DNA of 64,000 bases from positions 13,366 through 77,365 of IMG/VR virus record IMGVR_UViG_3300049432_000156, one strand, 5' to 3'. This DNA comes from a virus. Under the pieces are notes generated by a model. The model did not search any database, was not told the origin of the DNA, and saw only the letters and a list, made by a program, of their open reading frames with translations. The translations under genes and the position numbers were made by a program. How positions within the stretch are numbered: the stretch's first letter is position 1; every line of letters begins with the position of its first letter. Positions 1-64,000 of this stretch are shown here, piece after piece.

Positions 1-58
1 CGCGAGCAACGGCACGACTGAAACGACAATCCCGGTTGGCTCCAGTGAGTTGTTAGAG
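1..58 (-). repeat. attC-like site 0 (truncated by window edge)
   Basis: Minus strand CTCTAAC (R'', 58-52), 5-nt spacer, then ACTGGAGCCAACCGGGA arm resembling the arm of site 2. Confidence 0.7.
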
Positions 59-244
59 GCGCTTCGGCGATGGCGCTACTTTGAAAAGAGACACGCAGCA
101 GTGGTGCTTGGTGAAATCGACATCGACGCACAGCAGGCGAAAGAAGTATCTGACCGTGCGTTGCATCAACTGCGGATTGTGGCGGATAGGGCAATCACGC
201 AAGCCTCTAACGACAAGCTCACCGACCGCCCACCGCGACAATGA
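2..244 (+). CDS. Cassette ORF, 5'-truncated hypothetical protein
   Basis: Frame open from window start; stop overlaps next ATG (ATGA) inside attC site 1. Confidence 0.6.
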   Translation, partial: ASNGTTETTIPVGSSELLEALRRWRYFEKRHAAVVLGEIDIDAQQAKEVSDRALHQLRIVADRAITQASNDKLTDRPPRQ

Positions 245-307
245 AAAACACTGACTCCAAGTCCAACCCGAAAGCGAATGGCGGTTCGGTGCAGCGCATG
301 GTTGGGC
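205..307 (-). repeat. attC integron recombination site 1
   Basis: Minus strand GCCCAAC-CATGC-GCT(G)CACCGA(A)CCGCC...GGCGGTCGGTGAGC-TTGTC-GTTAGAG: R''/L''/L'/R' boxes with two extrahelical bases. Confidence 0.85.
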
Positions 308-456
308 TGCGACGGTGCTCTTGCGGTCTCCGTCCAAAACTCACGCGATGGGAGGGCGGCGTAGAAATCGAATGCAGACTTGGCATGGACGAAGGATGCG
401 GAGACTACATTAATGAAGCGACTGAGGCTCAAGCCCGAGCCGCATGGAACCAGTAA
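241..456 (+). CDS. Lar-like (restriction alleviation) small Cys-containing protein in gene cassette
   Basis: LRRCSCG...C...C...EAQARAAWN pattern resembles the Lar family (LxPCPFCG...EAIxAWN). Confidence 0.6.
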   Translation: MKNTDSKSNPKANGGSVQRMVGLRRCSCGLRPKLTRWEGGVEIECRLGMDEGCGDYINEATEAQARAAWNQ

Positions 457-460
457 GTGA

Positions 461-547
461 GCCCAACGACAAAGCTCAGCGACCGGGACGCTGAGTAAAG
501 TATTAACCCCGCGGCGAATCCCGGTTCGCTGCAGCGATTGGTTAGGT
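461..547 (-). repeat. attC integron recombination site 2
   Basis: Minus strand ACCTAAC-CAATC-GCT(G)CAGCGA(A)CCGGGA...TCCCGGTCGCTGAGC-TTTGTC-GTTGGGC. Confidence 0.85.
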
Positions 548-567
548 AAAAGTAACCCAAAACCACA

Positions 568-783
568 ATGAAAAAAACGACCATAACTCAGGCCCAAGAG
601 GACGCCGTATATGCAATCGGCACCAAATCTCGCGTCAACCTGCACGAAATCCACCCGCGCGTTGCTCGTGCTTTGATAAAAAAAAGACTGATCGAAAAAC
701 AATGGAACTCGAACGATGCAAGCGGAGAAAAGCTGAAGCTGACGGACAATGGCAGATCGGCGTTCAAACAGCTTTTTACCTAA
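568..783 (+). CDS. Cassette ORF, small basic winged-helix-like protein
   Basis: 71 aa ending ...LKLTDNGRSAF; stop TAA supplied by the recombination core CCTAAC. Confidence 0.6.
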   Translation: MKKTTITQAQEDAVYAIGTKSRVNLHEIHPRVARALIKKRLIEKQWNSNDASGEKLKLTDNGRSAFKQLFT

Positions 784-796
784 CAGTACTTTAGAC
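778..796 (-). other. attI-like simple site heading the cassette array
   Basis: Minus strand GTCTAAA-GTACT-GTTAGGT; same L box/5-nt/GTT core layout as attI1 (CCCTAAA-ACAAA-GTTRRRY). Confidence 0.55.
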
Positions 797-818
797 GACT
801 CTTGAAAGGTAACGTTAA

Positions 819-1112
819 ATGACTCGCAAGCACTCAGCCAACGCACTGGCGGCAAAACAACGCAATCGGTTGGCCTCACCACCACCTGATTACTTCGACG
901 CGCCGGATTACTCCAAGCCCGTGCGCGAGATCGTTTACCGCGACCTGCTGAGCGGCGAGACGCACATATTCCTGTTGTTCATCCATCCGCGCCGGGTCGA
1001 TCAATTTGTTTGCCTCATCGACGGCAAGCCGTGGCTGGCCCAAGCCGGTTGGAGCCGCGTTTTAGCTGGACTCCGCAAGGCTGTGCCACGCTTCTCACAA
1101 CGACCTCAATGA
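819..1112 (+). CDS. Hypothetical phage protein
   Basis: 97 aa, ATGA-coupled to next gene. Confidence 0.7.
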   Translation: MTRKHSANALAAKQRNRLASPPPDYFDAPDYSKPVREIVYRDLLSGETHIFLLFIHPRRVDQFVCLIDGKPWLAQAGWSRVLAGLRKAVPRFSQRPQ

Positions 1113-1366
1113 ACGACGCTCTGTTCAGACCGTCCTCGATGCTCCGCCGGTCAAAGTGTCCGGGGAGCTTGGCGCTTGAATCCACGTTGCCGGAGAGCGT
1201 GGATGACGAGAGCGACGAATACCGAGCAGAAGGTCGCCTGCTACACGCGCTCATTGCAGACCCGTCTCTGCCGAGAGATGAACTAAAGCCGAGCCAGATG
1301 GATTTAATCGAAACCATCGAGAAGGAGGAACGGAATTTTCTCGAATCTAATCTATTCACCGTCTGA
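1109..1366 (+). CDS. N-terminal part of DUF2800/Cas4-like nuclease
   Basis: RPSSMLRRSKCPGS...AEGRLLH, typical N-terminus of phage Cas4-like exonucleases. Confidence 0.7.
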   Translation: MNDALFRPSSMLRRSKCPGSLALESTLPESVDDESDEYRAEGRLLHALIADPSLPRDELKPSQMDLIETIEKEERNFLESNLFTV

Positions 1367-2253
1367 TGAAAGATTACATCGAACTGGTGGAGGAAGCGTT
1401 CTCATTCAGTTGGGATGGCAAGGTGTTGTTCACCGGGCATCCAGACAGTGTGCTTGTGTTCCGCCTTGGTAATCCAGTCATCGTGCGTGAACGGAAGATG
1501 GGGTTCAAAGTGGTCCAAGCTGCTGACGCAAACCTACAGCTTCGTGCGTATATCGCGATGGTATCCGAAAAATATCAAGCGAGCGATTACTACGGCCAGC
1601 TCACCCAGCCGAGAGTTTCATCGAAGTCACACATTGTTTATTATACGCGAGAGGATGTCGCCAAAGCCCGCCTTGAAATAAAGGCTTTATGGGACGCAAG
1701 CCACGCGCCAGATGCGCCGCGCCGGGCATCGCACGACGCCTGCAACTTCTGCCGGGCGCAGACCGTGTGCCCCGAATTTCAGTCTTGGCTCGGTGCCATC
1801 GAGAAATCAAAGCACCTGCCGGTCGCTCAATGGACGGACGGCCAGATGAGTCTGTTTGAGGAACGGCGTGGAATGTTGGAGAAATTCCTCAAGGAGACCC
1901 ACAAGCAGATCTTCGCGATTAAACAGGCTGACCCGGAGAGATTGCCGGGGTGGAGTATAAAGCCCGGAGCTAACGTCCGAAGAGTCAACGACCTTGTCGC
2001 CGCCTGGTCGGCATTGCAGAGTTTGCTGTCCGACGGTTTTGGCAACGAAGCCGCGAAGCAATTCAGCAATTGCTGTGACATCTCAATCGGGGCATTGGAA
2101 GATTTGATTTACAACATGCTCAAGGATGCGGCAAAAAAAAAGAGCCAGAAAGAAGTCAAACGACTGGTCAACGATGCCCTGTCCGGGCTAATTGAACTGC
2201 GACAGAACAAGCCATCATTGGTCAAAGATGAGCGAACAGCACCAAACCGTTAA
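1366..2253 (+). CDS. PD-(D/E)xK Cas4-like (DUF2800-type) nuclease, C-terminal part
   Basis: GHPD...ERKMG, NLQLRAY, CNFCRAQTVCP motifs. Confidence 0.75.
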   Translation: MKDYIELVEEAFSFSWDGKVLFTGHPDSVLVFRLGNPVIVRERKMGFKVVQAADANLQLRAYIAMVSEKYQASDYYGQLTQPRVSSKSHIVYYTREDVAKARLEIKALWDASHAPDAPRRASHDACNFCRAQTVCPEFQSWLGAIEKSKHLPVAQWTDGQMSLFEERRGMLEKFLKETHKQIFAIKQADPERLPGWSIKPGANVRRVNDLVAAWSALQSLLSDGFGNEAAKQFSNCCDISIGALEDLIYNMLKDAAKKKSQKEVKRLVNDALSGLIELRQNKPSLVKDERTAPNR

Positions 2254-2407
2254 AGTCGGTCAGCGTGTTAAAATAGGAAGTCACGTCGGCACCGTTACCG
2301 GCAAGACCGGCGAGTGGTATCACATAGATTGGGATGATTGGAAACAGCACTGCTGCAACTACTATGGAGCGTGGGAATTTGAGGCTGCGTCGGTAAAAGA
2401 TGAATAG
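2228..2407 (+). CDS. Small SH3/KOW-like protein
   Basis: VKVGQRVKIGSHVGTVTG...IDWD. Confidence 0.5.
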   Translation: MSEQHQTVKVGQRVKIGSHVGTVTGKTGEWYHIDWDDWKQHCCNYYGAWEFEAASVKDE

Positions 2408-2410
2408 CCC

Positions 2411-2761
2411 ATGAGCTTGGTTAAAAAGCTAGATGCCATCCCGCCCTGCCTCGTGCGTTTGATCGCCAGAGACCCACGGCATCCAGGCCGCCGGCTGCCG
2501 CTCTTGGCCATTGCCGAACGCGCCGGCTTGTCCTATGGAGCCACGAGGCGCCTGTCGCTGAAACGCTCGTGGGGCAATGTCACACCAAGGATCATTGATT
2601 CCTTCTGTAGCGCGTGCGGCGTCGACATTCTGCATCCGAAAAGCTCCGTTGATTATCTCAAAAGAACTCTGAGGAAACCAAACGGCTACAAACTGCTGGC
2701 CAACAAATCCGGTTCTGGATCGGCCGAGTCGGTGCTAAGATTATTGCAGACACTCCAATGA
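2411..2761 (+). CDS. HTH DNA-binding protein (XRE-like)
   Basis: LAIAERAGLSYGATRRL helix-turn-helix; coupled to recombinase. Confidence 0.6.
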   Translation: MSLVKKLDAIPPCLVRLIARDPRHPGRRLPLLAIAERAGLSYGATRRLSLKRSWGNVTPRIIDSFCSACGVDILHPKSSVDYLKRTLRKPNGYKLLANKSGSGSAESVLRLLQTLQ

Positions 2762-3738
2762 ATGACGAAAACAAAGCCCTGGAACAGAACCCCGTCCTCA
2801 AGCCGACGGTTGCCATATGGGTCGAGGAGTACAAGGCGCAGAATTTTCCAAGATTCGCGCAGAACACTCGAACCTTAGTGAACACTGAACTTGTCCGGTT
2901 TGCGCTATTCCTTGGACGCCGAGCAATCTCCGGGAACATCCTGCACGAGTACATGGCCGAACAACGTCGCAGGGTTGCAGGCGAATCGCTGATCAGGGCG
3001 ATGCGATGGACTGGCGCATTCCTGAAGTGGGCCGAGGAAATGGGCTACCTGGACAGGCGCTACTCGTCGCTGTCGATCTTCAAATGCAGTGCGGTCCTGG
3101 TCATTCACAAACCGCCGCAGCGCTTCACGCCCGAACAGTACGAAGCGATGAAGGAAGCGACCAAGGGCACCGGATGGCACTATGCCACGATCATGGCGTA
3201 TCGCACCGGCGCACGGTTGAGCGATGCGTGTCTGCTGAAATGGGAGAGCGTAAACCTGGAAGAGCTTTACATTCATTACCTGCCGTGGAAAACCAGGAAG
3301 TCGCAGCGGTATGCGACCTGCCCCTTTCAGGCTGGTGGGGATTTCCACAATGTACTCATTGAGCTAAACGCATCACGGGACAAGCGCCCGCACTGGGACC
3401 AGTTCGTCTGCCCGGAACTCGCGATGAGATACGCGACGCAATCAGACGTGTTCCAGAGCTATGAGCTGAGTCGTCAGTTCGGAGGCTACTGCAAAAAAAT
3501 CGGCGCTGCGCACCTGAGCTTCCATAAACTGCGTAACACGTTCATGGCGAAATGCGTTGACGGCTCAATCCCGTTCGCACAGGCGCGTCAGATTACGGGG
3601 CTTGGTAGCGACAGCGTGTTCATGCGATATGCGAAACCGAATCTGGATGTTCTCAGAGTCGCAATCGACAAAATTGATTCGCAAGACTTGCCTAAAGGAA
3701 CGTCGATTATTCAGTTGCCGCAAAATTCGGCAGCTTGA
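2758..3738 (+). CDS. Tyrosine recombinase/integrase family protein
   Basis: TGARLSD (R), WKT (K), FHKLRNT (HxxR), MRY (Y); no IntI-specific insertion. Confidence 0.85.
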   Translation: MNDENKALEQNPVLKPTVAIWVEEYKAQNFPRFAQNTRTLVNTELVRFALFLGRRAISGNILHEYMAEQRRRVAGESLIRAMRWTGAFLKWAEEMGYLDRRYSSLSIFKCSAVLVIHKPPQRFTPEQYEAMKEATKGTGWHYATIMAYRTGARLSDACLLKWESVNLEELYIHYLPWKTRKSQRYATCPFQAGGDFHNVLIELNASRDKRPHWDQFVCPELAMRYATQSDVFQSYELSRQFGGYCKKIGAAHLSFHKLRNTFMAKCVDGSIPFAQARQITGLGSDSVFMRYAKPNLDVLRVAIDKIDSQDLPKGTSIIQLPQNSAA

Positions 3739-4439
3739 GTCCAGCGAGCGAGCGCAATGTCAGGCCAATTGGAACTCTTACCAGCCGCATGAACGCCCCA
3801 AACGTCAAAGACGCTATCCAATTTTTGAACGGTCCCAAGCGCGGACTGCTCGGCCAAATCGTCTCCGTTGATGGCGACAGGGCGAAAGTCCTATCCCGCG
3901 ATATGGACGGTACACCGCACTTCTTCGAGCTTTCCGATGCTGACGAATTCGCTTTCGTCGGCGTAGCCGCGCTCGGTCCAAAGCAGAATGCGGCGGCAGA
4001 GACGGAACAAAAACCCTCTCTTCCGCCCCCGCTCAATCCGCAGGAACTCTTGGAGCCGCTTCCTCCGGAAGTGAAGGTCCAACCGTTGAACGCGCAGCCA
4101 GAGGAGGAAGCGCCGCTGATGCCGAAGCTCAAGCCGCTCCACAAGCCCGGTCATCGCCGCATCAAACCGACTCGCGCCAATCCAACGCCCGCACCGCGGC
4201 CAGAGGTTCAGAGGCGGCAATTCATCGCGACCGTGAGGAACGCTCTCGGGCAAGAAACCACGGTGGAGATTGCCGTCCGCCTGGATGATAATCCGAATCG
4301 GCACAACAACGTCGCGATTATGAAAGCCATCCGCACCAAGGCGATTCAGCGTGCAAAGCCGTTTCTAGTCCTGGGTTGGAAACTGAAGGAACCCCCTCTT
4401 GTCGCACACCAAACGGGGAGCGCCGGCCTCGAAAGCTGA
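3735..4439 (+). CDS. Hypothetical protein (KOW-like N-terminus, Pro-rich linker)
   Basis: DAIQFLNGPKRGLLGQIVSVDG; start uncertain. Confidence 0.6.
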   Translation: MSPASERNVRPIGTLTSRMNAPNVKDAIQFLNGPKRGLLGQIVSVDGDRAKVLSRDMDGTPHFFELSDADEFAFVGVAALGPKQNAAAETEQKPSLPPPLNPQELLEPLPPEVKVQPLNAQPEEEAPLMPKLKPLHKPGHRRIKPTRANPTPAPRPEVQRRQFIATVRNALGQETTVEIAVRLDDNPNRHNNVAIMKAIRTKAIQRAKPFLVLGWKLKEPPLVAHQTGSAGLES

Positions 4440-4564
4440 GATTGCGCGGAGCGGCGACAATGACGTTGGTGCGCTCCAAATCACAGCGACCGGCGCAGAA
4501 AGATTTATGAATAGCGGCGCTCGTCACGATATTCCAAAGAATAAAATGGAAAGGCAATTGCAAA

Positions 4565-5356
4565 ATGCTTAAATGCGGAATAGTTACGTACGTTCCACCA
4601 GTCGGCAAATTGCACTCTGAAGCCTATGTTGCCAACCTGTTGAAGTTTCCGCCGAAGCATCCGCTTTTCCTCATCTCAGATGACGCCGGGCACAACCCGT
4701 CTCGATTGATTAAAAACCCAGAGTTGATTGGGCGAAGGCCACCACACGCGTTGAACAACTACCTTTGGTTTTCTGCATTGCAACTGGCCAAGGATGTCGG
4801 CCTCGACTTCGGGATTTACATGGAGTCCGACTCCCGCGTTGGGCGCAAGGATTGGGACACCTACATGTTCGAAGAATTCTTTGGGCGGTATCCAAGCGGT
4901 CTCGCCTGCGCTGGCACGCCGGTTGCGTGGGATATTTGCAGTGGCGGTGGCGAGCTCGCCAAAAATGTGATTGAGCAAGCGTGGCAGTACCAGCAGTTGT
5001 CCGGACTCCCGGCCTCTTTTTATAGCAGCAAACATCCATACGACAATTCAGGCGCCTGCTACTATCCAAACGGTTCATTGATGATCTTCGAGACCGCTGC
5101 GATGTTGAAAATCTTCGATGGATTCTTGATCGATATAGCCGCCTATTCAAAGCACCTGACAGCATTCGATATGGCCATCGGCAAGTTCCTGTGGAATTAT
5201 CACGGGCCAAAGGCAATCCAGCACGTAGGCTGGCTGGCTTGTTCGTACTCGGCATTCGGCGATGCCGTGACCACACCGCAACAGCGCATTGCGATGCTTA
5301 CCAGTGGTTCCAAAGTCGCGATCCACCAATGGAAAATGGACGGACCTGAGCTATGA
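4565..5356 (+). CDS. Glycosyltransferase-like protein
   Basis: GT-A-like pattern YMESDSRV, YYPNGS, AIHQWK; in glycan cluster. Confidence 0.55.
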   Translation: MLKCGIVTYVPPVGKLHSEAYVANLLKFPPKHPLFLISDDAGHNPSRLIKNPELIGRRPPHALNNYLWFSALQLAKDVGLDFGIYMESDSRVGRKDWDTYMFEEFFGRYPSGLACAGTPVAWDICSGGGELAKNVIEQAWQYQQLSGLPASFYSSKHPYDNSGACYYPNGSLMIFETAAMLKIFDGFLIDIAAYSKHLTAFDMAIGKFLWNYHGPKAIQHVGWLACSYSAFGDAVTTPQQRIAMLTSGSKVAIHQWKMDGPEL

Positions 5357-6084
5357 TTGTTGATGCATTTCTGCGTTCGTATGCAGGGGATGTACAATGG
5401 GTCCCGTGGGCGCTCCGCAGCCTCGACAAGTTTGTCACCGGAATTCGGGACATCGTAGTCGTGGTCCCGGCAAACGACTACACCGCATTCAAGAGCCTGA
5501 ATCTGACCAAGGAGATTATTTGTTCGTCGCGGTTGGAGCCGTTCAAGGACGATTACTGCGGCCAACAGGCAGACAAACTAATCGCCCATCTCTACACCGA
5601 TGCCGAGCACATCCTTTATTGGGATTCGGACGTGCTCGCAATTCGCCCGTTCTGTCCAAAAGACTTGATGATTGAAGGGAAACCACGCTGCCTTGAGACG
5701 CCATTCGAGAAATTGGTGAACGCAGATGGTAGCCCGGCGGTCCCCTGGAAACCCATTGTTGAGCGCGCTTTGGGGCATCCGGTTTCCAAAGAACGAATGA
5801 GAGCGCACCCTTTTTTGGTGAATCGAATGGCGCTCATCGGCCTGCGCGATTACATGCAGAAGCTTCATCACGTCCCGCTGGTGGATTACATCGCAGCGCA
5901 GCCGAACGGGGAATTTTCGGAGTGGAATGTACTTCATAGTTGGGCGGCGGATCACGCTCCGGACCTGTTCACGTTTTGGGATACGGAGAAACAAGGCGTG
6001 CCAGAACCGTTCGTGCGCCAATTTTGGAGCTGGTCGGGTGTGACCCTGGAGATTCGCGCGGAGATGGAGAAATTGATCGCATGA
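5353..6084 (+). CDS. Glycosyltransferase-like protein (DUF6492-like)
   Basis: LRSLDKFV, YCGQQADKL, DxD motif YWDSD, FSEWN. Confidence 0.7.
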   Translation: MIVDAFLRSYAGDVQWVPWALRSLDKFVTGIRDIVVVVPANDYTAFKSLNLTKEIICSSRLEPFKDDYCGQQADKLIAHLYTDAEHILYWDSDVLAIRPFCPKDLMIEGKPRCLETPFEKLVNADGSPAVPWKPIVERALGHPVSKERMRAHPFLVNRMALIGLRDYMQKLHHVPLVDYIAAQPNGEFSEWNVLHSWAADHAPDLFTFWDTEKQGVPEPFVRQFWSWSGVTLEIRAEMEKLIA

Positions 6085-6296
6085 AGAAACAGTTCATCGT
6101 TGTCGGCATTTGCGCGTCGTGTTTGATCTCTTGCCACAAAGAGCTTCAGCAAGGCGGGGTAACGAAGAATGGGGAGTTCAAGATCGTCATCATAGATGGT
6201 TGCCAGTACATCCTGATGGCAACTTCCGATCCCAACGTTGTTACCCACAAAGGCGATTGCACGAATCGGATTCACATTTACCGGGTGGAACAATGA
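6081..6296 (+). CDS. Small lipoprotein-like phage protein
   Basis: Signal MKKQFIVVGICASCLISC; IDGCQYI...THKGDCTNRIH. Confidence 0.65.
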   Translation: MKKQFIVVGICASCLISCHKELQQGGVTKNGEFKIVIIDGCQYILMATSDPNVVTHKGDCTNRIHIYRVEQ

Positions 6297-6496
6297 AAAT
6301 GCAAGAATTGGTTGATAGGCTTCTCGAGTTATCTCCAAATCATAACGCGGAGGTCTGGATGCAATGTCCTTCGTTCGGACCTAACTCCTCCATGTTTCAG
6401 GAGATCGAAACCGTGGAGATAAATAATTCGGGAACAATTATTCTCAACGCGCCAGGACTATCGTTGCCTCATAGTGTGGCAGGAACACGAGCATGA
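6293..6496 (+). CDS. Hypothetical protein
   Basis: MKMQELVDRLLEL...NAEV; ATGA coupling. Confidence 0.6.
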   Translation: MKMQELVDRLLELSPNHNAEVWMQCPSFGPNSSMFQEIETVEINNSGTIILNAPGLSLPHSVAGTRA

Positions 6497-6735
6497 ACTT
6501 GGAACAATGGCTTATTGGACGCCCGGACATTGTTCAGAGCATGGCCCGGCGCTATCCTCCCGGCACGAAGTTCCGTATCCACGACAAAGTTGTTTGGGTT
6601 GTCTCATTCAGAGAGGACGGAAGCCTGATGGTATCTGAAACGAATCCAGCGGAAGATTACGACAAATCTGTTGCCACGCGACAGCCTGTCTGCAACTGCT
6701 GCGTAGCAAATCTGGATGCGGTGCGAATATCATAA
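6493..6735 (+). CDS. Hypothetical protein
   Basis: 80 aa, coupled ORF. Confidence 0.6.
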   Translation: MNLEQWLIGRPDIVQSMARRYPPGTKFRIHDKVVWVVSFREDGSLMVSETNPAEDYDKSVATRQPVCNCCVANLDAVRIS

Positions 6736-6736
6736 C

Positions 6737-7063
6737 ATGAATCACATTTACGTAACGCCGATGCCATTCGTGGCATTTGGGAAAACGCTGTGGTCCCTGG
6801 AAGTGCGCGCTCATACATGCGCGGTATTTGACCGCGGCAATGTCATCCAGCCGGATCATCCATTTCAAATCAGCTATCTCGACCATAATGGAGACAACAC
6901 CATTCGTCAGGGTTCTGTACGGACACACGGCTGGAAATCCGCAGATGACGCCAGACAATTCGCTGTGACAAAACAAAAAGAACTTCTTGAGCGCATCGCC
7001 AAAGGCGAACACGTCAACACGAACGTCAGCATCCTGGCCAATCCAGCGGTAATTATCCAATGA
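6737..7063 (+). CDS. Hypothetical protein
   Basis: Fills operon gap, coupled to FkbM gene. Confidence 0.55.
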   Translation: MNHIYVTPMPFVAFGKTLWSLEVRAHTCAVFDRGNVIQPDHPFQISYLDHNGDNTIRQGSVRTHGWKSADDARQFAVTKQKELLERIAKGEHVNTNVSILANPAVIIQ

Positions 7064-7728
7064 TCCGACAAACCAAAGAAGGCTGGTGGATCATCGAAGG
7101 TGACACCTGCATCTCCAAATGGATTGAGGACACGGGGAACCTGGATGCCGACGTTAACACCATACCGTTCATCTGCAAATTGATCGGCGAAGGCGCAGTC
7201 GTGGTTGACGGAGGCGCTTATGTGGGAGACCACACCTTTGGCTATCTCAGGGCTGCCGGAAAAACCGGTAGCGTTTATTCATTCGAGCCAGAGCCGGAAG
7301 CATACCGTTGCCTTGTCCGCAACTGTCCCGACGCATTTACTTACCAACTTGCGCTCGGCGACAGCTACGGACCTTCGACCATGCGAATCGTATATAATAA
7401 CCCAGGAGCCAGTTGGCTTGAAAAGTCCGGCCTTCGTCCTCTGTTCGTCATTCCATTGGACGCAATGGAACTGCCGAGCTTGTCACTGCTCAAACTGGAC
7501 CTGGAAGGTTACGAATTGCGCGCGCTCAAAGGCGCTGCCGAAACGATCAAACGATGCCGGCCAATCATCGTCATCGAAATTTATGAAGCGGCTTTGGAGC
7601 GCCAGGTAGCGAAGCCGCAGGACATATTCACTTTCCTCGACCAGATGGGTTATCAGTACCGAAACCTTCATGTGGCTAACCCTTGTGAGGGCGTTGTGTT
7701 CGATATTGTGTGCACTTTCGGCGCATGA
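7060..7728 (+). CDS. FkbM-family SAM-dependent methyltransferase
   Basis: VDGGAYVGDH, SFEP, LKLDLEGYELRALKGA, PIIVIE. Confidence 0.9.
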   Translation: MIRQTKEGWWIIEGDTCISKWIEDTGNLDADVNTIPFICKLIGEGAVVVDGGAYVGDHTFGYLRAAGKTGSVYSFEPEPEAYRCLVRNCPDAFTYQLALGDSYGPSTMRIVYNNPGASWLEKSGLRPLFVIPLDAMELPSLSLLKLDLEGYELRALKGAAETIKRCRPIIVIEIYEAALERQVAKPQDIFTFLDQMGYQYRNLHVANPCEGVVFDIVCTFGA

Positions 7729-8534
7729 TTGACACCAGCACAACTAAGAAGGAACAGCTTCGCACGGGTTATTTCCAGACCGGCACAGGCCCTGAACGCA
7801 TCCTGATCCTTGGAAGCTGCCGCACCTTGGCTTTAACCAACTACCTTGATTGCTTCAATCGCCGATTCGGGAATCCGTTCACGATTTATCGAATTGACCC
7901 ACACGACTTTCATTGGAACACACAGGACGAACGGGTGGACATCGAAGCGGCCGTCGCGGCTCAAGAACGGAATTCTCACTTGCTCGACATGCTTCATTCG
8001 ACGCCGATCTTCATCCACGAATATCTGCGTAACTACGGCATGTTCAATACAGATCGTCAGGCGCTGAAAAACATCTGGCAGTTCGGCATTGCTCCAAGGC
8101 TGGACATCTGCCTGCCGAATTGGCACGACAGGTTCGTCTTGTTCCAAGACCAGCTTAATGCCGATACCGCCCTGAAAGGAATGGTGCAGGCAGGCGGGTT
8201 GACCGCCGAATTGTCCTGCCTGATGAGAGATCTCGGCCTCGCCGCCCTGGACAAATTCTACAACATCTGCCGCTTGACCAGCTTTCCGGAGATGGCGGAT
8301 CATTTCCGGGAATGGTGGACGCGCAAACGTTTCTTCTGGACGGGCAACCACGTCTCGCGCCATTTCACGCTCTATCTTTTTCACCAGCTCAACGAGCGTT
8401 TTCTACACCTGAGTTGGGATGACGCGTTCCAGAATGAAATTGAAGCCCAGAACTTGTTTTCACAGCCGCACACGCCCATGACGCAGGCCGACGTGGATGC
8501 CTACGGCCTGAAATGGGATGAGCCTATAATATGA
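7725..8534 (+). CDS. WcbI-like polysaccharide biosynthesis protein
   Basis: ILILGSCR N-terminus and FFWTGNH C-terminal motif reminiscent of WcbI. Confidence 0.5.
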   Translation: MIDTSTTKKEQLRTGYFQTGTGPERILILGSCRTLALTNYLDCFNRRFGNPFTIYRIDPHDFHWNTQDERVDIEAAVAAQERNSHLLDMLHSTPIFIHEYLRNYGMFNTDRQALKNIWQFGIAPRLDICLPNWHDRFVLFQDQLNADTALKGMVQAGGLTAELSCLMRDLGLAALDKFYNICRLTSFPEMADHFREWWTRKRFFWTGNHVSRHFTLYLFHQLNERFLHLSWDDAFQNEIEAQNLFSQPHTPMTQADVDAYGLKWDEPII

Positions 8535-8836
8535 AACCACTCGCAACAACAAAAACCGCCGCCACTGTAATGTGCCGTCCGCAATTCAGGATCGACTGCG
8601 TTGGCGAGGAAGGCCCTCATTCTGATATGGAGAAATATGGATGGGTGCCAAGTGGGGATGACATGCTTTATCTCACAGTGAAAACCTGTGTGAATACATG
8701 GCATTGCATGGTGCCAAGAGCCGCTATGAACGCCGTGTTCGAGGCGATCAACAAAAACGGTGTCACGATTGAATTTTGCGGTTCAGATAGCCGTCAATCT
8801 CCCATGCCGCTAGACCGCCAGCCTCCGCAGCCGTGA
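8531..8836 (+). CDS. Hypothetical protein
   Basis: Last ORF of + operon, converges on giant gene. Confidence 0.45.
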   Translation: MKPLATTKTAATVMCRPQFRIDCVGEEGPHSDMEKYGWVPSGDDMLYLTVKTCVNTWHCMVPRAAMNAVFEAINKNGVTIEFCGSDSRQSPMPLDRQPPQP

Positions 8837-11800
8837 CTGTCTCGGCCTTCTTGACGCGCCCCTGAGCAAGCTACGAGTTCTCAGCCCACGCCGCAGTGAC
8901 CTTGATCTGAACCCGGAGCGCACGCCGCGCGGAGAGCCAAGAGAGAGTCGGCTGCGCGAACCGCCGAATCCTCCGATGTCGGAAAAAGCGCCTGAGCTTT
9001 CGGATGGCACCGCGCCGAAGCCGCGTCCGCCGCCGAAGCTCCGGGCTGTAGCGCCGCCTCCACCCGTGCCGTAACGGCTGGCAATCTGGTTGAAGACAGC
9101 GTTGGCCTCATTCTGCCGTCCGAGCGCTTCAGGAGTCATACGTGAGTAAATCATTTCGCGTTCGCCGTCCGTCAGCACACGGGAGAACACGGCGGACTCT
9201 GGTGCCCGCGTCCGGATAGCGGAGATGATTGCCTGCTCAGGGTTCGGATTGCCCGACGCACGACTCTGCTCAACGGCTTTGGCAAAGGCTTCGTCCGCCG
9301 TGGACCAATCTCCGACTGCCGCCGCATTCAGAATCGTGTTGTAGAGCGGAGTCATGGGCGTGACGCGCAGATCATTGCCTGACGAAGGCTGCCTTCTCTT
9401 GGCTTCCAAACTCTCCGGCGTATTGGCGCGAAGCTCATTGGCGGCGTTGCGCATCTTGACCAAACCCTCGCGTGATGGCGCCCGGTTGATGAGCGCCCGC
9501 GCCACGGGCGAGTAACGCGCCAGGAAATCCACGGCTGGCCCGGCATCACGGCTCTGGTAAATCTTAGCCATTGTTTGAAGGAGGTCCGTGACGTAGTTCG
9601 CGCCGAAGATCGGATTGCGCAGACCGAGTTTACCTGGTGTATCCTTGAACCCTTTGAAGATGCTGCCCGCCGCACCCCAGAAGTTCGCCGCAACAGAGAG
9701 CAGAATCTTCCAGCGATCATCGTCATTGTCCGCGTCCAGGAAATCCGGTTGCGATGAGATCGTGTTGAACAACGCGTCATTCGCACGCTGCCCGGGAATC
9801 CTCGCAACCAACCCGGCTATGCCCGATGCGATCAGGAAGCCGAACACAAACGGCAGATAACGCACGTCACTGCCTTTCTGGCCGCGGACCTTGGCGAACA
9901 ATTCCTGCAACTTGTCCGTGTTCCAAAGAAACCATTGGCCGAGCACACCGCCAATCTGCCGTTCTTTGCTGCCCATGAAATACGTCGGCCTGCTCGTCGG
10001 CGTGCCCATGTTCGTGTCTTCGGCCATTTTGAACTGCAACGCATACCGCTGCGCCGGGGTCATAATCGGCGCTGTGCGGTTCCCGTTGGGATGCGTCTTG
10101 TTCCACCAATACTTCAGCATGATCAGGTCAACCGGATCGTTGTTTTCCAGGAACATGTTGCGAAGCTGGACAGCGGCTTTGCGCATCGTCAGTCCGACGA
10201 TGATTGGGTCTTTGCCCGTCAATTCGGCAGGTGACAGGAGTTCACCCTTGCCATCCGGCCCGATCAAAACACCGGAGAACCGTTTGTAGTTGTCGCCGTA
10301 TTCCCGATAGAGCCTTGCGAACTCCGGATCGTTCTCAAGCCGGCTGTCGAATGCGCGCATCGCCCGGACTTCCAAAGACCTTCCAAGGCTTTGCTCCTTG
10401 GCGATGGATTTGACATTGATCCAGTTATCGACGGAGCGCATGAAGCCATGCCGCAGTAAGACTTGTCCGGCGCGCGGGATCATCCCGATGTAACCGAACG
10501 CTTCCTTGCTCCCGCTCAGACTTGGGTCGGCGTGAATGTCACGGAACGCGGCCATTGCCGCTTTGAAGTTTTCCGCCAGCGTCCATTCCGCATTGGTGCC
10601 CATCGCTTCCCGGTAAGAGAACCGGTCGATCATGCCCATCCTGGCCTGTTGCTCTCGGTCGGCAGCTTCCTGAGCCATGCCGGATACGATCTCCGTTGCC
10701 GCTTCTCTCAGGTCGCGATTGTCCAACAGCCGTTTGACGGCGTTGGTCTTCATTGCACGCAGAGCTTTAGCGCCCGGGCGAAGACTGACAGGTTCGCCTT
10801 TCCACTTCAGATACGGCACTTTCAATTCCGCCAGAGCAGCAGTTTTTATGGCCGTGCGCACCCAATCTTTTACGAGATGGCCTGTCACCCACAACCAGCC
10901 GCCTTTGCGGATCTCCGCCGTCTTCAATGCCCACATGAACTCGCCTGAAACGCCGTTCGTGATCAAAGTCATCGGTGCCAGGAGCACGTTGCTGACGGCG
11001 AAATTCCACCACGGCATGAACATCCGTGACGCGATGTCATCACCGAAGAATCCCTCGCCGCGTTTTGCGATGTCGGTGACGTTGTTTAACAACCTGCCAA
11101 TGCGGGCGATGTCCCGGTTCACCTCCCAGATCGCCATCTGATGTTTCTGCACGGACTCGTTTCCGGAGACGATGGCTGCGTTCAGCTTGCGCCGGGCCTG
11201 CCAGCCGGTGCCACCGTAAGCGTCCTTCAACGTCTTGGACAACGCGGTCTTCTCCGCGAGTAACGCAGTGTTCAACGACCGCAGGCTGTCGCGGTACTTG
11301 ATGACGTAGAATTCTAGGGCATTGGCGCCTTTGCGGAAGGCATCAACCGGGTCGGTTGTTCCGTACCGGTACAACGTGCCAGGAGCAATCTTTCCGCCGC
11401 GCGGCTGGGTGAATTCGTTCTCATGCACGGTGATGTCCACATTGGCCGCGGTCGCTTTCCTTGCGTTATCATCCGAGACCTTCAGCATGAACTCGTTCAC
11501 TTCATCAATCAGCTTTCGTCGGACTTCGCCAGCAGTTGCCGGTGGCAGTGGCGGGTCAGAGCCTGCGATTCGCTGGTTATACCGATCTGCAATGAACTGC
11601 GCTAACTCATCCAGGCTGGCCGGCATCCGGCCCTCTCTGAACAAAATCTCGCGTTCGTTCCGTATCCGTTTGTAATCCTCAGCGAATTTGCCTTGGCCAA
11701 GCTGGAAATAAGGGCGCTCGTCTTCAAGGACGTGCCCGAGCACGACGCGTTTGTACCGGTCCCCGGCGCTGAGGAATTGGTCGATCTGATTATTCTCCCG

Positions 11801-14800
11801 GGCGCTCTTCCACAACGCCGGCAGTTCACGGCTGCTCGGTGGCAGAAATCGCGGTATCGTTCCCGGCCCGCGCGACAATGGCGCCCTGAACATCCTGAGT
11901 TCATGCTCCTTGATCATGGCCGGGTCCTCGGCCAGGGCGGATTCAAACCCGGCGCGCTGCGCCAGGCGGACAAGGTGTTGCTCGAATTCGTACTGCGTCC
12001 GGATCGCCGCCATGTCTTCTTTGGTGATGACGTGTCCGAATGGTGTGTGCTCGCCGACGTTGTATAACGTCTGTCCAGTGTGCTGCCGAGAATCGTGGAT
12101 GAACGAAGCCACTTCATCGCGCCAACGGTCCAGCGTCATCCCCGGATGCGACCGCATCGCCTTCAGGTTTGTGCCCCGAATGATTTCATCGAACTTCTTC
12201 TGCAACGCATTGTTGGTCTTGAGCGCAAGCGAATAAGCGTTGCCTGCCCTTATCATCTTTAGATTGAGAGCGCCGGGTATCCTTGAAGCCGTCGTTGCCG
12301 AGATCAATCCGTACTTTGATTTGGTAACGAAATTGAACCACTTGATCGGGTTGAACCAAGACGGATCAGTCAGCCGATCGTTGTCCGCGTGCGATGCCAA
12401 GATTTGAGCATCGATGTATTCCGCGAAGTGCATCCAACCAGCGGCTTTGATTGGATCGGCATCCGGTCGCGCCGCGTATTCAAGCCCGGCATCCTTCAGC
12501 GCGTTCAGTTTCAGGAGCAATTCAACCTGCCCACCAAACCGGTAATCCACTTCAACGTCAGCGCCGGTCAACGGATGCTCGTATGTGACAACGACACCGT
12601 CCACCGTGTTCTTGATGTCCTTGATTGCGCCGGTTGCACGCTGCATTTGCTTTCCGAAAGCCACGAATTCTGGGTTGGCATCATGTTCGTTTAGGAACTG
12701 CGCGGCTGCTTCCAGATTCGCCTTCTTTTCAGTCAACGTCTCGATGCGCCGGTCGAGCCGCCGCGCAGCGGCACTGAGCGCATCGGATTCGACTTGAGCC
12801 TTGGCATACTCCTTGAGAATCGCATTGAAACCGCGCGGCGTCCTCGAACGAAGATCGTTCAGGTAATCCGCGTTGAACCGCCGCAACGTTCCGTCGGCCG
12901 TCATCTGGACTTCGAGCAATGCCTGCCGCCAATCGCCAATCTGACGAAGACCCCAGAGCGTTGCCTCGATGACATCGCGCCCAGCGTTGATGGCCTTGTT
13001 GCCTTCCGGTGTTTGGATTTGGTCAAGATGCGTTGCCAATTGGCGGACCCAGGCGCGCACCGTGAGCGGTGGCGATAACCCAGGCGAACCAGTTTGAGTC
13101 GCGATAAGCTCAAGAACGTTTTCGCCAGGCCGTTCAGCCGTCAAAGCAGCGCGCCCGACCAGCCGGGTTATTCCACTCAACGCCCGTGCGTGCGCCACGG
13201 GTTGACTGAGCAAATCATTGAGTTCAGCGATGTGTTCGATGCCTTCGCCGATGACTGCGTTGGTGTGCGCTTTCTCTCCGACAGCGATTTGTTCGGTATG
13301 GATTTTGTCGATGATTTCTCCAAGCCGATTGGTCCGTTCCACCTGCGCTTCGTTGGTTTCCGGTGTGGCCGTGATGCGGTCGGTAATCGCCTGGGCATGA
13401 TCAACGGCAGCCGCCTCCACTTTACTCAGGATTTTCAGCTTCTCCGCCTGGTACAGGTTCCATTCAACAAAGGCATTGTGTGCGTGCTCAGCTTTCTTTT
13501 CCGGCGTGATGTTCGGGTCAGCCATGACCTGGGCGAACGTTGGGCCGGTCTCGCGGTGCGTCCCAATCCTGCCGCCGAACATGTCTTCAAGCTCACCGCG
13601 GATGCCGGCGGGCAAAGCTGTGTAGCGCGGAATCACCGACGACGGCACCAACCCCTTGTTGATGACCGACGCCATTGCGCGGAAGTATTCCGGTGTCCGG
13701 GTTTCCTCCAACGGTTTGACGTACTCCTCGACGGCCTGGCGGGATTCCAGGGCGGCTTGGGTGCCCCTGCTGCGGCTTATGCTGGGAGGTTCCGCGCGGG
13801 CCTGCCCGGCAAGGATGTCCCCGATTGGGCCAGCAGCGCGATCTGCCGGTCCAGTTCTTCCAAGGCCGGCACGTCCTTGTTCCGGAATGCCGACAACTCC
13901 CGGCGCATTGACTCCAAGTGGACCTTCACCAGGCCGTGCAGCTTCACCGGGTCGTTCGGGGCCAACGGCTGAAGAAGATTGAAAACTCTCGGCACGATTC
14001 CTTGTATTGTAATTTTGGAGTCGGTCATTGATTTCATTGAATGCCTCCCAGTTTGTAGTAAAAATCTTGTCCAATGTCCCCTCAAAAATCTCGACGGGTA
14101 TGTCCGCCGAGCGGAGTCTGGCATAGTTGTTCGCGAGTTCAGCGGTAAAATCGGCTCCTTCTGTCCTGGCGGCAACGTGGGTTATTTCGTGAATGAAGAT
14201 GTGCAGAGCTTCCGATGCCGCCGCTGCCGGGCTGCTCCTACCCGCGTTGGAGAACAATCCGAGGTTGAACCATATCGCCCGCATCGGCTTTACCATGTTC
14301 AAGCCGCGATAATTCTTGTCGAAAGAGATTCCGCCGAACCATCCGGTGATCGAAGCGTCGGTGAGTTGTTCGTACTCGCCTCCAACTTTCTTGCCCCATT
14401 CGCGCATGAAGTTCAGAAGGACATTGCCGGTCTCGGTGATCAGTGTCCCGGCGCGCGGAATGTCGTCAAACTCCACGGCGACGTTGTTGTGAAGATTCGG
14501 CACAGACGGGTCCATGTCGCTCACGTCGATTTCCGTTTTCTTCAGGTCAATCTCGCGCTTTGCCTCGAAAGTCTTTCTGACGTACTCCTGCTTGCTCTCG
14601 GTGATCGCGGTTCCGTCCCTGTAGTGAATGACGACATCCGGGCCTCGAAAATCCACGGACTCAATTTCCTTCGGCTTTCTGATCGGAGGCGGCGGTTCGG
14701 ACTTCTTTCGGAAATAACGCCGCTCCATGTCGGCCATCTCTTCCGGCGTCCAATCTTTCATCGGATCAACCTTCTCCAATTGCCGAATGCTGGTGAACGC

Positions 14801-17800
14801 TTCCTTGGCCTGAAGCAGTTCCTGCTCAACCGCCATCCGTTTCAGGAACGTGTACATCGCGTCCACGTCCTCTTTGATCGTCGCGCGCCAGCCCTCCCTT
14901 TGATTGTTGAATGGGTACGCCGCGTTGTCCGTCTTCACCTTCGGGCGGACATCCAGGATGAGATTGTACGGAAGCTTCTTGTCGTTCCAGCCATAAGGAT
15001 CAGCCTCGAATTGTTTCAGCCCGGCGCTGAGAACATGCGTTGTCGGGTAGTCTCTCTTTTCTCGCGGGTCAATGTAGAGGTCGATCCTGCCCCATCCGAA
15101 ATTGAATTCGTTCTCCTTCTGCCAGCCTTCAAGTTTAACGCCGATTGGAAGTTCCGTGCCGTTGAATATCACCCGCACCGGGCCGATGAGCGGTTGAGTC
15201 AGGAAGCTCGGATAGCTGTTGAAGTAAATGGATTTCTGTTCCCCGTAGGCATCGGTGTAGTTTTCCGGAATCTTAACCGTGACCGTCGTTCCGTTCGGTT
15301 CATCGGTGCGCTCGGTCTGGATTTTGAATTTCGAGCTTCTGATTTGATCGGAGCTTGCATCCACCACCGATTTCAGCCCGTTCCGGTTGCTCTCAACCCG
15401 GATGTGTTCGGAGCCAAGAATGAACGCCATCTTCGCAAGGCCAAGCCCGCCCGAAGTATTTTCCAGCGAACCTGTCTTGTAGGTTCCGCCGATGGTGAAA
15501 AAGGCCGTGCGGATAATCTCGGGCGTCATGCCAGTGCCGGTATCCTTCACCATCAGAGTCCGATTGCTGTAATCGGTTTTGATCTCAATAGTTCCTGGAT
15601 TCTCGTAGGTCGCCCCGGCGCTGCGAGCCGTATCGAATGCGTTTTGGAGAAGTTCCTTGGTCGCCACTTCGACAATTGGCTTGCTGTACATCTGCGGACC
15701 TACCAGAGCCATCAACTGCTTCTTGTTGATGTCCAGTTCGATTTCGACATCGCCAGGACCGGCGCGCAGGATATGCGAACCTTTGTCCTTCAACTCGTCG
15801 AACTGCTCGTCGATTGCGGCTTGGGTGCCGCGTTCATGTCCCGTATGAATGTAATCTTTAGCCAGCCCGTAAGAGATAGAAGTGTCTGTGCCGAATACTG
15901 CGTTTATACCATGCTCGATAGCGTAGTCCTTGACTGCCCGTCTGGCCGTATTGGTTAAAGGTTGAGTAGCATCAACCAACAATGTGTTGCTTTTCCTGTC
16001 GAAAACTCCCCTGGCGTAGCGTTTCTTGTCCAATTGATACTCAGGAACCCCTTTACCCGGCTTGAAGTCTTCACCCAATAATCGCCTTGCGGTGAATTCA
16101 TGCTCGAACATGCTGACTGGTGTAATATCACCTTCGGGTGATACCCACATACCGGACGGACCTTCAAGGCCGGCTTGAGTGTCATGCGATAGGAATGACG
16201 TTTCTGGCGTCACATCGTATTTCCCATCCAGAATCGTCCGTTGGAGAATGTCCGCCTGCGTGCGTAGGCCGGGGACACGCTGCCGGATGGCATCAAAGAT
16301 GACCGCCAATATCTGCCGCACCTTGGACAGGAATGCGTCCTGTGATGCGAGGATTTCCTTGGCCTGACCCCAAATGCCTTGGCGGTCGCGCGCAAACCGA
16401 TCCGTCATCATGTGCGCGAAGAACTCCTCTGAACTCGACCAGTTGTAGAACTTATTGTCGATGCCTTCGTCGATGAACCGGCGGTATCCCATCTCGCCAG
16501 CAGCCAGTTTTTGAAGGTCAGCCAAGTCCTTGCCGGTTGCCGTTTGGAGCGCTCTGGCAATCGCATCATCACGCCATCGCTTCACGTTCAGCCGGTCGCT
16601 GTCCTGAACCATCTCCCAAAGCGGGTGAAAGAATTCGTGGGCGCCGACAAATGGATCACGATAACGCGCAACCTCAATAATCTGGTCCACTGGATCGTAG
16701 AATCCGGCAAGTCCACGATCTCGGCCTTGAATACCATCGACCAACCGGAATCGAATCTGACGACCATTGAGATAGCCAGCTACCGGACTGTTCAGAATAT
16801 CCCGCAGAACGGCTCTGTGTTCTTCATCCAACCCGTTTAGCGGATGCTCAACCAAAGCTCGCGCCTCTTGAATGTTCGCGGCTTCTTGAGAGTTCTGTGC
16901 GGTGCCAGGAATTCCTTCCCAGCCTTTTGGAACAGATGCTTGCAGAGGTCGTTCGTATGAATTCCTCAAACTGAAGATGTCAAAGGATTGACCTTCCGGC
17001 GTAACGCCTGTTGCGCGTCCTCTGGCATGAAGCGCCAACTTCAAATCTCTCGGCGATGTTCCTTCGGTGTCTGTGAATGGTCTGGCCTTTTCCGCCGACT
17101 CGACCATCCGCACCCAGCGTTCGTTATTCTCCAACGCGAAAATCCGCCCTTCGCGGAAGTCCTTGGCGAATTGTCTTGCCGCTTCCTCTGTGCGGAATGT
17201 CGCCACGTCCAAGCCTCGCAAATCTCCTTCCAATCCGGCAACGACGCGCCAATTTCGGGTCACTTGATCTTGCTTGTAATCCGACCACACCTGCCCCCAT
17301 CGCCTGTTCTGCGTATTCCACGACCAAATATCTGAGGCTCGTTCTCTGGCTGCATCCGCTTTTGTGCGCTCGTATGCGGCTTCCAACGCTTGTTTAATTC
17401 CTCCGGCTGCATCGACATCCGTCTGAGTCAATCCGTAAGGCAGCGGCAAATCGCTTAGTCCGCCGCCTTGAGAGATTGCCATCTGCCACTCCAAATCATT
17501 CCCGTCCTTCAACCGGCGCAGGTCATTGACCAAGGCGTCTGCCGCAGCTACCGGATCAGGAAGCTTTTTGATCTCCTCGTTCTCTCGCAGCAATTCGTCG
17601 CGGATGCCGTTCCAGAAAGCGTCATCAAGTTCTTCGGGTCGGCGGCCAAGGAGTTGTTCGACAAGTTGCGGATTCTTCTCGCGAAGGTCATCGAAAGCCC
17701 GGCGCGTGATGTCCAGCATCGGACGGCGGCCGCTCACCGGTTGGCCGACTTTCTTCTGCACCTTCGGCAGTTCTTCCAGGGGCACTGGCTGTAGCGGCGT

Positions 17801-19819
17801 CCCTGCCCCGGTCGCAGGTCTGCCGAATGGTTTAACAATGAGGTCGATGTCCTCCGGCGCGTAATGCGTCACGTTGCGGTCATCGACAATCGCAGCCTGC
17901 CGCTTCGCCTTATCGCTCAGGAAGGCCAGAACCGTCGCCTTGTCAACGTTGATGCCACCTTTGACGATCTCGTGCGGAATCTCTGCCAGCGGAATCTTGT
18001 AAGTAGCGCGCTGCGCCGGTCCTTTGATGAGCAGAAAACCCTTCTGCTTCGGATCGTAGATGACGCTGGCTGGGAAGGTGCGCCCTGTACGCGGTTCGGG
18101 CAAGCGGCGGTTGATGGCCTCAAGGGTGAACTCCGGAAGGTCGGCGGCGATGTTGTTGCGGAGGGTTATCCTCGCTCCAGCAGGTTCAACAAATTTCGTT
18201 GCTCTGGGCGCTTCCGGTGGGATGTTTACCACTCCAGTACCACCAGACGCTATAACTGAACCTTCGCGAATTCCGCTAATACGGTAAGCCTCGTCTCTGT
18301 TAACAAAACGTCCTTTATCCGTAAGAAATCCATTCTCAAACCCCGGCTTGGCTTTGCCTTGTTCGGTTATTCCGCCAATCTCACTCAGAATAAGAGGATG
18401 CAACGGGCCAGTGTATATCTCCCCTGTTGGAGTTCTAACCGCTACAGCCACTACTTTTTCGCCGCCAGTCTCCGCATCCGCTGCTTTGACTTCGGCTTGA
18501 CCCGTTCCGGCAGGTTCTTCGGGGGCTTTCCGTATTCCCGCACCCACCGTTTCGCTACCTCCGGGTGTTGGCTGAACAACAGTCTCATCTGCGCTTTTGA
18601 TCGGAATGGCACTTGGAACCTCCTTTGGTTTTGGAACTTCAATTCCCGCCTTCAACAACTGCGGTTCGGTGATGATGTCGTCAACTTTGTAAACGCCTTC
18701 GTCGGCTGGATTGACGAACTGCCGCGTGACTCGAAATTGGCGGACTGTTCCGAATGGTTCGATTTCCTCGACGGGCGGCTCAGGGATTGGTGCCGGCTCT
18801 GGCTTGACCTCGACCGGAATCCCCTGCTCCGCGGCGGACTGGGCGGCAAGGAGCCGGGCGCGCCGATAGATTCTTTCTTCCCGGACGCCTTCTGGCGTTG
18901 CGGCGTATTCCTGCTCCCGTTGCTGGGCGAAATAATCCGTGAGCCTTCCGGCCTCCTGCCGAATCGCTCCTTCATACTCGCTCGGATGCCCGGCTGCGTA
19001 GCCAAGGACGCGTGGCAAGGCAAAGACCGCATTGGCACTGAACGATTCGGCAATTGCCCGATTGCGTTCCTCTGGCGTCATGTGCGTGTACTCCGGCAGA
19101 TTCAACACCTGCCCGACTGCCTGGAGCAATGCCTGGTCAACCGTCGTTTCAATCGCCTTCTGTGCCGTCGGATTGTTCACCAATCCAAAACGGTTGATGA
19201 GACCAGCGGCAATCGGTTTCACGACCTGTCCGACGCCCAGATATAAAGCGCCAAGCGTCCCGCTCTTGACGGCTTGGTAGGGGTCTCCGGTGGCTTCATA
19301 CGTTTCTCCTGCGAAGATCGGAGGATAAACAAACGCTGGAGGCAATTTGGTTACGGCCGTAATCGCTGCCGCTGCTGCGAGGGTCGGAGCGGTTTTCACC
19401 ATTCCAATGACACCGCTTTTTAGTCCTGCCGCAACGCCCCTGTCCTTGGCCAATTCCTGTTCGTATGGCGTCGGCTGATATGTGGTTAGCGCACTGTTGA
19501 CGTTTTCCCATCCTGGTTTCCCGGACAAGACATCCTCGCCAGCACCCGCCAGAACGTTCCCAGTTGCCCGCAGACCGCGAAAGAAGGTGCCGAGTGGGTC
19601 AAAGCGTGAGACAACGTCTGCAACATCGCCTACGGTTCCAGCACCAGCCATTTCGGAACGTAACGATGCCTTCCGCGTTTCTCTGGCAATCAGGTCGTCG
19701 GCAGAAACACTGCGCCCGATGGCGTCGAGGTCCAGAGGTGGGGCGGGCTGTGGAGAATCTGCTACCGCACCAGCAGCGCGGCCAATCGCATCGAGGTCAA
19801 GGATGTCAGCATCAGGCAT
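8810..19819 (-). CDS. Giant (3669 aa) polyvalent virion/ejection protein with GHKL ATPase and two zincin metallopeptidase motifs
   Basis: KELLQNAFD/DTGTGM/GGLGLAK/GTTVTV GHKL boxes; AHEFFH...EEFFA and IHEITH HExxH motifs; last gene of tail/ejection block. Confidence 0.85.
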   Translation of the reverse strand: MPDADILDLDAIGRAAGAVADSPQPAPPLDLDAIGRSVSADDLIARETRKASLRSEMAGAGTVGDVADVVSRFDPLGTFFRGLRATGNVLAGAGEDVLSGKPGWENVNSALTTYQPTPYEQELAKDRGVAAGLKSGVIGMVKTAPTLAAAAAITAVTKLPPAFVYPPIFAGETYEATGDPYQAVKSGTLGALYLGVGQVVKPIAAGLINRFGLVNNPTAQKAIETTVDQALLQAVGQVLNLPEYTHMTPEERNRAIAESFSANAVFALPRVLGYAAGHPSEYEGAIRQEAGRLTDYFAQQREQEYAATPEGVREERIYRRARLLAAQSAAEQGIPVEVKPEPAPIPEPPVEEIEPFGTVRQFRVTRQFVNPADEGVYKVDDIITEPQLLKAGIEVPKPKEVPSAIPIKSADETVVQPTPGGSETVGAGIRKAPEEPAGTGQAEVKAADAETGGEKVVAVAVRTPTGEIYTGPLHPLILSEIGGITEQGKAKPGFENGFLTDKGRFVNRDEAYRISGIREGSVIASGGTGVVNIPPEAPRATKFVEPAGARITLRNNIAADLPEFTLEAINRRLPEPRTGRTFPASVIYDPKQKGFLLIKGPAQRATYKIPLAEIPHEIVKGGINVDKATVLAFLSDKAKRQAAIVDDRNVTHYAPEDIDLIVKPFGRPATGAGTPLQPVPLEELPKVQKKVGQPVSGRRPMLDITRRAFDDLREKNPQLVEQLLGRRPEELDDAFWNGIRDELLRENEEIKKLPDPVAAADALVNDLRRLKDGNDLEWQMAISQGGGLSDLPLPYGLTQTDVDAAGGIKQALEAAYERTKADAARERASDIWSWNTQNRRWGQVWSDYKQDQVTRNWRVVAGLEGDLRGLDVATFRTEEAARQFAKDFREGRIFALENNERWVRMVESAEKARPFTDTEGTSPRDLKLALHARGRATGVTPEGQSFDIFSLRNSYERPLQASVPKGWEGIPGTAQNSQEAANIQEARALVEHPLNGLDEEHRAVLRDILNSPVAGYLNGRQIRFRLVDGIQGRDRGLAGFYDPVDQIIEVARYRDPFVGAHEFFHPLWEMVQDSDRLNVKRWRDDAIARALQTATGKDLADLQKLAAGEMGYRRFIDEGIDNKFYNWSSSEEFFAHMMTDRFARDRQGIWGQAKEILASQDAFLSKVRQILAVIFDAIRQRVPGLRTQADILQRTILDGKYDVTPETSFLSHDTQAGLEGPSGMWVSPEGDITPVSMFEHEFTARRLLGEDFKPGKGVPEYQLDKKRYARGVFDRKSNTLLVDATQPLTNTARRAVKDYAIEHGINAVFGTDTSISYGLAKDYIHTGHERGTQAAIDEQFDELKDKGSHILRAGPGDVEIELDINKKQLMALVGPQMYSKPIVEVATKELLQNAFDTARSAGATYENPGTIEIKTDYSNRTLMVKDTGTGMTPEIIRTAFFTIGGTYKTGSLENTSGGLGLAKMAFILGSEHIRVESNRNGLKSVVDASSDQIRSSKFKIQTERTDEPNGTTVTVKIPENYTDAYGEQKSIYFNSYPSFLTQPLIGPVRVIFNGTELPIGVKLEGWQKENEFNFGWGRIDLYIDPREKRDYPTTHVLSAGLKQFEADPYGWNDKKLPYNLILDVRPKVKTDNAAYPFNNQREGWRATIKEDVDAMYTFLKRMAVEQELLQAKEAFTSIRQLEKVDPMKDWTPEEMADMERRYFRKKSEPPPPIRKPKEIESVDFRGPDVVIHYRDGTAITESKQEYVRKTFEAKREIDLKKTEIDVSDMDPSVPNLHNNVAVEFDDIPRAGTLITETGNVLLNFMREWGKKVGGEYEQLTDASITGWFGGISFDKNYRGLNMVKPMRAIWFNLGLFSNAGRSSPAAAASEALHIFIHEITHVAARTEGADFTAELANNYARLRSADIPVEIFEGTLDKIFTTNWEAFNEINDRLQNYNTRNRAESFQSSSAVGPERPGEAARPGEGPLGVNAPGVVGIPEQGRAGLGRTGPADRAAGPIGDILAGQARAEPPSISRSRGTQAALESRQAVEEYVKPLEETRTPEYFRAMASVINKGLVPSSVIPRYTALPAGIRGELEDMFGGRIGTHRETGPTFAQVMADPNITPEKKAEHAHNAFVEWNLYQAEKLKILSKVEAAAVDHAQAITDRITATPETNEAQVERTNRLGEIIDKIHTEQIAVGEKAHTNAVIGEGIEHIAELNDLLSQPVAHARALSGITRLVGRAALTAERPGENVLELIATQTGSPGLSPPLTVRAWVRQLATHLDQIQTPEGNKAINAGRDVIEATLWGLRQIGDWRQALLEVQMTADGTLRRFNADYLNDLRSRTPRGFNAILKEYAKAQVESDALSAAARRLDRRIETLTEKKANLEAAAQFLNEHDANPEFVAFGKQMQRATGAIKDIKNTVDGVVVTYEHPLTGADVEVDYRFGGQVELLLKLNALKDAGLEYAARPDADPIKAAGWMHFAEYIDAQILASHADNDRLTDPSWFNPIKWFNFVTKSKYGLISATTASRIPGALNLKMIRAGNAYSLALKTNNALQKKFDEIIRGTNLKAMRSHPGMTLDRWRDEVASFIHDSRQHTGQTLYNVGEHTPFGHVITKEDMAAIRTQYEFEQHLVRLAQRAGFESALAEDPAMIKEHELRMFRAPLSRGPGTIPRFLPPSSRELPALWKSARENNQIDQFLSAGDRYKRVVLGHVLEDERPYFQLGQGKFAEDYKRIRNEREILFREGRMPASLDELAQFIADRYNQRIAGSDPPLPPATAGEVRRKLIDEVNEFMLKVSDDNARKATAANVDITVHENEFTQPRGGKIAPGTLYRYGTTDPVDAFRKGANALEFYVIKYRDSLRSLNTALLAEKTALSKTLKDAYGGTGWQARRKLNAAIVSGNESVQKHQMAIWEVNRDIARIGRLLNNVTDIAKRGEGFFGDDIASRMFMPWWNFAVSNVLLAPMTLITNGVSGEFMWALKTAEIRKGGWLWVTGHLVKDWVRTAIKTAALAELKVPYLKWKGEPVSLRPGAKALRAMKTNAVKRLLDNRDLREAATEIVSGMAQEAADREQQARMGMIDRFSYREAMGTNAEWTLAENFKAAMAAFRDIHADPSLSGSKEAFGYIGMIPRAGQVLLRHGFMRSVDNWINVKSIAKEQSLGRSLEVRAMRAFDSRLENDPEFARLYREYGDNYKRFSGVLIGPDGKGELLSPAELTGKDPIIVGLTMRKAAVQLRNMFLENNDPVDLIMLKYWWNKTHPNGNRTAPIMTPAQRYALQFKMAEDTNMGTPTSRPTYFMGSKERQIGGVLGQWFLWNTDKLQELFAKVRGQKGSDVRYLPFVFGFLIASGIAGLVARIPGQRANDALFNTISSQPDFLDADNDDDRWKILLSVAANFWGAAGSIFKGFKDTPGKLGLRNPIFGANYVTDLLQTMAKIYQSRDAGPAVDFLARYSPVARALINRAPSREGLVKMRNAANELRANTPESLEAKRRQPSSGNDLRVTPMTPLYNTILNAAAVGDWSTADEAFAKAVEQSRASGNPNPEQAIISAIRTRAPESAVFSRVLTDGEREMIYSRMTPEALGRQNEANAVFNQIASRYGTGGGGATARSFGGGRGFGAVPSESSGAFSDIGGFGGSRSRLSLGSPRGVRSGFRSRSLRRGLRTRSLLRGASRRPRQSRLRRLAV
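13752..15829. repeat. 14-bp exact direct repeats GCGGCTTGGGTGCC (13752-13765, 15816-15829) flanking the GHKL-zincin module
   Basis: Read directly; third copy 11/14 at 16170-16183; all encode TQA(A/G)(L/I)(E/D). Confidence 0.75.
13777..14037 (-). CDS. Nested out-of-frame ORF (86 aa, helical) inside giant gene
   Basis: GGGAGG-6 nt-ATG; MKSMTDSKITIQGIVPRVFNLL...LEELDRQIALL; host frame is a G/R/A/P linker here. Confidence 0.55.
   Translation of the reverse strand: MKSMTDSKITIQGIVPRVFNLLQPLAPNDPVKLHGLVKVHLESMRRELSAFRNKDVPALEELDRQIALLAQSGTSLPGRPARNLPA
18451..18612 (-). CDS. Nested out-of-frame ORF (53 aa, MPFxSKAQ-type small basic phage protein)
   Basis: AAAGGAGGT-TCCAA-GTG; PFRSKAQMRLLFSQHPEVAKRWVREYG...LPERVK. 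Confidence 0.75.
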   Translation of the reverse strand: MPFRSKAQMRLLFSQHPEVAKRWVREYGKPPKNLPERVKPKSKQRMRRLAAKK

Positions 19820-19826
19820 CGCACAC

Positions 19827-20930
19827 TTAGTTCATCAGGCTGCGGAAGTCCAATGGGTCGGTCGGCTGCGGTGTAGGCAGAACCGCGCGCCTGCTCTGTA
19901 GCAATTGCCCGATGATGGCTTTGTAGGCAGCCGGGCGTTGCTCCGCTGGAATAGCAATCAACTGCCGTTGCAACACCGCATCATCTTCAGGAGTGAGCAA
20001 CACAGTGGTTGAACCGAGCAATCGCCGCACAGACGGAGTTCCAAGCGTGGCTGTCGGCGCGACTGGCGCAGTCACCGGCGCTTTGATACCGAACATGTCC
20101 GCTGCTGAACTCAGAACCTTGTCCACAATCGGCTGGCCGACTGCCGTGATGGCTTGAGCTTCCGGAGACATTGGCCCCAGCGCGGCAGGATTTGCCGCGG
20201 CATCGGGAGGAGCAACGTTGGGAGTCGCATCCAGGGCGGCGGCGCCCGGATTCGATGGATCGCCGGGAGGCTTCAAAGTTGGCTTCGGCGGCACGATGGC
20301 CTTGCCAGTCTCATCGTACTGCACCGGCTTGAACGTGAATGTGTCCGGGTCCGGAATCAGTGATTGCGCAGTGCCCTTCTCGGATTTCAAACCCAGATAG
20401 ACGGCGTCAAACGCGTCTCGATTGATCTTTTGTCGAACCGGATGGTTAGGGTCATCAAAACTTTTTTCCCATGTGAATAAATGTCCAGCAGCTTTGGCGT
20501 CAGCCACCCTCTTGTTCACTTCAATCTGATACAGCGCGTTGGCCCTCTGAGCGTCGTTAATGGCAGCGGCATTGGCGTCGATGATTTCAGATTTCCGGCG
20601 CTCCGCTTCCAAGTCGGTGCGCGGAACCCTCGCCGCCTTATCCGTGTCGGCCTGTTGTTGAAGGATTTTGTTTCGCGCCTCTTCAGCTTTCTCCTGCGAT
20701 GTGAGCTGCTGCATCCGGAACAAATTGGCCTGATCCTGGCTCTGCTGCTGACCGCGAAGCTGGGCCTGGGCCAATTGGCTCTGGGCCATTATTTGCTGGC
20801 GCGCGATCTCATTCGCAGCGGCTTGCTGGTCCGTCTGACGTTGTGCCGCTCTCTGCGCGAATTCACTGGCGAATAGCTGGCCGACTGCCGGATTCGTCGA
20901 GGCAAAAGGTTGGATGTCGAAGTAAGCCAT
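19827..20930 (-). CDS. Internal virion/ejection protein (Q/A/P-rich)
   Basis: Composition and position directly before giant gene. Confidence 0.6.
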   Translation of the reverse strand: MAYFDIQPFASTNPAVGQLFASEFAQRAAQRQTDQQAAANEIARQQIMAQSQLAQAQLRGQQQSQDQANLFRMQQLTSQEKAEEARNKILQQQADTDKAARVPRTDLEAERRKSEIIDANAAAINDAQRANALYQIEVNKRVADAKAAGHLFTWEKSFDDPNHPVRQKINRDAFDAVYLGLKSEKGTAQSLIPDPDTFTFKPVQYDETGKAIVPPKPTLKPPGDPSNPGAAALDATPNVAPPDAAANPAALGPMSPEAQAITAVGQPIVDKVLSSAADMFGIKAPVTAPVAPTATLGTPSVRRLLGSTTVLLTPEDDAVLQRQLIAIPAEQRPAAYKAIIGQLLQSRRAVLPTPQPTDPLDFRSLMN

Positions 20931-20933
20931 TGC

Positions 20934-22040
20934 TCAGTCACCGCCACCAAACTGATAATTGAAATCCTCCTGTGCCGAATTCGGTTGGTAATTGCCCCAA
21001 CCGTAAGCCGAGCCATCATAGGGTGAGCTTCCACCGCCTTGGCCACCGCCGTACATCTTCATGAGCATCTGGATGAGCTGCATGATTTGTTGTTGGTTTC
21101 CGCCACCGCCACCGCCACCGCCACCGCCTCGACCTCCTTGCTGTGCCAATCGCGATTTCCCAAGGTCGCTTCCCGCAGAAGCCCATGAACCCGCTCCTGA
21201 TGATCCTGGTTGGCCTCCACCGGTAACGCCCGCACCCCCAAGGAAACCGCTGCCATAGGCGCGTTCGTAAAGGCTCAAGGCATCGTTTGCCTCACTGACG
21301 ATTCCTCCCTGCACCTCATTGAATCCACGCCCGATTCTTTCGGCGAGTCCCGGTTGCCGGTAGTACGCCCGGTTTTTGTCCTCCTGTGTAGCGATGGCCC
21401 CGAGGTTCCCCAAGTTCGCCTGTACATCCGACCGAGCCAATCGAGTCGGTTCGAGGTAACGCATCGCCGGGGTATCCAACTGACGATATTGTTCGCCTGA
21501 GCCAATCACGTTCATCCGATTCAAAAAGTTCTCTTGGCCAAGTTGCCCGGCAGTTTGATACGCCTGATTCGTTGACCCAAGAAGATTTGGCACCGCTTGA
21601 GATGCGAGTTGCTGCTGAATTCTCCCTTGGAGCAAAGCGTCGTATGTCCCGCCGCCCTGCCCGCCATAACCCGCCCTGGCCTGTTGTTCCTTCCGTTGCC
21701 GCGTGAGATCCGCCAATGCCGGGTTGATGAGAAAACTTCCAAGAGCGTCCTGATTCATCTTCAGGATGTCACCATAGGATTTCGTCGGATCATACGCGCC
21801 AGTCGCGTACTGATTCAGAAAACCGAGGTTGCCTTTGGAAATATTCTGAGCTTGCGGCATGTTCGCTGCGTAAGCCGCCAGGTAGTTTGCATTATTGGCG
21901 GGTGAAGCGGACGTGTCGTACTCGGACCAGATGCTGCCCAGACGCGCCTGTCGCGCGGGATCGATGGTGCTCCAGCGGACGTCCGGCTTATCGGTTCTGA
22001 AGGCACCGGCTATGGCGCCCGGGATTGATTGACCCGGCAT
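20934..22040 (-). CDS. Internal virion/ejection (pilot-like) protein, G/Q-rich
   Basis: Q/A/G-rich with poly-Gly tail; position. Confidence 0.6.
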   Translation of the reverse strand: MPGQSIPGAIAGAFRTDKPDVRWSTIDPARQARLGSIWSEYDTSASPANNANYLAAYAANMPQAQNISKGNLGFLNQYATGAYDPTKSYGDILKMNQDALGSFLINPALADLTRQRKEQQARAGYGGQGGGTYDALLQGRIQQQLASQAVPNLLGSTNQAYQTAGQLGQENFLNRMNVIGSGEQYRQLDTPAMRYLEPTRLARSDVQANLGNLGAIATQEDKNRAYYRQPGLAERIGRGFNEVQGGIVSEANDALSLYERAYGSGFLGGAGVTGGGQPGSSGAGSWASAGSDLGKSRLAQQGGRGGGGGGGGGGNQQQIMQLIQMLMKMYGGGQGGGSSPYDGSAYGWGNYQPNSAQEDFNYQFGGGD

Positions 22041-22083
22041 GGCGCATCTTTACGCCTCAACACCGTGCGATGCAAAGGGTTTT

Positions 22084-22359
22084 TTAGGCGCGCTTCGGCC
22101 ACGCGTAGATGAAGAACAGCGGGCCGATGTGACAACCAACGAACCAGGCAACGCAAACCTCACTCTTTCTATCCTCAGCCAATCTGAAAACGTTCGTGTC
22201 CCCCCAAGAGATCGAGATGCCCCAGTACCGCCAATTGCACTTTATCTCCAAGCCTCGTGCTCCGATTCGGTTCTTGACCATATGCACGGTATTATAGTCA
22301 ACACGCGGCCCTGGCGGACGATTCAGCACACATTCGTATTTTGAATCTAACTGGCTCAT
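22084..22359 (-). CDS. Hypothetical protein
   Basis: ATGA-coupled 91-aa ORF. Confidence 0.45.
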   Translation of the reverse strand: MSQLDSKYECVLNRPPGPRVDYNTVHMVKNRIGARGLEIKCNWRYWGISISWGDTNVFRLAEDRKSEVCVAWFVGCHIGPLFFIYAWPKRA

Positions 22360-22577
22360 GGTGGAACATCTCGTGCCGCCAGCAACGCCTCGCTCAACAA
22401 GTTTTTCAGCCGCTCATCCCGAAGGCGTGAGGCTTCGTTGAACGCTTCAACGGCCAGTTGCATTTCCGGAAAACGCGAGAATTTCGAGGCGTCAATCTGC
22501 GGTGCGGGACCGAGCGACAGACTTTTCAGAGCCTCGCTCCTTCTCGAAATCCGTGCAATGTCAGCGGCGGTGGCCAC
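22356..22577 (-). CDS. Hypothetical protein
   Basis: 73 aa in structural operon. Confidence 0.55.
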   Translation of the reverse strand: MATAADIARISRRSEALKSLSLGPAPQIDASKFSRFPEMQLAVEAFNEASRLRDERLKNLLSEALLAARDVPP

Positions 22578-22583
22578 AGATCA

Positions 22584-23252
22584 TTACAATGGCCAATCCA
22601 CCTCTATCCAGCTCATAAAGCAAGCGTAGAGCGTAGCTGACGCGGCGTGTGCGGCGAGTCCGAGCGCGGCCCCCGGCGGGACGATGATACTTCCAGCGGT
22701 TTCTTCCGTCACATAGGCGGTGACGGCTTGTGCAACAGCCGGCGCGGTCGTCATCTGGGAATTGGCGTAGAGCGGCCGCAGATAGGTGAAGGCGGGTGCC
22801 CCAGTTGGCACGGTGTTGACGAACGTGCGCATTGAGCTTGCGGCAGGCGTTGTCAGAAGTCCAGACGCCGCACCAGCGCCACCCGCCGCAGTGATGCCAG
22901 CAGGTGAAGGGATGTAGTTCCAGCAGATGATGGAGGCCGTTTGCGTCGTGACAACATTCACCGCGCTAAAGCCTGCCAGCAAAATGACCGCCGCCTGACC
23001 GCTCCCAACCGGGTTGAAGATTCCGACAAACGGTTGACCCGTCGTCACTGGTATCGGCGAAACGTTTGCCGCTGCTGGCGCTACTCCAGTCGGTGCCGCC
23101 GCGATAGTAAATATGCGGTTCAACCTGGCCGCTTCAAAATACCTTCCGTGGCCGACATCGTTCGTTATCAACTCCGAGTAGGGTCCGACACGCAAGGCGC
23201 TCGTGACACCGGATGTCACCTTTCGTTCACTGGCAATTCCTTCAGCATGCAT
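22584..23252 (-). CDS. Putative virion structural protein
   Basis: A/G/T/V-rich beta protein ending WIEVD. Confidence 0.6.
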   Translation of the reverse strand: MHAEGIASERKVTSGVTSALRVGPYSELITNDVGHGRYFEAARLNRIFTIAAAPTGVAPAAANVSPIPVTTGQPFVGIFNPVGSGQAAVILLAGFSAVNVVTTQTASIICWNYIPSPAGITAAGGAGAASGLLTTPAASSMRTFVNTVPTGAPAFTYLRPLYANSQMTTAPAVAQAVTAYVTEETAGSIIVPPGAALGLAAHAASATLYACFMSWIEVDWPL

Positions 23253-23445
23253 ATTGTTCCATTTCCTTTTGAAGTTCGGCGGGCATAGAAAATCCTTGCT
23301 CGGTCAAAGAGAACAGGAGCAGCCGGAAGTTTTGTTGCAGTTGTTGAAAGTCCGATTGGCCAGTCAGCTTCGTCTTGTCCGGGTCAAGTCCGTCCTGCCG
23401 TTGCAACTGCTGAACAGCGGCTTTGTCGTCCAGCACCAATGGCAC
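23242..23445 (-). CDS. Hypothetical protein
   Basis: GTG start just after upstream stop; fills gap. Confidence 0.45.
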   Translation of the reverse strand: MPLVLDDKAAVQQLQRQDGLDPDKTKLTGQSDFQQLQQNFRLLLFSLTEQGFSMPAELQKEMEQYAC

Positions 23446-23453
23446 ACGGCTGC

Positions 23454-23942
23454 TCACAATAGAATCGGAGGCTGAATAGCAATCATCAGTTCCGTCGTTG
23501 AAAGTGCTGTGCCCACCCGCGTAACGCTCTGCCCAACTGTGATTGGGGCGGTTGCAGTGAGTTTTCCGGCTGTCGTTGGAGACAAGTAATAATCCGTGCC
23601 AAACGTCAAGCCACCACTTCCCGATTCCACCACCGCATCCCACTGCGCCGTTGTTGCCGTAAGCACCCCGGCCACCATGACCGAACCCGAAACGCCATTA
23701 GTGATTGAAGGGCTGACGGCTACCAGACCGCGCGCTTTGGACGTGCTGGGCGCGTCCGCCTTTGCCTTGAGAAACGAATCGGCGGCATTGATGTACACCG
23801 GCGCGCCGATGACGGCCGGAGAGGCTTCGCCGTTCACAAGCACAACAACATCACCACCGGATTGCGGTGCGTCGATGGAATCTCCAGATTGAAGAGCCTG
23901 TATGGCCCCCGACACGAGCACAAGCGGTTTCCTGATTGCCAT
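23454..23942 (-). CDS. Capsid cement/decoration or tail accessory protein (DUF2190-like)
   Basis: IGAPVYI...ARGLV...GTDYYLS...GKLTATAP...RVGTALS. Confidence 0.65.
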   Translation of the reverse strand: MAIRKPLVLVSGAIQALQSGDSIDAPQSGGDVVVLVNGEASPAVIGAPVYINAADSFLKAKADAPSTSKARGLVAVSPSITNGVSGSVMVAGVLTATTAQWDAVVESGSGGLTFGTDYYLSPTTAGKLTATAPITVGQSVTRVGTALSTTELMIAIQPPILL

Positions 23943-23948
23943 GTCTGA

Positions 23949-24446
23949 TTAGAGTAGCACAGGCTCGCCCGAATCAACTACCAATTTCGTCGGCCCTGAC
24001 GCCGTTCCCATCCTTTGCACAAACCCGCTTGTCGGCGGCGCGCTGGCCAGTCCTGTGCCGTTCAAGAACACCGCGTCACCCTTGGTCCAACGCCAATCCG
24101 GGTTCACGATCTCGCCCACGACGATGATGCTGCCGGCACGTCCTTGATCGATGTCGCTGGAAGCCAGGCCAAGCACCCTGCCGAAACTGGCGCTCGGGTT
24201 GTTGGAGTCGGCGCGTAGCCCAAGACTCGTGACCGGGTCGAACCTCAGTATTTTCTCAGCGGCGACAAAGTCCACTTCAACGGCCGCCTCCGGGATTTCC
24301 AGCGCCAGTTTCGCCGCGGGCAGATTCGCGATTGTGATCTTGGAGAAGTCCAACGTAAGCCCGCTCGGGAAATCAACCAGGGCTTTGGCCGTGGCTTCAG
24401 TCTTCGCCCTGGCACGACCGGCGGCGCGTCTGCTGTCTTCTGGCAT
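23949..24446 (-). CDS. DUF2190-like structural protein, paralogue of downstream gene
   Basis: VLGLA...GEIVNPDWRWTKGDAVFL...GFVQRMG. Confidence 0.6.
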   Translation of the reverse strand: MPEDSRRAAGRARAKTEATAKALVDFPSGLTLDFSKITIANLPAAKLALEIPEAAVEVDFVAAEKILRFDPVTSLGLRADSNNPSASFGRVLGLASSDIDQGRAGSIIVVGEIVNPDWRWTKGDAVFLNGTGLASAPPTSGFVQRMGTASGPTKLVVDSGEPVLL

Positions 24447-24554
24447 ATCAAAACACAATTTTCTTTTCTCCCGGTGGGGTCAAGGCATAATCGCAGCACG
24501 GGTCGGTTACAGCCGACTCCGTGCCGCTGAACACAACGTTGAAAGACCAACGCC

Positions 24555-25199
24555 ATGCCAAACCGAAAATCCTACATAGGGCAGAGATACGCAATGCTTG
24601 TTATCATTCGCGATGGCCCAGATTACCACTGTCCGTCTGGGGGCAAGCCGGTCCGCACATTCATCTGCGAGTGTGATTGCGGAAATATCGTGACAGTCCA
24701 CAGGACAAAATGGAGGTATACGCGATCTTGCAGACCGTGTGCTCATCTCAGTCATGGGCACGCCCGGCGAAGTGGGCTTAGCCGAACGTATCGGTCTTGG
24801 AGGAACATGATCCAGAGATGCGAAAACCCCAACTGCTTAGAATTTCACAGGTATGGCGGCGATGGCGTTACGATCTGCGAGCGATGGCATTCTTTTCCGG
24901 AGTTTCTTGCCGACATGGGCGAATGCCCTCCAAGACTCACAATCGAACGCGTCGATAATGAGGCTGGATATTTCCCGGGTAACTGCATTTGGGCGACTTA
25001 CAAAACGCAGAACAGAAATCAATCGAGCAATATCGTGCTCAGTTTTTCTGGTGTCACTGCATGTCTGGGGGAATTGTGCGAGCGTTTCAATATGCCGTAC
25101 TACAAGGTTTATTATTTGCTGTCACGCGGGTGGTCTATTGAGGATGCGTTTGCAAGATTTAGAACTCAGACTTCGCTACCGACAAGCCGACACCGCTAA
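24555..25199 (+). CDS. HNH homing endonuclease
   Basis: CECDCG, WRNMIQRC, YGGDG, FLADMG, TIERVDNEAGYFPGNCIWAT. Confidence 0.9.
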   Translation: MPNRKSYIGQRYAMLVIIRDGPDYHCPSGGKPVRTFICECDCGNIVTVHRTKWRYTRSCRPCAHLSHGHARRSGLSRTYRSWRNMIQRCENPNCLEFHRYGGDGVTICERWHSFPEFLADMGECPPRLTIERVDNEAGYFPGNCIWATYKTQNRNQSSNIVLSFSGVTACLGELCERFNMPYYKVYYLLSRGWSIEDAFARFRTQTSLPTSRHR

Positions 25200-27483
25200 T
25201 GCAGCAGCCTCCACCGAGACCGGCCACCTTCAGTCTGTATCCGAAGTAGCGGCCTCTCGCCGCAGTGAAAAACGCCGCATCCATTCCGGGTCTCGTCATG
25301 TTTGCCTGATGCTCTGCGGCGGAAAATTCACTCAAACATCTAAGCTCCACACCTTGTTCAATCACTCCATTCGGCTGAACGTTTCTCATCAGTTTCCAAC
25401 TTGGGCAATTCGGCTCTGCTGCAAAGCCGATGTAACCGTACAATAGATTCGGTGAAGTCTGCGGCTCCGCACGATAGGAAACCTTGACTTCACGGCACGA
25501 CTTTTCTCCATCAACTCGCAAGTCCTCCATGCCACTTTGGATCACAGAATCGTATCCCCTAAACACATAGAGGCCGTTGACCAATTGCTCTCGGTAGAAA
25601 ATTCCATCTTCGTATTGTTTCAAACATCGGTCGCTGGTATCTGCCATCACGAAAATTTTTCGGCCAGTGCAACCCTTGCAAAAATCCTCAGCCGTTCGAT
25701 TACCCAAGATGGCGCACAGCGAATCCGTGTCCGCCGGCAGCGACGGGTCTTCGGTCTCGTTCCAGATGCAGGTCGGGCTTGCGGTTGCTTCAACATCGCT
25801 CTCGGTTGGTTCGCCTTCCTTGATGGTCGGCGGAAGTTCATTGCGTTCGCAGACACCAAGTTCTTCCAGCCAATCCGCCACGGTCGGCAGCCGGTCGGAT
25901 TCAAAAATGCAAAAAGCCGAGAAGCCGTGATCCACGAGATCGGCGGCTTCCTGTTGCCGGGTGAGATTGAACACCAACGAGACGTTCGGGCATGAGTTGT
26001 CACCGGTTGGCCAGGACCACCAAAGCTCTTTGAGCACCGAGTTGTAACCGCCCGTGACAAGGTCGCACGCATCGTTGTTCAGGGGGCCATACGACGTTTC
26101 AAACTCGTCGATGCCGGCGAAGATGACCGGTGACGTCGCGCGCATCCAGCCGACTTCAATCGGAGACGCATCGGCCAGCGTCATCAGGAGAATCTTATCC
26201 TCGCTCAGGTAGTAAATCTGCTCGCCCGTGTTCACCAGCGAGAACTTGTATTTGCACGCATCCGGCCCACGATAAATCGTCTCGAAATTAAAAACTTCAC
26301 CGGAAGAAACCAGCGACCCGCGGTGAATCGCCTGGTCTGAGAAGCAGTAAAGATAATCACCAAGGACTTCCATCCTGAGAATCCGCTCCCCGCTACCGAT
26401 GTCTTGGAAGCCGGCCAGGGAATCGGTTGTCGGAATGAACGAGATCGGGTTCTTGTAGTCCGACCAGACGACACGGTGCGGATAGTAAGAACCGTCCTGC
26501 TCCACGTCAGCAAGGAACATGAACCCCTTGAACTCGGCCAGGCAACCGACCTTGGTGATGTTCAAATCTTCCAAGTCCGGGATCGGGCGCGCGCTCCACA
26601 AATCGCAGTTACTCCCGTCTCCGGGCTGTGGAGAGTCATCGAAATACCACCAGAGCGGAGGGTCGAAATCGTTTGAAAGTACGAGGATGTTGTCCATCTG
26701 CGCGGAGAGGAACCGGCGCTGCGAACAACCGGTGCAATCCAGCGTCGCATCGACCGTTCCTCCAAGACCGTCCGCCAGAATTCGCCAGTTGCCCGTGCGC
26801 TCGTTCAACGAATACAGACGGCTCTTTGTTCCCGCGATGAGCTTCCGGAAGTTGCGCGGACTCCTGAACTCTGCCAGATAAGTGATGGCCTCACGGCAAC
26901 CGCCTCTCACCAATGGGACTTCGCCACAGTACAGATACTCGTAACCGAAAGTCGGTGAATAGATGCCTTCATACGGTCCATACGGGTATCCTTCGGTCAC
27001 GAATCCAGACTCGCCTTCATGGCACATTGTCCGATAGTACGTGAGCGGTGGAAAATCGTAATAGAAATAGGCGAAGCACGCGTTGTTGGCCGTGACCCCG
27101 AACGGAAATGCTCCGTAAGGGTCTCCGGGGTGATTCACGTAGTCTGACGTGAAGATGTCGTACCCAGGATTGTATCCGGTCGGGTGATGATAGCTGTAGG
27201 CGTAGTGATCGAATTCACCGCCCCCCGAGAGGAAGGCCGAGTAGCCTTCGTAATATAGCTGGCTTGAAAATAATTGATCTGCCAACGATTCGTTGTTGTA
27301 GCTCTGGTTGACGCCGTCGAGAAGCTTGACCCATCCGCCGCGCCGGCATCGCTTTCCTATCGCGCGCACCGACATGTTCTTCACCAAGACGAAACTTCCG
27401 GCACCGGTTGAATCCGGCAACGATCTGATGTCAAAAAGCCCCGTCAAGGGCCTTACCGGAACCAAAGCGTATTTCGATGGCAT
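25159..27483 (-). CDS. Tail tubular/stabilisation protein (podovirus gp10/gp12-like)
   Basis: 774 aa with beta-propeller-like motifs (RVVWSD, ELWWSWP, RGRYFGYRL); position. Confidence 0.65.
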   Translation of the reverse strand: MPSKYALVPVRPLTGLFDIRSLPDSTGAGSFVLVKNMSVRAIGKRCRRGGWVKLLDGVNQSYNNESLADQLFSSQLYYEGYSAFLSGGGEFDHYAYSYHHPTGYNPGYDIFTSDYVNHPGDPYGAFPFGVTANNACFAYFYYDFPPLTYYRTMCHEGESGFVTEGYPYGPYEGIYSPTFGYEYLYCGEVPLVRGGCREAITYLAEFRSPRNFRKLIAGTKSRLYSLNERTGNWRILADGLGGTVDATLDCTGCSQRRFLSAQMDNILVLSNDFDPPLWWYFDDSPQPGDGSNCDLWSARPIPDLEDLNITKVGCLAEFKGFMFLADVEQDGSYYPHRVVWSDYKNPISFIPTTDSLAGFQDIGSGERILRMEVLGDYLYCFSDQAIHRGSLVSSGEVFNFETIYRGPDACKYKFSLVNTGEQIYYLSEDKILLMTLADASPIEVGWMRATSPVIFAGIDEFETSYGPLNNDACDLVTGGYNSVLKELWWSWPTGDNSCPNVSLVFNLTRQQEAADLVDHGFSAFCIFESDRLPTVADWLEELGVCERNELPPTIKEGEPTESDVEATASPTCIWNETEDPSLPADTDSLCAILGNRTAEDFCKGCTGRKIFVMADTSDRCLKQYEDGIFYREQLVNGLYVFRGYDSVIQSGMEDLRVDGEKSCREVKVSYRAEPQTSPNLLYGYIGFAAEPNCPSWKLMRNVQPNGVIEQGVELRCLSEFSAAEHQANMTRPGMDAAFFTAARGRYFGYRLKVAGLGGGCCISGVGLSVAKSEF

Positions 27484-27489
27484 TTCGCG

Positions 27490-28101
27490 TCACGTCTTTA
27501 TGATGAATGTACCGACTGTGAAAGGCGGAAGATTGTTATGCGCCGCGTCTGCCCCGGTCACAGAGGTATCCAATGTTTGGGTCGGGCCGTATTGCAATCC
27601 ATTGGCGCCGCCGTTATTGGCGTCTTTGACCACGAGCGGATAGAACAGGTGCGTGTGCGCTGGCATCTCAGGAATTGTAAGAACATGAGTTTCTTCTCCA
27701 CCGGTATCGCCGATGGCCCGGGTGCTGTTCTTGCCCATCAGGAACATCCCACGGAGGTCTGGAAGGTTGAATGTCGTCGAGCCGTTTCCGTTGCCGAAGG
27801 TTGTCCCGATGACAGCCAGCAATTGTGGGTAGGCCGCGCGTTCAATCTCCCTGCCATCGCAATAAAGCCAGCCGTTCGGAATCACGGTGGTCGGTTGCCA
27901 GACGACGATGCCGACTGGAAGAGCGGCGACTTCCCGGATGAAGGTGTCGGTCAAAGTGCCGTCTGGATTCAGTGCCCATGTGAAAAAGTCGCATAGCATC
28001 TTGGGCATCTGCAAAAAAACGCGCAGAAGCCTATCGCAAAGCGATGACGTACCCGATGGGACTATCGCGCAGAATTCGGCGGGTTTCAGAGGGCTTGGGA
28101 T
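27490..28101 (-). CDS. Tail-collar domain protein (probable ATC start)
   Basis: GWLYCDG...YPQLLAVIGTTFG.GNGSTTFNLPDLRG...GGEETHVLT...HNNLPP; open frame extends to ATC at 28101 behind AAGGAGG. Confidence 0.85.
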   Translation of the reverse strand: MPSPLKPAEFCAIVPSGTSSLCDRLLRVFLQMPKMLCDFFTWALNPDGTLTDTFIREVAALPVGIVVWQPTTVIPNGWLYCDGREIERAAYPQLLAVIGTTFGNGNGSTTFNLPDLRGMFLMGKNSTRAIGDTGGEETHVLTIPEMPAHTHLFYPLVVKDANNGGANGLQYGPTQTLDTSVTGADAAHNNLPPFTVGTFIIKT

Positions 28102-28838
28102 AAATCCCTCCTTTCTACCGGCTTGCCGAAGCGTTTGACAATCGTTCTCGTGTCCAAATTCAAAACTTCAGACCATTCAGAAAGGCACTTTGTCTCACCG
28201 CGAATCGTCAGCATTTTGTTGTTTCGCTTGTTCCTGTTCTGCTCCAGTGGAGTCGCCCACCGAACATTCAATGCCCAATGATGCGCCAAGCAATCGGCGC
28301 AACATCCACACGAATAACTGCCATCATTGTCAATCCGGTCAACCGAGTGTTCGCTTGACGGTTTAGCACCCAGCAGAAGGATGATATTTGCAGGCGAGGA
28401 TTTCAAAAATTCGCATATTGCGATTCCCCTTCCTCCGTACCTGTCGAAGGCGGGATTGTTCTCATTGCAGCAACGCTGGTTTCTTGATGTCCAAGTGTAG
28501 CCGGCTGGCGTGCAGGCTAGACCGTGAACCTTATGTTCTTCACTGGCTCTTTCTTTTTGCAAGCAGCTACAGGATGCCGTATTGCCTTGCTTCAAATTCG
28601 TTGCGCTGGCTGTCGTTGGCTTACCACAATCACAAATGCAATCCCATTCTGGATGGAGACCTTTTTTCTCGGACAGTTTCACGACCGTCAGTTTACCAAA
28701 CCGACGACCTGTTAGATCATCCATCCTACCGGCATCGCAGCAGGGTTTGCTACAGAACCGGATTGGCTTGCGAGCGGTCGGCCTGCGTTCTCTGGTGAAC
28801 TGAACACCGCACTGCTCGCATGTAAATTGGAAAGGCAT
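28086..28838 (-). CDS. HNH homing endonuclease
   Basis: DLTGRRFGKL, CICDCG, RYGGRGI, HSVDRIDNDG, NVRWAT. Confidence 0.9.
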   Translation of the reverse strand: MPFQFTCEQCGVQFTRERRPTARKPIRFCSKPCCDAGRMDDLTGRRFGKLTVVKLSEKKGLHPEWDCICDCGKPTTASATNLKQGNTASCSCLQKERASEEHKVHGLACTPAGYTWTSRNQRCCNENNPAFDRYGGRGIAICEFLKSSPANIILLLGAKPSSEHSVDRIDNDGSYSCGCCADCLAHHWALNVRWATPLEQNRNKRNNKMLTIRGETKCLSEWSEVLNLDTRTIVKRFGKPVERRDLSQAL

Positions 28839-28840
28839 GG

Positions 28841-30280
28841 TTATGAATACGTGACGTGGATGGGCGATTGTGGTGTTCCGACAAGGGTAGCTGGCGGGTC
28901 TTCAAAACCGTTGAACTCGTATTCCCCGTGGGGACAAGTTGGATTTCCGTCGCTCTTGGCGTAACGGATTTGGATTTGAACACCTGATTGCCACACGAAC
29001 ATAATTATAACTCCGCCTGCCGGCCCTACTCCACCTCCGCGTCCAAGACGCATGGCTGCGAAATGCCCCGGTATAACCGGAGATGCGATGCTGTCCCAAA
29101 AGTTAACGCCCTGGACCATTACGCCATCAATGGGAGATTCGTCGGTAAGTGCATTGAAAGCAGCAGCGCCATCGACAGAATGGATGGTGTCCGGATACGG
29201 TTCAACGCATGGGTCACTGCATTCCAATGCCGCTTGCGCTTGCTCAGTTGCCGCCGCGAGGGCGAGCGCGTCAGCCTCTTCCTGAGTCGCCGCTGAATAC
29301 GCCCCGGCTGCAATCGTCACTTCGACCGGCGAACCGGTGAGGTCTTCCGCACATTCGGCCACGAACGTCTGCGCCGTGTTCAGGAAGCTCTCGATTTGCG
29401 CCACACCGGATGACACCGCACATGACTCCCCGACTCCAACCGGATACGGATTGTCCGGGTAAATCTGCACAAGCTCCGACAAATCCAATCCTTCGATGCA
29501 AATCCTCGTTGCGCGTGGTTTCAAGTCCTGTTCCTCGCGAAAGATGATGTCGCCCGCCTTCATCCGGTAATCGGCGTACAGCTTGTCAGCACTCGCCTGG
29601 TCCTTGTCCACCCGCCTGGCCACTTCACTCTCCACGTAGCAGGCGACAGCATCCTTCAAATCGTCATCATCTAACACATAATCGTTGTCGAGATAGGAAC
29701 GGCGGATTCCGCGAGAATGCACCCCTACCACCCAATTGCATGGGAAGCGAGGGAACAACCAGATTTTATTGGCCGGTCCTACGGCAAAGTATTTCTCAGA
29801 ACTGATAAATTCACAGGCGTCTTCCGGCAACGCTGGCAAATATGGTGGGGCACAACCTTCGTTGCCTCCAATGTTGTAGCCGCAGTACGCGGGGTCTCTG
29901 GTGTAGGCCGATAAGGAAAACACTGACGAAGGAACACATCCAGTCTGCGCGCATCGGCACTGTTCATAAAGGCAAGACAACTTTTCCAATGATGCCGATT
30001 CATAGAAATACCTTCGGCACCTGCAAGAAGGCTCGAACGCATAAATCGCTCCAATGCGTCCGCGACAGCCTTGAATGACTGATAATCCACAGTCGTCCGC
30101 GCTCTGATCTTTGTCGTAGAAGTTGACGTTCAGAAGCTGATACGACTCTACGTAAGTTTGAAGCTGGATCAGGGAGTTAACCACCAGATTGCGAAACAAT
30201 GGTACGCGCTGTTCAGCCATGCCCTCGGGGAACACCAGATTGAAGATGTCCCGCTTGAAAGCTGAGAAGGTAATCATCAT
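28841..30280 (-). CDS. Head-tail adaptor-like protein with DUF5977-like segment
   Basis: Position after capsid; VTIAAGAYSAATQEEADALALAAA; Cys-rich. Confidence 0.55.
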   Translation of the reverse strand: MMITFSAFKRDIFNLVFPEGMAEQRVPLFRNLVVNSLIQLQTYVESYQLLNVNFYDKDQSADDCGLSVIQGCRGRIGAIYAFEPSCRCRRYFYESASLEKLSCLYEQCRCAQTGCVPSSVFSLSAYTRDPAYCGYNIGGNEGCAPPYLPALPEDACEFISSEKYFAVGPANKIWLFPRFPCNWVVGVHSRGIRRSYLDNDYVLDDDDLKDAVACYVESEVARRVDKDQASADKLYADYRMKAGDIIFREEQDLKPRATRICIEGLDLSELVQIYPDNPYPVGVGESCAVSSGVAQIESFLNTAQTFVAECAEDLTGSPVEVTIAAGAYSAATQEEADALALAAATEQAQAALECSDPCVEPYPDTIHSVDGAAAFNALTDESPIDGVMVQGVNFWDSIASPVIPGHFAAMRLGRGGGVGPAGGVIIMFVWQSGVQIQIRYAKSDGNPTCPHGEYEFNGFEDPPATLVGTPQSPIHVTYS

Positions 30281-30783
30281 GGCGCAGGTGACGGCCCGGA
30301 TGGCGCTGGTGGACTCGGAGCTTTGGCCGGCGGGATACGACCCACGCGCGGCTTCGAGAATGAACTCGGCACCTCTAAGGGCTGAACTCTCTGCTGCCCA
30401 GCTTGCTGCTGCGCCTGGTTCGGCGATGAAATCACGTTCGGCCCGGGCACCACTGTGCTACCGACGGCGGCTGCGCCCGCAGCACGAATGGCTTGGAGTT
30501 GTTGAAACGGGATTGGCCCCAGACTCTCCCGATCCCGCACTGGCGATGATCCCAAAGAGGACTGAGAGGTTTTTTTTTGTGCCAGCCATGAATTATACTC
30601 GGCCTCCGTCAACGGTATCACCCCGCCGGTGTGCGTCTTCACCGCGCGATCAAGCTCAGCGATTAAATACCCATCAGACGTCGCCAGAATTCCGTAGGTG
30701 CCGCCGATGTCCTCGAACGGCGCCTTCGACCCGTTCGGAAGATAAAGCGCGGATTGAACCAGTTCCTTCAAATACCATTTCAT
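30277..30783 (-). CDS. Hypothetical structural-operon protein
   Basis: MKWYLKE start overlaps upstream stop (ATGA). Confidence 0.6.
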   Translation of the reverse strand: MKWYLKELVQSALYLPNGSKAPFEDIGGTYGILATSDGYLIAELDRAVKTHTGGVIPLTEAEYNSWLAQKKTSQSSLGSSPVRDRESLGPIPFQQLQAIRAAGAAAVGSTVVPGPNVISSPNQAQQQAGQQRVQPLEVPSSFSKPRVGRIPPAKAPSPPAPSGPSPAP

Positions 30784-31694
30784 GGCGTCGAGAGTGCAGG
30801 GTCGGGCGTCGGGACGCAAGCGGGTTGTGCGTGGTCTTTGCGACTCCACCATTTGCCATTGTGCCACGAAGACTTCGCCAAGTTTTCCTCGTACCAAAGA
30901 GGCTGGAGATTCGTGAAATGGAACGCGGCTTTCTGACCTTCGAGAGTTGCCATGTTGTGAGCCGCAATCGGCACTTTATGATCCAAGACCCAACAGCCGG
31001 GTCTGCGCGCCCTGTTGTTCCAAGTCATTCCCGGTTTGAATTGCGATTCGATATGCTTGATGAGCGCCACGCGGTCGCACCCAACCAGGTCCATCGTGTG
31101 CGCCTGCTTCCTTGCGCCATTGAGTGCCGACAGCAATCTGATACGCAAATCCGCGACGAGTTTGTAATGAGGGTCAGTGCGGTATTTCTTAATCAGCCAT
31201 TTGCTCTGATACTTGCTGATTTTCTTGCGGTTCTTTTTCCGATACACCTTGCAAGCCGCTAAAACTTTTGCGCGATACTCTGGATTCGCCCATGACTTCT
31301 GGTGGTTCTCCTTGTCGAAGTTCGGGTTTCTACGCAAGGCACCTTCCCGATATTTGCGAGCGATGGCTCTCTTTTCTTCGGGGCTTCTTAGCGCATTTCT
31401 GGCCAGTTGCTTGACTCGGTTGTTCTCACGCACACGCTCAATGTTCTTCGCCTTCCAACGCTCCACGTTCTCCTTGTGCCTTTTCTTATTGGCGTGATAA
31501 CGCTTGCGGTGGTAGCTCCGCATCCGGTCCCGGTTACGCGCGTAGTACTCACGCCACGGTTTTTTTCGGACGCCCTCCGAGTTTCCCATTTCGCCTGACG
31601 GCTCGGATTTTTTTGGCTGACCGCGAGAGTCCTCCGATTTTCCCGCCGAGTCTTCCAAGGGCAACTGCGTGTTTGTTTTTTGAGCGCATAGCAT
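30780..31694 (-). CDS. HNH-type homing endonuclease with basic repeats
   Basis: HIESQFKPGMTWNN...WVLDHKVP...FHFTNLQPLW..ENLAKS; start uncertain. Confidence 0.85.
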   Translation of the reverse strand: MLCAQKTNTQLPLEDSAGKSEDSRGQPKKSEPSGEMGNSEGVRKKPWREYYARNRDRMRSYHRKRYHANKKRHKENVERWKAKNIERVRENNRVKQLARNALRSPEEKRAIARKYREGALRRNPNFDKENHQKSWANPEYRAKVLAACKVYRKKNRKKISKYQSKWLIKKYRTDPHYKLVADLRIRLLSALNGARKQAHTMDLVGCDRVALIKHIESQFKPGMTWNNRARRPGCWVLDHKVPIAAHNMATLEGQKAAFHFTNLQPLWYEENLAKSSWHNGKWWSRKDHAQPACVPTPDPALSTP

Positions 31695-31701
31695 TTGCCA
31701 G

Positions 31702-31730
31702 AACATATAAACCAAAAGCGGTCTTGGCAA
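31702..31730 (-). promoter_or_regulatory. sigma70-like promoter for HNH gene
   Basis: TTGCCA-17 nt-TATGTT. Confidence 0.55.
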
Positions 31731-31754
31731 GTTATATTTTCGCATAAGCGCCAC

Positions 31755-31784
31755 AAAAAAGCCCAGCCGTAAAGCTGGGCTGTG
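31755..31784 (-). terminator. Intrinsic terminator after capsid gene
   Basis: AGCCCAGC-TTTACG-GCTGGGCT followed by T run. Confidence 0.85.
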
Positions 31785-31802
31785 AAATCATTCGAGCCAG
31801 AA

Positions 31803-33503
31803 TCAGTACGGTTCGTACAAATCCGTATAGACTCCAACTTTTGCGGTCGTGCCAGGCACGACGGACGCAAAATTTTCCAACACCAACGATGACTGAGGAC
31901 AATCAACGACGGCGGTCCATGTCGTCGAGTTGAGCGTGACGGTGCTGGTCGGCCTTTCCATGACGCACGCGAACGACTCGTCGATGCGCGCCAAGTCCGC
32001 GAGCGCCCCGCTGGTAAACTGCTTGCGGTTCGATGCGATGATTCCCGGGTAGATGTTCGGCCAGTCCAAAAACCAGAGGAACTTGCCGCTACCTTCCATA
32101 CCTGCGGTTGTTGCCGCCGCCGCGAGGTCGTCAAAATACCAGTGAGTGATGACGTTGAGCGTCACACCCTGCGGCCAGAGCAAACGGTATGAGTTCCATT
32201 TCAGCCCCAATTCAGACATCTCACCAGGTGTAACATTGACACGTACTGTACCGCCGTACTGCGCATTGAAATACGCGATGAACGCAAGTTCGATTTGATA
32301 CGCGGTCGTTGAATCCGTGAGGACATCAATCGAGTGGGTGTCCATGCTTGAACCCTGTGCATCGCGGATTCGGACGAGCTGATAAATCCGATCCATCAGT
32401 TCGATCAAATTGATTTTTTGTCCCTGTAAATCCACAACGGACCCGCATTCCTGCAACTGCTCGTACACCCCAATCGCATTTGCCCTGAACCCTACGCACC
32501 TGCCTTCGGAGCCTGGGAGATAGAGATCGCCACTGGCATAGGTGGAGATTTGAGGAAGCGAACGGTAAAGCTGTAGGGTCTGGTTCGAGTTGAGGCGCGG
32601 ATTCCAGAAGAAGGAATTGAGCCATTCGCGTTGGGCGATTTCACCCAGTTGGCGGTTCCGTTCAGCCAGAGGGACGTCGCCGAAGATGCGGAAGTATTCG
32701 TTGTTCTTGACGAGGCGGGCGAAAGTTTCCTCATAAAGCTGGTCGGAACAGAGCGTGAATCGGGAGGTTTGGATCCAGAACGGCACGCGTTTGTTCGGGT
32801 TGAGCGCCGGCCGGTTATGGCACCATTGCTCGAAATCATTGATGTTGTTTGTGCCGCGGACCAGGACGCCGCGGGTCGGCAGCGCCGTGGTATTGATGGC
32901 GTTGTAGGAAGCCCCGCTGCGCCCTGTGCACGTGATGGCCAGGACATTGAGACCTGAGTTTGTGGTGGCAACGCATTGGGTGACTTCCCATGCGGTACGG
33001 GCGGAAGAGCCGCCGGCAGTGCGCGAGGCGATATAGACGTAGTTGCCAACAACGAACCATTGCGGATCCAGTTCGATGTTATTGCGGTTGATGACGAAGA
33101 AGGTGGCCGTCGTGGTGTTGCCGATGGAATTGACGACCTCCCAGTATTCGGCGTTGATGATGGATTTCTGGCTGGCCAGGATGAATGGCTGGATTTCGTC
33201 ATAAGAACCGCGGATGGCCTGCTTGGAGACCAGCTTGCCCATCGGCTTGGCGTTGGCCATAAGCAGGTCGTAGAGGCCGTTGACCCTGGAACCGCACATC
33301 TTGAGTTCGAGTTGCGTGGCGAGCAGCGAACTCATGTCGCGGAAGTTCCCTTCGCCATCGGTGAAGATGGTGGCAAGGACAGAAGGGGTCGCGGTAACGA
33401 TTGAGCACTTGGTCAGTGTTCCGCAGGAGGACAGGGACGTGCCGATTGCCGGGAGACAACGCCCGCCGGTGGAGGTTGAGAAAATGTTTGCCGCGATTGC
33501 CAT
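31803..33503 (-). CDS. Probable major capsid protein
   Basis: 566 aa after scaffold, followed by strong terminator; positional call. Confidence 0.65.
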   Translation of the reverse strand: MAIAANIFSTSTGGRCLPAIGTSLSSCGTLTKCSIVTATPSVLATIFTDGEGNFRDMSSLLATQLELKMCGSRVNGLYDLLMANAKPMGKLVSKQAIRGSYDEIQPFILASQKSIINAEYWEVVNSIGNTTTATFFVINRNNIELDPQWFVVGNYVYIASRTAGGSSARTAWEVTQCVATTNSGLNVLAITCTGRSGASYNAINTTALPTRGVLVRGTNNINDFEQWCHNRPALNPNKRVPFWIQTSRFTLCSDQLYEETFARLVKNNEYFRIFGDVPLAERNRQLGEIAQREWLNSFFWNPRLNSNQTLQLYRSLPQISTYASGDLYLPGSEGRCVGFRANAIGVYEQLQECGSVVDLQGQKINLIELMDRIYQLVRIRDAQGSSMDTHSIDVLTDSTTAYQIELAFIAYFNAQYGGTVRVNVTPGEMSELGLKWNSYRLLWPQGVTLNVITHWYFDDLAAAATTAGMEGSGKFLWFLDWPNIYPGIIASNRKQFTSGALADLARIDESFACVMERPTSTVTLNSTTWTAVVDCPQSSLVLENFASVVPGTTAKVGVYTDLYEPY

Positions 33504-33552
33504 AGGGTCATCAGGAGCAAATCGACGGCGTCATTGCCGCAACGATTTGGCC

Positions 33553-35139
33553 TTATGACCTTACGGTTTGAAAGAGCCGCCCCAAAATAACATCTGCTTC
33601 GCCTGGGGCCGGTTTACCATCGGTTCCGGTGGCTGTTTTCACGCTGGCTTTTGACGTGGCCTCCGGGGAAACGATTGTCTCCTTTGTTTTTGCGGGTGTA
33701 ACCGGCTTCTTATCATCTTTGCCGGGTGCCGATTTGGCCGCGTCGATCTTCTTGTAACCGAGCCGTTCGGCGGTTGCATTGAACTTTTCGACCTCAGTAT
33801 CGCGGATTTTTTTGGCCTGATGCGCGTATTTCTGCGCGAGCAGATTGATGATGTCGTCCTGATCGAGGAACCAGTAGCCGGGCTTTTCATCGGCAGGCAG
33901 GTTCCGGTAAGCTAGTCGGCCGATGAACCGTTTCCCGTCGCGCGCGCGATCCTCGGCAGGCATCCGGGCAATGCGCTGTTCCTGTTCGAGGATGAAATCG
34001 GCGATCTCTTTGTGGGCGCCGTTGCGCGCGTCGAATTCAACACCGGCGTTCGGGTCGTGGAGCCGGACGATCTCAGCGCTCAGGGCGAACAACACCCCGG
34101 CGGTGTGGTTCAGGATGCCGGCTGTGATCGGGTCTTTCTCGGCCAGAGCCTTCGCGCCATCGGGTTTGTTGAGTTCAGCGGCGACTTCGGGATCGAATTC
34201 ATTGAGCAACATCCCGACGGATTCGAGCTGCTTCTGTCGAACGAACGGTTCCAGATTCGCCCGGGCACGGTCTTTCTCCATCTGTTGAAGCTTTTCGTTC
34301 ATCGGCTTCACCGCTTGCGCGGAGATGTCGCGTGCGCGCAGATTCACCTTGGCATCCACCCAATCGTCTTCGTCCACTTCCGGTTCGATCCGCGCGAAGA
34401 ATTCGTTGTGTTCCTCGGCGTCGGGATTGAATTTCTGGCCCGGATTCTCCTTCGCCCAGGTCTTCGTGTACTCTTGGATGTCGGTGAGCGACTTCAGATA
34501 TTTGGACGTTACGCCCTTGTAACGGTCGGGCTGCGAGGCTTCGAGTTCCTGATAAACGTCGAATTGCCGGCGTTCGGCGGAGGAAAGGGCTTCACGTGGG
34601 TCTGTAGGCTTGACGACGGCGGGCGAGGCTTCCTGCCTGAGCATTTTGGAAACGGCATTGGTCGCGGCCTCGGCAGCGGCAGCCGCGGCGCGCTCGGTGA
34701 TCTCGTTTCGATCCGCACCCCGCGCTCGTGCTCGGGGTGAACTTGTTTTGTCGTCAACCTTCGGTTTGACCAATGCCGTTTCTTCTGCTGGTTTCTCCGC
34801 TGTTTTCTCTGCTGGCTTTTCCTCCTTGGGTTTGCGAGATTTGAACAACTTCTCGGCAATGCCTTCCCCGGCTTTCTTGAACGCTTCCTGCTCGGCGGCT
34901 TCGCGTTCCTCCCGGGACTTCTTTTCTTCCGGCTTCTCTTCGGGCTTCGGGGGTTCCTCCGCCTTCTCCTTTTTCTCCGGCTTCTTTCCGTCATCCTCCG
35001 CGATGGGCGGCAGTTCACGGCCTTTGATGACCGGCGCGTCGGACATGTCCATCTGGCCGGCGAGGGATTCGAGCAGCGTAGGGGTTTTCCCTAGGTCTTG
35101 GGCGGGCGCGTTTGCTGGAGGATTAGCGATTTCTGGCAT
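33553..35139 (-). CDS. Probable scaffolding protein
   Basis: K/E/A/P-rich coiled coil between portal and capsid. Confidence 0.6.
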   Translation of the reverse strand: MPEIANPPANAPAQDLGKTPTLLESLAGQMDMSDAPVIKGRELPPIAEDDGKKPEKKEKAEEPPKPEEKPEEKKSREEREAAEQEAFKKAGEGIAEKLFKSRKPKEEKPAEKTAEKPAEETALVKPKVDDKTSSPRARARGADRNEITERAAAAAAEAATNAVSKMLRQEASPAVVKPTDPREALSSAERRQFDVYQELEASQPDRYKGVTSKYLKSLTDIQEYTKTWAKENPGQKFNPDAEEHNEFFARIEPEVDEDDWVDAKVNLRARDISAQAVKPMNEKLQQMEKDRARANLEPFVRQKQLESVGMLLNEFDPEVAAELNKPDGAKALAEKDPITAGILNHTAGVLFALSAEIVRLHDPNAGVEFDARNGAHKEIADFILEQEQRIARMPAEDRARDGKRFIGRLAYRNLPADEKPGYWFLDQDDIINLLAQKYAHQAKKIRDTEVEKFNATAERLGYKKIDAAKSAPGKDDKKPVTPAKTKETIVSPEATSKASVKTATGTDGKPAPGEADVILGRLFQTVRS

Positions 35140-35242
35140 AGGTCATGCGGCTTTCCGAGACATCAGCAAATCATAGAAACTGGACGGCTCGACTTTGCAT
35201 AAGCCAAATTCGATTTTTGCCGCGATCATTGCTTCACATTCA

Positions 35243-35488
35243 TCAGTGATTCATCCAGCAAACAGATTTATCAAATGGCGGTGCGTTCTTCAGCAAAGCT
35301 TTGATCCGGTTGGCCGAAGGGCTGTCTTCCTTGATGCCAATGTATATCCCGCCATTCGTGATGAAGCCGCAATCGGAAATCGCGATGATGTCAGCGTCAT
35401 CGACCAGTGTTGGCGACGGCTTTGGCCGTGGAACCGACGCGATTCCGAGAAACGCCAAGATGTTTTTCAGGAATAAGAATCGGTTCAC
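35243..35488 (-). CDS. Hypothetical protein
   Basis: Coupled 81-aa ORF. Confidence 0.45.
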   Translation of the reverse strand: MNRFLFLKNILAFLGIASVPRPKPSPTLVDDADIIAISDCGFITNGGIYIGIKEDSPSANRIKALLKNAPPFDKSVCWMNH

Positions 35489-35766
35489 AACTCGATCCTA
35501 TTGATGAACGGCCCGTCAGGGAAGAAGCTTTTCAGCACCTTCACGGTGGTCTCGAACTCGGCCGCTTCGCTGAGCTTTTCCTCGGCAGCGGCGGCATAGT
35601 TCGGATTGTCGTTGTCGGCCTTGGCCTTAGTCCGGAGTTCGATGGATTCCACCATTGCCATCTTCGCCCGCTTCTCAAGGCAGGTGAGCAGGTCGCCGGC
35701 TTCGGGTTTGAGGAACCAGTTGTTCAGCGCGTTGACGCGGGCGGGTTCCAGTTCGATCAGGTTCAT
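35485..35766 (-). CDS. Small helical head-module protein
   Basis: 93 aa; typical post-portal gene. Confidence 0.6.
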   Translation of the reverse strand: MNLIELEPARVNALNNWFLKPEAGDLLTCLEKRAKMAMVESIELRTKAKADNDNPNYAAAAEEKLSEAAEFETTVKVLKSFFPDGPFINRIEL

Positions 35767-35767
35767 C

Positions 35768-36304
35768 TCAGTAGCCTAGCACGCGAATCCGTTCGCGGGT
35801 GGATTCGTTCCTGTATTCTCCGGTTTCCCAATCTTTCAGTAAATCTTCCACAATCAGCCGGTTGGACGGATGCAGCAATATCTTGTCCTTGTTCTTCGCA
35901 TACCAATCGCAGACTTCAATCTTGCCGGTGATCGCGCGTCCAGCCCCGACCCAATCAGCGACCATCTCTCTAATGCAAATGACCGGCATCATGAGCGGTC
36001 TGTGGCGCGGTTCATCGGAGTCGGTCACAAGAAGGAAATGCTGCCAGTGGTGATCACAGGATTTCTGGTGATGATTCCATGCGTCATCGAATTGATTGGT
36101 CTCGACAGAATCGCGCGTCTTCCAGTCCCGCCTGCTGCCATCCTCGTTGTAGAACGATTGGGCGTATGGAAACCACTCTCGCGGTAAAAACTTCTGCCAG
36201 TCATGCTTGATTGCACGCCACCAGAGGCCGTAGCGCAAACAAGCCAGGCCGACGTACAGCTTGTGTTTGACCACGTATCGGAGGTAGGCGAGATGGCGTT
36301 TCAC
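35768..36304 (-). CDS. DUF5662-like HD-domain protein
   Basis: HKLYV...HDWQK...AWNHHQK..DHHWQH...EMVADW. Confidence 0.75.
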   Translation of the reverse strand: MKRHLAYLRYVVKHKLYVGLACLRYGLWWRAIKHDWQKFLPREWFPYAQSFYNEDGSRRDWKTRDSVETNQFDDAWNHHQKSCDHHWQHFLLVTDSDEPRHRPLMMPVICIREMVADWVGAGRAITGKIEVCDWYAKNKDKILLHPSNRLIVEDLLKDWETGEYRNESTRERIRVLGY

Positions 36305-38793
36305 GCTGGCACCATTGGCTGAGCTACTGGCTGCGGTTGTGGCGGCGGCTGTGCGCCCTGCATGGCGACTTGGAGCACCTGCATGAGCTTCTGGATCGCT
36401 TGGTCCTGCTCAGCGTCGTGTTGGCCGATGCCTTCAAATGCCTTCTGCACTCCGGCCTGCATTTGCGGAATGGCTTGGCCGAGTTGAGCCATCTGCTCCG
36501 CGAGCTGCGGAATGGCCTGCCCGCTCATCTGCGCGGCCTTGCCGAGTTCCTGGACCTGTTGCGCGATTTGTTGGAGTCCTTGCGCCAATGGCTGCGTCGC
36601 TGCCCCTACAGTTTCTTGCATTTCCTTTTCGAGCACGGTCTTGAGTTGGGCTAACATGCCACCGACTTCTTCCTGGGCTTTGGCATTCTGCTCTTCCGCG
36701 CTCGCGCCGGGCATGGTTTCCAGCTTGAATTCCTTGAAGAAACCCCCGAGCGCGACCACCTGATTGATGAGCTTCACAGACTGCGCCGGGCCGATGGCTT
36801 GGAAGATCAGCGGGTTTGAAAAAACCACCTGGAGCAATTGCACCATCGCATTGGCAATCGCCACGTTGTTGATGCGGTCCCCTGAATCCCGCGTGCTGGA
36901 AAAGCTCTCATAGAGCAGCGCCGTCTTCGATCCCTTCACCAGAGTCTTCGTGTTCTTGCCGGCGTCACCTTCTTCTTCGACCGTGAACCCCAAATCTTCC
37001 AGGGTCTTCTTCACGTCTTCGGCAACGACCGTTTCAATCTGGGCGTACATCTCGTCTTCGCCGTAGGCCATGAGCGCGTCGTAAAGCTGCTTCTTCCAGG
37101 CCAGGTCCGCGTCATCGTCGTAGGACGCGGTGAAGTTGAGCCGGTTGGATGTCGAACTCTGGATGACCCGCGTTTCCTCGGCGGTCTGTTCGTGCGCCGC
37201 CGCCGCGCCGATCTCCTGCGATGACATGACCAGGATGCGTTCCATCATATCCAGGAGCGTCCGGATGCCGTTCAGGATCGCCGTCGTGTCCAGGCGCGGG
37301 AAACTTACCGGGATGAACGCTTCCTTGATGTCCTTGCCGGCGAACGCTGCTGATTTTGCCGAGAACGGAATGAAGCTCATCTCGACGTAGAGCTTTTGCC
37401 CCAGGTTCTTGAGCTTGTCCATCGTGCCCTTGCCGACAGCGTCCTCGTTGACGAATGCCGCGGCGATCAGGTTCTGTTTGATCGTAAGAATTTGCTGCGA
37501 GATGAGATTGCCGATGTGATCCTGGAACGGCAGGGTTTCAAGGACTAATGACGAGTTCAATTCCCGTTCCTCGTGCGCGTCGTATCCCCGGTAAACCACC
37601 GGGTTGTACGCCAGCGGCTCGGCGTAGATGACCGTGGATTCGTTGACGACCACGAACCGGAACCAGACCGGGTGCGGATAATCTCCAAAGCCGTATTTCT
37701 CGGGGACCAACTTCATGAAAAGCTGGGTCATCGTGACGGCCTTGTCGGTCTCTTCGGCGGCATAGAACCCGGCGGCGGATTCCCGGTCCATCGCCCCGGC
37801 CCCAGCGGTCGGCGCATTGCCAGTGTTACCGCTCGTTGCATTCGGCGTGCGGTTCGCTTGATTCGGGAACTTGCAGACGCACGGGTACAGCGTCGAGAAG
37901 AACGTCGGGCTGTGCGTCATCCAATCCGTGCCGTAGGTGATCCTGTCCGTGTTCCAATAGGCGTCGTTGTCCTTCACGTCGCCATACCGCTGGACCTGCC
38001 AGTAGAAACCCCAGGAACAACCGGTGTCGGTGTTGAATGTGCCCAGCCGATAATTGAGATCCCACGCGACCCGGGACGGATGCGGCAGATTGTATCGAAG
38101 CCCTTCCTTGACGACTTTGGTTTCCTCTTTGCCGTCCTTGCCCTCATGGATTTGCTTCTCGGTGTGCCAGCATTCGGCCGGGAACATCAGGCAGGTGCCG
38201 TAGATGTTCTTGTTCAGAATCGCCTGGCGCATGATCGAGACGTACCCGTATTGACTGGTCATTCCTTGGACCCGGTCGGTGATGATTTCGCAGCGCGTTT
38301 TGTTCTTCAGCGTAAGCCGGGCCGGTTCGTACTTGAACGTGGGATACACGTTCCGCTGATTGAAGATCGTGGCACTCCGGATGATCGCATACGCCTTGGC
38401 CACCGGAACCGTCACCTCGAAGAAGGCCGGCAGGTCGATTGTCTTCGTGACCTTCCCGTGCGCGTCGGTCTGTTCCCTGATCAGATGGGTCAACCCCCAG
38501 TCTTGGGATGCCTTCAGGACGCCGGCATCGTCCATCTTGGCGGACAGAAGGGATTTCGCGAGAGTCGGAGAAATTTGTTTAAAAGGTGCGTCGAATGCTT
38601 GATCGATTGCCCACCAGTGCCGGCTCTCGCGCAGACTTTTACTGATTCCTTCGCCGATCCTGGACTTGATCAGGTTGATGAGCGCCCTGGTCTTTTCGTC
38701 CTTGGCCAACGCCGCCTCGTCTTGCGTGAACTTCTTTTTCAAGGCTTCGACGGTCACGCCGTGAGCTTTAAGAACTTGGGGGTCGAGACTCAT
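36301..38793 (-). CDS. Portal protein
   Basis: 830 aa, QTAEE motif, Q-rich C-terminal tail, head-module position. Confidence 0.75.
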   Translation of the reverse strand: MSLDPQVLKAHGVTVEALKKKFTQDEAALAKDEKTRALINLIKSRIGEGISKSLRESRHWWAIDQAFDAPFKQISPTLAKSLLSAKMDDAGVLKASQDWGLTHLIREQTDAHGKVTKTIDLPAFFEVTVPVAKAYAIIRSATIFNQRNVYPTFKYEPARLTLKNKTRCEIITDRVQGMTSQYGYVSIMRQAILNKNIYGTCLMFPAECWHTEKQIHEGKDGKEETKVVKEGLRYNLPHPSRVAWDLNYRLGTFNTDTGCSWGFYWQVQRYGDVKDNDAYWNTDRITYGTDWMTHSPTFFSTLYPCVCKFPNQANRTPNATSGNTGNAPTAGAGAMDRESAAGFYAAEETDKAVTMTQLFMKLVPEKYGFGDYPHPVWFRFVVVNESTVIYAEPLAYNPVVYRGYDAHEERELNSSLVLETLPFQDHIGNLISQQILTIKQNLIAAAFVNEDAVGKGTMDKLKNLGQKLYVEMSFIPFSAKSAAFAGKDIKEAFIPVSFPRLDTTAILNGIRTLLDMMERILVMSSQEIGAAAAHEQTAEETRVIQSSTSNRLNFTASYDDDADLAWKKQLYDALMAYGEDEMYAQIETVVAEDVKKTLEDLGFTVEEEGDAGKNTKTLVKGSKTALLYESFSSTRDSGDRINNVAIANAMVQLLQVVFSNPLIFQAIGPAQSVKLINQVVALGGFFKEFKLETMPGASAEEQNAKAQEEVGGMLAQLKTVLEKEMQETVGAATQPLAQGLQQIAQQVQELGKAAQMSGQAIPQLAEQMAQLGQAIPQMQAGVQKAFEGIGQHDAEQDQAIQKLMQVLQVAMQGAQPPPQPQPVAQPMVPA

Positions 38794-39089
38794 TCGCTTA
38801 GAATCATCTTGCCCTTGAGCAGTGCCTGGTAACGCCGGTTGTCATTCTGCTTTTTGAGATCGCGTTCAGCGACTTTCGCGTAGAGTTTGATGACGCAAAT
38901 TACCGGCCTCGTGATTCCGTGGCAATCAATCGTTTGCGGCAGGGTTTCGACAATGTCGCACAGGCTGTACACCGTCCCGTTCGCGCTGCTCTTGAGCTTC
39001 AGGTTCTTCCCGGCAATGACGAAGGCGTAGGTGTAATCTTCTTTCGGTCCCTGCCGCTGGATTTTGACGAGAATGTTCCGGCGCGGCAT
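38790..39089 (-). CDS. Hypothetical protein
   Basis: Coupled ORF. Confidence 0.5.
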   Translation of the reverse strand: MPRRNILVKIQRQGPKEDYTYAFVIAGKNLKLKSSANGTVYSLCDIVETLPQTIDCHGITRPVICVIKLYAKVAERDLKKQNDNRRYQALLKGKMILSE

Positions 39090-39433
39090 CAGGAATACCG
39101 GAGGGCCTTCGACGGTTTCTTCGGCGCTTCTTCGGCGGGTTCCTCTTCAGCGTCTTCGTCATCCTCGGCCCCGCCATCAGCCGGGGCGAAGTCGTCCATG
39201 CTCAGAACGTCGAATTCCAGACGTTCGCCATATTCGTCGACCGACATGCCCTTCACCCGGAGCCGCACGGTAGCGGTGTAAACATCATCCAGCTCGCATT
39301 CGTGGTCGCCCTTGACCTTGGCAACGTTCCCGTCGCGCAACGTCAGATCGGGGAACCACTCTTTCTTCTCAGCACTCTCGCCTTCCGGCAACGTCATCGG
39401 CGATTCTTTGTCGGTGTAGCCAAGATCGGCCAT
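39089..39433 (-). CDS. Acidic hypothetical protein
   Basis: 114 aa, D/E-rich tail. Confidence 0.65.
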   Translation of the reverse strand: MADLGYTDKESPMTLPEGESAEKKEWFPDLTLRDGNVAKVKGDHECELDDVYTATVRLRVKGMSVDEYGERLEFDVLSMDDFAPADGGAEDDEDAEEEPAEEAPKKPSKALRYS

Positions 39434-39464
39434 GCCGCGAACGTCCTACCGTTCACGATGGGCG

Positions 39465-40259
39465 TCAATGAGATTCTAGATGCCTGATGCGAGCTTCGCA
39501 CTGGCGTCTCTGTCGCTGAGAGATGACAAGTTTGGCGCGAGTCTCAGCGGAAAGAGTTCTTCCCAATTTCGCTGCTCGCATTTTTGCGACGGTTTCCGGG
39601 CCGTGCTTTTTGCCAAAGAACCCGTTCTTATCGCCCTTGTTTGCGATGCTCATTCTGGCGCGAGTCTCATCAGAAGGCGGCTTTCTGTTCTTTCCAGCTA
39701 TCCTCATGTTTTCCCGGGCCGTGTCTGACATTTTTCTGCCAAGGTTTATTTTTCTTAGAAGTTCTCGAACACGTGGACGCATCGGATTTCCGGGCTTCCC
39801 TTTTCTCGCCACGCTCAGTTTAGCTATAGTCTCCGGGGTGACACTATGCCCCATCAACTTTGCGCGAATCCTGGATCGCATTTCTGGTGTGCGCGGCTTT
39901 CCAAATAGTGGATTGTCTTCTCCGGAGCCAAGCCCCTCGCCTCCGGGAGTTGCATTCGTCAGATCACACCCTTCTTCCCTGAAGAATATGATATAGGCAG
40001 CTTCTGCCGCCTGCCAATCATGGACACAAACCTTGTCGATGATTTGAAGAATTGGACGCAATCCTTTCGCGACGAGGGATCGAATCCAACGCGCTCTGTA
40101 GGTATTTTCGGATGCGCTCGTTCTGATGTGCAGTCCAAGTCTAGCCGCAGGTTTGTCGGTTTTTCCGATGTACCGAATTTCCCGCGTTCGCGGATCAACC
40201 AGAGCATAGATAAAAGTTGTCGGGGCGTCCTTTTTAGCGATAGGTTCTATGGCAGACAT
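39465..40259 (-). CDS. GIY-YIG homing endonuclease with NUMOD3 repeats
   Basis: FIYALVDPR..IRYIGKT, TNATPGGEG, NPLFGK/SAETRAK repeats. Confidence 0.9.
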   Translation of the reverse strand: MSAIEPIAKKDAPTTFIYALVDPRTREIRYIGKTDKPAARLGLHIRTSASENTYRARWIRSLVAKGLRPILQIIDKVCVHDWQAAEAAYIIFFREEGCDLTNATPGGEGLGSGEDNPLFGKPRTPEMRSRIRAKLMGHSVTPETIAKLSVARKGKPGNPMRPRVRELLRKINLGRKMSDTARENMRIAGKNRKPPSDETRARMSIANKGDKNGFFGKKHGPETVAKMRAAKLGRTLSAETRAKLVISQRQRRQCEARIRHLESH

Positions 40260-40298
40260 GCGTTGGTCTTTCAGGTTTCAACGTTTTGTTAGCGGCGG

Positions 40299-41882
40299 AT
40301 GCCGGAGTCGCGTCCAGCATCCGCCGTGATTGTTCACACCATCGCTTCTGATGACAAGCTCAAACCACTCGTGATTGATCCAGCAACAGGAACTTGGTGC
40401 CCCGACCTCGCCCCGAAACAGGCGTTCCTGTTCAACTCGTACTTCAAATTTATTCTCGCTAGCGGTCCCGTGCGCAGCGGGAAAACCATTGCATGTGCCC
40501 ATCGCATCCTTAGACACGCGTGGGAGACGGAGAGCGCACGAATCGGCATCTTCGCGCGCACCGTGAAGTCAGCGTTTGCTGGCGGTGTTTGGTCTGACCT
40601 CGTCGAACTGGTTCTTCCAATCTGGCTCAAGGCCAACATGGGGATGCGGATTACGAAGGGACCGAAGGTGGATGGCTCGACACGCCTGCATCACCTTCGA
40701 TTGAGCAACATGTACGGCGGTGAATCAGAGATTCAACTTCGCTCACTTGATTTCGATGGCGATATTGAAAGCGTGATTAAATCGGCGCGTTTTTCTTGCT
40801 TTTGGTTCAGTGAGTTGTCGAATTTCAAGAGCAGGATCGTCTTTGATACGACCACTGAACGACTAAGGATGCCTCATTTGCGCGAGGACGCGCATCTCTG
40901 GATTTCGGACACAAATCCGGCCGATGAGGGAGAAAAATTTTGGGCGTACAAATTGTTCTACACCGAACGCCTCGCCGAAGACCATCCTTTTCCTGACTAT
41001 CAGAAAAAATTTCAAGTCGTGTCTTTCGATTTGTCGGACAACGTCTGGCTTACTGAATCGGAGCGCAACGAAATCTTCGCCCGCTACGCGCACGACGAGG
41101 ATCGGCGGAACCGTTACTGTTACGGCAAGTGGACGACGCGGACGGAGGAAGGATTATTCAGCGACGTCTTCATGGGCGACACGCACGTTCTTGGGAACGC
41201 ATCGGCATTCGAGGAGGGCGACTGGGAAGTGATTTTGCCGACGGAGACCTGCGCGGCGCTGGTGACGGGCTGGGACATTGGCACGTCGAAGAACCACAGC
41301 GCGCACATCATCGAACGGATCGGAGCGCCCGGGGACAAGAACAGCGTGTTCAACGTGCTGGACGAGGCGGTGTCAGTCGGGGTGATGATCACGATTGAAG
41401 ATTTCGTGGAAGTGATGCTCGAACGCTGGGAATTCTGGATGAAGTACATTCGGGAGAACTGCCACGACAAAGCGGTGGAGGCCCGGCATTGGAGCGACAC
41501 ATCGGCCTTCAACACTTTCCGCGCGGCATTGGGCGGGTTCGATCACACCGTTGTCGCGATGGCGTCGGACGGGAAGTTTTTTTTGAGCGGTGCCCCAAAG
41601 TCGCGCGGAAGCGTATTTAAGAGGGTCGATCTCGTGCGTCGGCTCCTCTTTCAGAACCGGTTGTTCGTTTCCGCGCGCTGCACCGAGACGATCAAAATGC
41701 TGGGATCGCTCAAGGCTGGGAAGACGAAGATGGAACCGGTTGACCGCGGCACGGGGATGATCCACGTCTTCGATTCCTTGAGTTATGCGCTCTCGTCTGA
41801 GCTTGTAAACGAGTTAGCGGAGACTTGGAGCAACACGCAAAGCATCGGCCGAGTCGATGGGCTGGTGTCGCTCCGACTCTAA
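40299..41882 (+). CDS. terL: Terminase large subunit (start possibly GTG 40371)
   Basis: SGPVRSGKT Walker A, FWFSEL Walker B, DTNP, RuvC-like GWDIG...HVFDSLSY. Confidence 0.9.
   Translation: MPESRPASAVIVHTIASDDKLKPLVIDPATGTWCPDLAPKQAFLFNSYFKFILASGPVRSGKTIACAHRILRHAWETESARIGIFARTVKSAFAGGVWSDLVELVLPIWLKANMGMRITKGPKVDGSTRLHHLRLSNMYGGESEIQLRSLDFDGDIESVIKSARFSCFWFSELSNFKSRIVFDTTTERLRMPHLREDAHLWISDTNPADEGEKFWAYKLFYTERLAEDHPFPDYQKKFQVVSFDLSDNVWLTESERNEIFARYAHDEDRRNRYCYGKWTTRTEEGLFSDVFMGDTHVLGNASAFEEGDWEVILPTETCAALVTGWDIGTSKNHSAHIIERIGAPGDKNSVFNVLDEAVSVGVMITIEDFVEVMLERWEFWMKYIRENCHDKAVEARHWSDTSAFNTFRAALGGFDHTVVAMASDGKFFLSGAPKSRGSVFKRVDLVRRLLFQNRLFVSARCTETIKMLGSLKAGKTKMEPVDRGTGMIHVFDSLSYALSSELVNELAETWSNTQSIGRVDGLVSLRL
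40329..40357 (-). promoter_or_regulatory. sigma70-like promoter for GIY-YIG gene
   Basis: TTGTCA-17 nt-AACAAT with TG upstream of -10. Confidence 0.5.
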
Positions 41883-42197
41883 AATTATGGACCTGACCGC
41901 GCCCAAGCCCAAGCCCGCACCCGACTCCGTGTTCCGCTTCACGACGAACGAAGAATGGCGCAAGGCCGTCCTAAAAAATCCCGCGCGCGGTTTGCCCACA
42001 AGGGCGCCAGACAGGCGGTGTCGTAAGTCCGTTAGCCGTTGAAGCCGGCGAGCGAAAACGAAACGGTTGCCCACCGACTCCGCACAGGAACCGCCTGCTT
42101 AACCCAGCCCGCGCGCGGAAAGTAAATTGCATCAGCGCCATCGTCCGCCGTCCGATGGACCGCCCGGCCATTTTGGTTGCCAGTGCGCTGATGCAAA

Positions 42198-42380
42198 TCA
42201 CACCGACTTCGTCGGGTTGAGCGCAAAATCGTGAGCTTTTAGAAACGCGACTTCGCCTGGTTGCAGCCAGAGTTGGCGAATATGATACCAGATTTGGTCG
42301 CTGCATTTCTGCTCATAAACTCGATTCCTGAGCGCACGCACTTCCGCCTCGGTGAGACCTAAGTAAGTTGGCTCATCCAT
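42198..42380 (-). CDS. Hypothetical protein
   Basis: 60 aa after structured element. Confidence 0.45.
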   Translation of the reverse strand: MDEPTYLGLTEAEVRALRNRVYEQKCSDQIWYHIRQLWLQPGEVAFLKAHDFALNPTKSV

Positions 42381-42488
42381 TTTCTTACCGTGTCACCCGT
42401 TCGCACGTCGCGCGGCGAATCGGCTCTTTGGCAACTGCTGTCGTGTGTCGTTCGTTCAGCCTGAAACCGCCGATTGCACGGTAAGAAA
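42381..42488 (-). ncRNA. Structured intergenic RNA element (three-way junction)
   Basis: 12-bp terminal stem TTTCTTACCGTG/CACGGTAAGAAA plus inner stems with G-U pairs on minus strand. Confidence 0.5.
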
Positions 42489-42665
42489 TCACACGTCGGG
42501 CTTCGCGTATGGCTGTGAGAATACGTCTTTCTGCCGGCGCTGAAATTCCGCTTCCTCAGTCTCGCTCAATTCCCCGCGTGCTTTCGCCTGACTGATCCAC
42601 TTCGGTATCGCCCCTGCAAGCCACTCAAGAGTTTGAAGAGCTAATGCGATTTCTGCTGGTGTCAT
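42489..42665 (-). CDS. Small amphipathic protein (58 aa)
   Basis: MTPAEIALALQTLEWLAGAIPKW..., ATGA-coupled; below ORF-track cutoff. Confidence 0.6.
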   Translation of the reverse strand: MTPAEIALALQTLEWLAGAIPKWISQAKARGELSETEEAEFQRRQKDVFSQPYAKPDV

Positions 42666-43138
42666 GGGGTTCCTTTCGTTGCGGCGGCAATCTCTGCGAG
42701 GTTTGTTATCGCGCTGTTGACCAGCGATTGCAAAGCGGCCAGTGCGTTCCGAAGCGTCGTCGCATCAGCCGCGCTTCGGCTCTTCTGATAAGCGGTTTTG
42801 CTGTCCGTGAGCGCGTTGAGCGCCTTCGGTCCATCGCGCCGGATTTGTTCAACGGCGACATGGATTTTTGGATTGAGCCGCATCAGAGAATCCTGGTTTT
42901 GTTTTTCGAGCCGCATCGCCGCATCGAAAAGGCCAAGAGCCGTTTCACGGATACTCTCCACGCTTATGACTAAAGGATCGCCCGGAGCCGATGCGTCATA
43001 AACTCCCGTCGTGTTGGTTCCGGTTGGCGGCGAGTACGTGCCCTTCCCAGCCGCACACCCGCCGCAGCCCACGAACGTCAGGACACACACCGTCCATAAG
43101 CCGATCGCCACCGTCAACGGATTCAGGAATCGATTCAT
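42662..43138 (-). CDS. Predicted lipoprotein (possible lysis accessory/spanin-like)
   Basis: Hydrophobic N-terminus with lipobox-like FVGC/GGC, helical body. Confidence 0.55.
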   Translation of the reverse strand: MNRFLNPLTVAIGLWTVCVLTFVGCGGCAAGKGTYSPPTGTNTTGVYDASAPGDPLVISVESIRETALGLFDAAMRLEKQNQDSLMRLNPKIHVAVEQIRRDGPKALNALTDSKTAYQKSRSAADATTLRNALAALQSLVNSAITNLAEIAAATKGTP

Positions 43139-43296
43139 GGATCAAGTGTGCGCTTGCTGGTTGTTTGAAGTCAATCCGGCTTTGGCCGCGCGGCGGCGAC
43201 GGTAAACGGTCGGGCGCAGCATCAGGATAGCCAATAACTTCCCGCTGTGCCGCAGCACGTTCTCGCGGCTCTGCGTGTCGTGCATGGCTTTGACGT

Positions 43297-44769
43297 TCAC
43301 GGATTCAGAATAAGAATACGCCGCAGCTCTTCAAGCAATAGGGCACTACTGAAGGGTTTTTGCAGCGATGTGTCCGGTCCGTGCGCCCGGCCTCCACTGG
43401 CAAGCCCCGTCACGAACAGCACCGGCAACGCGGGTTCCAATTCCCGCAGTGCTTTCGCCAGTTCATAGCCGTCCATCAAAGGCAGGCCGATGTCGCTTAC
43501 CAGAACAGCGATCCCCTCATGCTTTAGGAATGCCGACAACGCCTCCGGGCCACTCGCCGCCTCGACAACACGGTAGTTCGCCGATTCCATAAATAAACGC
43601 ATCCACGTTCTCAAGACCGGTTCGTCGTCCACGAGCAGGACCAGTTTCCCGTCACCGTCGAACTCCTGGGCGTCCACAGCCGTCGCGACCGGCAGGTAGA
43701 TGTTAAATGTCGATCCGTGCGGATCGCTCTGGACCGTCACGCCGCCACCGTGGGCTTCGATGAGGGATTTCACCATCGACAAACCGAGTCCAGTTCCCTT
43801 GCCCTTTGGCTTGGTGGTGAAGAACGGCTGGAAAATCAGTGGCAAAGCCGCGTCAGAAATCCCAACGCCCGTATCCCGGACGCTGACGCAGACGTATTTG
43901 CCATCCAATCCAAGCTCTGCGTCGGAGTGCAACGAAACGTTTTGAGTCGTGATCGTCAACTGCCCGCCGTTGGGCATTGCGTCGCGGGCGTTGATGCAGA
44001 GATTCAGGAGCGCGGCGTTGATCTGAGCCGCATCGCACCGGACCTGCGCTGTGCCGATTGCGGTCTCTACTTTCACGCGCACGTTGACGGGGAATGTCCC
44101 GCGCAACATCTGGCTGATCTCCGTCATCAGGAACTCTGCCGCGACGACGTGGAATGCGCCACCCTCGTTGCCTCGGGCAAAGGCGAGCATCTGTTGGAGT
44201 ATTTCCGCGCCCCGTTTGGACGCGCCCTCCATCATATCCAAAATACGCTCGTCCTGCGGGACTATTCGCCGGCGGACCATGTCAATCCCGCTCAGGATAA
44301 CCCCCAGAATGTTGTTGATGTCGTGCGCCAGGCCGGCGGACAACTCGCCCAGCAGTTCGAGCCTCTGGTTTAAGTTTTTTTCCAATATCCGCTTATGGTT
44401 TTCGTGGGCGTGTTCCACTGCCATCCGTAGCCGCTCTATCCGGTCTTTCAGGATGTAGTCCGACGCGCCAGCTTTCATCGCTGCAACAGCCGCTTCATGG
44501 TCCCCGATGCTGCCAGTCACCAGAATGACGGGCGTTTCCGGTTGTGATTTTTTGACCATCCGAATGGCTTCAGTGCCGTCAATGCCGGGCAGTTTCTGAT
44601 CCACAAGAACGATGTCCCATTGCTGTTTCAGGGCTGCCAATAACTTGCTTGCCGAGTTGCAAACCGTGAGGTCAACAAGACCTGCAAGTTTGGCACCTAC
44701 CATCTCGGCATCGTCCGGATCGTCTTCTAAAAACAAAGTGCGTAGTGGTTTTTTCATCGAAGGTGGCAT
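43297..44769 (-). CDS. Hybrid histidine kinase REC-HisKA-HATPase-REC
   Basis: LEDD/VDQKLPG REC; AHDINN H-box; NARDAM, DTGVG, FFTTK, GTGLGL; VDDE/SDIGLP/QKPF REC. Confidence 0.92.
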   Translation of the reverse strand: MPPSMKKPLRTLFLEDDPDDAEMVGAKLAGLVDLTVCNSASKLLAALKQQWDIVLVDQKLPGIDGTEAIRMVKKSQPETPVILVTGSIGDHEAAVAAMKAGASDYILKDRIERLRMAVEHAHENHKRILEKNLNQRLELLGELSAGLAHDINNILGVILSGIDMVRRRIVPQDERILDMMEGASKRGAEILQQMLAFARGNEGGAFHVVAAEFLMTEISQMLRGTFPVNVRVKVETAIGTAQVRCDAAQINAALLNLCINARDAMPNGGQLTITTQNVSLHSDAELGLDGKYVCVSVRDTGVGISDAALPLIFQPFFTTKPKGKGTGLGLSMVKSLIEAHGGGVTVQSDPHGSTFNIYLPVATAVDAQEFDGDGKLVLLVDDEPVLRTWMRLFMESANYRVVEAASGPEALSAFLKHEGIAVLVSDIGLPLMDGYELAKALRELEPALPVLFVTGLASGGRAHGPDTSLQKPFSSALLLEELRRILILNP

Positions 44770-45077
44770 TCTTTTTCGATCTGAGATTTGACGAACGCAT
44801 CGGTCTCGTCCCGTTTCTTTTTCTCGTCTCCAAAATGCGCCACTGTCTTATCGAGGTACGTGAGCCACGCGGTTATGGCTGCCCAACTGACGGACACCCA
44901 AAGCAATCGAACGTCCAGTGGGGTGATGTCGTTTTCATGCACCTTCCACTCATGCAGGGTCGTGACCATCACGCCCAAGGCTGCCGCGCCGACCCAGAGC
45001 GTCCCGCGCAGAATCACCGGACTGTAAAACCGGACATGCTTCGCGCTTCGCTTGAGCAAGAGCGTCGTGTTCGACAT
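44754..45077 (-). CDS. Two-TM membrane protein (holin-like)
   Basis: Two hydrophobic helices, charged C-tail. Confidence 0.5.
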   Translation of the reverse strand: MSNTTLLLKRSAKHVRFYSPVILRGTLWVGAAALGVMVTTLHEWKVHENDITPLDVRLLWVSVSWAAITAWLTYLDKTVAHFGDEKKKRDETDAFVKSQIEKECHLR

Positions 45078-45458
45078 GAGACAAGTTTGGCGGGAAACGA
45101 GACGGAGGCAACCTGCAATCCAGTTAATTTACGGGGCGTTTCAGACTGGCCCGTCCCATGCTGACAAGACATTGGCTGCGTGTTTAAGGGGGAGTCCGCG
45201 CAGCTTACGTTTCTGTTGCGGGCAAGAGTGCCAGCCGCGTGGATGGACGCGGACCCTCTTGCCTGTTTTTCATTCCGGCCAGAACTTCCAGACCAGCCCC
45301 ATTACCAACAGCCAGATGAGCAGGCCGAAGAACACTTTCCAGCCGCGCTTGGTTTCACGGTGATCCTCACGGCACATATCACCATCGCCGGAACACTCGC
45401 GCTACGATAGAAAGAAAACCCACCAGCACCCGGATCAGGAACTCTTGGTAGCGGCGTT

Positions 45459-55832: not shown

Positions 55833-55948
55833 GTTCCCATGTCCGGCCAGTCCAGGTGATTGGCTGGACATTGGAGCGAAATGGCAAACCCTGAAAGGAA
55901 AAGTGGCTGTGGAACATTTTGTTCCACAGAAATGAAACGGAGGACACC

Positions 55949-56143
55949 ATGACACAAGACCTGGCCCTGGAAGCGGCGCTGCGACACCTGGCCAGCGCGG
56001 ATCACGCCCTGAACAATGCCTGTCTGATGGAACGGCATGGACTAACGGAGTTGGCGGAACGCGACCTGGCGGAAGCCTTGACGCATGAAATCGCGGCGCT
56101 GTGCTGCGACCGGATGGCGAAGATTTATGAACCAAAACGCTGA
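55949..56143 (+). CDS. Hypothetical protein
   Basis: GGAGG RBS before ATG. Confidence 0.6.
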   Translation: MTQDLALEAALRHLASADHALNNACLMERHGLTELAERDLAEALTHEIAALCCDRMAKIYEPKR

Positions 56144-56423
56144 GATAATTCGCGCTCTGACAGAGCGGCTGGACGTCGACACCGGGCACGGCGGGATAGG
56201 TTCCAGCTACGGCCTGGTTCGTGGCTATTGCGCAGCCATCGGGACTTGGGCGCCATACACCGGACCATTGCCGAATCTCATTGCCGTTTGCCGGCTTGCT
56301 GACGAAGAACTGTCCAGAAGGGAAGCTGCTGGAGAAGTCCTGAACGCACGGGAACGCCTTATTTCAATCGCTTTGCGAGAGTCAATCGCACGCGCTTCAA
56401 TGCAACATCACTCGGACAAATAG
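56127..56423 (+). CDS. Hypothetical protein
   Basis: Early-region ORF. Confidence 0.55.
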   Translation: MNQNAEIIRALTERLDVDTGHGGIGSSYGLVRGYCAAIGTWAPYTGPLPNLIAVCRLADEELSRREAAGEVLNARERLISIALRESIARASMQHHSDK

Positions 56424-56431
56424 AAAGACCT

Positions 56432-56650
56432 ATGAACACAGCAAAACGAGCGCGTCTGGCGGCAATTCCGCTGGGCAAACTGAATCTGAGAAGCCAAGCT
56501 GGGATGCGGGAGTTTCGCCGTCGCATGGCCAGAAAGGCAGGCGATTGGGGCAATGCCTGGGCACACCAGACGGCGCGGCCGGTGGGTAAACACCGGCTGA
56601 AGAACACGATCGGGCAACGGGCGCGGTGGCGGTGGGTGCCGAAGCAGTAA
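56432..56650 (+). CDS. Small basic hypothetical protein
   Basis: 72 aa. Confidence 0.5.
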   Translation: MNTAKRARLAAIPLGKLNLRSQAGMREFRRRMARKAGDWGNAWAHQTARPVGKHRLKNTIGQRARWRWVPKQ

Positions 56651-56811
56651 CGTTACGGCCTGGTGACTTTCACCCAAACTCACGAGGATTCGATTTAAGG
56701 CGTCTGAATTCGCCGGGCCGCAGGTTCGGAAGTCCAAAGGGCATTGCGTAGCAGGCGGACGGCAAAGCCAGCGAACGGCTGGCCGGAAACGGAGGAGATC
56801 AAACCCATCCC

Positions 56812-56997
56812 ATGACAGCGAAGGAGACCTACGAACTCGCCAAGCAACGGCAACGTGAAGCTGACCGGGCGCTGGCTGAGGCGGACGGGCGGCAGGCGTG
56901 TCCAGCGGAAATGGCCTGGTTGAGGCACGACCTGGACGAAGCGACGGCGGAGAGAAGGAGAGCTTTCAGTGAATATATGAATTCGGATGAAACCTGA
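56812..56997 (+). CDS. Small coiled-coil protein
   Basis: GGAGGAG upstream. Confidence 0.55.
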   Translation: MTAKETYELAKQRQREADRALAEADGRQACPAEMAWLRHDLDEATAERRRAFSEYMNSDET

Positions 56998-57163
56998 AAG
57001 GAGAGAAGCGGCATGATTCACAGATTGATAGTGCACTCGCTCAGAGACCTGCAAGCGTCGTGCTCATGCGGCAAATGGCATTTCACGATGCCGACTTTCG
57101 ACCGGGCGCCCTGACAAGGTCCGGCTCGCCAACCGGATCGGTGTCCGGCAGAAGTGGAATCGC

Positions 57164-59077
57164 TCATATATTCCAATAGTTCCGGCTGGTTTCCGGCGGA
57201 ACGTCGTCTTGGCTTATTTTGGCGGCGCTGGCAAAGAGGCAAGTGGCCGGGTCGTAGAACAACGGATACTCTTTCTTTCGGATGCGCCGTCCTTTGCGAA
57301 CATCGAAGATGACTTGGTTCTCAGCTTCCTTGTTGACCAGAACGATGACCGAGTGTGCCTCGTGCGAAATCACTCGGGACTCGCGCAATCGGCCTTCGTC
57401 ATTGAGTTGGGACAGGACAATGATCGGGATGCGGACGTCCTTGGCCAGAGCGCGTATGTCCCGCGCGATCTCCGCAACCTGCTGTTCCCTCGGCGTCTGG
57501 CCGTTCTTTGGCAGAACGATTTGGGCGTAGTCCACGATGGCCAAGTCAATCCGACCGTCGCGCTTGAGTTGCAGGACCCTTGCGCGCATCTGGGCGACGT
57601 TCATCACCGATTCGTCATAGGTCCAGAACGGCGCGTTGCGTAGTGGATGCGCCTCCGAGACGATCCGCTGCATTTCTTCCGGCGTGAACTCGCCTGTGTT
57701 GAAGTGGCTGCGTTGAACTTGGGCGCGCATTGCGAACAGGAGATCGGCAATCTCGTCATTGTCCATTTCGAGGGTGAACAGGCAGACGTGCTTGTTCGCT
57801 TTGAGCGCGGCGTTGGCGATGCTGATTGCGATTGAGCTTTTGCCGGCGCCGGTCTCCGCGGCGATCACCGTCATCTGGCCCGGGTGCAATCCGCCGGTGT
57901 CCCTGTCGAAGTCTGCAATGCCGGTCGGGACACCGAGTTCGTTCTTGTGCTCGCTCAGGTATTCGTATCGGGCTAATGCGTCGTTGACGATCCGCCGGAA
58001 TGGCTTCTCTTCCAAGCGCGGAAGCTCCAAGGACTCCTCGAAATACGCCAAGTCCTGCGATGAGAGCTTGCCTTTGCCTGGGTTGAGCCAGAGAAGCTGT
58101 TGCAGTCCAGAATCCTCAGCGCCATAAGTGCGCTGGGCTGATGGCATCCGGGACAAGCGCGACGGGTTCTTGTTCTTGGGATCAATGCCGAATGGCGCAA
58201 GCGCCGTTAGCAGGCGCCGGACAGTCTCCGAATACTCCTTCGAGTTGCCGGCGTCTAACCGGACCCAAGCGTGGGCAGATTTGCCACCAGAAAGGATTAC
58301 CGCAACGATTGGCAGCAGTTTCCAGCCGGCGAACAGGGCGAGCTGGATGTCCAATGGAATTGAATCGCTTTCCAACAGGACGAACCGGTGCGCGACAACG
58401 TCCGAGTCTGTCACCGCCCCGTCTTTACCGCTGCCGGCAGGCTGGCATGGGTTAGGCCGCAACCAAACGCCCGCGAGAGATTGCGGAATGCCTTGTTCCT
58501 GAACGTAGCGGGTCCATTGGTCGCGGCTTTTGGTCTGGCCAGGACCGCATGGCCGAGCTTTGCCATCCTCCAGGATGAATGACCACACCGCGTTGAGATT
58601 GTCCTGGCCGTCATAGAGCATTTCGAGGAAGGCAATCAGCGCGTCGCCCGGCGGCGCCGGGATCGCCAACTGGCTGGACGCAACGAACTCCTCTTGCCCA
58701 ATGCTTTTGCCTGACAACCACCAAGTTGCGTGCTCGGTCGGCGTGCGCTTTGGTGACGGCGCGGAATTCTGGTTGGAACCGCCGTTCCAGGATGAATGCC
58801 CGCGGTGGGCAGGCCCATTGCCGATCAAATGGCCACGAGCTTTCTCGTGGGTCGCACCCTGCGCGCTCTGGATCTTGTGCTCCAGGTCGCGCTCGCTCCA
58901 AGGCGGTTGGCACCGTTCGTTGAACCGCTTCAGCCAGAACAATGCGGCCGAGCCTGAGAGATCGAAGCCGTTGACCAGGCTACAGGCGACCGAGAACGTC
59001 TTGTTGTGCCCCTCCTGCCCGCTGATGGCCGGGTCACAGGCATCAACGTAGGCCGCTATGCGCTCGTCGAGCGTCAT
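57164..59077 (-). CDS. Primase (AEP/PriCT-like) fused to DnaB-like helicase
   Basis: PPWSERDLEHK, LLESD, SGGKSAHAW, NPSRLSRMP; AAETGAGKS, IVDYAQ, LSQLN. Confidence 0.88.
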   Translation of the reverse strand: MTLDERIAAYVDACDPAISGQEGHNKTFSVACSLVNGFDLSGSAALFWLKRFNERCQPPWSERDLEHKIQSAQGATHEKARGHLIGNGPAHRGHSSWNGGSNQNSAPSPKRTPTEHATWWLSGKSIGQEEFVASSQLAIPAPPGDALIAFLEMLYDGQDNLNAVWSFILEDGKARPCGPGQTKSRDQWTRYVQEQGIPQSLAGVWLRPNPCQPAGSGKDGAVTDSDVVAHRFVLLESDSIPLDIQLALFAGWKLLPIVAVILSGGKSAHAWVRLDAGNSKEYSETVRRLLTALAPFGIDPKNKNPSRLSRMPSAQRTYGAEDSGLQQLLWLNPGKGKLSSQDLAYFEESLELPRLEEKPFRRIVNDALARYEYLSEHKNELGVPTGIADFDRDTGGLHPGQMTVIAAETGAGKSSIAISIANAALKANKHVCLFTLEMDNDEIADLLFAMRAQVQRSHFNTGEFTPEEMQRIVSEAHPLRNAPFWTYDESVMNVAQMRARVLQLKRDGRIDLAIVDYAQIVLPKNGQTPREQQVAEIARDIRALAKDVRIPIIVLSQLNDEGRLRESRVISHEAHSVIVLVNKEAENQVIFDVRKGRRIRKKEYPLFYDPATCLFASAAKISQDDVPPETSRNYWNI

Positions 59078-59086
59078 GGGCCAAGC

Positions 59087-59788
59087 TCAGAATACCCTGC
59101 TCTGCGCTTGTTCTTTCTCCTCTTGTTTCCCGCGATTGCGAGTCAGCCAGGAAACAACGAGCCACTTCCAGTCCATTACGTGACCGTTCCTGTCCAGCCA
59201 ATGACGCGCCGAATAGTAGGCGAAGCAGGCCAAGGCTTGAGAATCTGACATGCAACGCATAGAGCAGTACGCCTTGAACTCCTTTTCATCGGGAGGCTCA
59301 CTGTGTCCATTGCTGGATGGTTTCTCTCCCTGCACCCTCTTTTCCAGAGTACCACCAACAGAAGCATAGGCCGTGTGCGCATCTGTAGTACTACAGGAAC
59401 CAACAAGTTGGTCTCTTTTTTCCCTCCTGTTACGGTAGTCAGCCATTCGTTGTCGGTTTAATTCTCGACGCTCAGCATCATTGGCGATCAGCCTGTATTT
59501 GTGATAGTTGACAATTCTCCAGCCCCAATCGCGATGTTCATCCAACCGTTTGATTCTCGCCCCGTCATCGAGTCCGGACCTGCTGTGCTGGTCAGTCTTT
59601 TCCAGCTCACTGATGCCGCGCTGCACGATTTCCAGCGGAACGTTGGTAGTTCGAGCAATCGCTTTGGCGGTCATGTCAACCACGCCGTCTTCGTTGGCCA
59701 GCACGACCATGTCCTGAAAGACACACCTCACCTGCCAGTCTTCGGCAATGCTCGAATCGAAAATCTGGCGGAAGATTTTAGCGTACAT
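59087..59788 (-). CDS. Phage replication initiator/replisome organiser-like protein
   Basis: YAKIF..IFDSSI...GVVDMT..AIAR...GWRIVNY.KYR; C-terminal FAYY...W...DWK. Confidence 0.7.
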   Translation of the reverse strand: MYAKIFRQIFDSSIAEDWQVRCVFQDMVVLANEDGVVDMTAKAIARTTNVPLEIVQRGISELEKTDQHSRSGLDDGARIKRLDEHRDWGWRIVNYHKYRLIANDAERRELNRQRMADYRNRREKRDQLVGSCSTTDAHTAYASVGGTLEKRVQGEKPSSNGHSEPPDEKEFKAYCSMRCMSDSQALACFAYYSARHWLDRNGHVMDWKWLVVSWLTRNRGKQEEKEQAQSRVF

Positions 59789-59796
59789 AGGCGTTT

Positions 59797-60273
59797 TTAT
59801 TTGTTCCAGGTTTGCCCCAACAGAATGCAGGAGATGTTCTGAGGCGTTACGCCAAACAGGTTGGCAATGTGTTTTCGAGTATGCCCTTCGAGAGATAATC
59901 GACGCATCTCTGACACGTTTTCGGCTGTGACTTTTGCGTGGCGAGATTTGGAAAGCCATCTTCCCTTGCGTATCGAGTCTTGGATGTTTTGTTTTGCGGT
60001 TCCGAGGAACAAATGATTCGGATTACAGCAAGGTGGATTATCGCAGTGATGGCATACGTCTAATCCAATTGGGATGTTCCAGAAATTGATCAACCAAGAG
60101 AGTCGATGGGTACTGATGTAGGATTTGAAGATGTAGATATTGCCGTACCCTGTCGGCGATCTTGCTCCCGTCCACAGCCAGCAAGACTCAGTTTTCTCTA
60201 CACGATCCCAGAATTTTTCTCTGATTATGTGCTCGTTCGCTTGGTTGTGCAGTCTCAGCAGGAGTTCATTCAT
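59797..60273 (-). CDS. HNH endonuclease (HNH_3-like)
   Basis: FWDRVEK..CWLWTG...GYG...HRLSW...VCHHCDNPPCCNPNHLFLGT..N. Confidence 0.92.
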   Translation of the reverse strand: MNELLLRLHNQANEHIIREKFWDRVEKTESCWLWTGARSPTGYGNIYIFKSYISTHRLSWLINFWNIPIGLDVCHHCDNPPCCNPNHLFLGTAKQNIQDSIRKGRWLSKSRHAKVTAENVSEMRRLSLEGHTRKHIANLFGVTPQNISCILLGQTWNK

Positions 60274-60288
60274 GGATGGAAGCTAAGA

Positions 60289-60373
60289 ATTGCGTTCGGC
60301 CTTGGTCGCCCATCGAGCGAAATGGGGAGGGAGTGCTACCAGGGCCGAGGCCGAAGCCCCAGCCGAACGCAAT
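60289..60373 (-). promoter_or_regulatory. Structured RNA leader (three-way junction with UUCG loop)
   Basis: 12-bp stem ATTGCGTTCGGC/GCCGAACGCAAT, inner GGGGC-TTCG-GCCTC. Confidence 0.5.
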
Positions 60374-60492
60374 AAAACAATGGCAGAAGTGAACCGCAAG
60401 TGCAACTCGGAACGAGCAACCAAGTCCGTTCAGAGCGCACCTGTTCTACCGAATCACGCGCACCGGTTCAAGAGAATGTTCTCGGAACTTAT

Positions 60493-60684
60493 TCACAGGT
60501 GAGTGCCTGGATTGAGAACGAACACCACACGGCTGTTAAGGCGCTTGAACCGCAGGTGTTTGTAGTGCCCGCGATAGAGCCGTTGGGTGACTGAATGCGG
60601 AGTTATTCCCAACCGTTGCCCTTCCTCGATACACCATGCTTTGAAGGGCACAGCTCCCGCAGGTAATACTCCAGAGCGTGACAT
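60493..60684 (-). CDS. Small HTH (Cro/Xis-like) protein
   Basis: GQRLGITPHSVTQRLYRG. Confidence 0.5.
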   Translation of the reverse strand: MSRSGVLPAGAVPFKAWCIEEGQRLGITPHSVTQRLYRGHYKHLRFKRLNSRVVFVLNPGTHL

Positions 60685-60996
60685 CAGGATGACCGAAGCC
60701 TGCCCGATTCCGCTCGCGCGCAGCAACAAAAATCGAAGGAAACAGGATGGATTCTCCGGTAACTCCGCACAGGAAGGAATCAAATGAACTATCTCTACGC
60801 CGTCGTGCTGGGCGCAATCGGCACGGTATGCCTTGGGGATTGACTTTCTACCATGATTCTGTCTGACTCAGTGCGTTCAAACCAGTGTGATAACTGGGAT
60901 TGGATAATTCACTTTCGCGTTCGTCTGGTCGGGGCAAGTGCCTTGCTTCTGAGTGAATCCCATTCCCTCGGATTATCAGCCGGGCGAACGCGCCTA

Positions 60997-61692
60997 ATGC
61001 TCAGAAACACAGGCACAGCATTTATCTATGCGTTGCTCGATCCTCTAACCCGAGAAGTCCGTTACATTGGCAAGGCGGATAATCCTAAAGCGAGGCTCGC
61101 CAATCATTTGGCTGAAGCAAACAAAAGGAACAATCACCGAACCCGCTGGCTCCGTTCTGTGATGAATCACGGGATGAAACCAATTCTGGAAATTCTCGAT
61201 GAAGTTCCTCAACACGAGTGGCCATCCTGGGAGGCCGCTTACATCGAGTTTTTCTTGGAGCAAGGATGCAAATTGGTAAATGGAACACGCGGCGGAGAGG
61301 GATCACAGAATCCAACGGCCGAAGTGCGAGCGAAAAGAAGCTTGGCTCTGCGCGGCAGGAAATTGTCGGCAGGGCACCGCGCCAAGATTAGCGCCTCACT
61401 TCGCGGCAAAAAAGGAAAGCCTCTATCTCCAGAAAATATTGCTAAACTTGCCGCATATCACAGAGGCAGGCCGAAGTCGCCGGAGCAGCGGGCGAAAATG
61501 AGTGCAGCACAGAAGGGGGAAAAACATCCATTCTTTGGAAAGAAGCAATCACCAGAAAGCATTGCGAAAAGGATTGCGGCGCAGAAGGGAAGGGTGTTCT
61601 CCACAGAATCCAAAGCAAGAGTTAGCGCCGGTCTCAGGGCTGCATGGGCACGAAGAAAAAACGCCGGGCAGCTAATGCTTTTCCGAAGCTAG
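60997..61692 (+). CDS. GIY-YIG homing endonuclease with NUMOD3 repeats
   Basis: FIYALLDP..VRYIGKA, NGTRGGEG, HPFFGKK; paralogue of 39465-40259. Confidence 0.9.
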   Translation: MLRNTGTAFIYALLDPLTREVRYIGKADNPKARLANHLAEANKRNNHRTRWLRSVMNHGMKPILEILDEVPQHEWPSWEAAYIEFFLEQGCKLVNGTRGGEGSQNPTAEVRAKRSLALRGRKLSAGHRAKISASLRGKKGKPLSPENIAKLAAYHRGRPKSPEQRAKMSAAQKGEKHPFFGKKQSPESIAKRIAAQKGRVFSTESKARVSAGLRAAWARRKNAGQLMLFRS

Positions 61693-61719
61693 AGAGGAAG
61701 CAAGAAAGGACGAAGACAA

Positions 61720-62307
61720 ATGAGCACAAACAAACCTGCAAGAAAACTTGGATCGCCAGGTGACAAGGCTGACGTCGCGCGCCTGGGCTACGTCGGCAAG
61801 CGCCCAGGCAGCAGAAGGCGCGATAGCGATTCGTGGTTCACGCCACCACAATATCTGGTCGCTGTTCGAATGGTGCTTGGCCGAATCGATCTTGATCCAT
61901 TCTCATCGGATGCGGCCAATCTGACGGTGGGGGCGAAGCATTACCACACCGAAGCAGATGATGCCTTCACGAAGTCTTGGCTGGCCGGTTCGGTGTTTAT
62001 GAACCCGCCCTACGGCAGATTGTGCCGCCCGGCTGTCGAAAAGTTTGTGGCTGAATTTCTGAGCGGCCATTTCACCGCTGGCATTGTGCTGGTGAACAAC
62101 GCCACTGAGACCAGGTTCTTCCAACTGCTTCTGCAAACATCCACTGCGGTCGCGTTCACGAACCACAGGATTTCATTCACCAACGTGGACGGCAAACGCA
62201 TTTCGGGCAACACGCGCTGGCAGGCGTTCTTTTACTTCGGGAAGGAAGCAAGAATTCCAGCGTTTGCCGCGGCCTTCAGTCCATTCGGAAAAGTTATCTC
62301 ACTATGA
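61720..62307 (+). CDS. Phage DNA N6-adenine methyltransferase (Dam-like)
   Basis: DSWFTP, IDLDPFS, VFMNPPY, NNATETRFF, RISF. Confidence 0.88.
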   Translation: MSTNKPARKLGSPGDKADVARLGYVGKRPGSRRRDSDSWFTPPQYLVAVRMVLGRIDLDPFSSDAANLTVGAKHYHTEADDAFTKSWLAGSVFMNPPYGRLCRPAVEKFVAEFLSGHFTAGIVLVNNATETRFFQLLLQTSTAVAFTNHRISFTNVDGKRISGNTRWQAFFYFGKEARIPAFAAAFSPFGKVISL

Positions 62308-62390
62308 ACGGCTCACCACGAATCTTCCGATAAAAGGCTTTGTGGAACCGCGATAAATCTGTCAGTAAACCACCAAACAGAAAGGTTAGT

Positions 62391-63287
62391 ATGAGCGATC
62401 CAGTAACAGGGACACAAGCGTTGCTCGCGTCGTTGTCATTCGGACTTCCACGCCAGTCGCGGAAGTTGGAGAAGGAACCACGGGACATTGAGGAACAGGC
62501 CCACGCCCAGGAAGGAGTCGTCACCGGGTCGGTCTTCTACTTCAAACAAAAAAACGGCAAGGAAACAATCGACGCCTTGTCGGAACTCAAATCGTATCAC
62601 GGTCTCTGGAAGAAGGAACATGAGCGGCTTGCTAAGATTCCGTGGATGGGATCGACGCGCCTCCTGCCCGCCGCGTTCGTCCCGCAATACGCCGAGATGC
62701 GCGCGCGATTCGAGGCCGGCATCACTGCGGTCGTCGCTGAGTTCTTCACGGTCTATGAGGACTGGCGCGTCACGGCCCCGCACAGAATGGGCAGCCTCTT
62801 CGACCCGGATGATTTTCCGAGCGAAAGCGAATGTCGCGAGCGCATCAACGTCGAGACGAATCTCATGCCGCTGGCTGACGGCCAGTCCTGGCAGCGTATC
62901 GCGCTTATCAATCCGAACCACGTTGCGACCGAGGAGAACCGCTATAACGATGGTGTAGCAAGGGCCAGAGAGGAAGGCCGCCTGGATTTCTGGAAGGATT
63001 TATTGGGCCGCTTTCAGCACATCACCGACGTTCTCTCCAAGGACAAGGTTCGCATTCACGCGACGCTCATCGGCGGACTGACCGATCTCTTGGACATGGT
63101 TCCAGCCTATGGGCCGCTGTTCAACGACGAGAACCTGATCCGGTGCGCGACCGAAGCGCGGACACTTCTCGGTTCAATTACCGCAGAGGACTTGCGCGCC
63201 GATCCCGCGCTCAGGCAGCAGGCCGTCGCCAACGCGCGCGAGCTTACCGCTCGTTTCGGTGCGCTGGGTGCGAGACGCTTTGCTTGA
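62391..63287 (+). CDS. DUF3150-like phage protein
   Basis: IPW..GSTRLLP...MGSLFDPDDFPS...EDLRADPALR. Confidence 0.65.
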   Translation: MSDPVTGTQALLASLSFGLPRQSRKLEKEPRDIEEQAHAQEGVVTGSVFYFKQKNGKETIDALSELKSYHGLWKKEHERLAKIPWMGSTRLLPAAFVPQYAEMRARFEAGITAVVAEFFTVYEDWRVTAPHRMGSLFDPDDFPSESECRERINVETNLMPLADGQSWQRIALINPNHVATEENRYNDGVARAREEGRLDFWKDLLGRFQHITDVLSKDKVRIHATLIGGLTDLLDMVPAYGPLFNDENLIRCATEARTLLGSITAEDLRADPALRQQAVANARELTARFGALGARRFA

Positions 63288-63297
63288 AAGGAAATCA

Positions 63298-63534
63298 ATG
63301 AGCGCAATTGTTGACTGGCGATGCCCCATCTGCGGGCACAATTCCTACTCGGAAATCGAAACCGACGAGTTTGTAACCGAAGTTAACATCACATCGGAAG
63401 GCCATTTGGCAGATACGACGAAAGAGAATCTGCCACTCGGCTTTGAGTGCGACGGCTGCACCGTGACGTTTGGCAATCCACAAAAGTTCAACGTCAATGC
63501 CGCCAACTTCACCAACAGAACAACTGAACTATGA
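63298..63534 (+). CDS. Small Zn-ribbon protein
   Basis: CPICG...ECDGC. Confidence 0.6.
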   Translation: MSAIVDWRCPICGHNSYSEIETDEFVTEVNITSEGHLADTTKENLPLGFECDGCTVTFGNPQKFNVNAANFTNRTTEL

Positions 63535-63761
63535 GCCATCAAAATGGAGTGAAGAAATTCCTGTTTGTCGTCCGGCACGGCTACGAAGAGAGCGACGGCA
63601 ACCAGGGATTCAGCACCTTCTTGATTCGCGCAGACCACGATCCCAGCCAGGAAGAACTGGTGAAGTTTCTCGGCCTGGATTTTGACGAGATGCACCACAC
63701 GCTCGACGCCTGGCGTTACAGCGAGGATGAAATTCCAACGCTTGGGCCGAAGACCGCTTGA
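63531..63761 (+). CDS. Hypothetical protein
   Basis: Coupled 76-aa ORF. Confidence 0.55.
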   Translation: MSHQNGVKKFLFVVRHGYEESDGNQGFSTFLIRADHDPSQEELVKFLGLDFDEMHHTLDAWRYSEDEIPTLGPKTA

Positions 63762-64000
63762 CAGCGGACAAGGAGTTTGTATTCTCGACGAAACGCTGGC
63801 CTGAGAATCCAGTGGTGATTTCGCTTGCGATGGGCTTCGGCCTGGCTTGTGCGTTCCCCACTGCACGGTTCTCAGTCGCAAGCGAACTATGCTTAGCACG
63901 CAAGACGCAAAACGATTCTGGAAGAAGGTGGACATCGGGCCAGATTTGTCCGCGGTTCACACTGGAAGCATCTTCTTTGAAGACAAAAACCACAAACAGA

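What the first reader, a model, noticed from the sequence alone, without database searches (positions are those of the whole stretch)
1..796. Integron-type cassette array with attI-like site inside a phage genome, with no IntI gene
Seen in sequence: three attC sites on the minus strand (1-58 partial, 205-307, 461-547). The two complete sites have R''/L''/L'/R' boxes and two extrahelical bases. The start core of each cassette is the exact complement of that cassette's own R'': GTTAGAGGC 52-60 with GCCTCTAAC 203-211 (9 bp), GTTGGGCT 301-308 with AGCCCAAC 460-467 (8 bp), and GTTAGGTAAAA 541-551 with TTTTACCTAAC 774-784 (11 bp). Established knowledge: this is the footprint left when circular cassettes are integrated by IntI. 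The array begins at GTCTAAA-GTACT-GTTAGGT, which has the layout of the attI1 simple site. Inference: the phage keeps a landing pad and borrows a host integron integrase to acquire or shuffle small accessory genes.
Basis: partly seen in the sequence, partly recalled or inferred. Interest (0 to 1): 0.9.

Follow-up and report, generated by a model that had tools for sequence, protein, structure and literature searches.

The report
Phage integron cassette array, genes inverted
A roughly 77-kb soil phage carries a genuine integron-type row of small swappable gene cassettes but no integron integrase, and its cassette genes lie on the strand opposite to the one used in bacterial integrons, which points to a phage-adapted form of this gene-capture system.

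Summary
Window 1-796 is the right end of a ~2.2-kb array of seven attC sites that begins 1.4 kb upstream of the window.

A covariance model built only from bacterial attC sites lying beside bona fide IntI genes hits window 460-550 (E 2e-13) and 204-310 (E 9e-12). The two bulged bases have the same spacing as in attC_aadA1 of plasmid R100. Each cassette is flanked by its own 8-11-bp inverted cores.

The same attC family fills chromosomal integrons of Verrucomicrobiota and Planctomycetota. It also forms arrays in at least eight other viral contigs. Two of those carry an IntI gene 22-31 nt beyond the equivalent junction, one of them in a complete phage genome. This phage and its relative G009 have no IntI.

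In the phage arrays the genes lie on the attC bottom strand. This is the reverse of the bacterial arrays.

CALINs in phages are published (Qi et al. 2023). I found no paper on the inverted coding. This scan has noted similar inverted-gene phage arrays on other DNA. Use of a host IntI in trans is plausible but untested.

The parts
1..62 (+). 3' half (L''-R'' arm and core GTTAGAGGC) of attC unit u4, bottom strand. The unit starts upstream of the window at record 13319.
   Evidence: R1 hit at window 1-62, truncated at the 5' end. The whole unit scores 35.9 bits with the bacterial-only model R2.
1..244 (+). Cassette gene c4 (start ATG at record 13355, just upstream of the window). It reads across the cassette boundary 210|211 and stops in the loop of the next attC, at an ATGA overlap with c5.
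   Evidence: ORF list. Codon-usage score +0.10, against -0.27 and -0.07 for the overlapping minus-strand ORFs.
204..310 (+). attC unit u5, bottom strand. R' box CTCTAAC at 205-211 (crossover A210|C211), bulged T285 and C292, R'' box GTTGGGC at 301-307.
   Evidence: R1 94.9 bits; R2 56.9 bits, E 9e-12; fold.
241..456 (+). Cassette gene c5 (71 aa, Cys-rich). Its start codon lies inside the loop of its own attC.
   Evidence: score +0.10. No Pfam or PHROG match.
460..550 (+). attC unit u6, bottom strand, the best preserved. R' box GCCCAAC at 461-467 (crossover A466|C467), bulged T525 and C532, R'' box GTTAGGT at 541-547.
   Evidence: R2 63.6 bits, E 2e-13. Fold z-scores -3.2 (+ strand) and -3.5 (- strand).
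568..783 (+). Cassette gene c6 (71 aa). Its TAA stop is formed by the last three bases of the cassette (CCTAA|C).
   Evidence: score +0.26. No relative found in the 5.8 billion-protein search, which sees only relatives sharing exact 5-residue words.
774..796 (-). Array end. The core TTTTACCTAAC is complementary to 541-551, followed by an attI-like junction (minus strand GTCTAAA-GTACT-G|TTAGGT).
   Evidence: Same spacing as attI1 of R100. Same position as the junctions 22-31 nt upstream of intI in G003 and G005.
819..1112 (+). 97-aa ORF that starts 34 nt after the junction, in the place that intI occupies in G003 and G005. It is not an integrase.
   Evidence: no family match.
1366..2253 (+). 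PD-(D/E)XK / DUF2800 (Cas4-like) nuclease, the right-hand syntenic anchor of the array slot.
   Evidence: Pfam DUF2800 and PDDEXK_1. The homologue in G009 follows that phage's array.
2758..3738 (+). Phage tyrosine integrase (326 aa). It is not an integron integrase.
   Evidence: PF00589 only. No TIGR02249 hit. No similarity to the phage IntIs. It lacks the IntI-specific insertion.

Best explanation
Window 1-796 is the attI-proximal end of a genuine integron-type gene-cassette array. The array has seven attC sites over about 2.2 kb and sits in the early recT-to-nuclease operon of a roughly 77-kb tailed phage. The host is probably a Verrucomicrobiota or Planctomycetota bacterium.

The sites belong to the attC family of the chromosomal integrons of those bacteria. 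Their recombinogenic bottom strand is the window's + strand. Each cassette runs from the C of one RYYYAA|C box to the AA of the next.

The array was built by IntI-catalysed insertion of folded single-stranded cassettes at the attI-type junction at 783|784 (inferred from the footprints). The phage itself has no IntI, so by current terminology it is a CALIN. Any further gain, loss or shuffling would need an IntI supplied in trans, most plausibly by the host (inferred, not shown).

Unlike bacterial cassettes, the genes lie on the attC bottom strand. Each attC therefore precedes its own gene, and the start codon often lies in the attC loop. The cassettes are read as part of the phage operon, running towards the attI end.
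For: Site identity:
- Model R2, trained only on 62 bacterial attC sites from arrays beside IntI genes, hits the window sites at E 2e-13 and 9e-12. In that training set 99.4% of cells pair, 10 of 12 L-stem pairs show compensatory changes, and 0 of 500 shuffles reach the observed value.
- The bulge geometry is identical to attC_aadA1 of R100. It follows the published rule that the bottom strand reads 5'-RYYYAAC(R')...EHBs near L''...GTTRRRY(R'') (PMC5027507).

Footprint:
- Cassette-specific inverted cores of 8-11 bp, against 3-6 bp for non-partners.
- The same pattern is seen in bacterial arrays and other phage arrays.

System context:
Of the 80 that were listed, 56 come from Verrucomicrobiota, Planctomycetota or Lentisphaerota genomes.
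- Dense arrays are found there. IntI scores above the curated cut-off in 5 of 5 such genomes.
- The units lie upstream of intI and on its strand in 7 of 7 loci. Phage contigs G003 (IntI 274.9 bits, cut-off 265) and G005 (230.9 bits, DTR genome) have the same polarity.

No IntI here:
-. G009, the relative with terminal repeats, has an array in the same slot and also no IntI.

Gradient:
- R2 scores fall away from the attI end: 63.6, 56.9, 35.9, 22.4, 38.8, 24.9, 17.6.

Inverted coding:
- Codon usage favours the + strand ORFs.
- By ORF coverage and GC3-GC2, cassettes in the four clearest phage arrays (G000, G005, G003, G002) score 21 on the same strand as the attC bottom strand and 3 on the opposite strand. 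All six phage arrays scored give 24 and 5. The nine bacterial arrays give 1 and 45.
- Pfam-backed genes agree. The C5 methylase, Mom and N6/N4 methylase cassettes of G003 lie on the bottom strand. Bacterial Ank, Imm50, glyoxalase and SMI1 cassettes lie on the top strand.
Against: - No direct evidence of recombination. The only public run holding this DNA is kept as assembled contigs and shows no joints.
- No close relative was found that could show recent gain or loss of cassettes.
- The record is linear and CheckV rates it 73% complete, so an IntI on a missing part cannot be strictly excluded. However, G009 has terminal repeats, is 77.7 kb long and is rated 72%, which suggests the estimate is too low.
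- Four of the seven sites are decayed (broken stems, deletions).
- The attI-like junction is short and only weakly conserved between the four phages compared.
- The first bulged base is C or G, not the canonical G. C is also the consensus of the bacterial family.
- The cassette proteins have no recognised relatives in the searches run, so their coding status rests on codon usage, operon layout and analogy.
Confidence: 0.8

Rival explanations
1. Fossil array. An ancestor phage carried its own IntI beside the attI, as G003 and G005 do. The gene was lost or replaced, and the array is now a static set of ordinary phage genes that no longer moves.
For: - IntI lies 22-31 nt from the junction in G003 and G005, while other genes occupy that place in G000 and G009.
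- Units u0, u1, u3 and u4 have deletions or broken stems.
- The genes are knitted into the operon by ATGA overlaps.
Against: - The two sites nearest the junction are as good as bacterial sites (R2 63.6 and 56.9 bits, against 31-63 bits for R1 on the bacterial training set).
- They keep perfect 8-11-bp partner cores.
- G000 and G009 share the slot but no cassette.
- Hosts carrying IntI and this attC family are common.
- This reading is not exclusive of the best explanation. It differs only on present-day activity.
Confidence: 0.4
2. A piece of the host's chromosomal integron picked up by imprecise prophage excision, as described for Vibrio anguillarum prophages. On this reading it is not a phage-adapted structure.
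For: - The attC family is that of bacterial chromosomal integrons.
- Such captures are published (PMC9892861).
- The phage has a lysogeny-type integrase.
Against: - Gene orientation is the reverse of bacterial arrays.
- The array lies inside an operon between recT and its nuclease, and in the same slot in the distant relative G009.
- The cargo of phage arrays is phage-typical: Mom and orphan methylases.
- The phage integrons have only 22-31 nt between attI and intI, which leaves no room for a divergent cassette promoter.
Confidence: 0.05
3. The phage's own tyrosine recombinase (window 2758-3738), not an IntI, recombines these sites.
For: - It lies on the same strand, 2 kb downstream of the junction.
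- Earlier notes of this scan report integron-like phage arrays run by non-IntI recombinases on other DNA (unchecked).
Against: - It is a generic phage integrase without the IntI-specific insertion.
- It is unrelated to the IntIs that accompany this attC family in all nine loci examined.
- G009 has no homologue next to its array.
Confidence: 0.07
4. The repeats are not recombination sites. They would be intergenic RNA or DNA hairpins (terminators, translational-coupling or processing signals) that only resemble attC.
For: - They are co-oriented with the genes.
- Start codons lie in five of six loops, and upstream ORFs end at ATGA or TGAnATG overlaps inside them.
- G-T wobbles favour folding of the coding strand.
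Against: - The same family sits beside bona fide IntI genes in canonical polarity in bacteria and phages.
- The bulges have the canonical attC geometry.
- Cassette-specific inverted cores are unexplained by an RNA role.
- The scan found no excess of terminator-like sites.
- A secondary, co-opted role in translation remains possible.
Confidence: 0.03

Closest known systems
CALIN (cluster of attC sites lacking an integron integrase; IntegronFinder terminology, Cury et al. 2016, PMC4889954)
   Same: Two or more attC sites in one orientation bound cassettes, and there is no IntI nearby or anywhere in the record.
   Different: - It is carried by a phage.
- It ends in an attI-type junction.
- Genes lie on the attC bottom strand, so each attC lies upstream of its gene.
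Integron components in phage genomes (Qi et al. 2023, Front Microbiol, PMC9892861)
   Same: The paper reports CALINs and a few complete integrons in sequenced phages. Methyltransferase cassettes were noted, and phage attC sites recombined with IntI1.
   Different: - The published phage CALINs that are described have two or three sites, and their genes are described as in the typical orientation.
- The published complete integrons are mostly captured pieces of host elements.
- Here there is a seven-site array of one homogeneous attC family, a conserved slot in the phage operon, inverted genes, and relatives with a compact phage-borne intI-attI.
Sedentary chromosomal integrons of Verrucomicrobiota and Planctomycetota (loci L034, L069, L078, L091, L102, L169-L176 fetched here)
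   Same: - Same attC sequence family and structure (R2 consensus almost identical).
- Same T and C bulges.
- Same 10-12-bp cassette-partner cores.
- Same attC-attI-intI polarity.
   Different: - Bacterial cassettes carry their genes on the top strand, diverging from intI (45 opposite strand to 1 same strand).
- The gap between intI and the nearest detected attC unit is several hundred nt, against 22-31 nt between intI and the array junction in the phages.
- The cargo is bacterial (immunity proteins, glyoxalase, ankyrin).
Class 1 integron In2 of plasmid R100 (attC_aadA1, attI1, intI1), used here as a control
   Same: - Bulge spacing: T, 6 nt, G or C, 8 nt, GTT on the bottom strand.
- attI layout CTAAA-5 nt-GTTA.
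- intI lies on the strand that carries the attC bottom strand.
   Different: - 60-nt site against 87-107 nt.
- The first bulge is G, not C.
- The gene lies on the top strand and is expressed from Pc.
PeSL promoter-stem-loop modules of T4-type phages
   Same: Repeated hairpin elements flank small accessory genes in a plastic region of a phage genome and are thought to mediate gene shuffling.
   Different: - PeSLs are promoter-terminator modules that recombine by homology.
- They have no RYYYAAC/GTTRRRY cores, no bulged bases and no dedicated integrase.

Membership tests
attC site (integron cassette recombination site) | Outer boxes R' 5'-RYYYAAC-3' and R'' 5'-GTTRRRY-3' on the bottom strand | tested here: met
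   u5 has CTCTAAC (position 1 is C rather than a purine) and GTTGGGC. u6 has GCCCAAC and GTTAGGT. Rule taken from PMC5027507.
attC site (integron cassette recombination site) | Imperfect hairpin (L'/L'') with extrahelical bases on the L'' arm, at the canonical distance from the core | tested here: met
   T285 and C292; T525 and C532. The spacing T, 6 nt, C, 8 nt, GTT equals that of attC_aadA1 in R100. In the bacterial family 99.4% of cells pair, with compensatory changes in 10 of 12 L-stem pairs.
attC site (integron cassette recombination site) | Recognised by a covariance model trained on bona fide attC sites | tested here: met
   R2 (62 bacterial sites beside IntI genes, no phage sequence) gives 63.6 and 56.9 bits, E 2e-13 and 9e-12. 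IntegronFinder's own model could not be run.
attC site (integron cassette recombination site) | The cassette's first bases (after G|TT) are complementary to its own inverse core, not to the neighbour's | tested here: met
   Partner pairs match over 9, 8 and 11 bp in the window and 10, 10 and 9/10 upstream. Same-unit and non-partner pairs match over 3-6 bp.
attC site (integron cassette recombination site) | Recombined by an integron integrase as a folded bottom strand | not testable with these tools
   This needs an attC x attI assay. Only contigs of one run were available and they showed no joints.
Complete integron | intI gene encoding a tyrosine recombinase with the IntI-specific additional domain | tested here: not met
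   No TIGR02249 match in the 77-kb record. The only tyrosine recombinase lacks the insertion. The record may be incomplete.
Complete integron | attI site adjacent to intI at the head of the array | tested here: inconclusive
   The junction at 783|784 has the attI1-like layout and is positionally equivalent to the junctions next to intI in G003 and G005. No intI follows it, and sequence conservation is weak.
Complete integron | Pc promoter reading into the cassettes on the attC top strand | tested here: not met
   No promoter-like site near the junction. Coding potential lies on the opposite strand.
CALIN | At least two attC sites in an array with no integron integrase nearby | tested here: met
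   Seven co-oriented sites. No IntI in the record.
Integron integrase IntI (for window ORF 2758-3738) | Score above the TIGR02249 cut-off and presence of the IntI-specific insertion | tested here: not met
   No TIGR02249 hit at E <= 0.01. There is a gap where IntI1, seven bacterial IntIs and both phage IntIs have the insertion.

The most novel reading that the evidence does not exclude
Phages of Verrucomicrobiota and Planctomycetota maintain their own version of the integron.

- It uses the host-type attC family and, in some lineages, a phage-encoded IntI placed 22-31 nt from attI.
- The cassettes are 'inside-out': the gene lies on the attC bottom strand, the attC lies upstream and often carries the start codon, and the cassettes are read towards attI and intI as part of a phage operon.
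- The cargo includes counter-defence genes (Mom, orphan methylases). This would make it a phage counterpart of bacterial integrons, which act as banks of anti-phage defence.
- IntI-less members such as this phage would exchange cassettes by using the IntI of the infected host.
Probability: 0.45. Interest if true: 0.85.

Novelty: new variant of a known kind. Interest (0 to 1): 0.74.

Why it matters
Integrons are the classic bacterial device for capturing and shuffling genes. They have recently been shown to stockpile anti-phage defence systems.

A phage-adapted integron would have the same sites and enzyme family but inverted cassettes read from phage promoters. The cargo seen so far includes Mom and orphan DNA methylases. 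This would mean both sides of the phage-host arms race use the same recombination machinery, and possibly the same enzyme in the same cell.

It would also show that the 'correct orientation' rule of integron biology reflects where the promoter lies and is not intrinsic to cassettes. It would give a way to find new small counter-defence genes: take the ORFs lying between attC sites in phage genomes.

For this window the practical point is narrower. The array is a real CALIN with two well-preserved sites, which makes trans-mobilisation by a host IntI directly testable.

Tried and rejected
- Rfam, gathering thresholds, whole window: no hit. None of the Rfam families matched these sites, so this says nothing either way.
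- Relatives by the flanking nuclease: none in viral contigs or metagenome contigs.
- Relatives by RecT: twelve viral loci, at most 61% identical, none with attC units. The closest (L004) has the recT-nuclease slot without units even with filters off.
- Sequencing runs: one soil DNA run, kept as contigs. No RNA holder was listed.
- Laying those contigs gave no joints. The contigs break inside the repeats, and other contigs share attC arms with different flanks. This does not count as evidence of activity.
- G001 against G006: essentially the same DNA over the aligned parts (99.98-100%), including the array, so uninformative on cassette turnover.
- Cassette proteins: no Pfam or PHROG family. c6 has no relative in the 5.8 billion-protein search. 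No tblastn match to any fetched locus.
- My impression that c5 resembles Lar-type zinc-ribbon proteins got no support and is dropped.
- Promoter and terminator scan: counts no higher than in shuffles.
- IntegronFinder and HattCI could not be run. R2 was used as a substitute.
Full report
**What is in the sequence**

The window is bases 13366-77365 of a 77,365-bp IMG/VR virus record. I fetched the 13 kb upstream as L003.

They are the last three of a series of seven co-oriented units at record coordinates 11976-12009, 12134-12238, 12811-12922, 13066-13151, 13319-13427, 13569-13675 and 13825-13915. In window coordinates the last three are 1-62 (cut by the window edge), 204-310 and 460-550.

Each unit reads, on the + strand:
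- RYYYAAC, then GAC(A/C)AAGCTCAGCGACCGG,
- a variable loop,
- CCGGTTCGCTGCAGCG, NNTG, then GTTRRRY.

The units lie in different reading frames, or outside ORFs, so the conservation is at the DNA level.

On an alignment of six units the proposed stem pairs in 79% of cells. With the 3' partner slid by 1-3 columns the figure is 27-44%. Two bases are bulged on the 3' arm: T285 and C292 in the first complete site, T525 and C532 in the second.

**Polarity, checked against a real integron**

I read the In2 integron of plasmid R100. On the coding (top) strand of aadA1, the extra bases of attC_aadA1 lie on the 5' arm. The bottom strand therefore carries, on its 3' arm, T, 6 nt, G, 8 nt, GTT.

The phage units carry T, 6 nt, C (or G), 8 nt, GTT on the 3' arm of the window's + strand.

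Nivina et al. 2016 (PMC5027507) give the rule. The bottom strand reads 5'-RYYYAAC (R') ... extrahelical bases near L'' ... GTTRRRY (R''), and cleavage is in the AAC of R'.

The cassette boundaries are A210|C211, A466|C467 and A783|C784.

**Cassette footprint**

The core that follows each unit is the exact complement of the core that precedes the next unit:
- 9, 8 and 11 bp in the window;
- 10, 10 and 9 of 10 bp upstream.

Boxes of the same unit, or of non-partner units, share only 3-6 bp, with one case of 8. The same pattern (10-12 bp) holds in bacterial arrays of this family and in other phage arrays. One pair there carries a compensatory change, GATATGCCGC with GCGGCATATC.

This is the known signature of cassettes that were circular and were opened at G|TT.

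**An independent model**

Rfam gave no hit, and IntegronFinder is not available here. I therefore built a model that owes nothing to this phage.

Of the 80 listed, 56 come from Verrucomicrobiota, Planctomycetota or Lentisphaerota.
2. My first model (R1, built from the phage units) finds dense arrays there, for example 14-16 units in 6.7 kb.
3. Five of five such genomes encode IntI above the curated TIGR02249 cut-off, at 362-448 bits.
4. In seven of seven IntI loci the units lie upstream of intI and on its strand. This is the arrangement in R100.
5. Sixty-two of these bacterial sites were aligned (A3). In that alignment 99.4% of cells pair, 10 of 12 L-stem pairs show compensatory changes, and no shuffle out of 500 reaches the observed value.
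6. Model R2, built from them alone, hits window 460-550 at 63.6 bits (E 2e-13) and 204-310 at 56.9 bits (E 9e-12).

The scores fall with distance from the right-hand end: 63.6, 56.9, 35.9, 22.4, 38.8, 24.9, 17.6. This is what an array that grows at one end and decays at the other would show.

**The end of the array and the missing integrase**

The array ends at TTTTACCTAAC|AGTACTTTAGAC. On the minus strand this is CTAAA-GTACT-GTTA. attI1 of R100 reads CTAAA-ACAAA-GTTA.

The whole record has no match to TIGR02249. The one tyrosine recombinase (window 2758-3738):
- matches only the general phage-integrase family;
- shows no similarity to integron integrases;
- lacks the IntI-specific insertion that IntI1, seven bacterial IntIs and two phage IntIs all have in the alignment.

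**Other phages**

The left-arm pattern occurs in nine IMG/VR contigs. R1 finds arrays of 3 to 12 or more units in eight of them, all co-oriented within a contig. These contigs share almost no proteins with each other. The exception is G001 and G006, which are essentially the same DNA over their aligned parts.

- **G003** has terminase, portal and major head genes. Its IntI scores 274.9 bits (cut-off 265), and the start codon lies 31 nt after the junction GGCGGCTAAC|AGTG.
- **G005** is a 52-kb genome with direct terminal repeats, rated 100% complete. Its IntI-like gene (230.9 bits, catalytic residues and insertion present) starts 22 nt after GTCGGGGAAC|TCTT.
- **G009** is 77.7 kb with terminal repeats and shares 14 proteins with this phage. 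It has an array in the same slot between recT and the DUF2800 nuclease, with different cassettes and no IntI.
- **L004**, the closest RecT relative, has the slot without any unit.

The junction in the window is therefore where attI sits in this family. The presence of the array and of IntI varies between lineages.

**Is it a phage?**

The record encodes a large terminase (Terminase_6N), a DnaB-type helicase, RusA, a RecT-like annealing protein, a virion structural protein and a 3,669-aa protein.

Its length (77.4 kb) matches that of G009, which has terminal repeats and which CheckV rates at 72%. The 73% estimate for this record is therefore probably too low. A missing part cannot be excluded.

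**Inverted genes**

- A codon-usage score trained on the long genes of this record favours the + strand ORFs of the array (+0.10 to +0.38; one at -0.06). It disfavours the long minus-strand ORFs that run through the sites (-0.07 to -0.27).
- The + ORFs form one operon with recT and the nuclease. Start codons lie inside the loops of five of six sites, and there are ATGA or TGAnATG overlaps.
- I scored cassettes by ORF coverage and GC3-GC2. In nine bacterial arrays the likely gene lies opposite to the unit strand (the canonical arrangement) in 45 cassettes and on the same strand in 1, with 13 unclear. In G000, G005, G003 and G002 it lies on the same strand in 21 and opposite in 3. All six phage arrays scored give 24 and 5.
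- Pfam-backed genes agree. In bacteria, the ankyrin, Imm50, glyoxalase and SMI1_KNR4 cassettes lie on the top strand. In G003, a C5 cytosine methylase, a Mom-family protein and an N6/N4 methylase lie on the bottom strand, co-directional with intI.

In + strand terms a phage cassette is: C, then the attC (often holding the start codon), then the gene, then RYYYAA. The attC precedes its own gene. The 22-31 nt between attI and intI in G003 and G005 leave no room for a divergent cassette promoter.

**How it most likely works**

Shown:
- the sites are members of a bona fide attC family;
- their polarity;
- the cassette footprints;
- the position of the junction;
- the absence of IntI in the record;
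- the gene strand.

Inferred:
- cassettes were inserted one at a time at 783|784 by an IntI acting on the folded + strand;
- they are expressed from upstream phage promoters;
- with no IntI of its own, the phage can only gain or lose cassettes when an IntI is present in the infected cell.

The last point is feasible, because likely hosts encode IntI and use the same attC family. Whether this still happens, or the array is a fossil of a phage integron like that of G003 or G005, I cannot tell. The two attI-proximal sites are intact. The distal ones are not.

**What is known**

Qi et al. 2023 (PMC9892861) screened 10,705 phage genomes. They reported 3 complete integrons, one In0 and 17 CALINs. 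They noted methyltransferase cassettes and showed that five attC sites from virulent phages recombine with IntI1. A phage CALIN is therefore a known kind of thing.

Seven searches of the paper library found nothing on phage arrays whose genes are systematically inverted, or on a compact phage-borne intI-attI.

Earlier notes of this scan describe similar inverted-gene phage arrays on other DNA (e1-5214829, e1-5925966). These are unchecked AI notes. I reached the same reading from my own data.

**Verdict**

The array is a new variant of a known kind.

Noticed in passing
L003 9007-9482 (upstream of the window; record coordinates): Two more attC units of the same family lie on the opposite strand (R2 62.1 and 39.3 bits). 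They flank one cassette with 11 of 12 inverted cores (GTTAGGTGGATG / CATCCACCTAAa). Here the likely gene (86 aa, MKTAIVII..., + strand) is in the canonical bacterial orientation. It has an 84%-identical relative (P0003) on a 1.6-kb JGI contig. The neighbouring RusA gene ends inside unit m1.
   Followed up: partly
Record 12816-12821, 13071-13076, 13324-13329, 13574-13579 (window 209-214) and 9478-9473 (minus strand): All five ORFs that read across a cassette boundary do so in the same frame, AAC GAC = Asn-Asp. Their C-terminal tails (NDKAQRPAN, NDKLTDRPPRQ, NDQAQERREGKL, NDQANLKPYGK, NDPS) are encoded by the next cassette's attC arm. With two open frames available this has about a 1 in 16 chance.
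   Followed up: no
Window 229-251 and 556-578: The two cassette genes in the window share a start context, CCCA..C.ACAATGAAAAA.AC. It lies inside the attC loop in one case and just after the attC in the other. There is no Shine-Dalgarno motif.
   Followed up: no
L030 7126-8876 and 10634-11374 (phage contig G003): Cassettes of a phage-borne complete integron encode a C5 cytosine methylase together with a Mom-family protein (a two-gene cassette) and an N6/N4 methylase. These are DNA-modification functions that typically protect phages from restriction.
   Followed up: partly
L003 13079, 13887, 13912 (Logan contigs of run X1): Other contigs of the same soil sample match attC arms and diverge at, or within a few bases of, the unit edges. 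The sample therefore holds further cassettes of this attC family, from the host or from other phages.
   Followed up: no
Window 8810-19819 (minus strand): A single 3,669-aa ORF, by far the largest gene of the phage. I did not examine it.
   Followed up: no
loci L034, L078, L102, L061, L069, L087: Long attC arrays of this family sit in MAGs labelled Klebsiella or Bifidobacterium. The labels are probably binning errors, since the family is otherwise found mainly in Verrucomicrobiota and Planctomycetota.
   Followed up: no

Follow-up and report, generated by a model that had tools for sequence, protein, structure and literature searches.

Reversed cassette genes in a probable integron-type attC cluster within a phage recombination operon

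The window analysed here is a 64,000-nucleotide stretch (bases 13366–77365) of a 77,365-base virus record from soil in IMG/VR (IMGVR_UViG_3300049432_000156; CheckV completeness estimate 73%), and the 13 kb of the record that lie upstream of it were examined as well. The first 784 bases of the window form the right-hand end of an array of attC sites, so the window opens mid-array. The array is placed between recT (upstream of the array in the record; TIGR00616, 2e-45) and the gene of a DUF2800/PD-(D/E)XK (Cas4-like) nuclease, which is carried by two ORFs (1109–1366 and 1366–2253, together 1109–2253, + strand; Pfam DUF2800 2.9e-11, PDDEXK_1 1.3e-8), and it lies within a + strand gene block that runs from recT through the gene of a tyrosine recombinase of the general phage-integrase family (2758–3738, + strand; Pfam Phage_integrase, 5e-11). 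The first backbone gene 3' of the array (819–1112, + strand) encodes a 97-aa protein with no assigned function that shares 82% amino acid identity with the product of the same-position gene in a related viral contig (L021). A RusA resolvase gene (1e-19) lies near the array, on the opposite strand, at record base 9481, and genes for a virion structural protein and a primase-helicase are found elsewhere in the record. A promoter and terminator scan, which itself performed at chance level, gave no + strand terminator-like site in the recT-to-integrase block. We treat the record as a phage because of this gene content and because a syntenic viral contig of 77.7 kb that has the array and the nuclease in common (L026) possesses direct terminal repeats. 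Three related viral contigs (L021, L026 and L028) have an equally oriented array of different content at this position, immediately 5' of the nuclease gene.

The array as a whole spans record bases 11977–14149 and consists of eight marks (six full sites, one collapsed remnant and a terminal half-box), all on the + strand, which we scored with a covariance model (R1) built from an alignment of the attC family described below. Five further sites, four of them recognisable and one the collapsed remnant, lie upstream of window base 1: the remnant (record 11977–12006, 17.9 bits) and attC A (record 12135–12235, 27.7 bits), attC C (record 12812–12919, 25.3 bits) and attC D (record 13055–13148, 27.2 bits) fall outside the window, and attC E (record 13320–13423, equivalent to window −45 to 58; 15.1 bits) straddles its first base, with an R box GTTAGAG at 52–58 and a degraded stem (E 0.059 over all sources and 0.0014 in a local search). 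Two full sites are contained within the window. The first of these, attC F (205–307, record 13570–13672; 46 bits, E 6.7e-12), comprises an L box CTCTAAC (205–211) with a predicted crossover at A210|C211, a left arm that extends to about 230, a 49-nt loop (about 231–279) and a right arm (280–307) that carries two bulged bases and ends in the R box GTTGGGC (301–307). The second, attC G (461–547, record 13826–13912; 57.5 bits, E 1e-15), is the best preserved of the array, with an L box GCCCAAC (461–467, crossover A466|C467), an R box GTTAGGT (541–547), a DNA fold z-score of −3.3 and arms that are free of any ORF overlap. The terminal half-box, ACCTAAC, lies at 778–784 (record 14143–14149). Boxes of the form RYYYAAC/GTTRRRY, with their AAC and GTT triplets, are present in F and G, and site A, the most distal full site, is without its AAC box. 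F and G have intact structures, whereas the other four of the six recognisable sites (A, C, D and E), which lie far from the entry end of the array, are degraded (15–28 bits, with stem mismatches), and much of the array may therefore be fossil. With at least two attC sites and no intI detected nearby, the array is a CALIN. The same phage also carries two attC sites in the opposite orientation further upstream (record 9010–9481), where the ORFs are probably canonical and on the + strand.

The wider family to which these sites belong was collected by scanning viral contigs and bacterial metagenome-assembled genomes (MAGs) with a 21-nt pattern taken from the right arm of the imperfect palindrome. 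This pattern matches 29 other viral contigs, where about three would be expected by chance on our own rough estimate, and at least 120 bacterial MAG loci; among the MAG matches listed, almost every one bears a Verrucomicrobiota or Planctomycetota label, with several copies spaced 400–1000 bp apart in many of them. The hosts of this phage are probably members of one of these two phyla. The usual bacterial form of the family is a 93-nt element of almost invariant sequence which, on the strand that matches the + strand of the window, has a 7-bp outer helix (GCCTAAC/GTTAGGC), an unpaired spacer of 5–7 nt and a 16-bp inner helix with two single bulged bases on its 3' arm, 6 bp apart, and a variable loop. 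The family alignment contains 23 pairs, nine of which change on both sides, 93% of the paired cells are standard pairs, and all five covariation measures lie above all 500 of 500 shuffles. To our knowledge, attC is not an Rfam family.

The identity of the repeat was established from its bacterial neighbourhood. We ran the integron integrase model TIGR02249 (cut-off 265) on five MAGs carrying arrays of this family and obtained full matches of 447.7 and 427.1 bits in two of them (L153 and L158), with a copy split across two frames in a third (G001); in all three MAGs with a match, intI directly adjoins an array of the family, and the repeat is therefore the attC of those integrons. With the repeat turned to match its orientation in the phage, these three IntI-adjacent arrays have their cassette ORFs on the minus strand; several of the ORFs have signal or lipoprotein leaders, and their stop codons coincide with the CCTAAC box or fall inside it. 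The intI gene is located to the right of the array, on the plus strand and divergent from the cassette ORFs, which is the classical geometry. By definition, the bottom strand of attC begins with RYYYAAC, terminates in GTTRRRY and has its extrahelical bases on the arm near L'' (Nivina 2016, PMC5027507); the phage + strand has both of its bulged bases on the 3' arm beside the GTTRRRY box, in agreement with that definition. The + strand of the phage is thus the attC bottom strand and its cassette genes are truly inverted, as a sequence-only reading of this DNA had proposed; the position of the bulges and the opposite ORF strand of the three IntI-adjacent arrays uphold that proposal independently of each other. 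The orientation call is a clear one, since attC G scores 57.5 bits on the + strand versus 14.6 bits on the − strand.

Three small + strand ORFs fill the array within the window; Pfam, NCBIfam and PHROGs gave nothing significant for these small ORFs, and a PDB sequence search gave no match. ORF1, the gene of cassette E (84 aa; 1–244, with its ATG at record 13355, window −10), is tentatively taken as a gene on its context and a weak codon score. Profile and homologue searches gave neither a homologue nor a family match for ORF1, and BLASTP gave no similarity to the ORF behind a metagenomic attC with a similar right arm (L161). ORF2, the gene of cassette F (71 aa; 241–456), has two homologues among 1.8 billion representatives (P0003, E 1.4e-6; P0004, E 1e-5) and others in four metagenome loci (L161–L164); scans of viral contigs revealed no relatives, whether the nuclease protein or the ORF2 alignment served as the query. 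Between ORF2 and the 63%-identical copy in L161, 49 codons could be compared, in which differences are distributed 8/5/24 over codon positions 1/2/3; they amount to 16 synonymous and 11 non-synonymous changes on the + strand versus 1 and 26 in the in-phase antisense frame, and hence reveal purifying selection on the + strand. In an AF2 model, residues 20–71 adopt a beta-beta-beta-alpha core (pLDDT 85–91), preceded by a disordered leader (residues 1–16, pLDDT <50) that derives from the attC loop and arm, and the protein is predicted to be a small, four-cysteine, zinc-ribbon-like protein. The modelled fold has weak matches to phage proteins named as Lar restriction alleviation proteins (E 0.03–0.8, TM 0.45–0.6), and ORF2 matches no Pfam, NCBIfam or PHROG family, the Lar family profile included; the designation Lar-like is hence a faint, model-based lead rather than a statement of family membership. 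ORF3, the gene of cassette G (71 aa; 568–783), ends on a TAA (781–783) that supplies the last three bases of its cassette. Its ESM Atlas model (pTM 0.56) aligns with MarR-type winged-helix clusters over all 71 residues (TM 0.83–0.86), sequence profiles point weakly the same way (NCBIfam MprA/BilQ and Pfam WH_AprA, E 0.02–0.2), and a word-indexed search found no sequence homologue besides ORF3 itself; we predict a small winged-helix (MarR-like) protein.

These observations bear on the possibility that the cassettes are ordinary ones with minus-strand genes and that the + strand frames are open by chance, the DNA being GC-rich. The minus strand does hold a 239-aa open frame (166–885), the codon scores of − frames about equal those of + frames, and codon-usage log-odds trained on long phage ORFs do not separate the two strands of the small ORFs. 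However, the long minus frame crosses three attC sites and has no family match, the antisense reading of ORF2 would be almost entirely non-synonymous, ORF3 models as a complete winged helix, and the flanking genes and the stop/start overlaps are all on the + strand. We regard this explanation as very improbable. Coding on the + strand is shown for ORF2, which has both homologues and a coding signature; ORF3 has a winged-helix model, and ORF1 has its context.

The genes are interlocked with the attC sites that separate them. ORF1 extends through the right arm of its own attC E, passes the cassette boundary at 210|211 and stops at a TGA (242–244) in the loop of attC F, where this stop overlaps the ATG of ORF2 (241–243) in a shared ATGA; ORF2 has its start codon within the loop of its own attC and continues across the right arm (280–307) as GGSVQRMVG, with an ATG at 298–300 in the same arm as an alternative start. 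The earlier description of this start, of the shared ATGA and of an ORF3 stop on the TAA of the terminal CCTAAC agrees with our coordinates in each respect. The generalisation drawn from it, that attC loops and cores serve as start and stop signals, holds at site F and at the terminal box and fails at attC G, the arms of which are untouched by genes. Upstream junctions repeat the same grammar: site C has an ATGA, site E has a TGAtATG, and two genes overlap by 16 nt within the loop of site A. The earlier idea of attC-derived peptides is not borne out: sites A and F use frame b of the right arm, C and E frame c and D frame a, a 1-nt indel within the left arm shifts the frame between F and E/G, and, with all three frames in use, conservation of the arms is at the level of the DNA and not of the peptide. 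All four box-crossing ORFs in this phage, including the RusA gene (record base 9481), read AAC as an Asn codon. A fixed frame across AA|C was considered as a general rule and set aside; the frames are distributed 30:13:4 in viral contigs, but the comparison is confounded, because the third frame is stop-free in standard attC sites and bacterial sites are similarly skewed.

If the crossover is placed at AA|C of the left-hand box, each cassette reads, on the + strand, as that C, the attC site, the gene body and the CTAA of the next box, so that cassette F corresponds to 211–466 and cassette G to 467–783. Defined in this way, the two ends of a cassette are complementary beyond the consensus box, over 8–11 nt, at all six junctions. 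The match comprises 10 nt at the junction from A to C, 10 nt from C to D (read by eye) and 11 of 14 nt from D to E; it comprises 9 nt from E to F (GTTAGAGGC at 52–60 with GCCTCTAAC at 203–211) and 8 nt from F to G (AGCCCAAC at 460–467 with GTTGGGCT at 301–308), and at the end of the array it is a perfect 11 nt (TTTTACCTAAC at 774–784 with GTTAGGTAAAA at 541–551). The last cassette of the syntenic viral contig L026 shows end complementarity of the same kind. As read from the sequence, matched inverted ends of this kind are the predicted signature of cassettes that were closed by IntI at the canonical crossover. The terminal box continues into a backbone junction (774–818, + strand) which, from C784 rightward, has the sequence CAG..TTAGAC..CTTGAAAGG in common with the related contig L021, while the cassette on its left differs. 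This junction (784–818) may be a conserved entry site in the phage backbone that is attI-like in position, and its conservation in two phages suggests that entry occurs at a dedicated rather than a random site. Each gene follows its own attC and points to the end of the array at which cassettes would enter, as had been noted earlier.

To compare coding polarity between phages and bacteria, we examined every right arm in the fetched loci and called a site bottom-strand where a + strand ORF starts in the loop or arm and continues for at least 50 codons past the arm, and top-strand where a minus-strand ORF of at least 50 codons has its stop at the box. Two coarser calls, from the open fraction of the inter-site segments and from the strand of the flanking long ORFs, were discarded as too noisy in GC-rich DNA. 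Among the 79 sites of the 29 viral contigs, 37 are bottom-strand only and 12 are top-strand only, with bottom-strand sites predominating in 20 contigs and top-strand sites in two; six of the 12 top-strand sites come from a single contig (L029) of bacterial appearance. Among 230 sites of bacterial contigs the balance is the opposite, at 21 bottom-strand only and 105 top-strand only (14 contigs versus 66). The odds ratio between the two sets is 15, and the associated p-value of 3.5e-13 overstates the case because the sites are non-independent and the sample was selected by sequence pattern. Even so, the contrast is unambiguous in direction: viral contigs typically have the reversed layout, which is seldom seen in the bacterial arrays of this attC family. 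A survey of ORF versus attC orientation across phage arrays had been proposed in the sequence-only reading. That reading had also called the cassettes phage-adapted; they are indeed of a genuine integron type, with bottom-strand genes in a layout typical of viral contigs, but the layout may reflect a filter on the cassettes that survive in a phage operon instead of an adaptation.

The same comparison weighs on the concern that the array stems from a chromosomal integron of the host, either mis-assembled onto phage DNA or lying beside a prophage. The abundance of the attC family in host-type MAGs and the resemblance of at least one IMG/VR contig (L029) to a bacterial-type array lend this some plausibility. 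Against it, the array is flanked by phage genes on both sides (recT and the nuclease gene), three related viral contigs, one with direct terminal repeats, carry an array at the same locus, and the polarity of the array is opposite to that of host arrays. An assembly or prophage-border artefact consequently seems highly unlikely to us.

Comparison of related loci reveals a changed order of attC types as well as some mosaics between phages that canonical IntI crossovers do not explain by themselves. The viral contig L030 contains attC types C, D, E and F of this phage (75–93% identity, including the loops) in the order E, F, C, D, and its gene bodies are unrelated to those found here; attC F, for instance, is 93% identical to an attC of L030 that precedes an unrelated ORF. 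Conversely, the body of ORF2 is common to L161 from the right arm onward but is preceded there by a different loop and left arm. Pairings of one attC with different bodies, or of one body with different loops, require recombination within the conserved arms, and such mosaics keep alive a rival based on homologous, perhaps RecT-type, exchange. In a further locus, L163, nine same-strand attC sites form an array of bacterial type with minus-strand lipoprotein cassettes; within it, the homologue of ORF2 forms a single reversed cassette and starts in the loop of its own attC. The reversed cassette therefore occurs as a unit in both phage and bacterial-array settings.

Our reading assumes a recombinase that acts on the phage sites. 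TIGR02249 has no match across the 77-kb record (CheckV 73% complete), and a search of five further phage records with such arrays likewise gave no IntI; these comprise the three syntenic relatives, L030 and a 100% complete record in which seven of the eight attC matches belong to a single array. The tyrosine recombinase encoded downstream of the array (2758–3738) was considered as an integron integrase and rejected: it belongs to the general phage-integrase family, has no TIGR02249 match, and BLASTP detects no similarity between it and the IntI of L153. Should the phage sites be active, we infer that they would be served by a host IntI in trans. The lack of a detected IntI in this record and in the five others, one of them complete, is equally what would be expected if these are former attC sites that no longer serve an integron integrase and instead act as homology linkers (in general or RecT-type recombination between co-infecting phages), as mRNA hairpins that carry start codons, or as both, the signature at the cassette ends then being a relic. 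The location of the array directly downstream of recT and near the RusA resolvase and nuclease genes would suit such a role, as would the degradation of four of the six recognisable sites and the presence of inter-phage breakpoints not just at the boxes but also at the arms or within them. However, the AAC and GTT triplets, the spacer and both bulges have been kept, and the stems of the phage copies show compensatory changes (L161, L163); plain homology linkers need none of these kept features. Moreover, the backbone junction changes exactly at CTAA|C between two phages, and the same cassette family is present with equal polarity in a bacterial integron-type array (L163). We consider a pure linker or hairpin role unlikely, albeit less so than either of the alternatives weighed above.

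The reading we prefer, and hold to be probable, is that window 1–784 is the entry-side end of an integrase-less but genuine attC cluster (a CALIN) that resides in the early/recombination operon of a phage and has reversed coding polarity. On the mRNA strand, each cassette would read 5' to 3' as attC, gene and CTAA half-box. The gene would start in the variable loop of its own attC, or at a conserved ATG beside the R box, and read out via the arm, and its end would fall either on the TAA of the box that follows or a few codons inside the following attC, in many cases in overlap with the start of the downstream gene. Transcription would be provided by read-through of the phage operon instead of a Pc promoter; a search of RNA runs for the sequence of window bases 1–2300 gave no match. 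Given the ATGA and TGAnATG overlaps at some junctions, ribosomes that cross both arms may hold the hairpin open and couple the translation of neighbouring genes. A host IntI acting in trans could gain, lose and shuffle cassettes at AA|C of the left-hand box, and the phage would thereby possess a hot spot for small accessory genes, such as those of the putative Lar-like zinc ribbon and the predicted winged-helix protein.

We hypothesize more broadly, giving the idea a little less than even weight, that phages of Verrucomicrobiota and Planctomycetota keep a mirror-image cassette pool, in which attC doubles as a site for the host IntI and as a translation-start leader that supplies the stop of the neighbouring gene, and in which accessory genes are swapped between phages and to and from host integrons while always being expressed from the phage operon. 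If true, there would be a second, phage-side compartment of the integron cassette pool, attC sites could be partly protein-coding, and phages might shuffle accessory (possibly anti-defence) genes with a recombinase of the host.

Several known systems resemble the phage array in part. PeSL elements (promoter plus stem-loop) are mobile regulatory cassettes in the hyperplastic regions of T4-type phages; as here, the small, variable early genes are flanked by repeated structured elements that favour modular shuffling, but PeSL elements are distinct from attC sites and are not known to be linked to integron integrases. Toxin–antitoxin cassettes of integrons are often found in reverse orientation. 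Such promoter-bearing cassettes, for example those of chromosomal integrons (PMC13108822), are likewise expressed independently of Pc, as we infer for the phage cassettes; however, they carry their own promoter and are isolated exceptions, whereas here whole arrays are reversed and apparently rely on operon read-through. The single reversed cassette among the canonical ones of L163 resembles these isolated exceptions.

The closest structural counterparts are the classical and sedentary chromosomal integrons, among them the verrucomicrobial examples L153, L158 and L159, which have the same attC family, architecture, predicted crossover and matched ends. Classical cassettes have their gene on the top strand and 5' of attC, whereas the phage genes lie on the bottom strand, downstream of attC; unlike classical integrons, the phage array is also without a detected intI, has attC sites that lie partly within ORFs and is embedded in a phage operon. 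In the prevailing theory of integrons, bottom-strand selectivity orients cassette genes behind Pc, and no promoter-facing cassettes have been reported in sequenced integrons (PMC5027507). IntI-mediated insertion at non-att genomic sites, as described in a preprint (bioRxiv 10.1101/2022.09.11.507474), offers a route by which a first cassette could have arrived in either orientation; unlike such insertions, as characterised there, the backbone junction of the present array is conserved between two phages.

Clusters of attC sites, and even integrons, have been published in phages, and their attC sites were recombined by IntI1, according to the study by Qi, Rajabal, Ghaly, Tetu and Gillings (2023, PMC9892861). 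The CALINs described there resemble the present array in being attC arrays in phage genomes without intI nearby. They differ in that the cassettes are stated to be "oriented in the same direction, typical of bacterial arrays", whereas reversal is the rule across the viral contigs of this attC family surveyed here, and the section of that study consulted contains no report of bottom-strand genes, attC-loop starts or systematic reversal (PMC9892861). Likewise, the literature that we searched yielded no paper reporting a reversed layout, bottom-strand coding or attC-loop starts, an absence that is no proof of novelty. Phage attC clusters as such are already known, and what sets the present arrays apart from them is the reversed coding polarity.

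Immediately to the right of the last predicted crossover point (CTAA|C), where the array meets the phage backbone at positions 774-818 of the window, the sequence is conserved in a second phage, represented by the related viral contig L021 (reverse strand, ~4041-4110), in which the adjoining cassettes are different. The top strand of this junction also carries an inverted pair, TCTAA(A/T)-5/6 nt-GTTAG. Because the junction is conserved in the two phages and contains this pair, we consider it, on sequence grounds, a candidate attI-like entry site. The array's far end is marked by a collapsed attC at positions 11977-12006 of L003, the upstream part of the same record, in which the first part of the left arm (GCCGAACGGCCAAGC) runs straight into the last part of the right arm (GCGCATGGTTCGGG).

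Upstream of the window lies a further pair of attC sites that belong to the same family as those of the main array and have the opposite orientation (L003 9010-9099 and 9374-9481, in record coordinates, both on the - strand; 46 and 60 bits). The + strand ORFs at L003 8629-9015 and 9119-9379, the latter with a homologue (P0008) at 84% identity, have TAA stops in attC boxes, as in canonical cassettes, and a RusA gene (L003 9466-9960, - strand) enters the left arm of one of the two sites and has its stop codon there. At 30381-30424 of the window, distant from the array, the attC covariance model gives a weak, partial hit (16.9 bits, E 0.016) that is probably due to chance or a relic. The DUF2800 nuclease gene (window 1109-2253) is arranged differently in the related contigs L021, L026 and L028: by tblastn, these encode residues 4-66 of the 295-aa ORF, then a homologue of the 85-aa ORF and then residues 75-287, whereas in this phage the 85-aa ORF precedes the 295-aa ORF.

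Most copies of the attC family have an ATG immediately before the R box (GCATGGTTAGG), which provides a ready-made start for any bottom-strand ORF in frame b. Of the two bulged bases in the right arm, the one closer to the R box was compared over all loci: bacterial copies mostly have C there (192 C to 22 G), and G takes a larger share in viral copies (49 C to 16 G). A lone reversed cassette (989-1320), with a bottom-strand homologue of the zinc-ribbon-like ORF2, sits within the otherwise canonical bacterial-type array L163; its loop differs from the standard one by the replacement of CACGGG with CATGAA, which supplies the ATG.

Some MAG bins with the 93-nt attC are labeled Klebsiella, Bifidobacterium or Saccharibacteria, labels that probably reflect mis-binning. 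Among the listed bacterial loci (L033-L160), which are assigned to Verrucomicrobiota, Planctomycetota and other labels, the 93-nt attC is nearly invariant in sequence, and for labels so distant such uniformity is unusual for attC sites.

What the first reader, a model, noticed from the sequence alone, without database searches (positions are those of the whole stretch)
13777..14037. Overprinted 86-aa gene nested at the end of the GHKL-zincin module (possible built-in inhibitor)
It lies on the same strand in a different frame, with GGGAGG-6nt-ATG. The product looks like amphipathic helices, while the giant-protein frame degenerates into a G/R/A/P linker over most of this span. It ends 11 nt before the boundary repeat, so it would travel with the module. 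Inference: a cognate immunity or chaperone gene hidden inside a polyprotein, which lets toxic modules carry their antidote without breaking the frame.
Basis: partly seen in the sequence, partly recalled or inferred. Interest (0 to 1): 0.75.

Follow-up and report, generated by a model that had tools for sequence, protein, structure and literature searches.

The report
Conserved hidden gene inside phage giant gene
A small helical protein is encoded in a second reading frame inside the gene for a 3669-residue phage protein, at the end of its Hsp90-like ATPase/peptidase module, and both reading frames have been kept by selection in at least five divergent phage lineages, so it is a real gene that annotation misses.

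Summary
On the minus strand, 14037..13777 holds an 86-codon ORF in the +1 frame of the 3669-aa giant gene (8810..19819). It is preceded by GGGAGG-6 nt-ATG, and the giant frame reads as a G/R/A/P linker there. In this one sequence the open frame is not beyond chance (P=0.35). Comparison with relatives decides the matter.

- **Synonymous sites:** across four divergent lineages with DNA, they are saturated over the module (identity 0.31-0.40) but conserved in the overlap (0.64-0.77).
- **The +1 frame:** it has no stops and is far more conserved than the giant-frame protein implies (z=14).
- **Boundaries:** the excess starts at a conserved ATG/GTG and stops after a ~65-aa core.
- **Giant frame:** it is also conserved beyond expectation (z=9.6), so the region is truly dual-coding.
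- **Fifth lineage:** a called 63-aa protein fits a 4353-aa homologue's +1 frame at 62 of 62 positions.

The product is a predicted four-helix protein of an unnamed family, found only nested in this module. Internal initiation is favoured over a +1 frameshift.

The parts
13777..14037 (-). Nested +1-frame ORF, 86 codons plus TAA (protein P0002).
   Evidence: It is open in all relatives.
13825..14028 (-). Conserved core of the nested protein (MTDSK...QIALLAQ, residues 4-71). This is the stretch under +1-frame purifying selection.
   Evidence: Third-position identity of the giant frame rises at about 14050 and returns to baseline at about 13820. Excess +1-frame conservation is z=6.8 in the N-terminal part and z=12.5 in the C-terminal part, against z=0.2 upstream and z=1.2 downstream. 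Alignment A2 has invariant L25, L41, R46, D55, A58, E61, Q65, I66 and L69.
14026..14037 (-). Two in-frame ATG start codons (14037..14035 and 14028..14026). Both arise from AAT-GAx (Asn-Glu, Asn-Asp) in the giant frame.
   Evidence: Every lineage has ATG or GTG at one of these two columns. L002 has GTG where the giant-frame Asn became Gly. The joint chance of this is about 9e-4.
14044..14049 (-). GGGAGG Shine-Dalgarno-like hexamer, 6 nt before the first ATG. It is encoded by Trp-Glu of the giant frame.
   Evidence: It is not conserved: relatives have TGGGAC or TGGGAT, and only L006/L007 have AAGGA.
13799..13978 (-). G/R/A/P-rich linker of the giant frame (aa about 1948-2007), read from the same bases as the nested protein's helices 2-4.
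   Evidence: The end of the module model is disordered, with pLDDT below 50. The linker is still conserved beyond what the nested frame implies (z=4.7), with 0 stops against 9 expected.
13955..15760 (-). Hsp90-like GHKL ATPase with middle domain plus HEITH zincin module of the giant protein (aa 1354-1955). Its last helix (WEAFNEINDRLQNYNTRNRAESF) overlaps the first third of the nested ORF.
   Evidence: Pfam HATPase_c_3 and HATPase_c. Module alignment A3. AlphaFold2 model of the module. Foldseek matches to TRAP1, HtpG and Hsp90 at E as low as 7.5e-10.
8810..19819 (-). Host gene: a 3669-aa polyvalent-type giant protein of a soil phage.
13752..13765 (.). Exact 14-bp direct repeat GCGGCTTGGGTGCC (GTQAA in the giant frame). 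Its partner lies at 15816-15829. Together they bracket the module and the nested ORF.
   Evidence: By my own arithmetic, about 0.2 such exact pairs are expected by chance in 11 kb, so significance is modest.

Best explanation
14037..13777 (minus strand) is a real protein-coding gene nested in the +1 frame of the giant polyvalent-protein gene. It encodes a small four-helix protein of about 65 conserved residues, followed by a variable disordered tail. The protein belongs to a family with no name.

**Layout of the overlap.** The first third of the gene overlaps the last helix of the zincin domain. The rest overlaps the disordered linker that joins the Hsp90-like GHKL-zincin module to the next module. 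Both frames are under purifying selection.

**Expression.** The gene is most likely translated on its own. Initiation would occur inside the giant mRNA at a conserved ATG or GTG that sits in an AT-rich, weakly structured stretch. A Shine-Dalgarno sequence is optional in this system.

**Linkage.** The gene is welded to the 3' end of the module, so any recombination that moves the module between giant proteins carries it along.

**Function (inferred).** The product most likely acts on or with the module. It could be a non-packaged inhibitor that keeps the zincin or ATPase quiet in the producing cell, or a folding or packaging helper.

**Origin (inferred).** Codon usage suggests that over the linker the nested frame is the native one. 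The giant frame's linker may have arisen by reading through a small gene.

**What is shown and what is inferred.**
- Shown: dual coding and its boundaries.
- Inferred, about 0.65: independent initiation.
- Inferred, about 0.35: partnership with the module.
For: **Synonymous-site suppression.** The comparison uses four divergent lineages: the window, L002/L004, L003/L005 and L006/L007.
- Third-position identity of the giant frame is 0.31-0.40 over about 535 control codons of the module.
- In the 78-codon overlap it is 0.64-0.77 for the three lineages closest to each other (window, L002/L004, L003/L005) and 0.47-0.53 for pairs with L006/L007.
- Four-fold sites match in 20/26 cases against 37/112 (Fisher p=5e-5). 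Other pairs give p from 1e-4 to 0.09.
- At the peak the order is id3 > id2 > id1, which is the signature of a +1 coding frame.

**Null model.** Synonymous codons were redrawn while the giant protein was kept.
- The +1 frame scores BLOSUM 2.14 per site against 0.06 +/- 0.15 (z=14).
- It has 0 stops in four lineages against 3.4 expected.
- The other four frames all carry 4-21 stops.

**Boundaries.** The excess is z=0.2 in the 25 codons upstream, where there are 3 stops. It is z=6.8 and z=12.5 inside the ORF, and z=1.2 after the core.

**Closely related pairs.** Changes that are synonymous in the giant frame but non-synonymous in the nested frame run at 0.16 per site against 0.50 in the control (p=2e-6). 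A second pair gives 0.11 against 0.67 (p=1e-13).

**Reciprocal test.** The giant frame is conserved beyond what the nested protein implies (z=9.6), with 0 stops against 12 expected.

**Independent protein hits.** phmmer against 1.84 billion representatives finds only five clusters, with E from 7e-18 to 6e-4. P0021 fits the +1 frame of the 4353-aa homologue P0006 at 62/62 positions, which adds a fifth lineage.

**Relative conservation.** The nested protein has the higher alignment score per site in 9 of 10 lineage pairs, and the higher identity in 7 of 10.

**Start codon.** ATG or GTG is present in a 4-codon window in every lineage. This includes a GTG where the giant-frame residue changed. The joint chance is about 9e-4. 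The region is low in GC and weakly structured in most lineages.

**Codon usage.** The nested frame scores 0.34-0.35 bits/codon and the giant frame 0.02 or -0.01 in the overlap. Elsewhere the giant frame scores 0.28 +/- 0.10 and the +1 frame -0.37 +/- 0.20.

**Structure.** The model has four helices at pLDDT 74.

**Linkage.** Homology between the giant proteins stops just after the core.
Against: - There is no direct evidence of translation. No RNA run or proteome is available.
- The Shine-Dalgarno sequence is not conserved.
- One relative on a single 9.8-kb contig (P0012/P0016) reads from the giant frame straight into the nested frame after ...AALGS. The peptide can therefore exist as a C-terminal extension, which would fit a frameshift product.
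- DNA was available for only four lineages.
- Nothing links the product physically to the module. No family, fold or structure match names a function.
- The codon-usage argument for ancestry is weak. Old overprinted genes also acquire genome-like usage (PMC8227390).
Confidence: 0.6

Rival explanations
1. The +1-frame peptide is not a free protein. It is an alternative C-terminus made by a programmed +1 ribosomal frameshift or by a fixed 1-nt shift. This would give a truncated polyprotein that ends after the GHKL-zincin module with a helical tail.
For: P0012/P0016 (1121 and 1137 aa) run ...NRAGSFKSAAALGS in the giant frame and then continue NPEELNQLVRYLKSMYREMSAFKNKDVPALEELQRQISLLGPSATS in the nested frame. 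The window has GGC-CCC-GAA at the equivalent point, and CCC-N is known to be prone to +1 slippage (own knowledge). The Shine-Dalgarno sequence is not conserved.
Against: - The +1-frame constraint starts about 26 codons upstream of that junction, at a conserved ATG or GTG (z=6.8 for the N-terminal part).
- The CCC run is absent in L006/L007 (GGC ACA GAA) and is CCG in L002/L004.
- No conserved slippery or rare-codon motif lies between the last upstream +1 stop, which is 14 codons before the start in three lineages, and the onset of constraint.
- Among 1.84 billion representatives, only one cluster shows the fusion. Its two members are two start calls of one gene on a single contig, so a mutation or assembly error is as likely.
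Confidence: 0.12
2. The gene is real and separately translated, but its function has nothing to do with the module. It could be an unrelated small regulator or counter-defence protein that happens to sit in a tolerant linker.
For: Disordered linkers are the easiest place for overprinting, as reviewed in PMC8227390. No test of binding was possible. No match suggests a function.
Against: Every homologue found carries, or is consistent with, an overlap on the same zincin C-terminal helix motif NT.NRA..F. The family is not seen free-standing or next to any other gene among 1.84 billion representatives. The ORF stays with the module while all flanking modules change.
Confidence: 0.25
3. The synonymous-site conservation reflects a non-coding constraint, and the open frame is incidental. 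Candidates are an RNA structure, a regulatory or recombination site at the module boundary, or recent gene conversion.
For: The stretch lies at a module boundary next to a 14-bp direct repeat. G/A/P/R-rich frames rarely create +1 stops, with P(no stop)=0.35 in one sequence.
Against: - The conservation is frame-specific. The order is id3 > id2 > id1, and first positions are less conserved than in the control, so this is not a general rise in similarity.
- Only the +1 frame is free of stops in all lineages, with P=0.003.
- Replacements in the +1 frame are conservative, at BLOSUM 2.1 per site.
- A start codon is conserved.
- Codon usage is gene-like.
Confidence: 0.03
4. The ORF is a chance product of composition.
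For: In the window alone, the open frame is expected in 35% of codon redraws.
Against: All the comparative tests argue against it.
Confidence: 0.01

Closest known systems
Lambda Rz/Rz1 embedded spanin genes (PMC6139136, PMC5295617)
   Same: In a dsDNA phage, a small gene lies wholly inside a larger one on the same strand in the +1 frame and is translated from its own internal start. The two products work together as a complex. This is the best precedent for a nested gene encoding a partner of its host gene's product.
   Different: Rz1 is an outer-membrane lipoprotein with a signal sequence and a lipobox cysteine. The protein here has no cysteine and no hydrophobic signal. The host gene is an 11-kb polyvalent protein gene, not a lysis gene. 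The nested gene also sits at a mobile module boundary.
Hepatitis B virus polymerase spacer overlapping the S gene (model reviewed in PMC8227390)
   Same: A disordered spacer that joins two domains of a large multidomain protein is read from the same bases as a structured protein in another frame. Sliding codon-usage analysis there suggested that a short gene once lay between two genes, which later fused by reading across it. The pattern here is the same: the nested frame has the gene-like codon usage and the linker frame does not.
   Different: This is a dsDNA phage, not a reverse-transcribing animal virus. The overlap is about 200 nt rather than about 1200. The ancestry here is only inferred from codon usage.
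Overprinted genes of small viruses and phage phiX174 (B in A, E in D, K) (PMC8227390)
   Same: These are out-of-frame dual-coding regions detected by suppressed synonymous change. One of the two products is often disordered.
   Different: Those cases are explained by genome compression in tiny genomes. This record is 77 kb (CheckV completeness about 73%), so the genome is larger still and is not short of space. Linkage to a module is a more likely benefit than compression.
Polyvalent proteins of phages and conjugative elements with zincin-like metallopeptidase domains (Iyer et al. 2017, PMC5512222)
   Same: The host gene is a giant multidomain phage protein with an HExxH zincin domain. Homologues combine the shared module with different domains, including helicase, DdrB-ParB and phosphatase domains.
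   Different: A text search of that paper found no mention of GHKL, Hsp90 or histidine-kinase domains, and its search-table entry shows no occurrence of 'overlapping gene'. A nested out-of-frame gene is therefore not part of that description, as far as I could check.
Phage tail assembly chaperone G/GT made by frameshift (own knowledge; recoding review PMC5009743, listed, not read)
   Same: A second frame at the end of a gene supplies an alternative C-terminal segment.
   Different: No conserved shift site is present here, and the constraint starts at a start codon.

Membership tests
Out-of-frame nested (overprinted) viral gene / dual-coding region | The alternative frame is open in homologues. 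| tested here: met
   There are 0 stops over the core in four DNA lineages, with P=0.003 under codon redraw. A fifth lineage is added by frame compatibility at 62/62 positions.
Out-of-frame nested (overprinted) viral gene / dual-coding region | Synonymous change in the host frame is suppressed, and the suppression is confined to the overlap. | tested here: met
   Third-position identity is 0.64-0.77 (0.47-0.53 for pairs with L006/L007) against 0.31-0.40 in the control. Four-fold sites match in 20/26 cases against 37/112. In close pairs the rate is 0.16 against 0.50 and 0.11 against 0.67 per site.
Out-of-frame nested (overprinted) viral gene / dual-coding region | The alternative-frame protein is conserved beyond what the host frame implies. 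| tested here: met
   z=14. The excess is limited to the ORF, with z=0.2 upstream and z=1.2 downstream.
Out-of-frame nested (overprinted) viral gene / dual-coding region | A start codon is conserved at the onset of constraint. | tested here: met
   ATG or GTG is present in all lineages within 4 codons. The joint chance is about 9e-4.
Out-of-frame nested (overprinted) viral gene / dual-coding region | The product is detected by ribosome profiling, mass spectrometry or a reporter. | not testable with these tools
   No RNA holder is listed, and only the source soil metagenome holds the sequence.
Programmed +1 ribosomal frameshift product | A conserved shift-prone site with a slow codon or a stimulator. 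| tested here: not met
   GGC-CCC-GAA is found only in the window and L003/L005. L002/L004 have CCG and L006/L007 have ACA. GGGAGG is not conserved.
Programmed +1 ribosomal frameshift product | The new-frame constraint begins at the shift site, with no start codon needed. | tested here: not met
   The constraint begins at a conserved ATG or GTG, about 26 codons upstream of the only observed fusion junction.
Embedded spanin (Rz1-type o-spanin) | A lipoprotein signal with a lipobox cysteine. | tested here: not met
   P0002 has no cysteine and no hydrophobic N-terminal segment.
Immunity, inhibitor or chaperone protein cognate to a toxin or peptidase module | Tight genetic linkage to the module. 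| tested here: met
   The ORF is nested in the module's 3' end in every lineage, while the flanking modules differ.
Immunity, inhibitor or chaperone protein cognate to a toxin or peptidase module | Physical binding to the module, or an effect on its activity. | not testable with these tools
Immunity, inhibitor or chaperone protein cognate to a toxin or peptidase module | Similarity to a known inhibitor, immunity or chaperone family. | tested here: inconclusive
   There is no hit in Pfam, PHROGs or PDB sequences. Fold matches are only generic helical bundles, with Foldseek E of 1 or more and VIA Z of 8.9 or less.
Polyvalent protein (host gene) | A giant multidomain phage protein with a zincin-like HExxH domain and variable domain partners among homologues. 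| tested here: met
   The protein has 3669 aa, the HEITH motif and a GHKL Pfam hit. Homologues of 2377-4480 aa carry other domains. The N-terminal 390 aa of the module are Hsp90/TRAP1-like.
Polyvalent protein (host gene) | Packaged in the virion and delivered with the DNA. | not testable with these tools
   Only context is available: a PHROG 'virion structural protein' gene lies about 5 kb away (25159-27483) on the same strand, and the giant protein's C-terminus is Arg-rich.

The most novel reading that the evidence does not exclude
The nested protein is a dedicated regulator of the Hsp90-like ATPase/zincin module. It could be an inhibitor made in the producing cell but not packaged, so that the injected module becomes active only in the next host. 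Dual coding welds this regulator to the module, so recombination that shuffles modules between polyvalent proteins can never separate enzyme and regulator. The polyprotein linker itself arose by reading across what was once a separate small gene. This would describe a general way in which giant phage proteins are assembled and kept safe.
Probability: 0.25. Interest if true: 0.85.

Novelty: new variant of a known kind. Interest (0 to 1): 0.68.

Why it matters
- **Annotation gap.** Gene finders do not call genes nested out of frame on the same strand. Such genes in large dsDNA phages are almost unknown beyond a few cases such as Rz1. This case has strong comparative support and sits in an unexpected host, a polyvalent injected-type giant protein.
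- **A different rationale for overlap.** The benefit here is probably not genome compression. It is more likely permanent linkage of a small protein to a mobile enzyme module.
- **Origin of linkers.** The case gives a concrete example of how a polyprotein linker can come from reading through another gene.
- **A tractable experiment.** The nested gene can be knocked out by changes that are silent in the giant frame. That offers a handle on an uncharacterised Hsp90-like ATPase/zincin module found in soil and freshwater phages.

Tried and rejected
**Hypotheses tested and rejected**
- Compensated double frameshift. I asked whether the nested peptide is the ancestral in-frame sequence of the giant protein. 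BLASTP of P0002 against six homologues found nothing in frame (best E 0.45), and the giant-frame linker is itself conserved.
- Other frames. The +2 frame and all three antisense frames carry 4-21 stops.
- DNA repeats. The repeat finder on 8810-19819 found no long repeats among the 20 largest families shown. The 14-bp repeat was confirmed directly.

**Function searches that gave nothing usable**
- Pfam and PHROGs returned no hit.
- The PDB profile search gave E of 0.98 or more.
- Foldseek against PDB gave E of 1 or more, with BAG-like three-helix bundles at the top.
- VIA wide search gave Z of 8.9 or less on generic helical bundles, within the tool's stated background for helical models.

**Searches for more DNA**
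- Viral contigs yielded only three related contigs.
- The search with P0013 found none, and the search with P0016 found no new module.
- Metagenome contigs gave three loci.
- Genome contigs holds no prophage relative.

The contigs of P0003-P0013 and P0016 could therefore not be read.
I stopped that step and used locus references only.

**Other checks**
- Sequencing runs listed no RNA holder. Only the source soil metagenome holds the stretch. The 6% holder gave only short unlike pieces.
- The sigma-70 promoter scan found none. A terminator-like hairpin at 14111-14090 is within chance expectation.
Full report
**1. What is at the coordinates**

The window is part of a 77-kb IMG/VR virus record. 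The same sequence is held by a soil metagenome. On the minus strand, 8810..19819 is one 3669-codon ORF, P0001.
- It has a Pfam GHKL ATPase hit at aa 1383-1519.
- It has an HEITH zincin motif near aa 1877.

The finding's ORF runs 14037..13777 on the same strand and is 86 codons long, P0002. It lies in the +1 frame of the giant ORF. GGGAGG, a 6-nt spacer and ATG are present as described, and a second in-frame ATG lies 9 nt downstream. The giant frame reads as a G/R/A/P-rich stretch there. The ORF ends 11 nt before an exact 14-bp repeat, whose partner lies just upstream of the module.

**2. Is the single sequence more than chance?**

The open frame alone is not. When the giant frame's synonymous codons are redrawn, 35% of draws keep the +1 frame open. 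The giant gene also has four +1 stretches of at least 86 codons. Two compositional signals are unusual:
- Codon-position GC in the giant frame flips from the gene's 0.61/0.45/0.65 to 0.82/0.67/0.35 in 14032-13808. The nested frame therefore carries the normal coding pattern.
- A codon-usage log-likelihood gives 0.35 bits/codon for the nested frame and 0.02 for the giant frame. Elsewhere in the gene the giant frame scores 0.28 +/- 0.10 and the +1 frame -0.37 +/- 0.20, never above 0.04. The result is the same with a model built from other genes only.

**3. Relatives**

A protein search with the module region found six giant homologues of 2377-4480 aa at 38-78% identity. They carry different extra Pfam domains.
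- The nested peptide is not present in frame in any of them. A compensated double frameshift is therefore rejected.
- The giant-frame 'linker' is recognisably conserved, as NRAESFQSS..G.ER...EQGR...GDIL.

DNA for relatives came from viral and metagenome scans. Loci L002-L007 form three further lineages at 47-51% identity. In all of them the +1 frame is open and reads as a clearly related protein. Homology between the giant proteins ends just after this stretch, so the ORF lies at the 3' edge of the shared module.

**4. Tests of selection**

(a) *Codon positions.* Over about 535 control codons of the module, third-position identity between lineages is 0.31-0.40, and four-fold sites stand at about 0.32, which is saturated.
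- In the 78-codon overlap, third-position identity is 0.64-0.77 among the window, L002/L004 and L003/L005, and 0.47-0.53 for pairs with L006/L007.
- Four-fold sites match in 20/26 cases against 37/112 (p=5e-5).
- A sliding profile rises at about 14050, peaks at 0.78 near 13867 and is back at baseline by about 13820.
- At the peak the order is position 3 > 2 > 1. This is what a dominant +1 coding frame produces, and a general rise in similarity does not.

(b) *Null model.* Synonymous codons were redrawn while each lineage's giant protein was kept.
- The +1 frame is far more conserved than expected, at BLOSUM 2.14 against 0.06 +/- 0.15 (z=14).
- It has no stops, and it is the only one of the five alternative frames without them.

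(c) *Boundaries.* The excess is absent in the 25 codons before the start (z=0.2, with 3 stops). It is present in both the first part (z=6.8) and the second part (z=12.5) of the ORF. It is absent after the core (z=1.2).

(d) *Recent change.* In closely related pairs, changes that are silent in the giant frame but alter the nested protein are three- to six-fold rarer than in the control. The rates are 0.16 against 0.50 (p=2e-6) and 0.11 against 0.67 (p=1e-13).

(e) *Reciprocal test.* With the nested protein held fixed, the giant frame is also more conserved than expected.
- The overall excess is z=9.6.
- It is z=9.1 over the zincin helix part.
- It is z=4.7 over the linker.
- The giant frame has 0 stops against 12 expected.

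The region is therefore truly dual-coding.

**5. Independent protein evidence**

phmmer of P0002 against 1.84 billion representative proteins returns only five clusters.
- Four are small called proteins of 66-98 aa, with E from 7e-18 to 6e-4.
- One is a long protein.

P0021, a member of one small cluster, is compatible with the +1 frame of the 4353-aa homologue P0006 at 62 of 62 positions. This adds a fifth lineage in which both frames are documented. Over the same bases, the nested protein has the higher alignment score per site in 9 of 10 lineage pairs and the higher identity in 7 of 10.

The family has no Pfam, PHROG or PDB relative. I found it only nested in this module.

**6. How it is expressed**

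Every lineage has ATG or GTG at one of two alignment columns that correspond to 14037 and 14028. In L002 the giant-frame Asn has become Gly, yet the nested frame keeps GTG. The chance of a +1 start in such a window in all four lineages is about 9e-4.

The start region is among the least GC-rich and least structured parts of the module in most lineages. The GGGAGG is specific to this phage. Only L006/L007 have an AAGGA. By eye, most other genes of this phage have no clear Shine-Dalgarno sequence. The conserved signal is therefore the start codon in an open, AT-rich context.

A +1 frameshift is the main rival, because P0012/P0016 read from the giant frame directly into the nested frame after ...AALGS. 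Three points count against it:
- That case is two start calls of one gene on a single 9.8-kb contig.
- The candidate CCC site is not conserved.
- Selection on the nested frame begins about 26 codons upstream of that junction.

I put internal initiation at about 0.65 and a frameshift at about 0.12.

**7. What the two products look like**

AlphaFold2 on the 12-sequence alignment gives four helices, at residues 4-12, 14-25, 30-49 and 56-73, with pLDDT 74. The tail at 74-86 is disordered. That tail is also the part that varies in length, with total length ranging from 63 to 119 aa among relatives, and it is not under detectable selection. Fold searches return only generic helical bundles.

The module model has mean pLDDT 64. 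It shows an Hsp90/TRAP1/HtpG-like N-terminal and middle region (Foldseek E 7.5e-10), followed by a helical zincin part. The last helix, WEAFNEINDRLQNYNTRNRAESF, is the stretch that overlaps the first third of the nested ORF. After it the chain is disordered. This explains why the giant frame is strongly constrained in the first part of the overlap and weakly in the second.

**8. Likely function and origin (inference)**

The nested gene accompanies the module in giant proteins whose other domains differ, and it has not been seen anywhere else. The simplest reading is that its product works with the module. Lambda Rz/Rz1 is a precedent for a nested +1 gene whose product binds the host gene's product (PMC6139136, PMC5295617).

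Polyvalent proteins are thought to be processed by their zincin domains before or after delivery (PMC5512222). A small inhibitor that is made in the producing cell and not packaged would be one way to time that activity. A folding or packaging helper is another possibility.

Codon usage favours the nested frame as the native frame over the linker. This resembles the model proposed for the hepatitis B polymerase spacer and S gene, in which a large protein arose by reading across a small gene (PMC8227390). The criterion is weak for old overlaps.

**9. Verdict**

The Shine-Dalgarno sequence is incidental. The inhibitor or immunity role remains a hypothesis. This is a new variant of a known kind of arrangement, an out-of-frame nested viral gene. 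It encodes a new protein family, sits in a new type of host gene, and suggests a new rationale for the overlap, namely linkage to a mobile module.

Noticed in passing
Proteins P0012 and P0016 (relative on a 9817-nt metagenome contig): In this relative the GHKL-zincin reading frame runs ...NRAGSFKSAAALGS and then continues in the nested frame to ...QISLLGPSATS. This is equivalent to a 1-nt shift at the codon after Gly. It could be a real truncated variant with the nested peptide as a C-terminal domain, or a mutation or assembly error. The contig could not be fetched.
   Followed up: partly
13752-13765 and 15816-15829: The exact 14-bp direct repeat GCGGCTTGGGTGCC (GTQAA in the giant frame) brackets the module plus the nested ORF, 2064 bp apart and in frame. 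By my own arithmetic, about 0.2 such pairs are expected by chance in 11 kb. Earlier first-reader notes also describe it.
   Followed up: partly
13979-15958 (+): A 659-codon ORF lies antisense to the module. It is not conserved: relatives have at most 120-209 stop-free antisense codons there. It is most likely a by-product of codon bias.
   Followed up: yes
Whole window (gene starts listed): By eye, most predicted genes have no clear Shine-Dalgarno sequence upstream. The record comes from a soil metagenome, has no tRNA genes in the window and no relatives in 185,579 reference genomes. The host is unknown and probably makes little use of Shine-Dalgarno sequences.
   Followed up: partly
13955-15760 (-), giant protein aa 1354-1955: The first 390 or so residues of the module match Hsp90-family structures (TRAP1, HtpG, GRP94), N-terminal plus middle domains, at Foldseek E of about 1e-9, and topoisomerase II ATPase regions slightly less well. 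A text search of the 2017 polyvalent-protein paper found no mention of a GHKL or Hsp90-type domain.
   Followed up: partly
14090-14111 (-): A terminator-like hairpin followed by ATTTTTGAGG lies about 50 nt upstream of the nested start, inside the giant gene. The count is within the shuffled expectation (2 found, 1.5 +/- 1.3 expected).
   Followed up: no
18451-18626: Another first-reader note proposes a second overprinted 53-aa gene here. My one quick translation of those coordinates contained stops, but I did not establish the right frame or coordinates, so this says nothing about it. At 70-codon resolution, no other part of the giant gene shows gene-like codon usage in an alternative frame.
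   Followed up: no
Homologues P0004-P0008: The same module sits at very different positions: aa 23 in P0005, 298 in P0008, 1151 in P0004, 2058 in P0006 and 2397 in P0007. It occurs beside helicase (PF13872, PF04851), DdrB-ParB (PF18763) or phosphatase (PF00300) domains. This is clear module shuffling among giant phage proteins.
   Followed up: partly

What the first reader, a model, noticed from the sequence alone, without database searches (positions are those of the whole stretch)
18451..18626. Overprinted 53-aa MPFxSKAQ-type gene inside the giant gene
A near-perfect SD (AAAGGAGGT), 5-nt spacer and GTG precede PFRSKAQMRLLFSQHPEVAKRWVREYGKPPKNLPERVK. From memory this resembles a widespread stand-alone small basic phage protein. 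The main frame here is a low-complexity linker, immediately followed by an AT-richer small domain (GFLTDKGRFVNRDEA). Strong SDs are uncommon in this genome, where most genes are ATGA-coupled. Standard gene callers would miss this ORF.
Basis: partly seen in the sequence, partly recalled or inferred. Interest (0 to 1): 0.7.

Follow-up and report, generated by a model that had tools for sequence, protein, structure and literature searches.

The report
Small phage gene hidden inside giant gene
A 53-residue, very basic protein gene sits in the +1 reading frame inside a 3669-residue phage virion-type gene; it belongs to a very large, uncharacterised phage family that is embedded in the same way, unannotated, in hundreds of other phages, including 68 cultured Flavobacterium phages.

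Summary
On the minus strand, AAAGGAGGT (18626-18618), a 5-nt spacer and GTG (18612-18610) open a 53-codon ORF that ends at TAG 18453-18451. It lies in the +1 frame of the 3669-aa ORF 19819-8810.

The peptide is not a chance ORF. It matches small phage proteins that begin MPF(K/R)SKAQ (best E 1e-13), and a family profile finds 4530 cluster representatives. The motif is almost always at residue 1.

About a quarter of the copies sampled are embedded in a longer same-strand ORF, always in phase +1. The host ORFs are unrelated giants, a roughly 400-aa gene next to the portal gene, and gp18 of 68 cultured Flavobacterium 'elemo' phages, where the small gene is not annotated.

In the overlap, substitutions follow the nested frame: 72/61/171 by nested codon position in 29 independent pairs. 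The host frame is only kept free of stops. So the small gene is the constrained, probably older reading, and the giant's linker is the overprint.

Function is unknown. There is no Pfam or PDB relative, and the AlphaFold2 model is three helices. Gene context suggests a head or internal-virion protein. Expression in this phage was not tested.

The parts
18451..18612 (-). Nested gene: GTG start, 53 codons (MPFRSKAQ...AAKK), TAG stop. pI about 11.8, 17 K+R against 3 D+E.
   Evidence: sequence and translation. (homologues, E 1e-13). (all invariant family residues present). (AlphaFold2 pLDDT 90.5, three helices). (charge).
18610..18612 (-). GTG start codon of the nested gene. It aligns with the invariant Met-1 of the family.
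18618..18626 (-). Shine-Dalgarno-like AAAGGAGGT, 5 nt upstream of the GTG. It reads K-E-V in the host frame.
   Evidence: (motif not enriched in the window). (no SD at 38 other gene starts).
8810..19819 (-). Host gene: 3669-aa giant ORF with a GHKL ATPase domain, the last large gene of the virion-gene block. The nested gene overlaps its codons 403-457.
   Evidence: ORF. (HATPase_c_3, E 7e-9). (virion structural protein and large terminase nearby).
18451..18612 (-). Host-frame read-through of the same bases: acidic low-complexity linker SAIPIKSADETVVQPTPGGSETVGAGIRKAPEEPAGTGQAEVKAADAETGGEKVV (pI about 4.5), kept free of stops.
   Evidence: (this frame is closed in 39 of 41 stand-alone copies, so its openness here is not automatic).

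Best explanation
Bases 18612-18451 (minus strand) are a genuine, independently initiated protein-coding gene embedded in the +1 frame of the giant virion-type gene.

Shown: it is a full-length member of a very large, phage-specific family of small basic proteins. The family has the N-terminal motif M-P-F-K/R-S-K-A-Q, then HP(E/K)(I/V)A, then LPE(R/K)V, then a Lys/Arg tail. It corresponds roughly to phrog_1375, whose function is unknown. In relatives, the overlapped DNA evolves under purifying selection on the nested frame, while the host frame is only kept open as an acidic, disordered linker.

Inferred: ribosomes start at the internal GTG, helped here by a strong SD, and make a 6.4-kDa protein separately from the giant protein. 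The small gene is the older reading. The host ORF came to run through it, either by extension or fusion of neighbouring virion genes across a small gene of the head module, or by transfer of the dual-coding segment between acidic linkers.

Inferred with lower confidence (about 0.35-0.4): the product is a head or internal-virion protein. Its N-terminal two-helix hairpin would dock it in the procapsid or portal region, and its basic tail would contact DNA, so that it is made together with the virion proteins whose genes host it.
For: - **Homology.** Six small proteins were found, with E down to 1e-13 and 73% identity. There are 387 relatives in viral contigs. A profile search finds 4530 representatives at E<=1e-3 and 936 at E<=1e-10. 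All invariant residues are present in the window copy.
- **N-terminal position.** The domain starts at residue 1 in 136 of the 149 best hits; most of the others have a Met directly before P-F. Stand-alone copies in SD-using contexts carry an SD before that ATG.
- **Recurrent embedding, always phase +1.** 16 of 80 viral loci and 26 of 80 metagenome loci are embedded. So are 77 of 80 relatives of a roughly 400-aa gene next to the portal gene. So is the copy in gp18 (3694 aa) of the cultured Flavobacterium elemo phage record read in full; tblastn places the same copy under a 'structural protein' feature in all 68 elemo records.
- **Unrelated hosts.** The host ORFs are not homologous to the window's giant.
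- **Selection.** In close pairs, 5 of 6, 7 of 9 and 4-6 of 6-8 differences are synonymous in the nested frame and non-synonymous in the host frame. In 29 independent pairs, differences by nested codon position are 72/61/171 (chi-square p 2e-16). The non-overlapped part of the same host genes gives 297/187/633 by host codon position.
- **Host-frame openness is not intrinsic.** That frame is open in only 2 of 41 stand-alone copies.
- **Evidence from the window alone.** GC by codon position in the overlap follows the nested frame (0.57/0.43/0.74), like the genome's genes (0.61/0.45/0.65), and not the host frame (0.74/0.57/0.43). This ranks 86th of 3616 sliding windows.
- **Fold.** AlphaFold2 gives pLDDT 90.5.
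- **Context pointing to the head or virion.** Gene orders seen are portal-small gene-scaffold or major head (L013, L014), portal-...-fusion protein (L059) and terminase-small gene (L053, L062). In L026 and L039 the small gene directly follows a giant gene. The hosts of embedded copies are annotated structural proteins. Long family members are N-terminal domain plus Q/G/A-rich low-complexity proteins.
Against: - There are no expression data for this phage: no RNA run holds it, and no proteomics or ribosome data exist.
- No close DNA relative of the window's own lineage was recovered, so selection on the nested frame is shown in other lineages and only inferred here.
- The phage's other genes lack SD motifs, so the SD may not work in its host.
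- The compositional switch is supportive, not decisive: a G/P/A-rich stretch elsewhere in the giant scores higher.
- The nested gene has been lost by deletion or decay in three relatives while the host gene survived (L182, L205, L224), so it is dispensable at least sometimes.
- Function has no direct support. There is no Pfam or PDB relative. In Streptomyces phage FlowerPower the family member lies next to the holin gene, not the portal gene.
Confidence: 0.78

Rival explanations
1. A mobile, self-propagating dual-coding cassette. The small ORF with its short leader moves between acidic linkers of different virion genes and persists because it reads through harmlessly in the host frame. This resembles the out-of-frame HNH insertions ('ShiLan') in phage methylase genes. 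It need not exclude a useful function for the phage.
For: - The same phase (+1) is seen in every embedded copy, although the host ORFs are unrelated.
- One subfamily (MPFKSKAQMKACY...) sits in the giant gp18 in elemo phages. In five uncultured relatives it sits in the portal-adjacent gene, with one copy per genome. Nucleotide similarity is confined to the ORF.
- On the family tree, embedded copies fall in several places among stand-alone ones.
- Homologous giants have the gene nested (L020) or placed after their stop codon (L026, L039).
- There is a published precedent for a hidden out-of-frame gene with a GTG start inside an in-frame insertion (PMC11855218).
Against: - No nuclease, recombinase or other mobility domain is present. 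The protein is 42-55 aa and modelled as three helices.
- Most copies are ordinary stand-alone genes at a conserved place in the head module.
- Losses are internal deletions or decay, not precise excisions.
- The tree of 45 columns is poorly resolved, so the number of origins is uncertain.
Confidence: 0.2
2. A silent relic. A once free-standing small gene was engulfed by the giant ORF and is no longer translated in this phage. It still looks intact only because the engulfment is recent.
For: - Decay and deletion of embedded copies do happen (L182, L205, L224).
- There is no expression evidence for the window.
- The SD may be irrelevant in this host.
Against: - All invariant family residues, a start codon at the homologous position and the stop are intact.
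- Codon-position GC follows the nested frame.
- In three other lineages with data, embedded copies are under purifying selection.
- It is the only family copy in the 77-kb record.
Confidence: 0.08
3. Programmed +1 ribosomal frameshift. Ribosomes translating the giant gene slip into the nested frame and make a truncated 403-aa N-terminal fragment that ends in the MPFKSKAQ domain.
For: - The phase is always +1 relative to the host.
- Some high-GC soil contigs have long open stretches in frame upstream of the motif.
Against: - The domain is at residue 1 of the protein in 136 of the 149 best family hits.
- A start codon is conserved at exactly that point in all embedded copies: 64 of 64 are ATG in one set, and the window has GTG.
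- The nested frame is closed by a stop 0-9 codons upstream of the start in nearly all embedded relatives (27 in L076) and 13 codons upstream in the window, which leaves almost no room for a shift site.
Confidence: 0.03

Closest known systems
phrog_1375 (PHROGs v4, unknown function), the stand-alone MPFKSKAQ small proteins of phages; an example is gene 48 of Streptomyces phage FlowerPower
   Same: Same sequence family. 19 of 39 aligned members hit phrog_1375, with a best E of 1.8e-7. The motifs, length and basic tail are shared. The BFVD structural neighbours are these uncharacterised proteins.
   Different: The window copy itself scores only E 0.04 against the PHROG profile. It is embedded in another gene rather than free-standing. 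No function is attached to the family.
Lambda Rz/Rz1 and other embedded spanins: a gene wholly inside another gene in the +1 frame
   Same: Same architecture: a small gene with its own start, fully contained in the +1 frame of a larger same-strand phage gene. That Rz1 lies embedded in the +1 frame of Rz is from my own knowledge; PMC5295617 was seen only as a title and abstract.
   Different: There is no signal peptide or lipobox, so it is not an outer-membrane lipoprotein. The hosts are virion or head-module genes, not lysis genes. The embedded gene also exists free-standing in most phages and sits in unrelated hosts.
ShiLan-type out-of-frame HNH insertions in phage DNA methylase genes (PMC11855218)
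   Same: A segment that reads through without stops in the host frame hides a complete gene in another frame. That gene starts at GTG a few bases into the segment. The arrangement is found in different host genes and is missed by annotation.
   Different: The hidden protein here has no endonuclease or any catalytic domain. It is about 50 aa, and no homing is shown.
Small basic internal head or ejected proteins of tailed phages (T4 internal proteins with N-terminal capsid-targeting sequences; T7 gp6.7/gp7.3). This comparison rests on my own knowledge and was not tested.
   Same: Small, very basic, encoded among head and internal-virion genes, with an N-terminus that matters functionally.
   Different: There is no sequence or structural similarity. 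Virion association of the present family is not shown.

Membership tests
MPFKSKAQ small-protein family (about phrog_1375) | Significant sequence similarity to family members | tested here: met
   phmmer gives E 1.1e-13, 9.5e-13 and 9.3e-9 to P0001-P0003. tblastn confirmed 387 viral loci.
MPFKSKAQ small-protein family (about phrog_1375) | Motif M-P-[FY]-x-S-x-x-Q at residue 1, then P..A about 9 residues later, then L-P about 15 further on, then a Lys/Arg tail | tested here: met
   The invariant columns P2, Q8 and P17 and the nearly invariant M1, S5, A20 and P35 are all present in the window copy. The start codon aligns with Met-1.
MPFKSKAQ small-protein family (about phrog_1375) | Match to the PHROG profile itself | tested here: inconclusive
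   The window peptide scores E 0.041 (63-aa form) and gives no hit at E<=0.01 (52-aa form). 19 of 39 aligned relatives do match.
Embedded out-of-frame gene (Rz1-in-Rz type architecture) | Wholly inside a longer same-strand ORF, in a different frame, with its own start and stop | tested here: met
   +1 frame, host codons 403-457 of 3669.
Embedded out-of-frame gene (Rz1-in-Rz type architecture) | Purifying selection on the embedded frame | tested here: met
   Met in relatives. For the window's own lineage there is only compositional support, because no close DNA relative was found.
Embedded out-of-frame gene (Rz1-in-Rz type architecture) | Translation of the embedded frame | not testable with these tools
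   No RNA run holds the sequence, and no ribosome or proteome data are available.
Spanin outer-membrane subunit (Rz1-like) | Signal peptide with a lipobox Cys | tested here: not met
   The sequence has no Cys and no hydrophobic N-terminus. It is modelled as a soluble helical hairpin.
Homing-endonuclease insertion (ShiLan-like) | Nuclease domain (HNH, GIY-YIG, LAGLIDADG) in the hidden frame | tested here: not met
   No Pfam hit. No PDB match by fold or sequence.
Programmed frameshift product | Open nested frame upstream of the domain, with room for a shift site | tested here: not met
   A stop lies 13 codons upstream in the window, and 0-9 codons upstream in nearly all embedded relatives, 27 in L076.

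The most novel reading that the evidence does not exclude
The MPFKSKAQ gene is a phase-locked, horizontally moving 'gene within a linker'. It would be a roughly 150-nt dual-coding module: a basic three-helix protein in one frame and a harmless acidic spacer in the -1 frame. The module relocates among unrelated virion genes (giant ejection-type proteins, the portal-adjacent gene) across distant phage lineages, which makes it a recurrent and systematically unannotated component of phage structural operons. A further possibility was not tested: the basic product may bind the acidic stretch, or the protein, encoded by its own host frame.
Probability: 0.3. Interest if true: 0.8.

Novelty: new variant of a known kind. 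Interest (0 to 1): 0.66.

Why it matters
Embedded out-of-frame genes are known in phages mainly as isolated cases, such as Rz1 in Rz and the genes of phiX174. Here one conserved small-protein family, with thousands of cluster representatives, is embedded again and again. The phase is always the same. The hosts are unrelated large virion genes, in soil, marine and freshwater phages and in 68 cultured Flavobacterium phages.

Three consequences follow:
- Gene callers forbid such nesting, so a sizeable fraction of the family is invisible in databases. The linker regions of giant phage proteins are being read as protein sequence when the selected reading is in another frame.
- The case is a clean natural example in which the long gene is the overprint and the short gene is the ancestral reading. 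This reverses the usual assumption.
- It offers a tractable system, the elemo phages on Flavobacterium sp. BAL314, for asking how ribosomes start inside a translated ORF in a Bacteroidota host that lacks SD-led initiation, and what this ubiquitous small head-module protein does.

Tried and rejected
- **Close relatives of the window's giant.** The N-terminal 700 aa found none in viral contigs. The genome scan found six MAG contigs, all with stand-alone, N-terminal-fusion or unclear copies.
- **Function by similarity.** Pfam gave nothing for the peptide, for ten relatives or fusions, or for the flanking window proteins. Foldseek against the PDB found nothing. BFVD returned only uncharacterised family members. 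The PDB sequence profile found nothing.
- **RNA structure around the start.** Nothing unusual, z = 0.26.
- **Sequencing runs.** No RNA holder is listed.
- **Rejected idea: the host frame is intrinsically stop-free.** I considered that the host (N-1) frame might be open for this family's coding sequence, which would explain the constant phase. It is open in only 2 of 41 stand-alone copies, against 13 of 41 for the other frame.
- **Rejected idea: elemo gp27 holds a decayed copy.** Its +1 frame shows no recognisable remnant.
- **Window giant against elemo gp18.** No significant similarity.
- **Literature.** Searches found no description of this family or arrangement, nor an elemo virion proteome.


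Full report
**1. What is there**

The feature is on the minus strand. Reading that strand, AAAGGAGGT occupies 18626-18618. TCCAA follows, then GTG at 18612-18610. After the GTG come 52 sense codons and TAG at 18453-18451: (M)PFRSKAQMRLLFSQHPEVAKRWVREYGKPPKNLPERVKPKSKQRMRRLAAKK.

The ORF is entirely inside the 3669-aa ORF 19819-8810 and is shifted by +1 relative to it. Over the same bases the giant's frame reads an acidic, low-complexity linker (pI about 4.5). The nested product has 17 Lys+Arg against 3 Asp+Glu and a pI of about 11.8.

The window belongs to a 77-kb soil viral record. Few of its genes can be recognised: a large terminase at 40299-41882, a virion structural protein at 25159-27483, a DnaB-type helicase-primase and a GIY-YIG/NUMOD3 endonuclease. 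The giant gene carries a GHKL ATPase domain and is the last large gene of the minus-strand virion block.

**2. The peptide belongs to a real, very large family**

A search of 5.8 billion proteins returned six small proteins of 47-59 aa. All begin MPF(R/K/V)S(K/Q)(A/S)Q, and the best scores were E 1e-13, 1e-12 and 9e-9. A pattern scan of IMG/VR found 387 confirmed relatives.

A profile of 39 members found 4530 representatives of 50%-identity clusters at E<=1e-3, and 936 at E<=1e-10. Of the 149 best:
- 136 carry the motif at residue 1, and most of the rest have a Met immediately before P-F, which points to miscalled starts;
- 79 are 80 aa or shorter;
- 41 are longer than 150 aa.

The long forms consist of this N-terminal domain followed by Q/G/A-rich low-complexity sequence with glycine-zipper-like hydrophobic stretches.

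The family is not in Pfam. It corresponds to phrog_1375, of unknown function: 19 of 39 members hit it, while the window copy scores only E 0.04.

AlphaFold2 with the 39-sequence alignment gives a confident model with mean pLDDT 90.5. It has helices at 5-14 and 16-26, an extended segment carrying the conserved L-P, and a basic helix at 42-51. Foldseek finds nothing in the PDB. In BFVD it finds only uncharacterised family members. A sequence profile against the PDB finds nothing.

Only six hits occur in about 186,000 prokaryotic species genomes, all on MAG contigs. So this is a phage family. Several of those stand-alone copies have clear SD motifs before the ATG of MPF.

**3. The same nesting recurs, always in the same phase**

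For every fetched locus I asked whether another frame is open across the small ORF.
- In viral contigs, 16 of 80 copies lie inside a longer same-strand ORF.
- In metagenome contigs, 26 of 80 do, and several copies scored as 'alone' are simply cut by contig ends.

The hosts are of two kinds. One kind is giants of about 1800-2900 aa (L002, L006, L020-24, L037, L061, L072, L076, L083, L088, L095, L102, L105). The other is an acidic ORF of about 400-430 aa. In every case the nested frame is host +1.

The roughly 400-aa ORF lies between the portal gene and a capsid-like gene (L097: terminase, portal, host ORF, virion structural protein). Its own ATG lies 38-67 codons upstream of the nested ATG. This host family has at least 595 relatives in IMG/VR. 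Of the best 80:
- 64 carry the nested ORF by my first motif;
- 13 carry the variant MPFKHKRQM...;
- one (L182) holds a decayed remnant with stops;
- two (L205, L224) have an internal deletion of about 20 host codons that removes it.

The window's giant shows no BLASTP similarity to any of the other hosts.

**4. Cultured phages have it too, unannotated**

tblastn places a 42-aa member (MPFKSKAQMKACYSQDNPKWDCKKWSKETPSKKSLPNKVKKK) in all 68 GenBank records of Flavobacterium 'elemo' podophages (genus Elemovirus, host Flavobacterium sp. BAL314). The only feature named under each match is a 'structural protein'. In the record read in full, NC_055853.1, the copy lies at 52379-52507, in the +1 frame of gp18, a 3694-aa 'structural protein' (48718-59802), and no CDS is annotated for it. 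An uncultured record from Manatee Spring shows the same inside a giant annotated as a 'rhoptry protein'.

The elemo homologue of the portal-adjacent host gene (gp27, 339 aa) lacks the nested gene. Five uncultured relatives with the longer portal-adjacent gene each have exactly one family copy, and it is there. The elemo copy and those copies belong to the same subfamily. Their nucleotide similarity stops at the ORF borders. So one subfamily occupies two different host genes in related phages, in the same phase.

**5. Which frame is under selection**

In close pairs from three lineages, most differences in the overlap are synonymous in the nested frame and non-synonymous in the host frame. The counts are 5 of 6 for L020/L021, 7 of 9 for L037/L072 and 4-6 of 6-8 for L008-L012.

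I then took 29 phylogenetically independent pairs of the portal-adjacent host lineage.
- Differences in the overlap fall 72/61/171 on nested codon positions 1/2/3 (chi-square p 2e-16).
- A non-overlapped part of the same host genes shows 297/187/633 on host positions 1/2/3.

The three-base periodicity of substitution therefore jumps from the host frame to the nested frame exactly in the overlap. The host's own wobble position is the least variable there.

The host frame is nevertheless not open by accident. In 41 stand-alone copies that frame is stop-free in only 2, whereas the other alternative frame is stop-free in 13. So in embedded copies both readings are maintained. The nested one is maintained for its amino-acid sequence, and the host one merely for being open.

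This makes the small gene the constrained and probably ancestral reading, and the host linker the overprint.

**6. Evidence within the window itself**

No close DNA relative of this lineage was found, so selection cannot be measured here directly. There is indirect support:
- all invariant family residues are present;
- a start codon is at the homologous position;
- this is the only family copy in the record;
- GC content by codon position in the overlap follows the nested frame (0.57/0.43/0.74), like the giant gene overall (0.61/0.45/0.65), and not the host frame (0.74/0.57/0.43).

This compositional switch ranks 86th of 3616 sliding windows. It is suggestive only, because a G/P/A-rich stretch scores higher.

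On the SD: none of 38 ordinary gene starts in the window has one, and AAGGAGG is not enriched (8 against 6.6 expected). Its exact placement before this start is unlikely by chance, at about 4e-4 by my rough estimate. It could serve internal initiation. But embedded relatives have A-rich, SD-less leaders, and the host's use of SD is unknown. I count it as weak support.

**7. How it most likely works**

Independent initiation at the internal start is the best model, for three reasons:
- the domain is always N-terminal;
- a start codon is conserved at that exact point (64 of 64 ATG in one set);
- the nested frame is closed by a stop 0-9 codons upstream in nearly all embedded relatives (27 in L076) and 13 codons upstream here, which leaves no room for a +1 frameshift fusion.

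As for what the protein does, context is the only guide.
- Stand-alone copies sit directly after the portal gene and before the scaffold or major head gene (L013, L014), after the large terminase gene (L053, L062), or directly after a giant gene (L026, L039).
- In-frame fusions put the domain at the N-terminus of a 429-aa protein in the post-portal position (L059) and of long low-complexity proteins.
- Embedded copies sit in genes annotated as structural.

I therefore favour a small basic head or internal-virion protein, with a probability of about 0.35-0.4. Its N-terminal hairpin would dock it in the procapsid or portal region, and its tail would contact DNA. Other possibilities are an assembly adaptor for the ejection-type proteins or a nucleic-acid-binding regulator. 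One counter-example to the head context is Streptomyces phage FlowerPower, where the member lies beside the holin gene.

**8. Origin, and the unexplained constant phase**

Two routes fit the data.
- **Engulfment.** The free-standing order portal-small gene-scaffold and the embedded arrangement in the portal-adjacent gene look like extension of a neighbouring ORF across the small gene.
- **Transfer of the dual-coding segment between acidic linkers.** The elemo case, the nested-versus-after-the-stop positions in homologous giants and the scattered placement on the family tree (poorly resolved, with at least two origins of each host type forced) point this way.

The invariant +1 phase is not explained by stop-codon avoidance. 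It might reflect shared ancestry of a mobile segment. Or only this phase may turn a Lys/Arg-rich peptide into a harmless Glu/Gln/Ser/Thr-rich spacer. I leave this open.

The closest published analogue is the ShiLan insertion in phage methylases, which reads through in frame and hides an out-of-frame HNH gene with a GTG start (PMC11855218). Here no nuclease is present.

**9. Verdict**

Embedded genes as such are known. This family, its scale, its recurrent phase-locked embedding in unrelated virion genes, and its presence in cultured phages without annotation appear not to have been described in the literature I could search. I rate it a new variant of a known kind, with interest 0.66. Translation and function remain to be shown.

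Noticed in passing
NC_055853.1 52379-52507 (L250 1501-1629), and 67 further elemo phage records: Cultured Flavobacterium phages (Elemovirus) carry an unannotated 42-aa family member in the +1 frame of the 3694-aa gp18 'structural protein'. This gives a laboratory system for testing the nested gene.
   Followed up: yes
L182 about 2660-2760; L205 and L224 (5' part of the portal-adjacent ORF): Natural losses of the nested gene. L182 has a decayed copy with stops (…LFKSKRQRRFL*). L205 and L224 have deletions of about 20 host codons. The host ORF stays intact in all three.
   Followed up: partly
P0048, P0061, P0084 (long family members): Besides the N-terminal MPF domain, these proteins share a second conserved block (…VE[KA]EH[TS]… [IL]…DH…E…YY…) among Gly/Ala-rich hydrophobic stretches. 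It was not identified: the one PDB search made (P0048) found nothing, and these proteins were not scanned against Pfam.
   Followed up: no
window 39465-40259 (-): A GIY-YIG plus NUMOD3 homing-endonuclease-like gene lies between the virion operon and the divergently transcribed large terminase gene (40299-41882, +).
   Followed up: no
window 13979-15958 (+): A 659-aa open frame runs antisense to the giant gene, and a 295-aa one at 18359-19246 (+) runs antisense across the nested gene. Both are probably by-products of G+C-rich coding sequence. Not examined.
   Followed up: no
window about 13835-14010 (-), giant codons about 1937-1995: A G/P/A-rich low-complexity stretch of the giant protein has an even stronger '+1-like' codon-position GC pattern than the nested gene. 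It is probably low complexity rather than a second hidden gene; the +1 frame there was not examined.
   Followed up: partly
window 18300-18450 (-), giant residues about 458-520: The small domain just after the overlap (…VRTPTGEIYTGPLHPL…GFLTDKGRFVNRDEAYRI…) matched no Pfam family in the whole-protein scan. It remains unidentified.
   Followed up: no
all embedded copies (L002…L248, elemo, window): The nested frame is host +1 in every one of more than 120 embedded copies, although that host frame is closed in 39 of 41 free-standing copies. No explanation was found.
   Followed up: partly
window 43297-44769 (-): A 490-aa protein has strong matches to phrog_5982 (E 4e-91) and to kinase-annotated phrog_10912. 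Its function is unknown.
   Followed up: no
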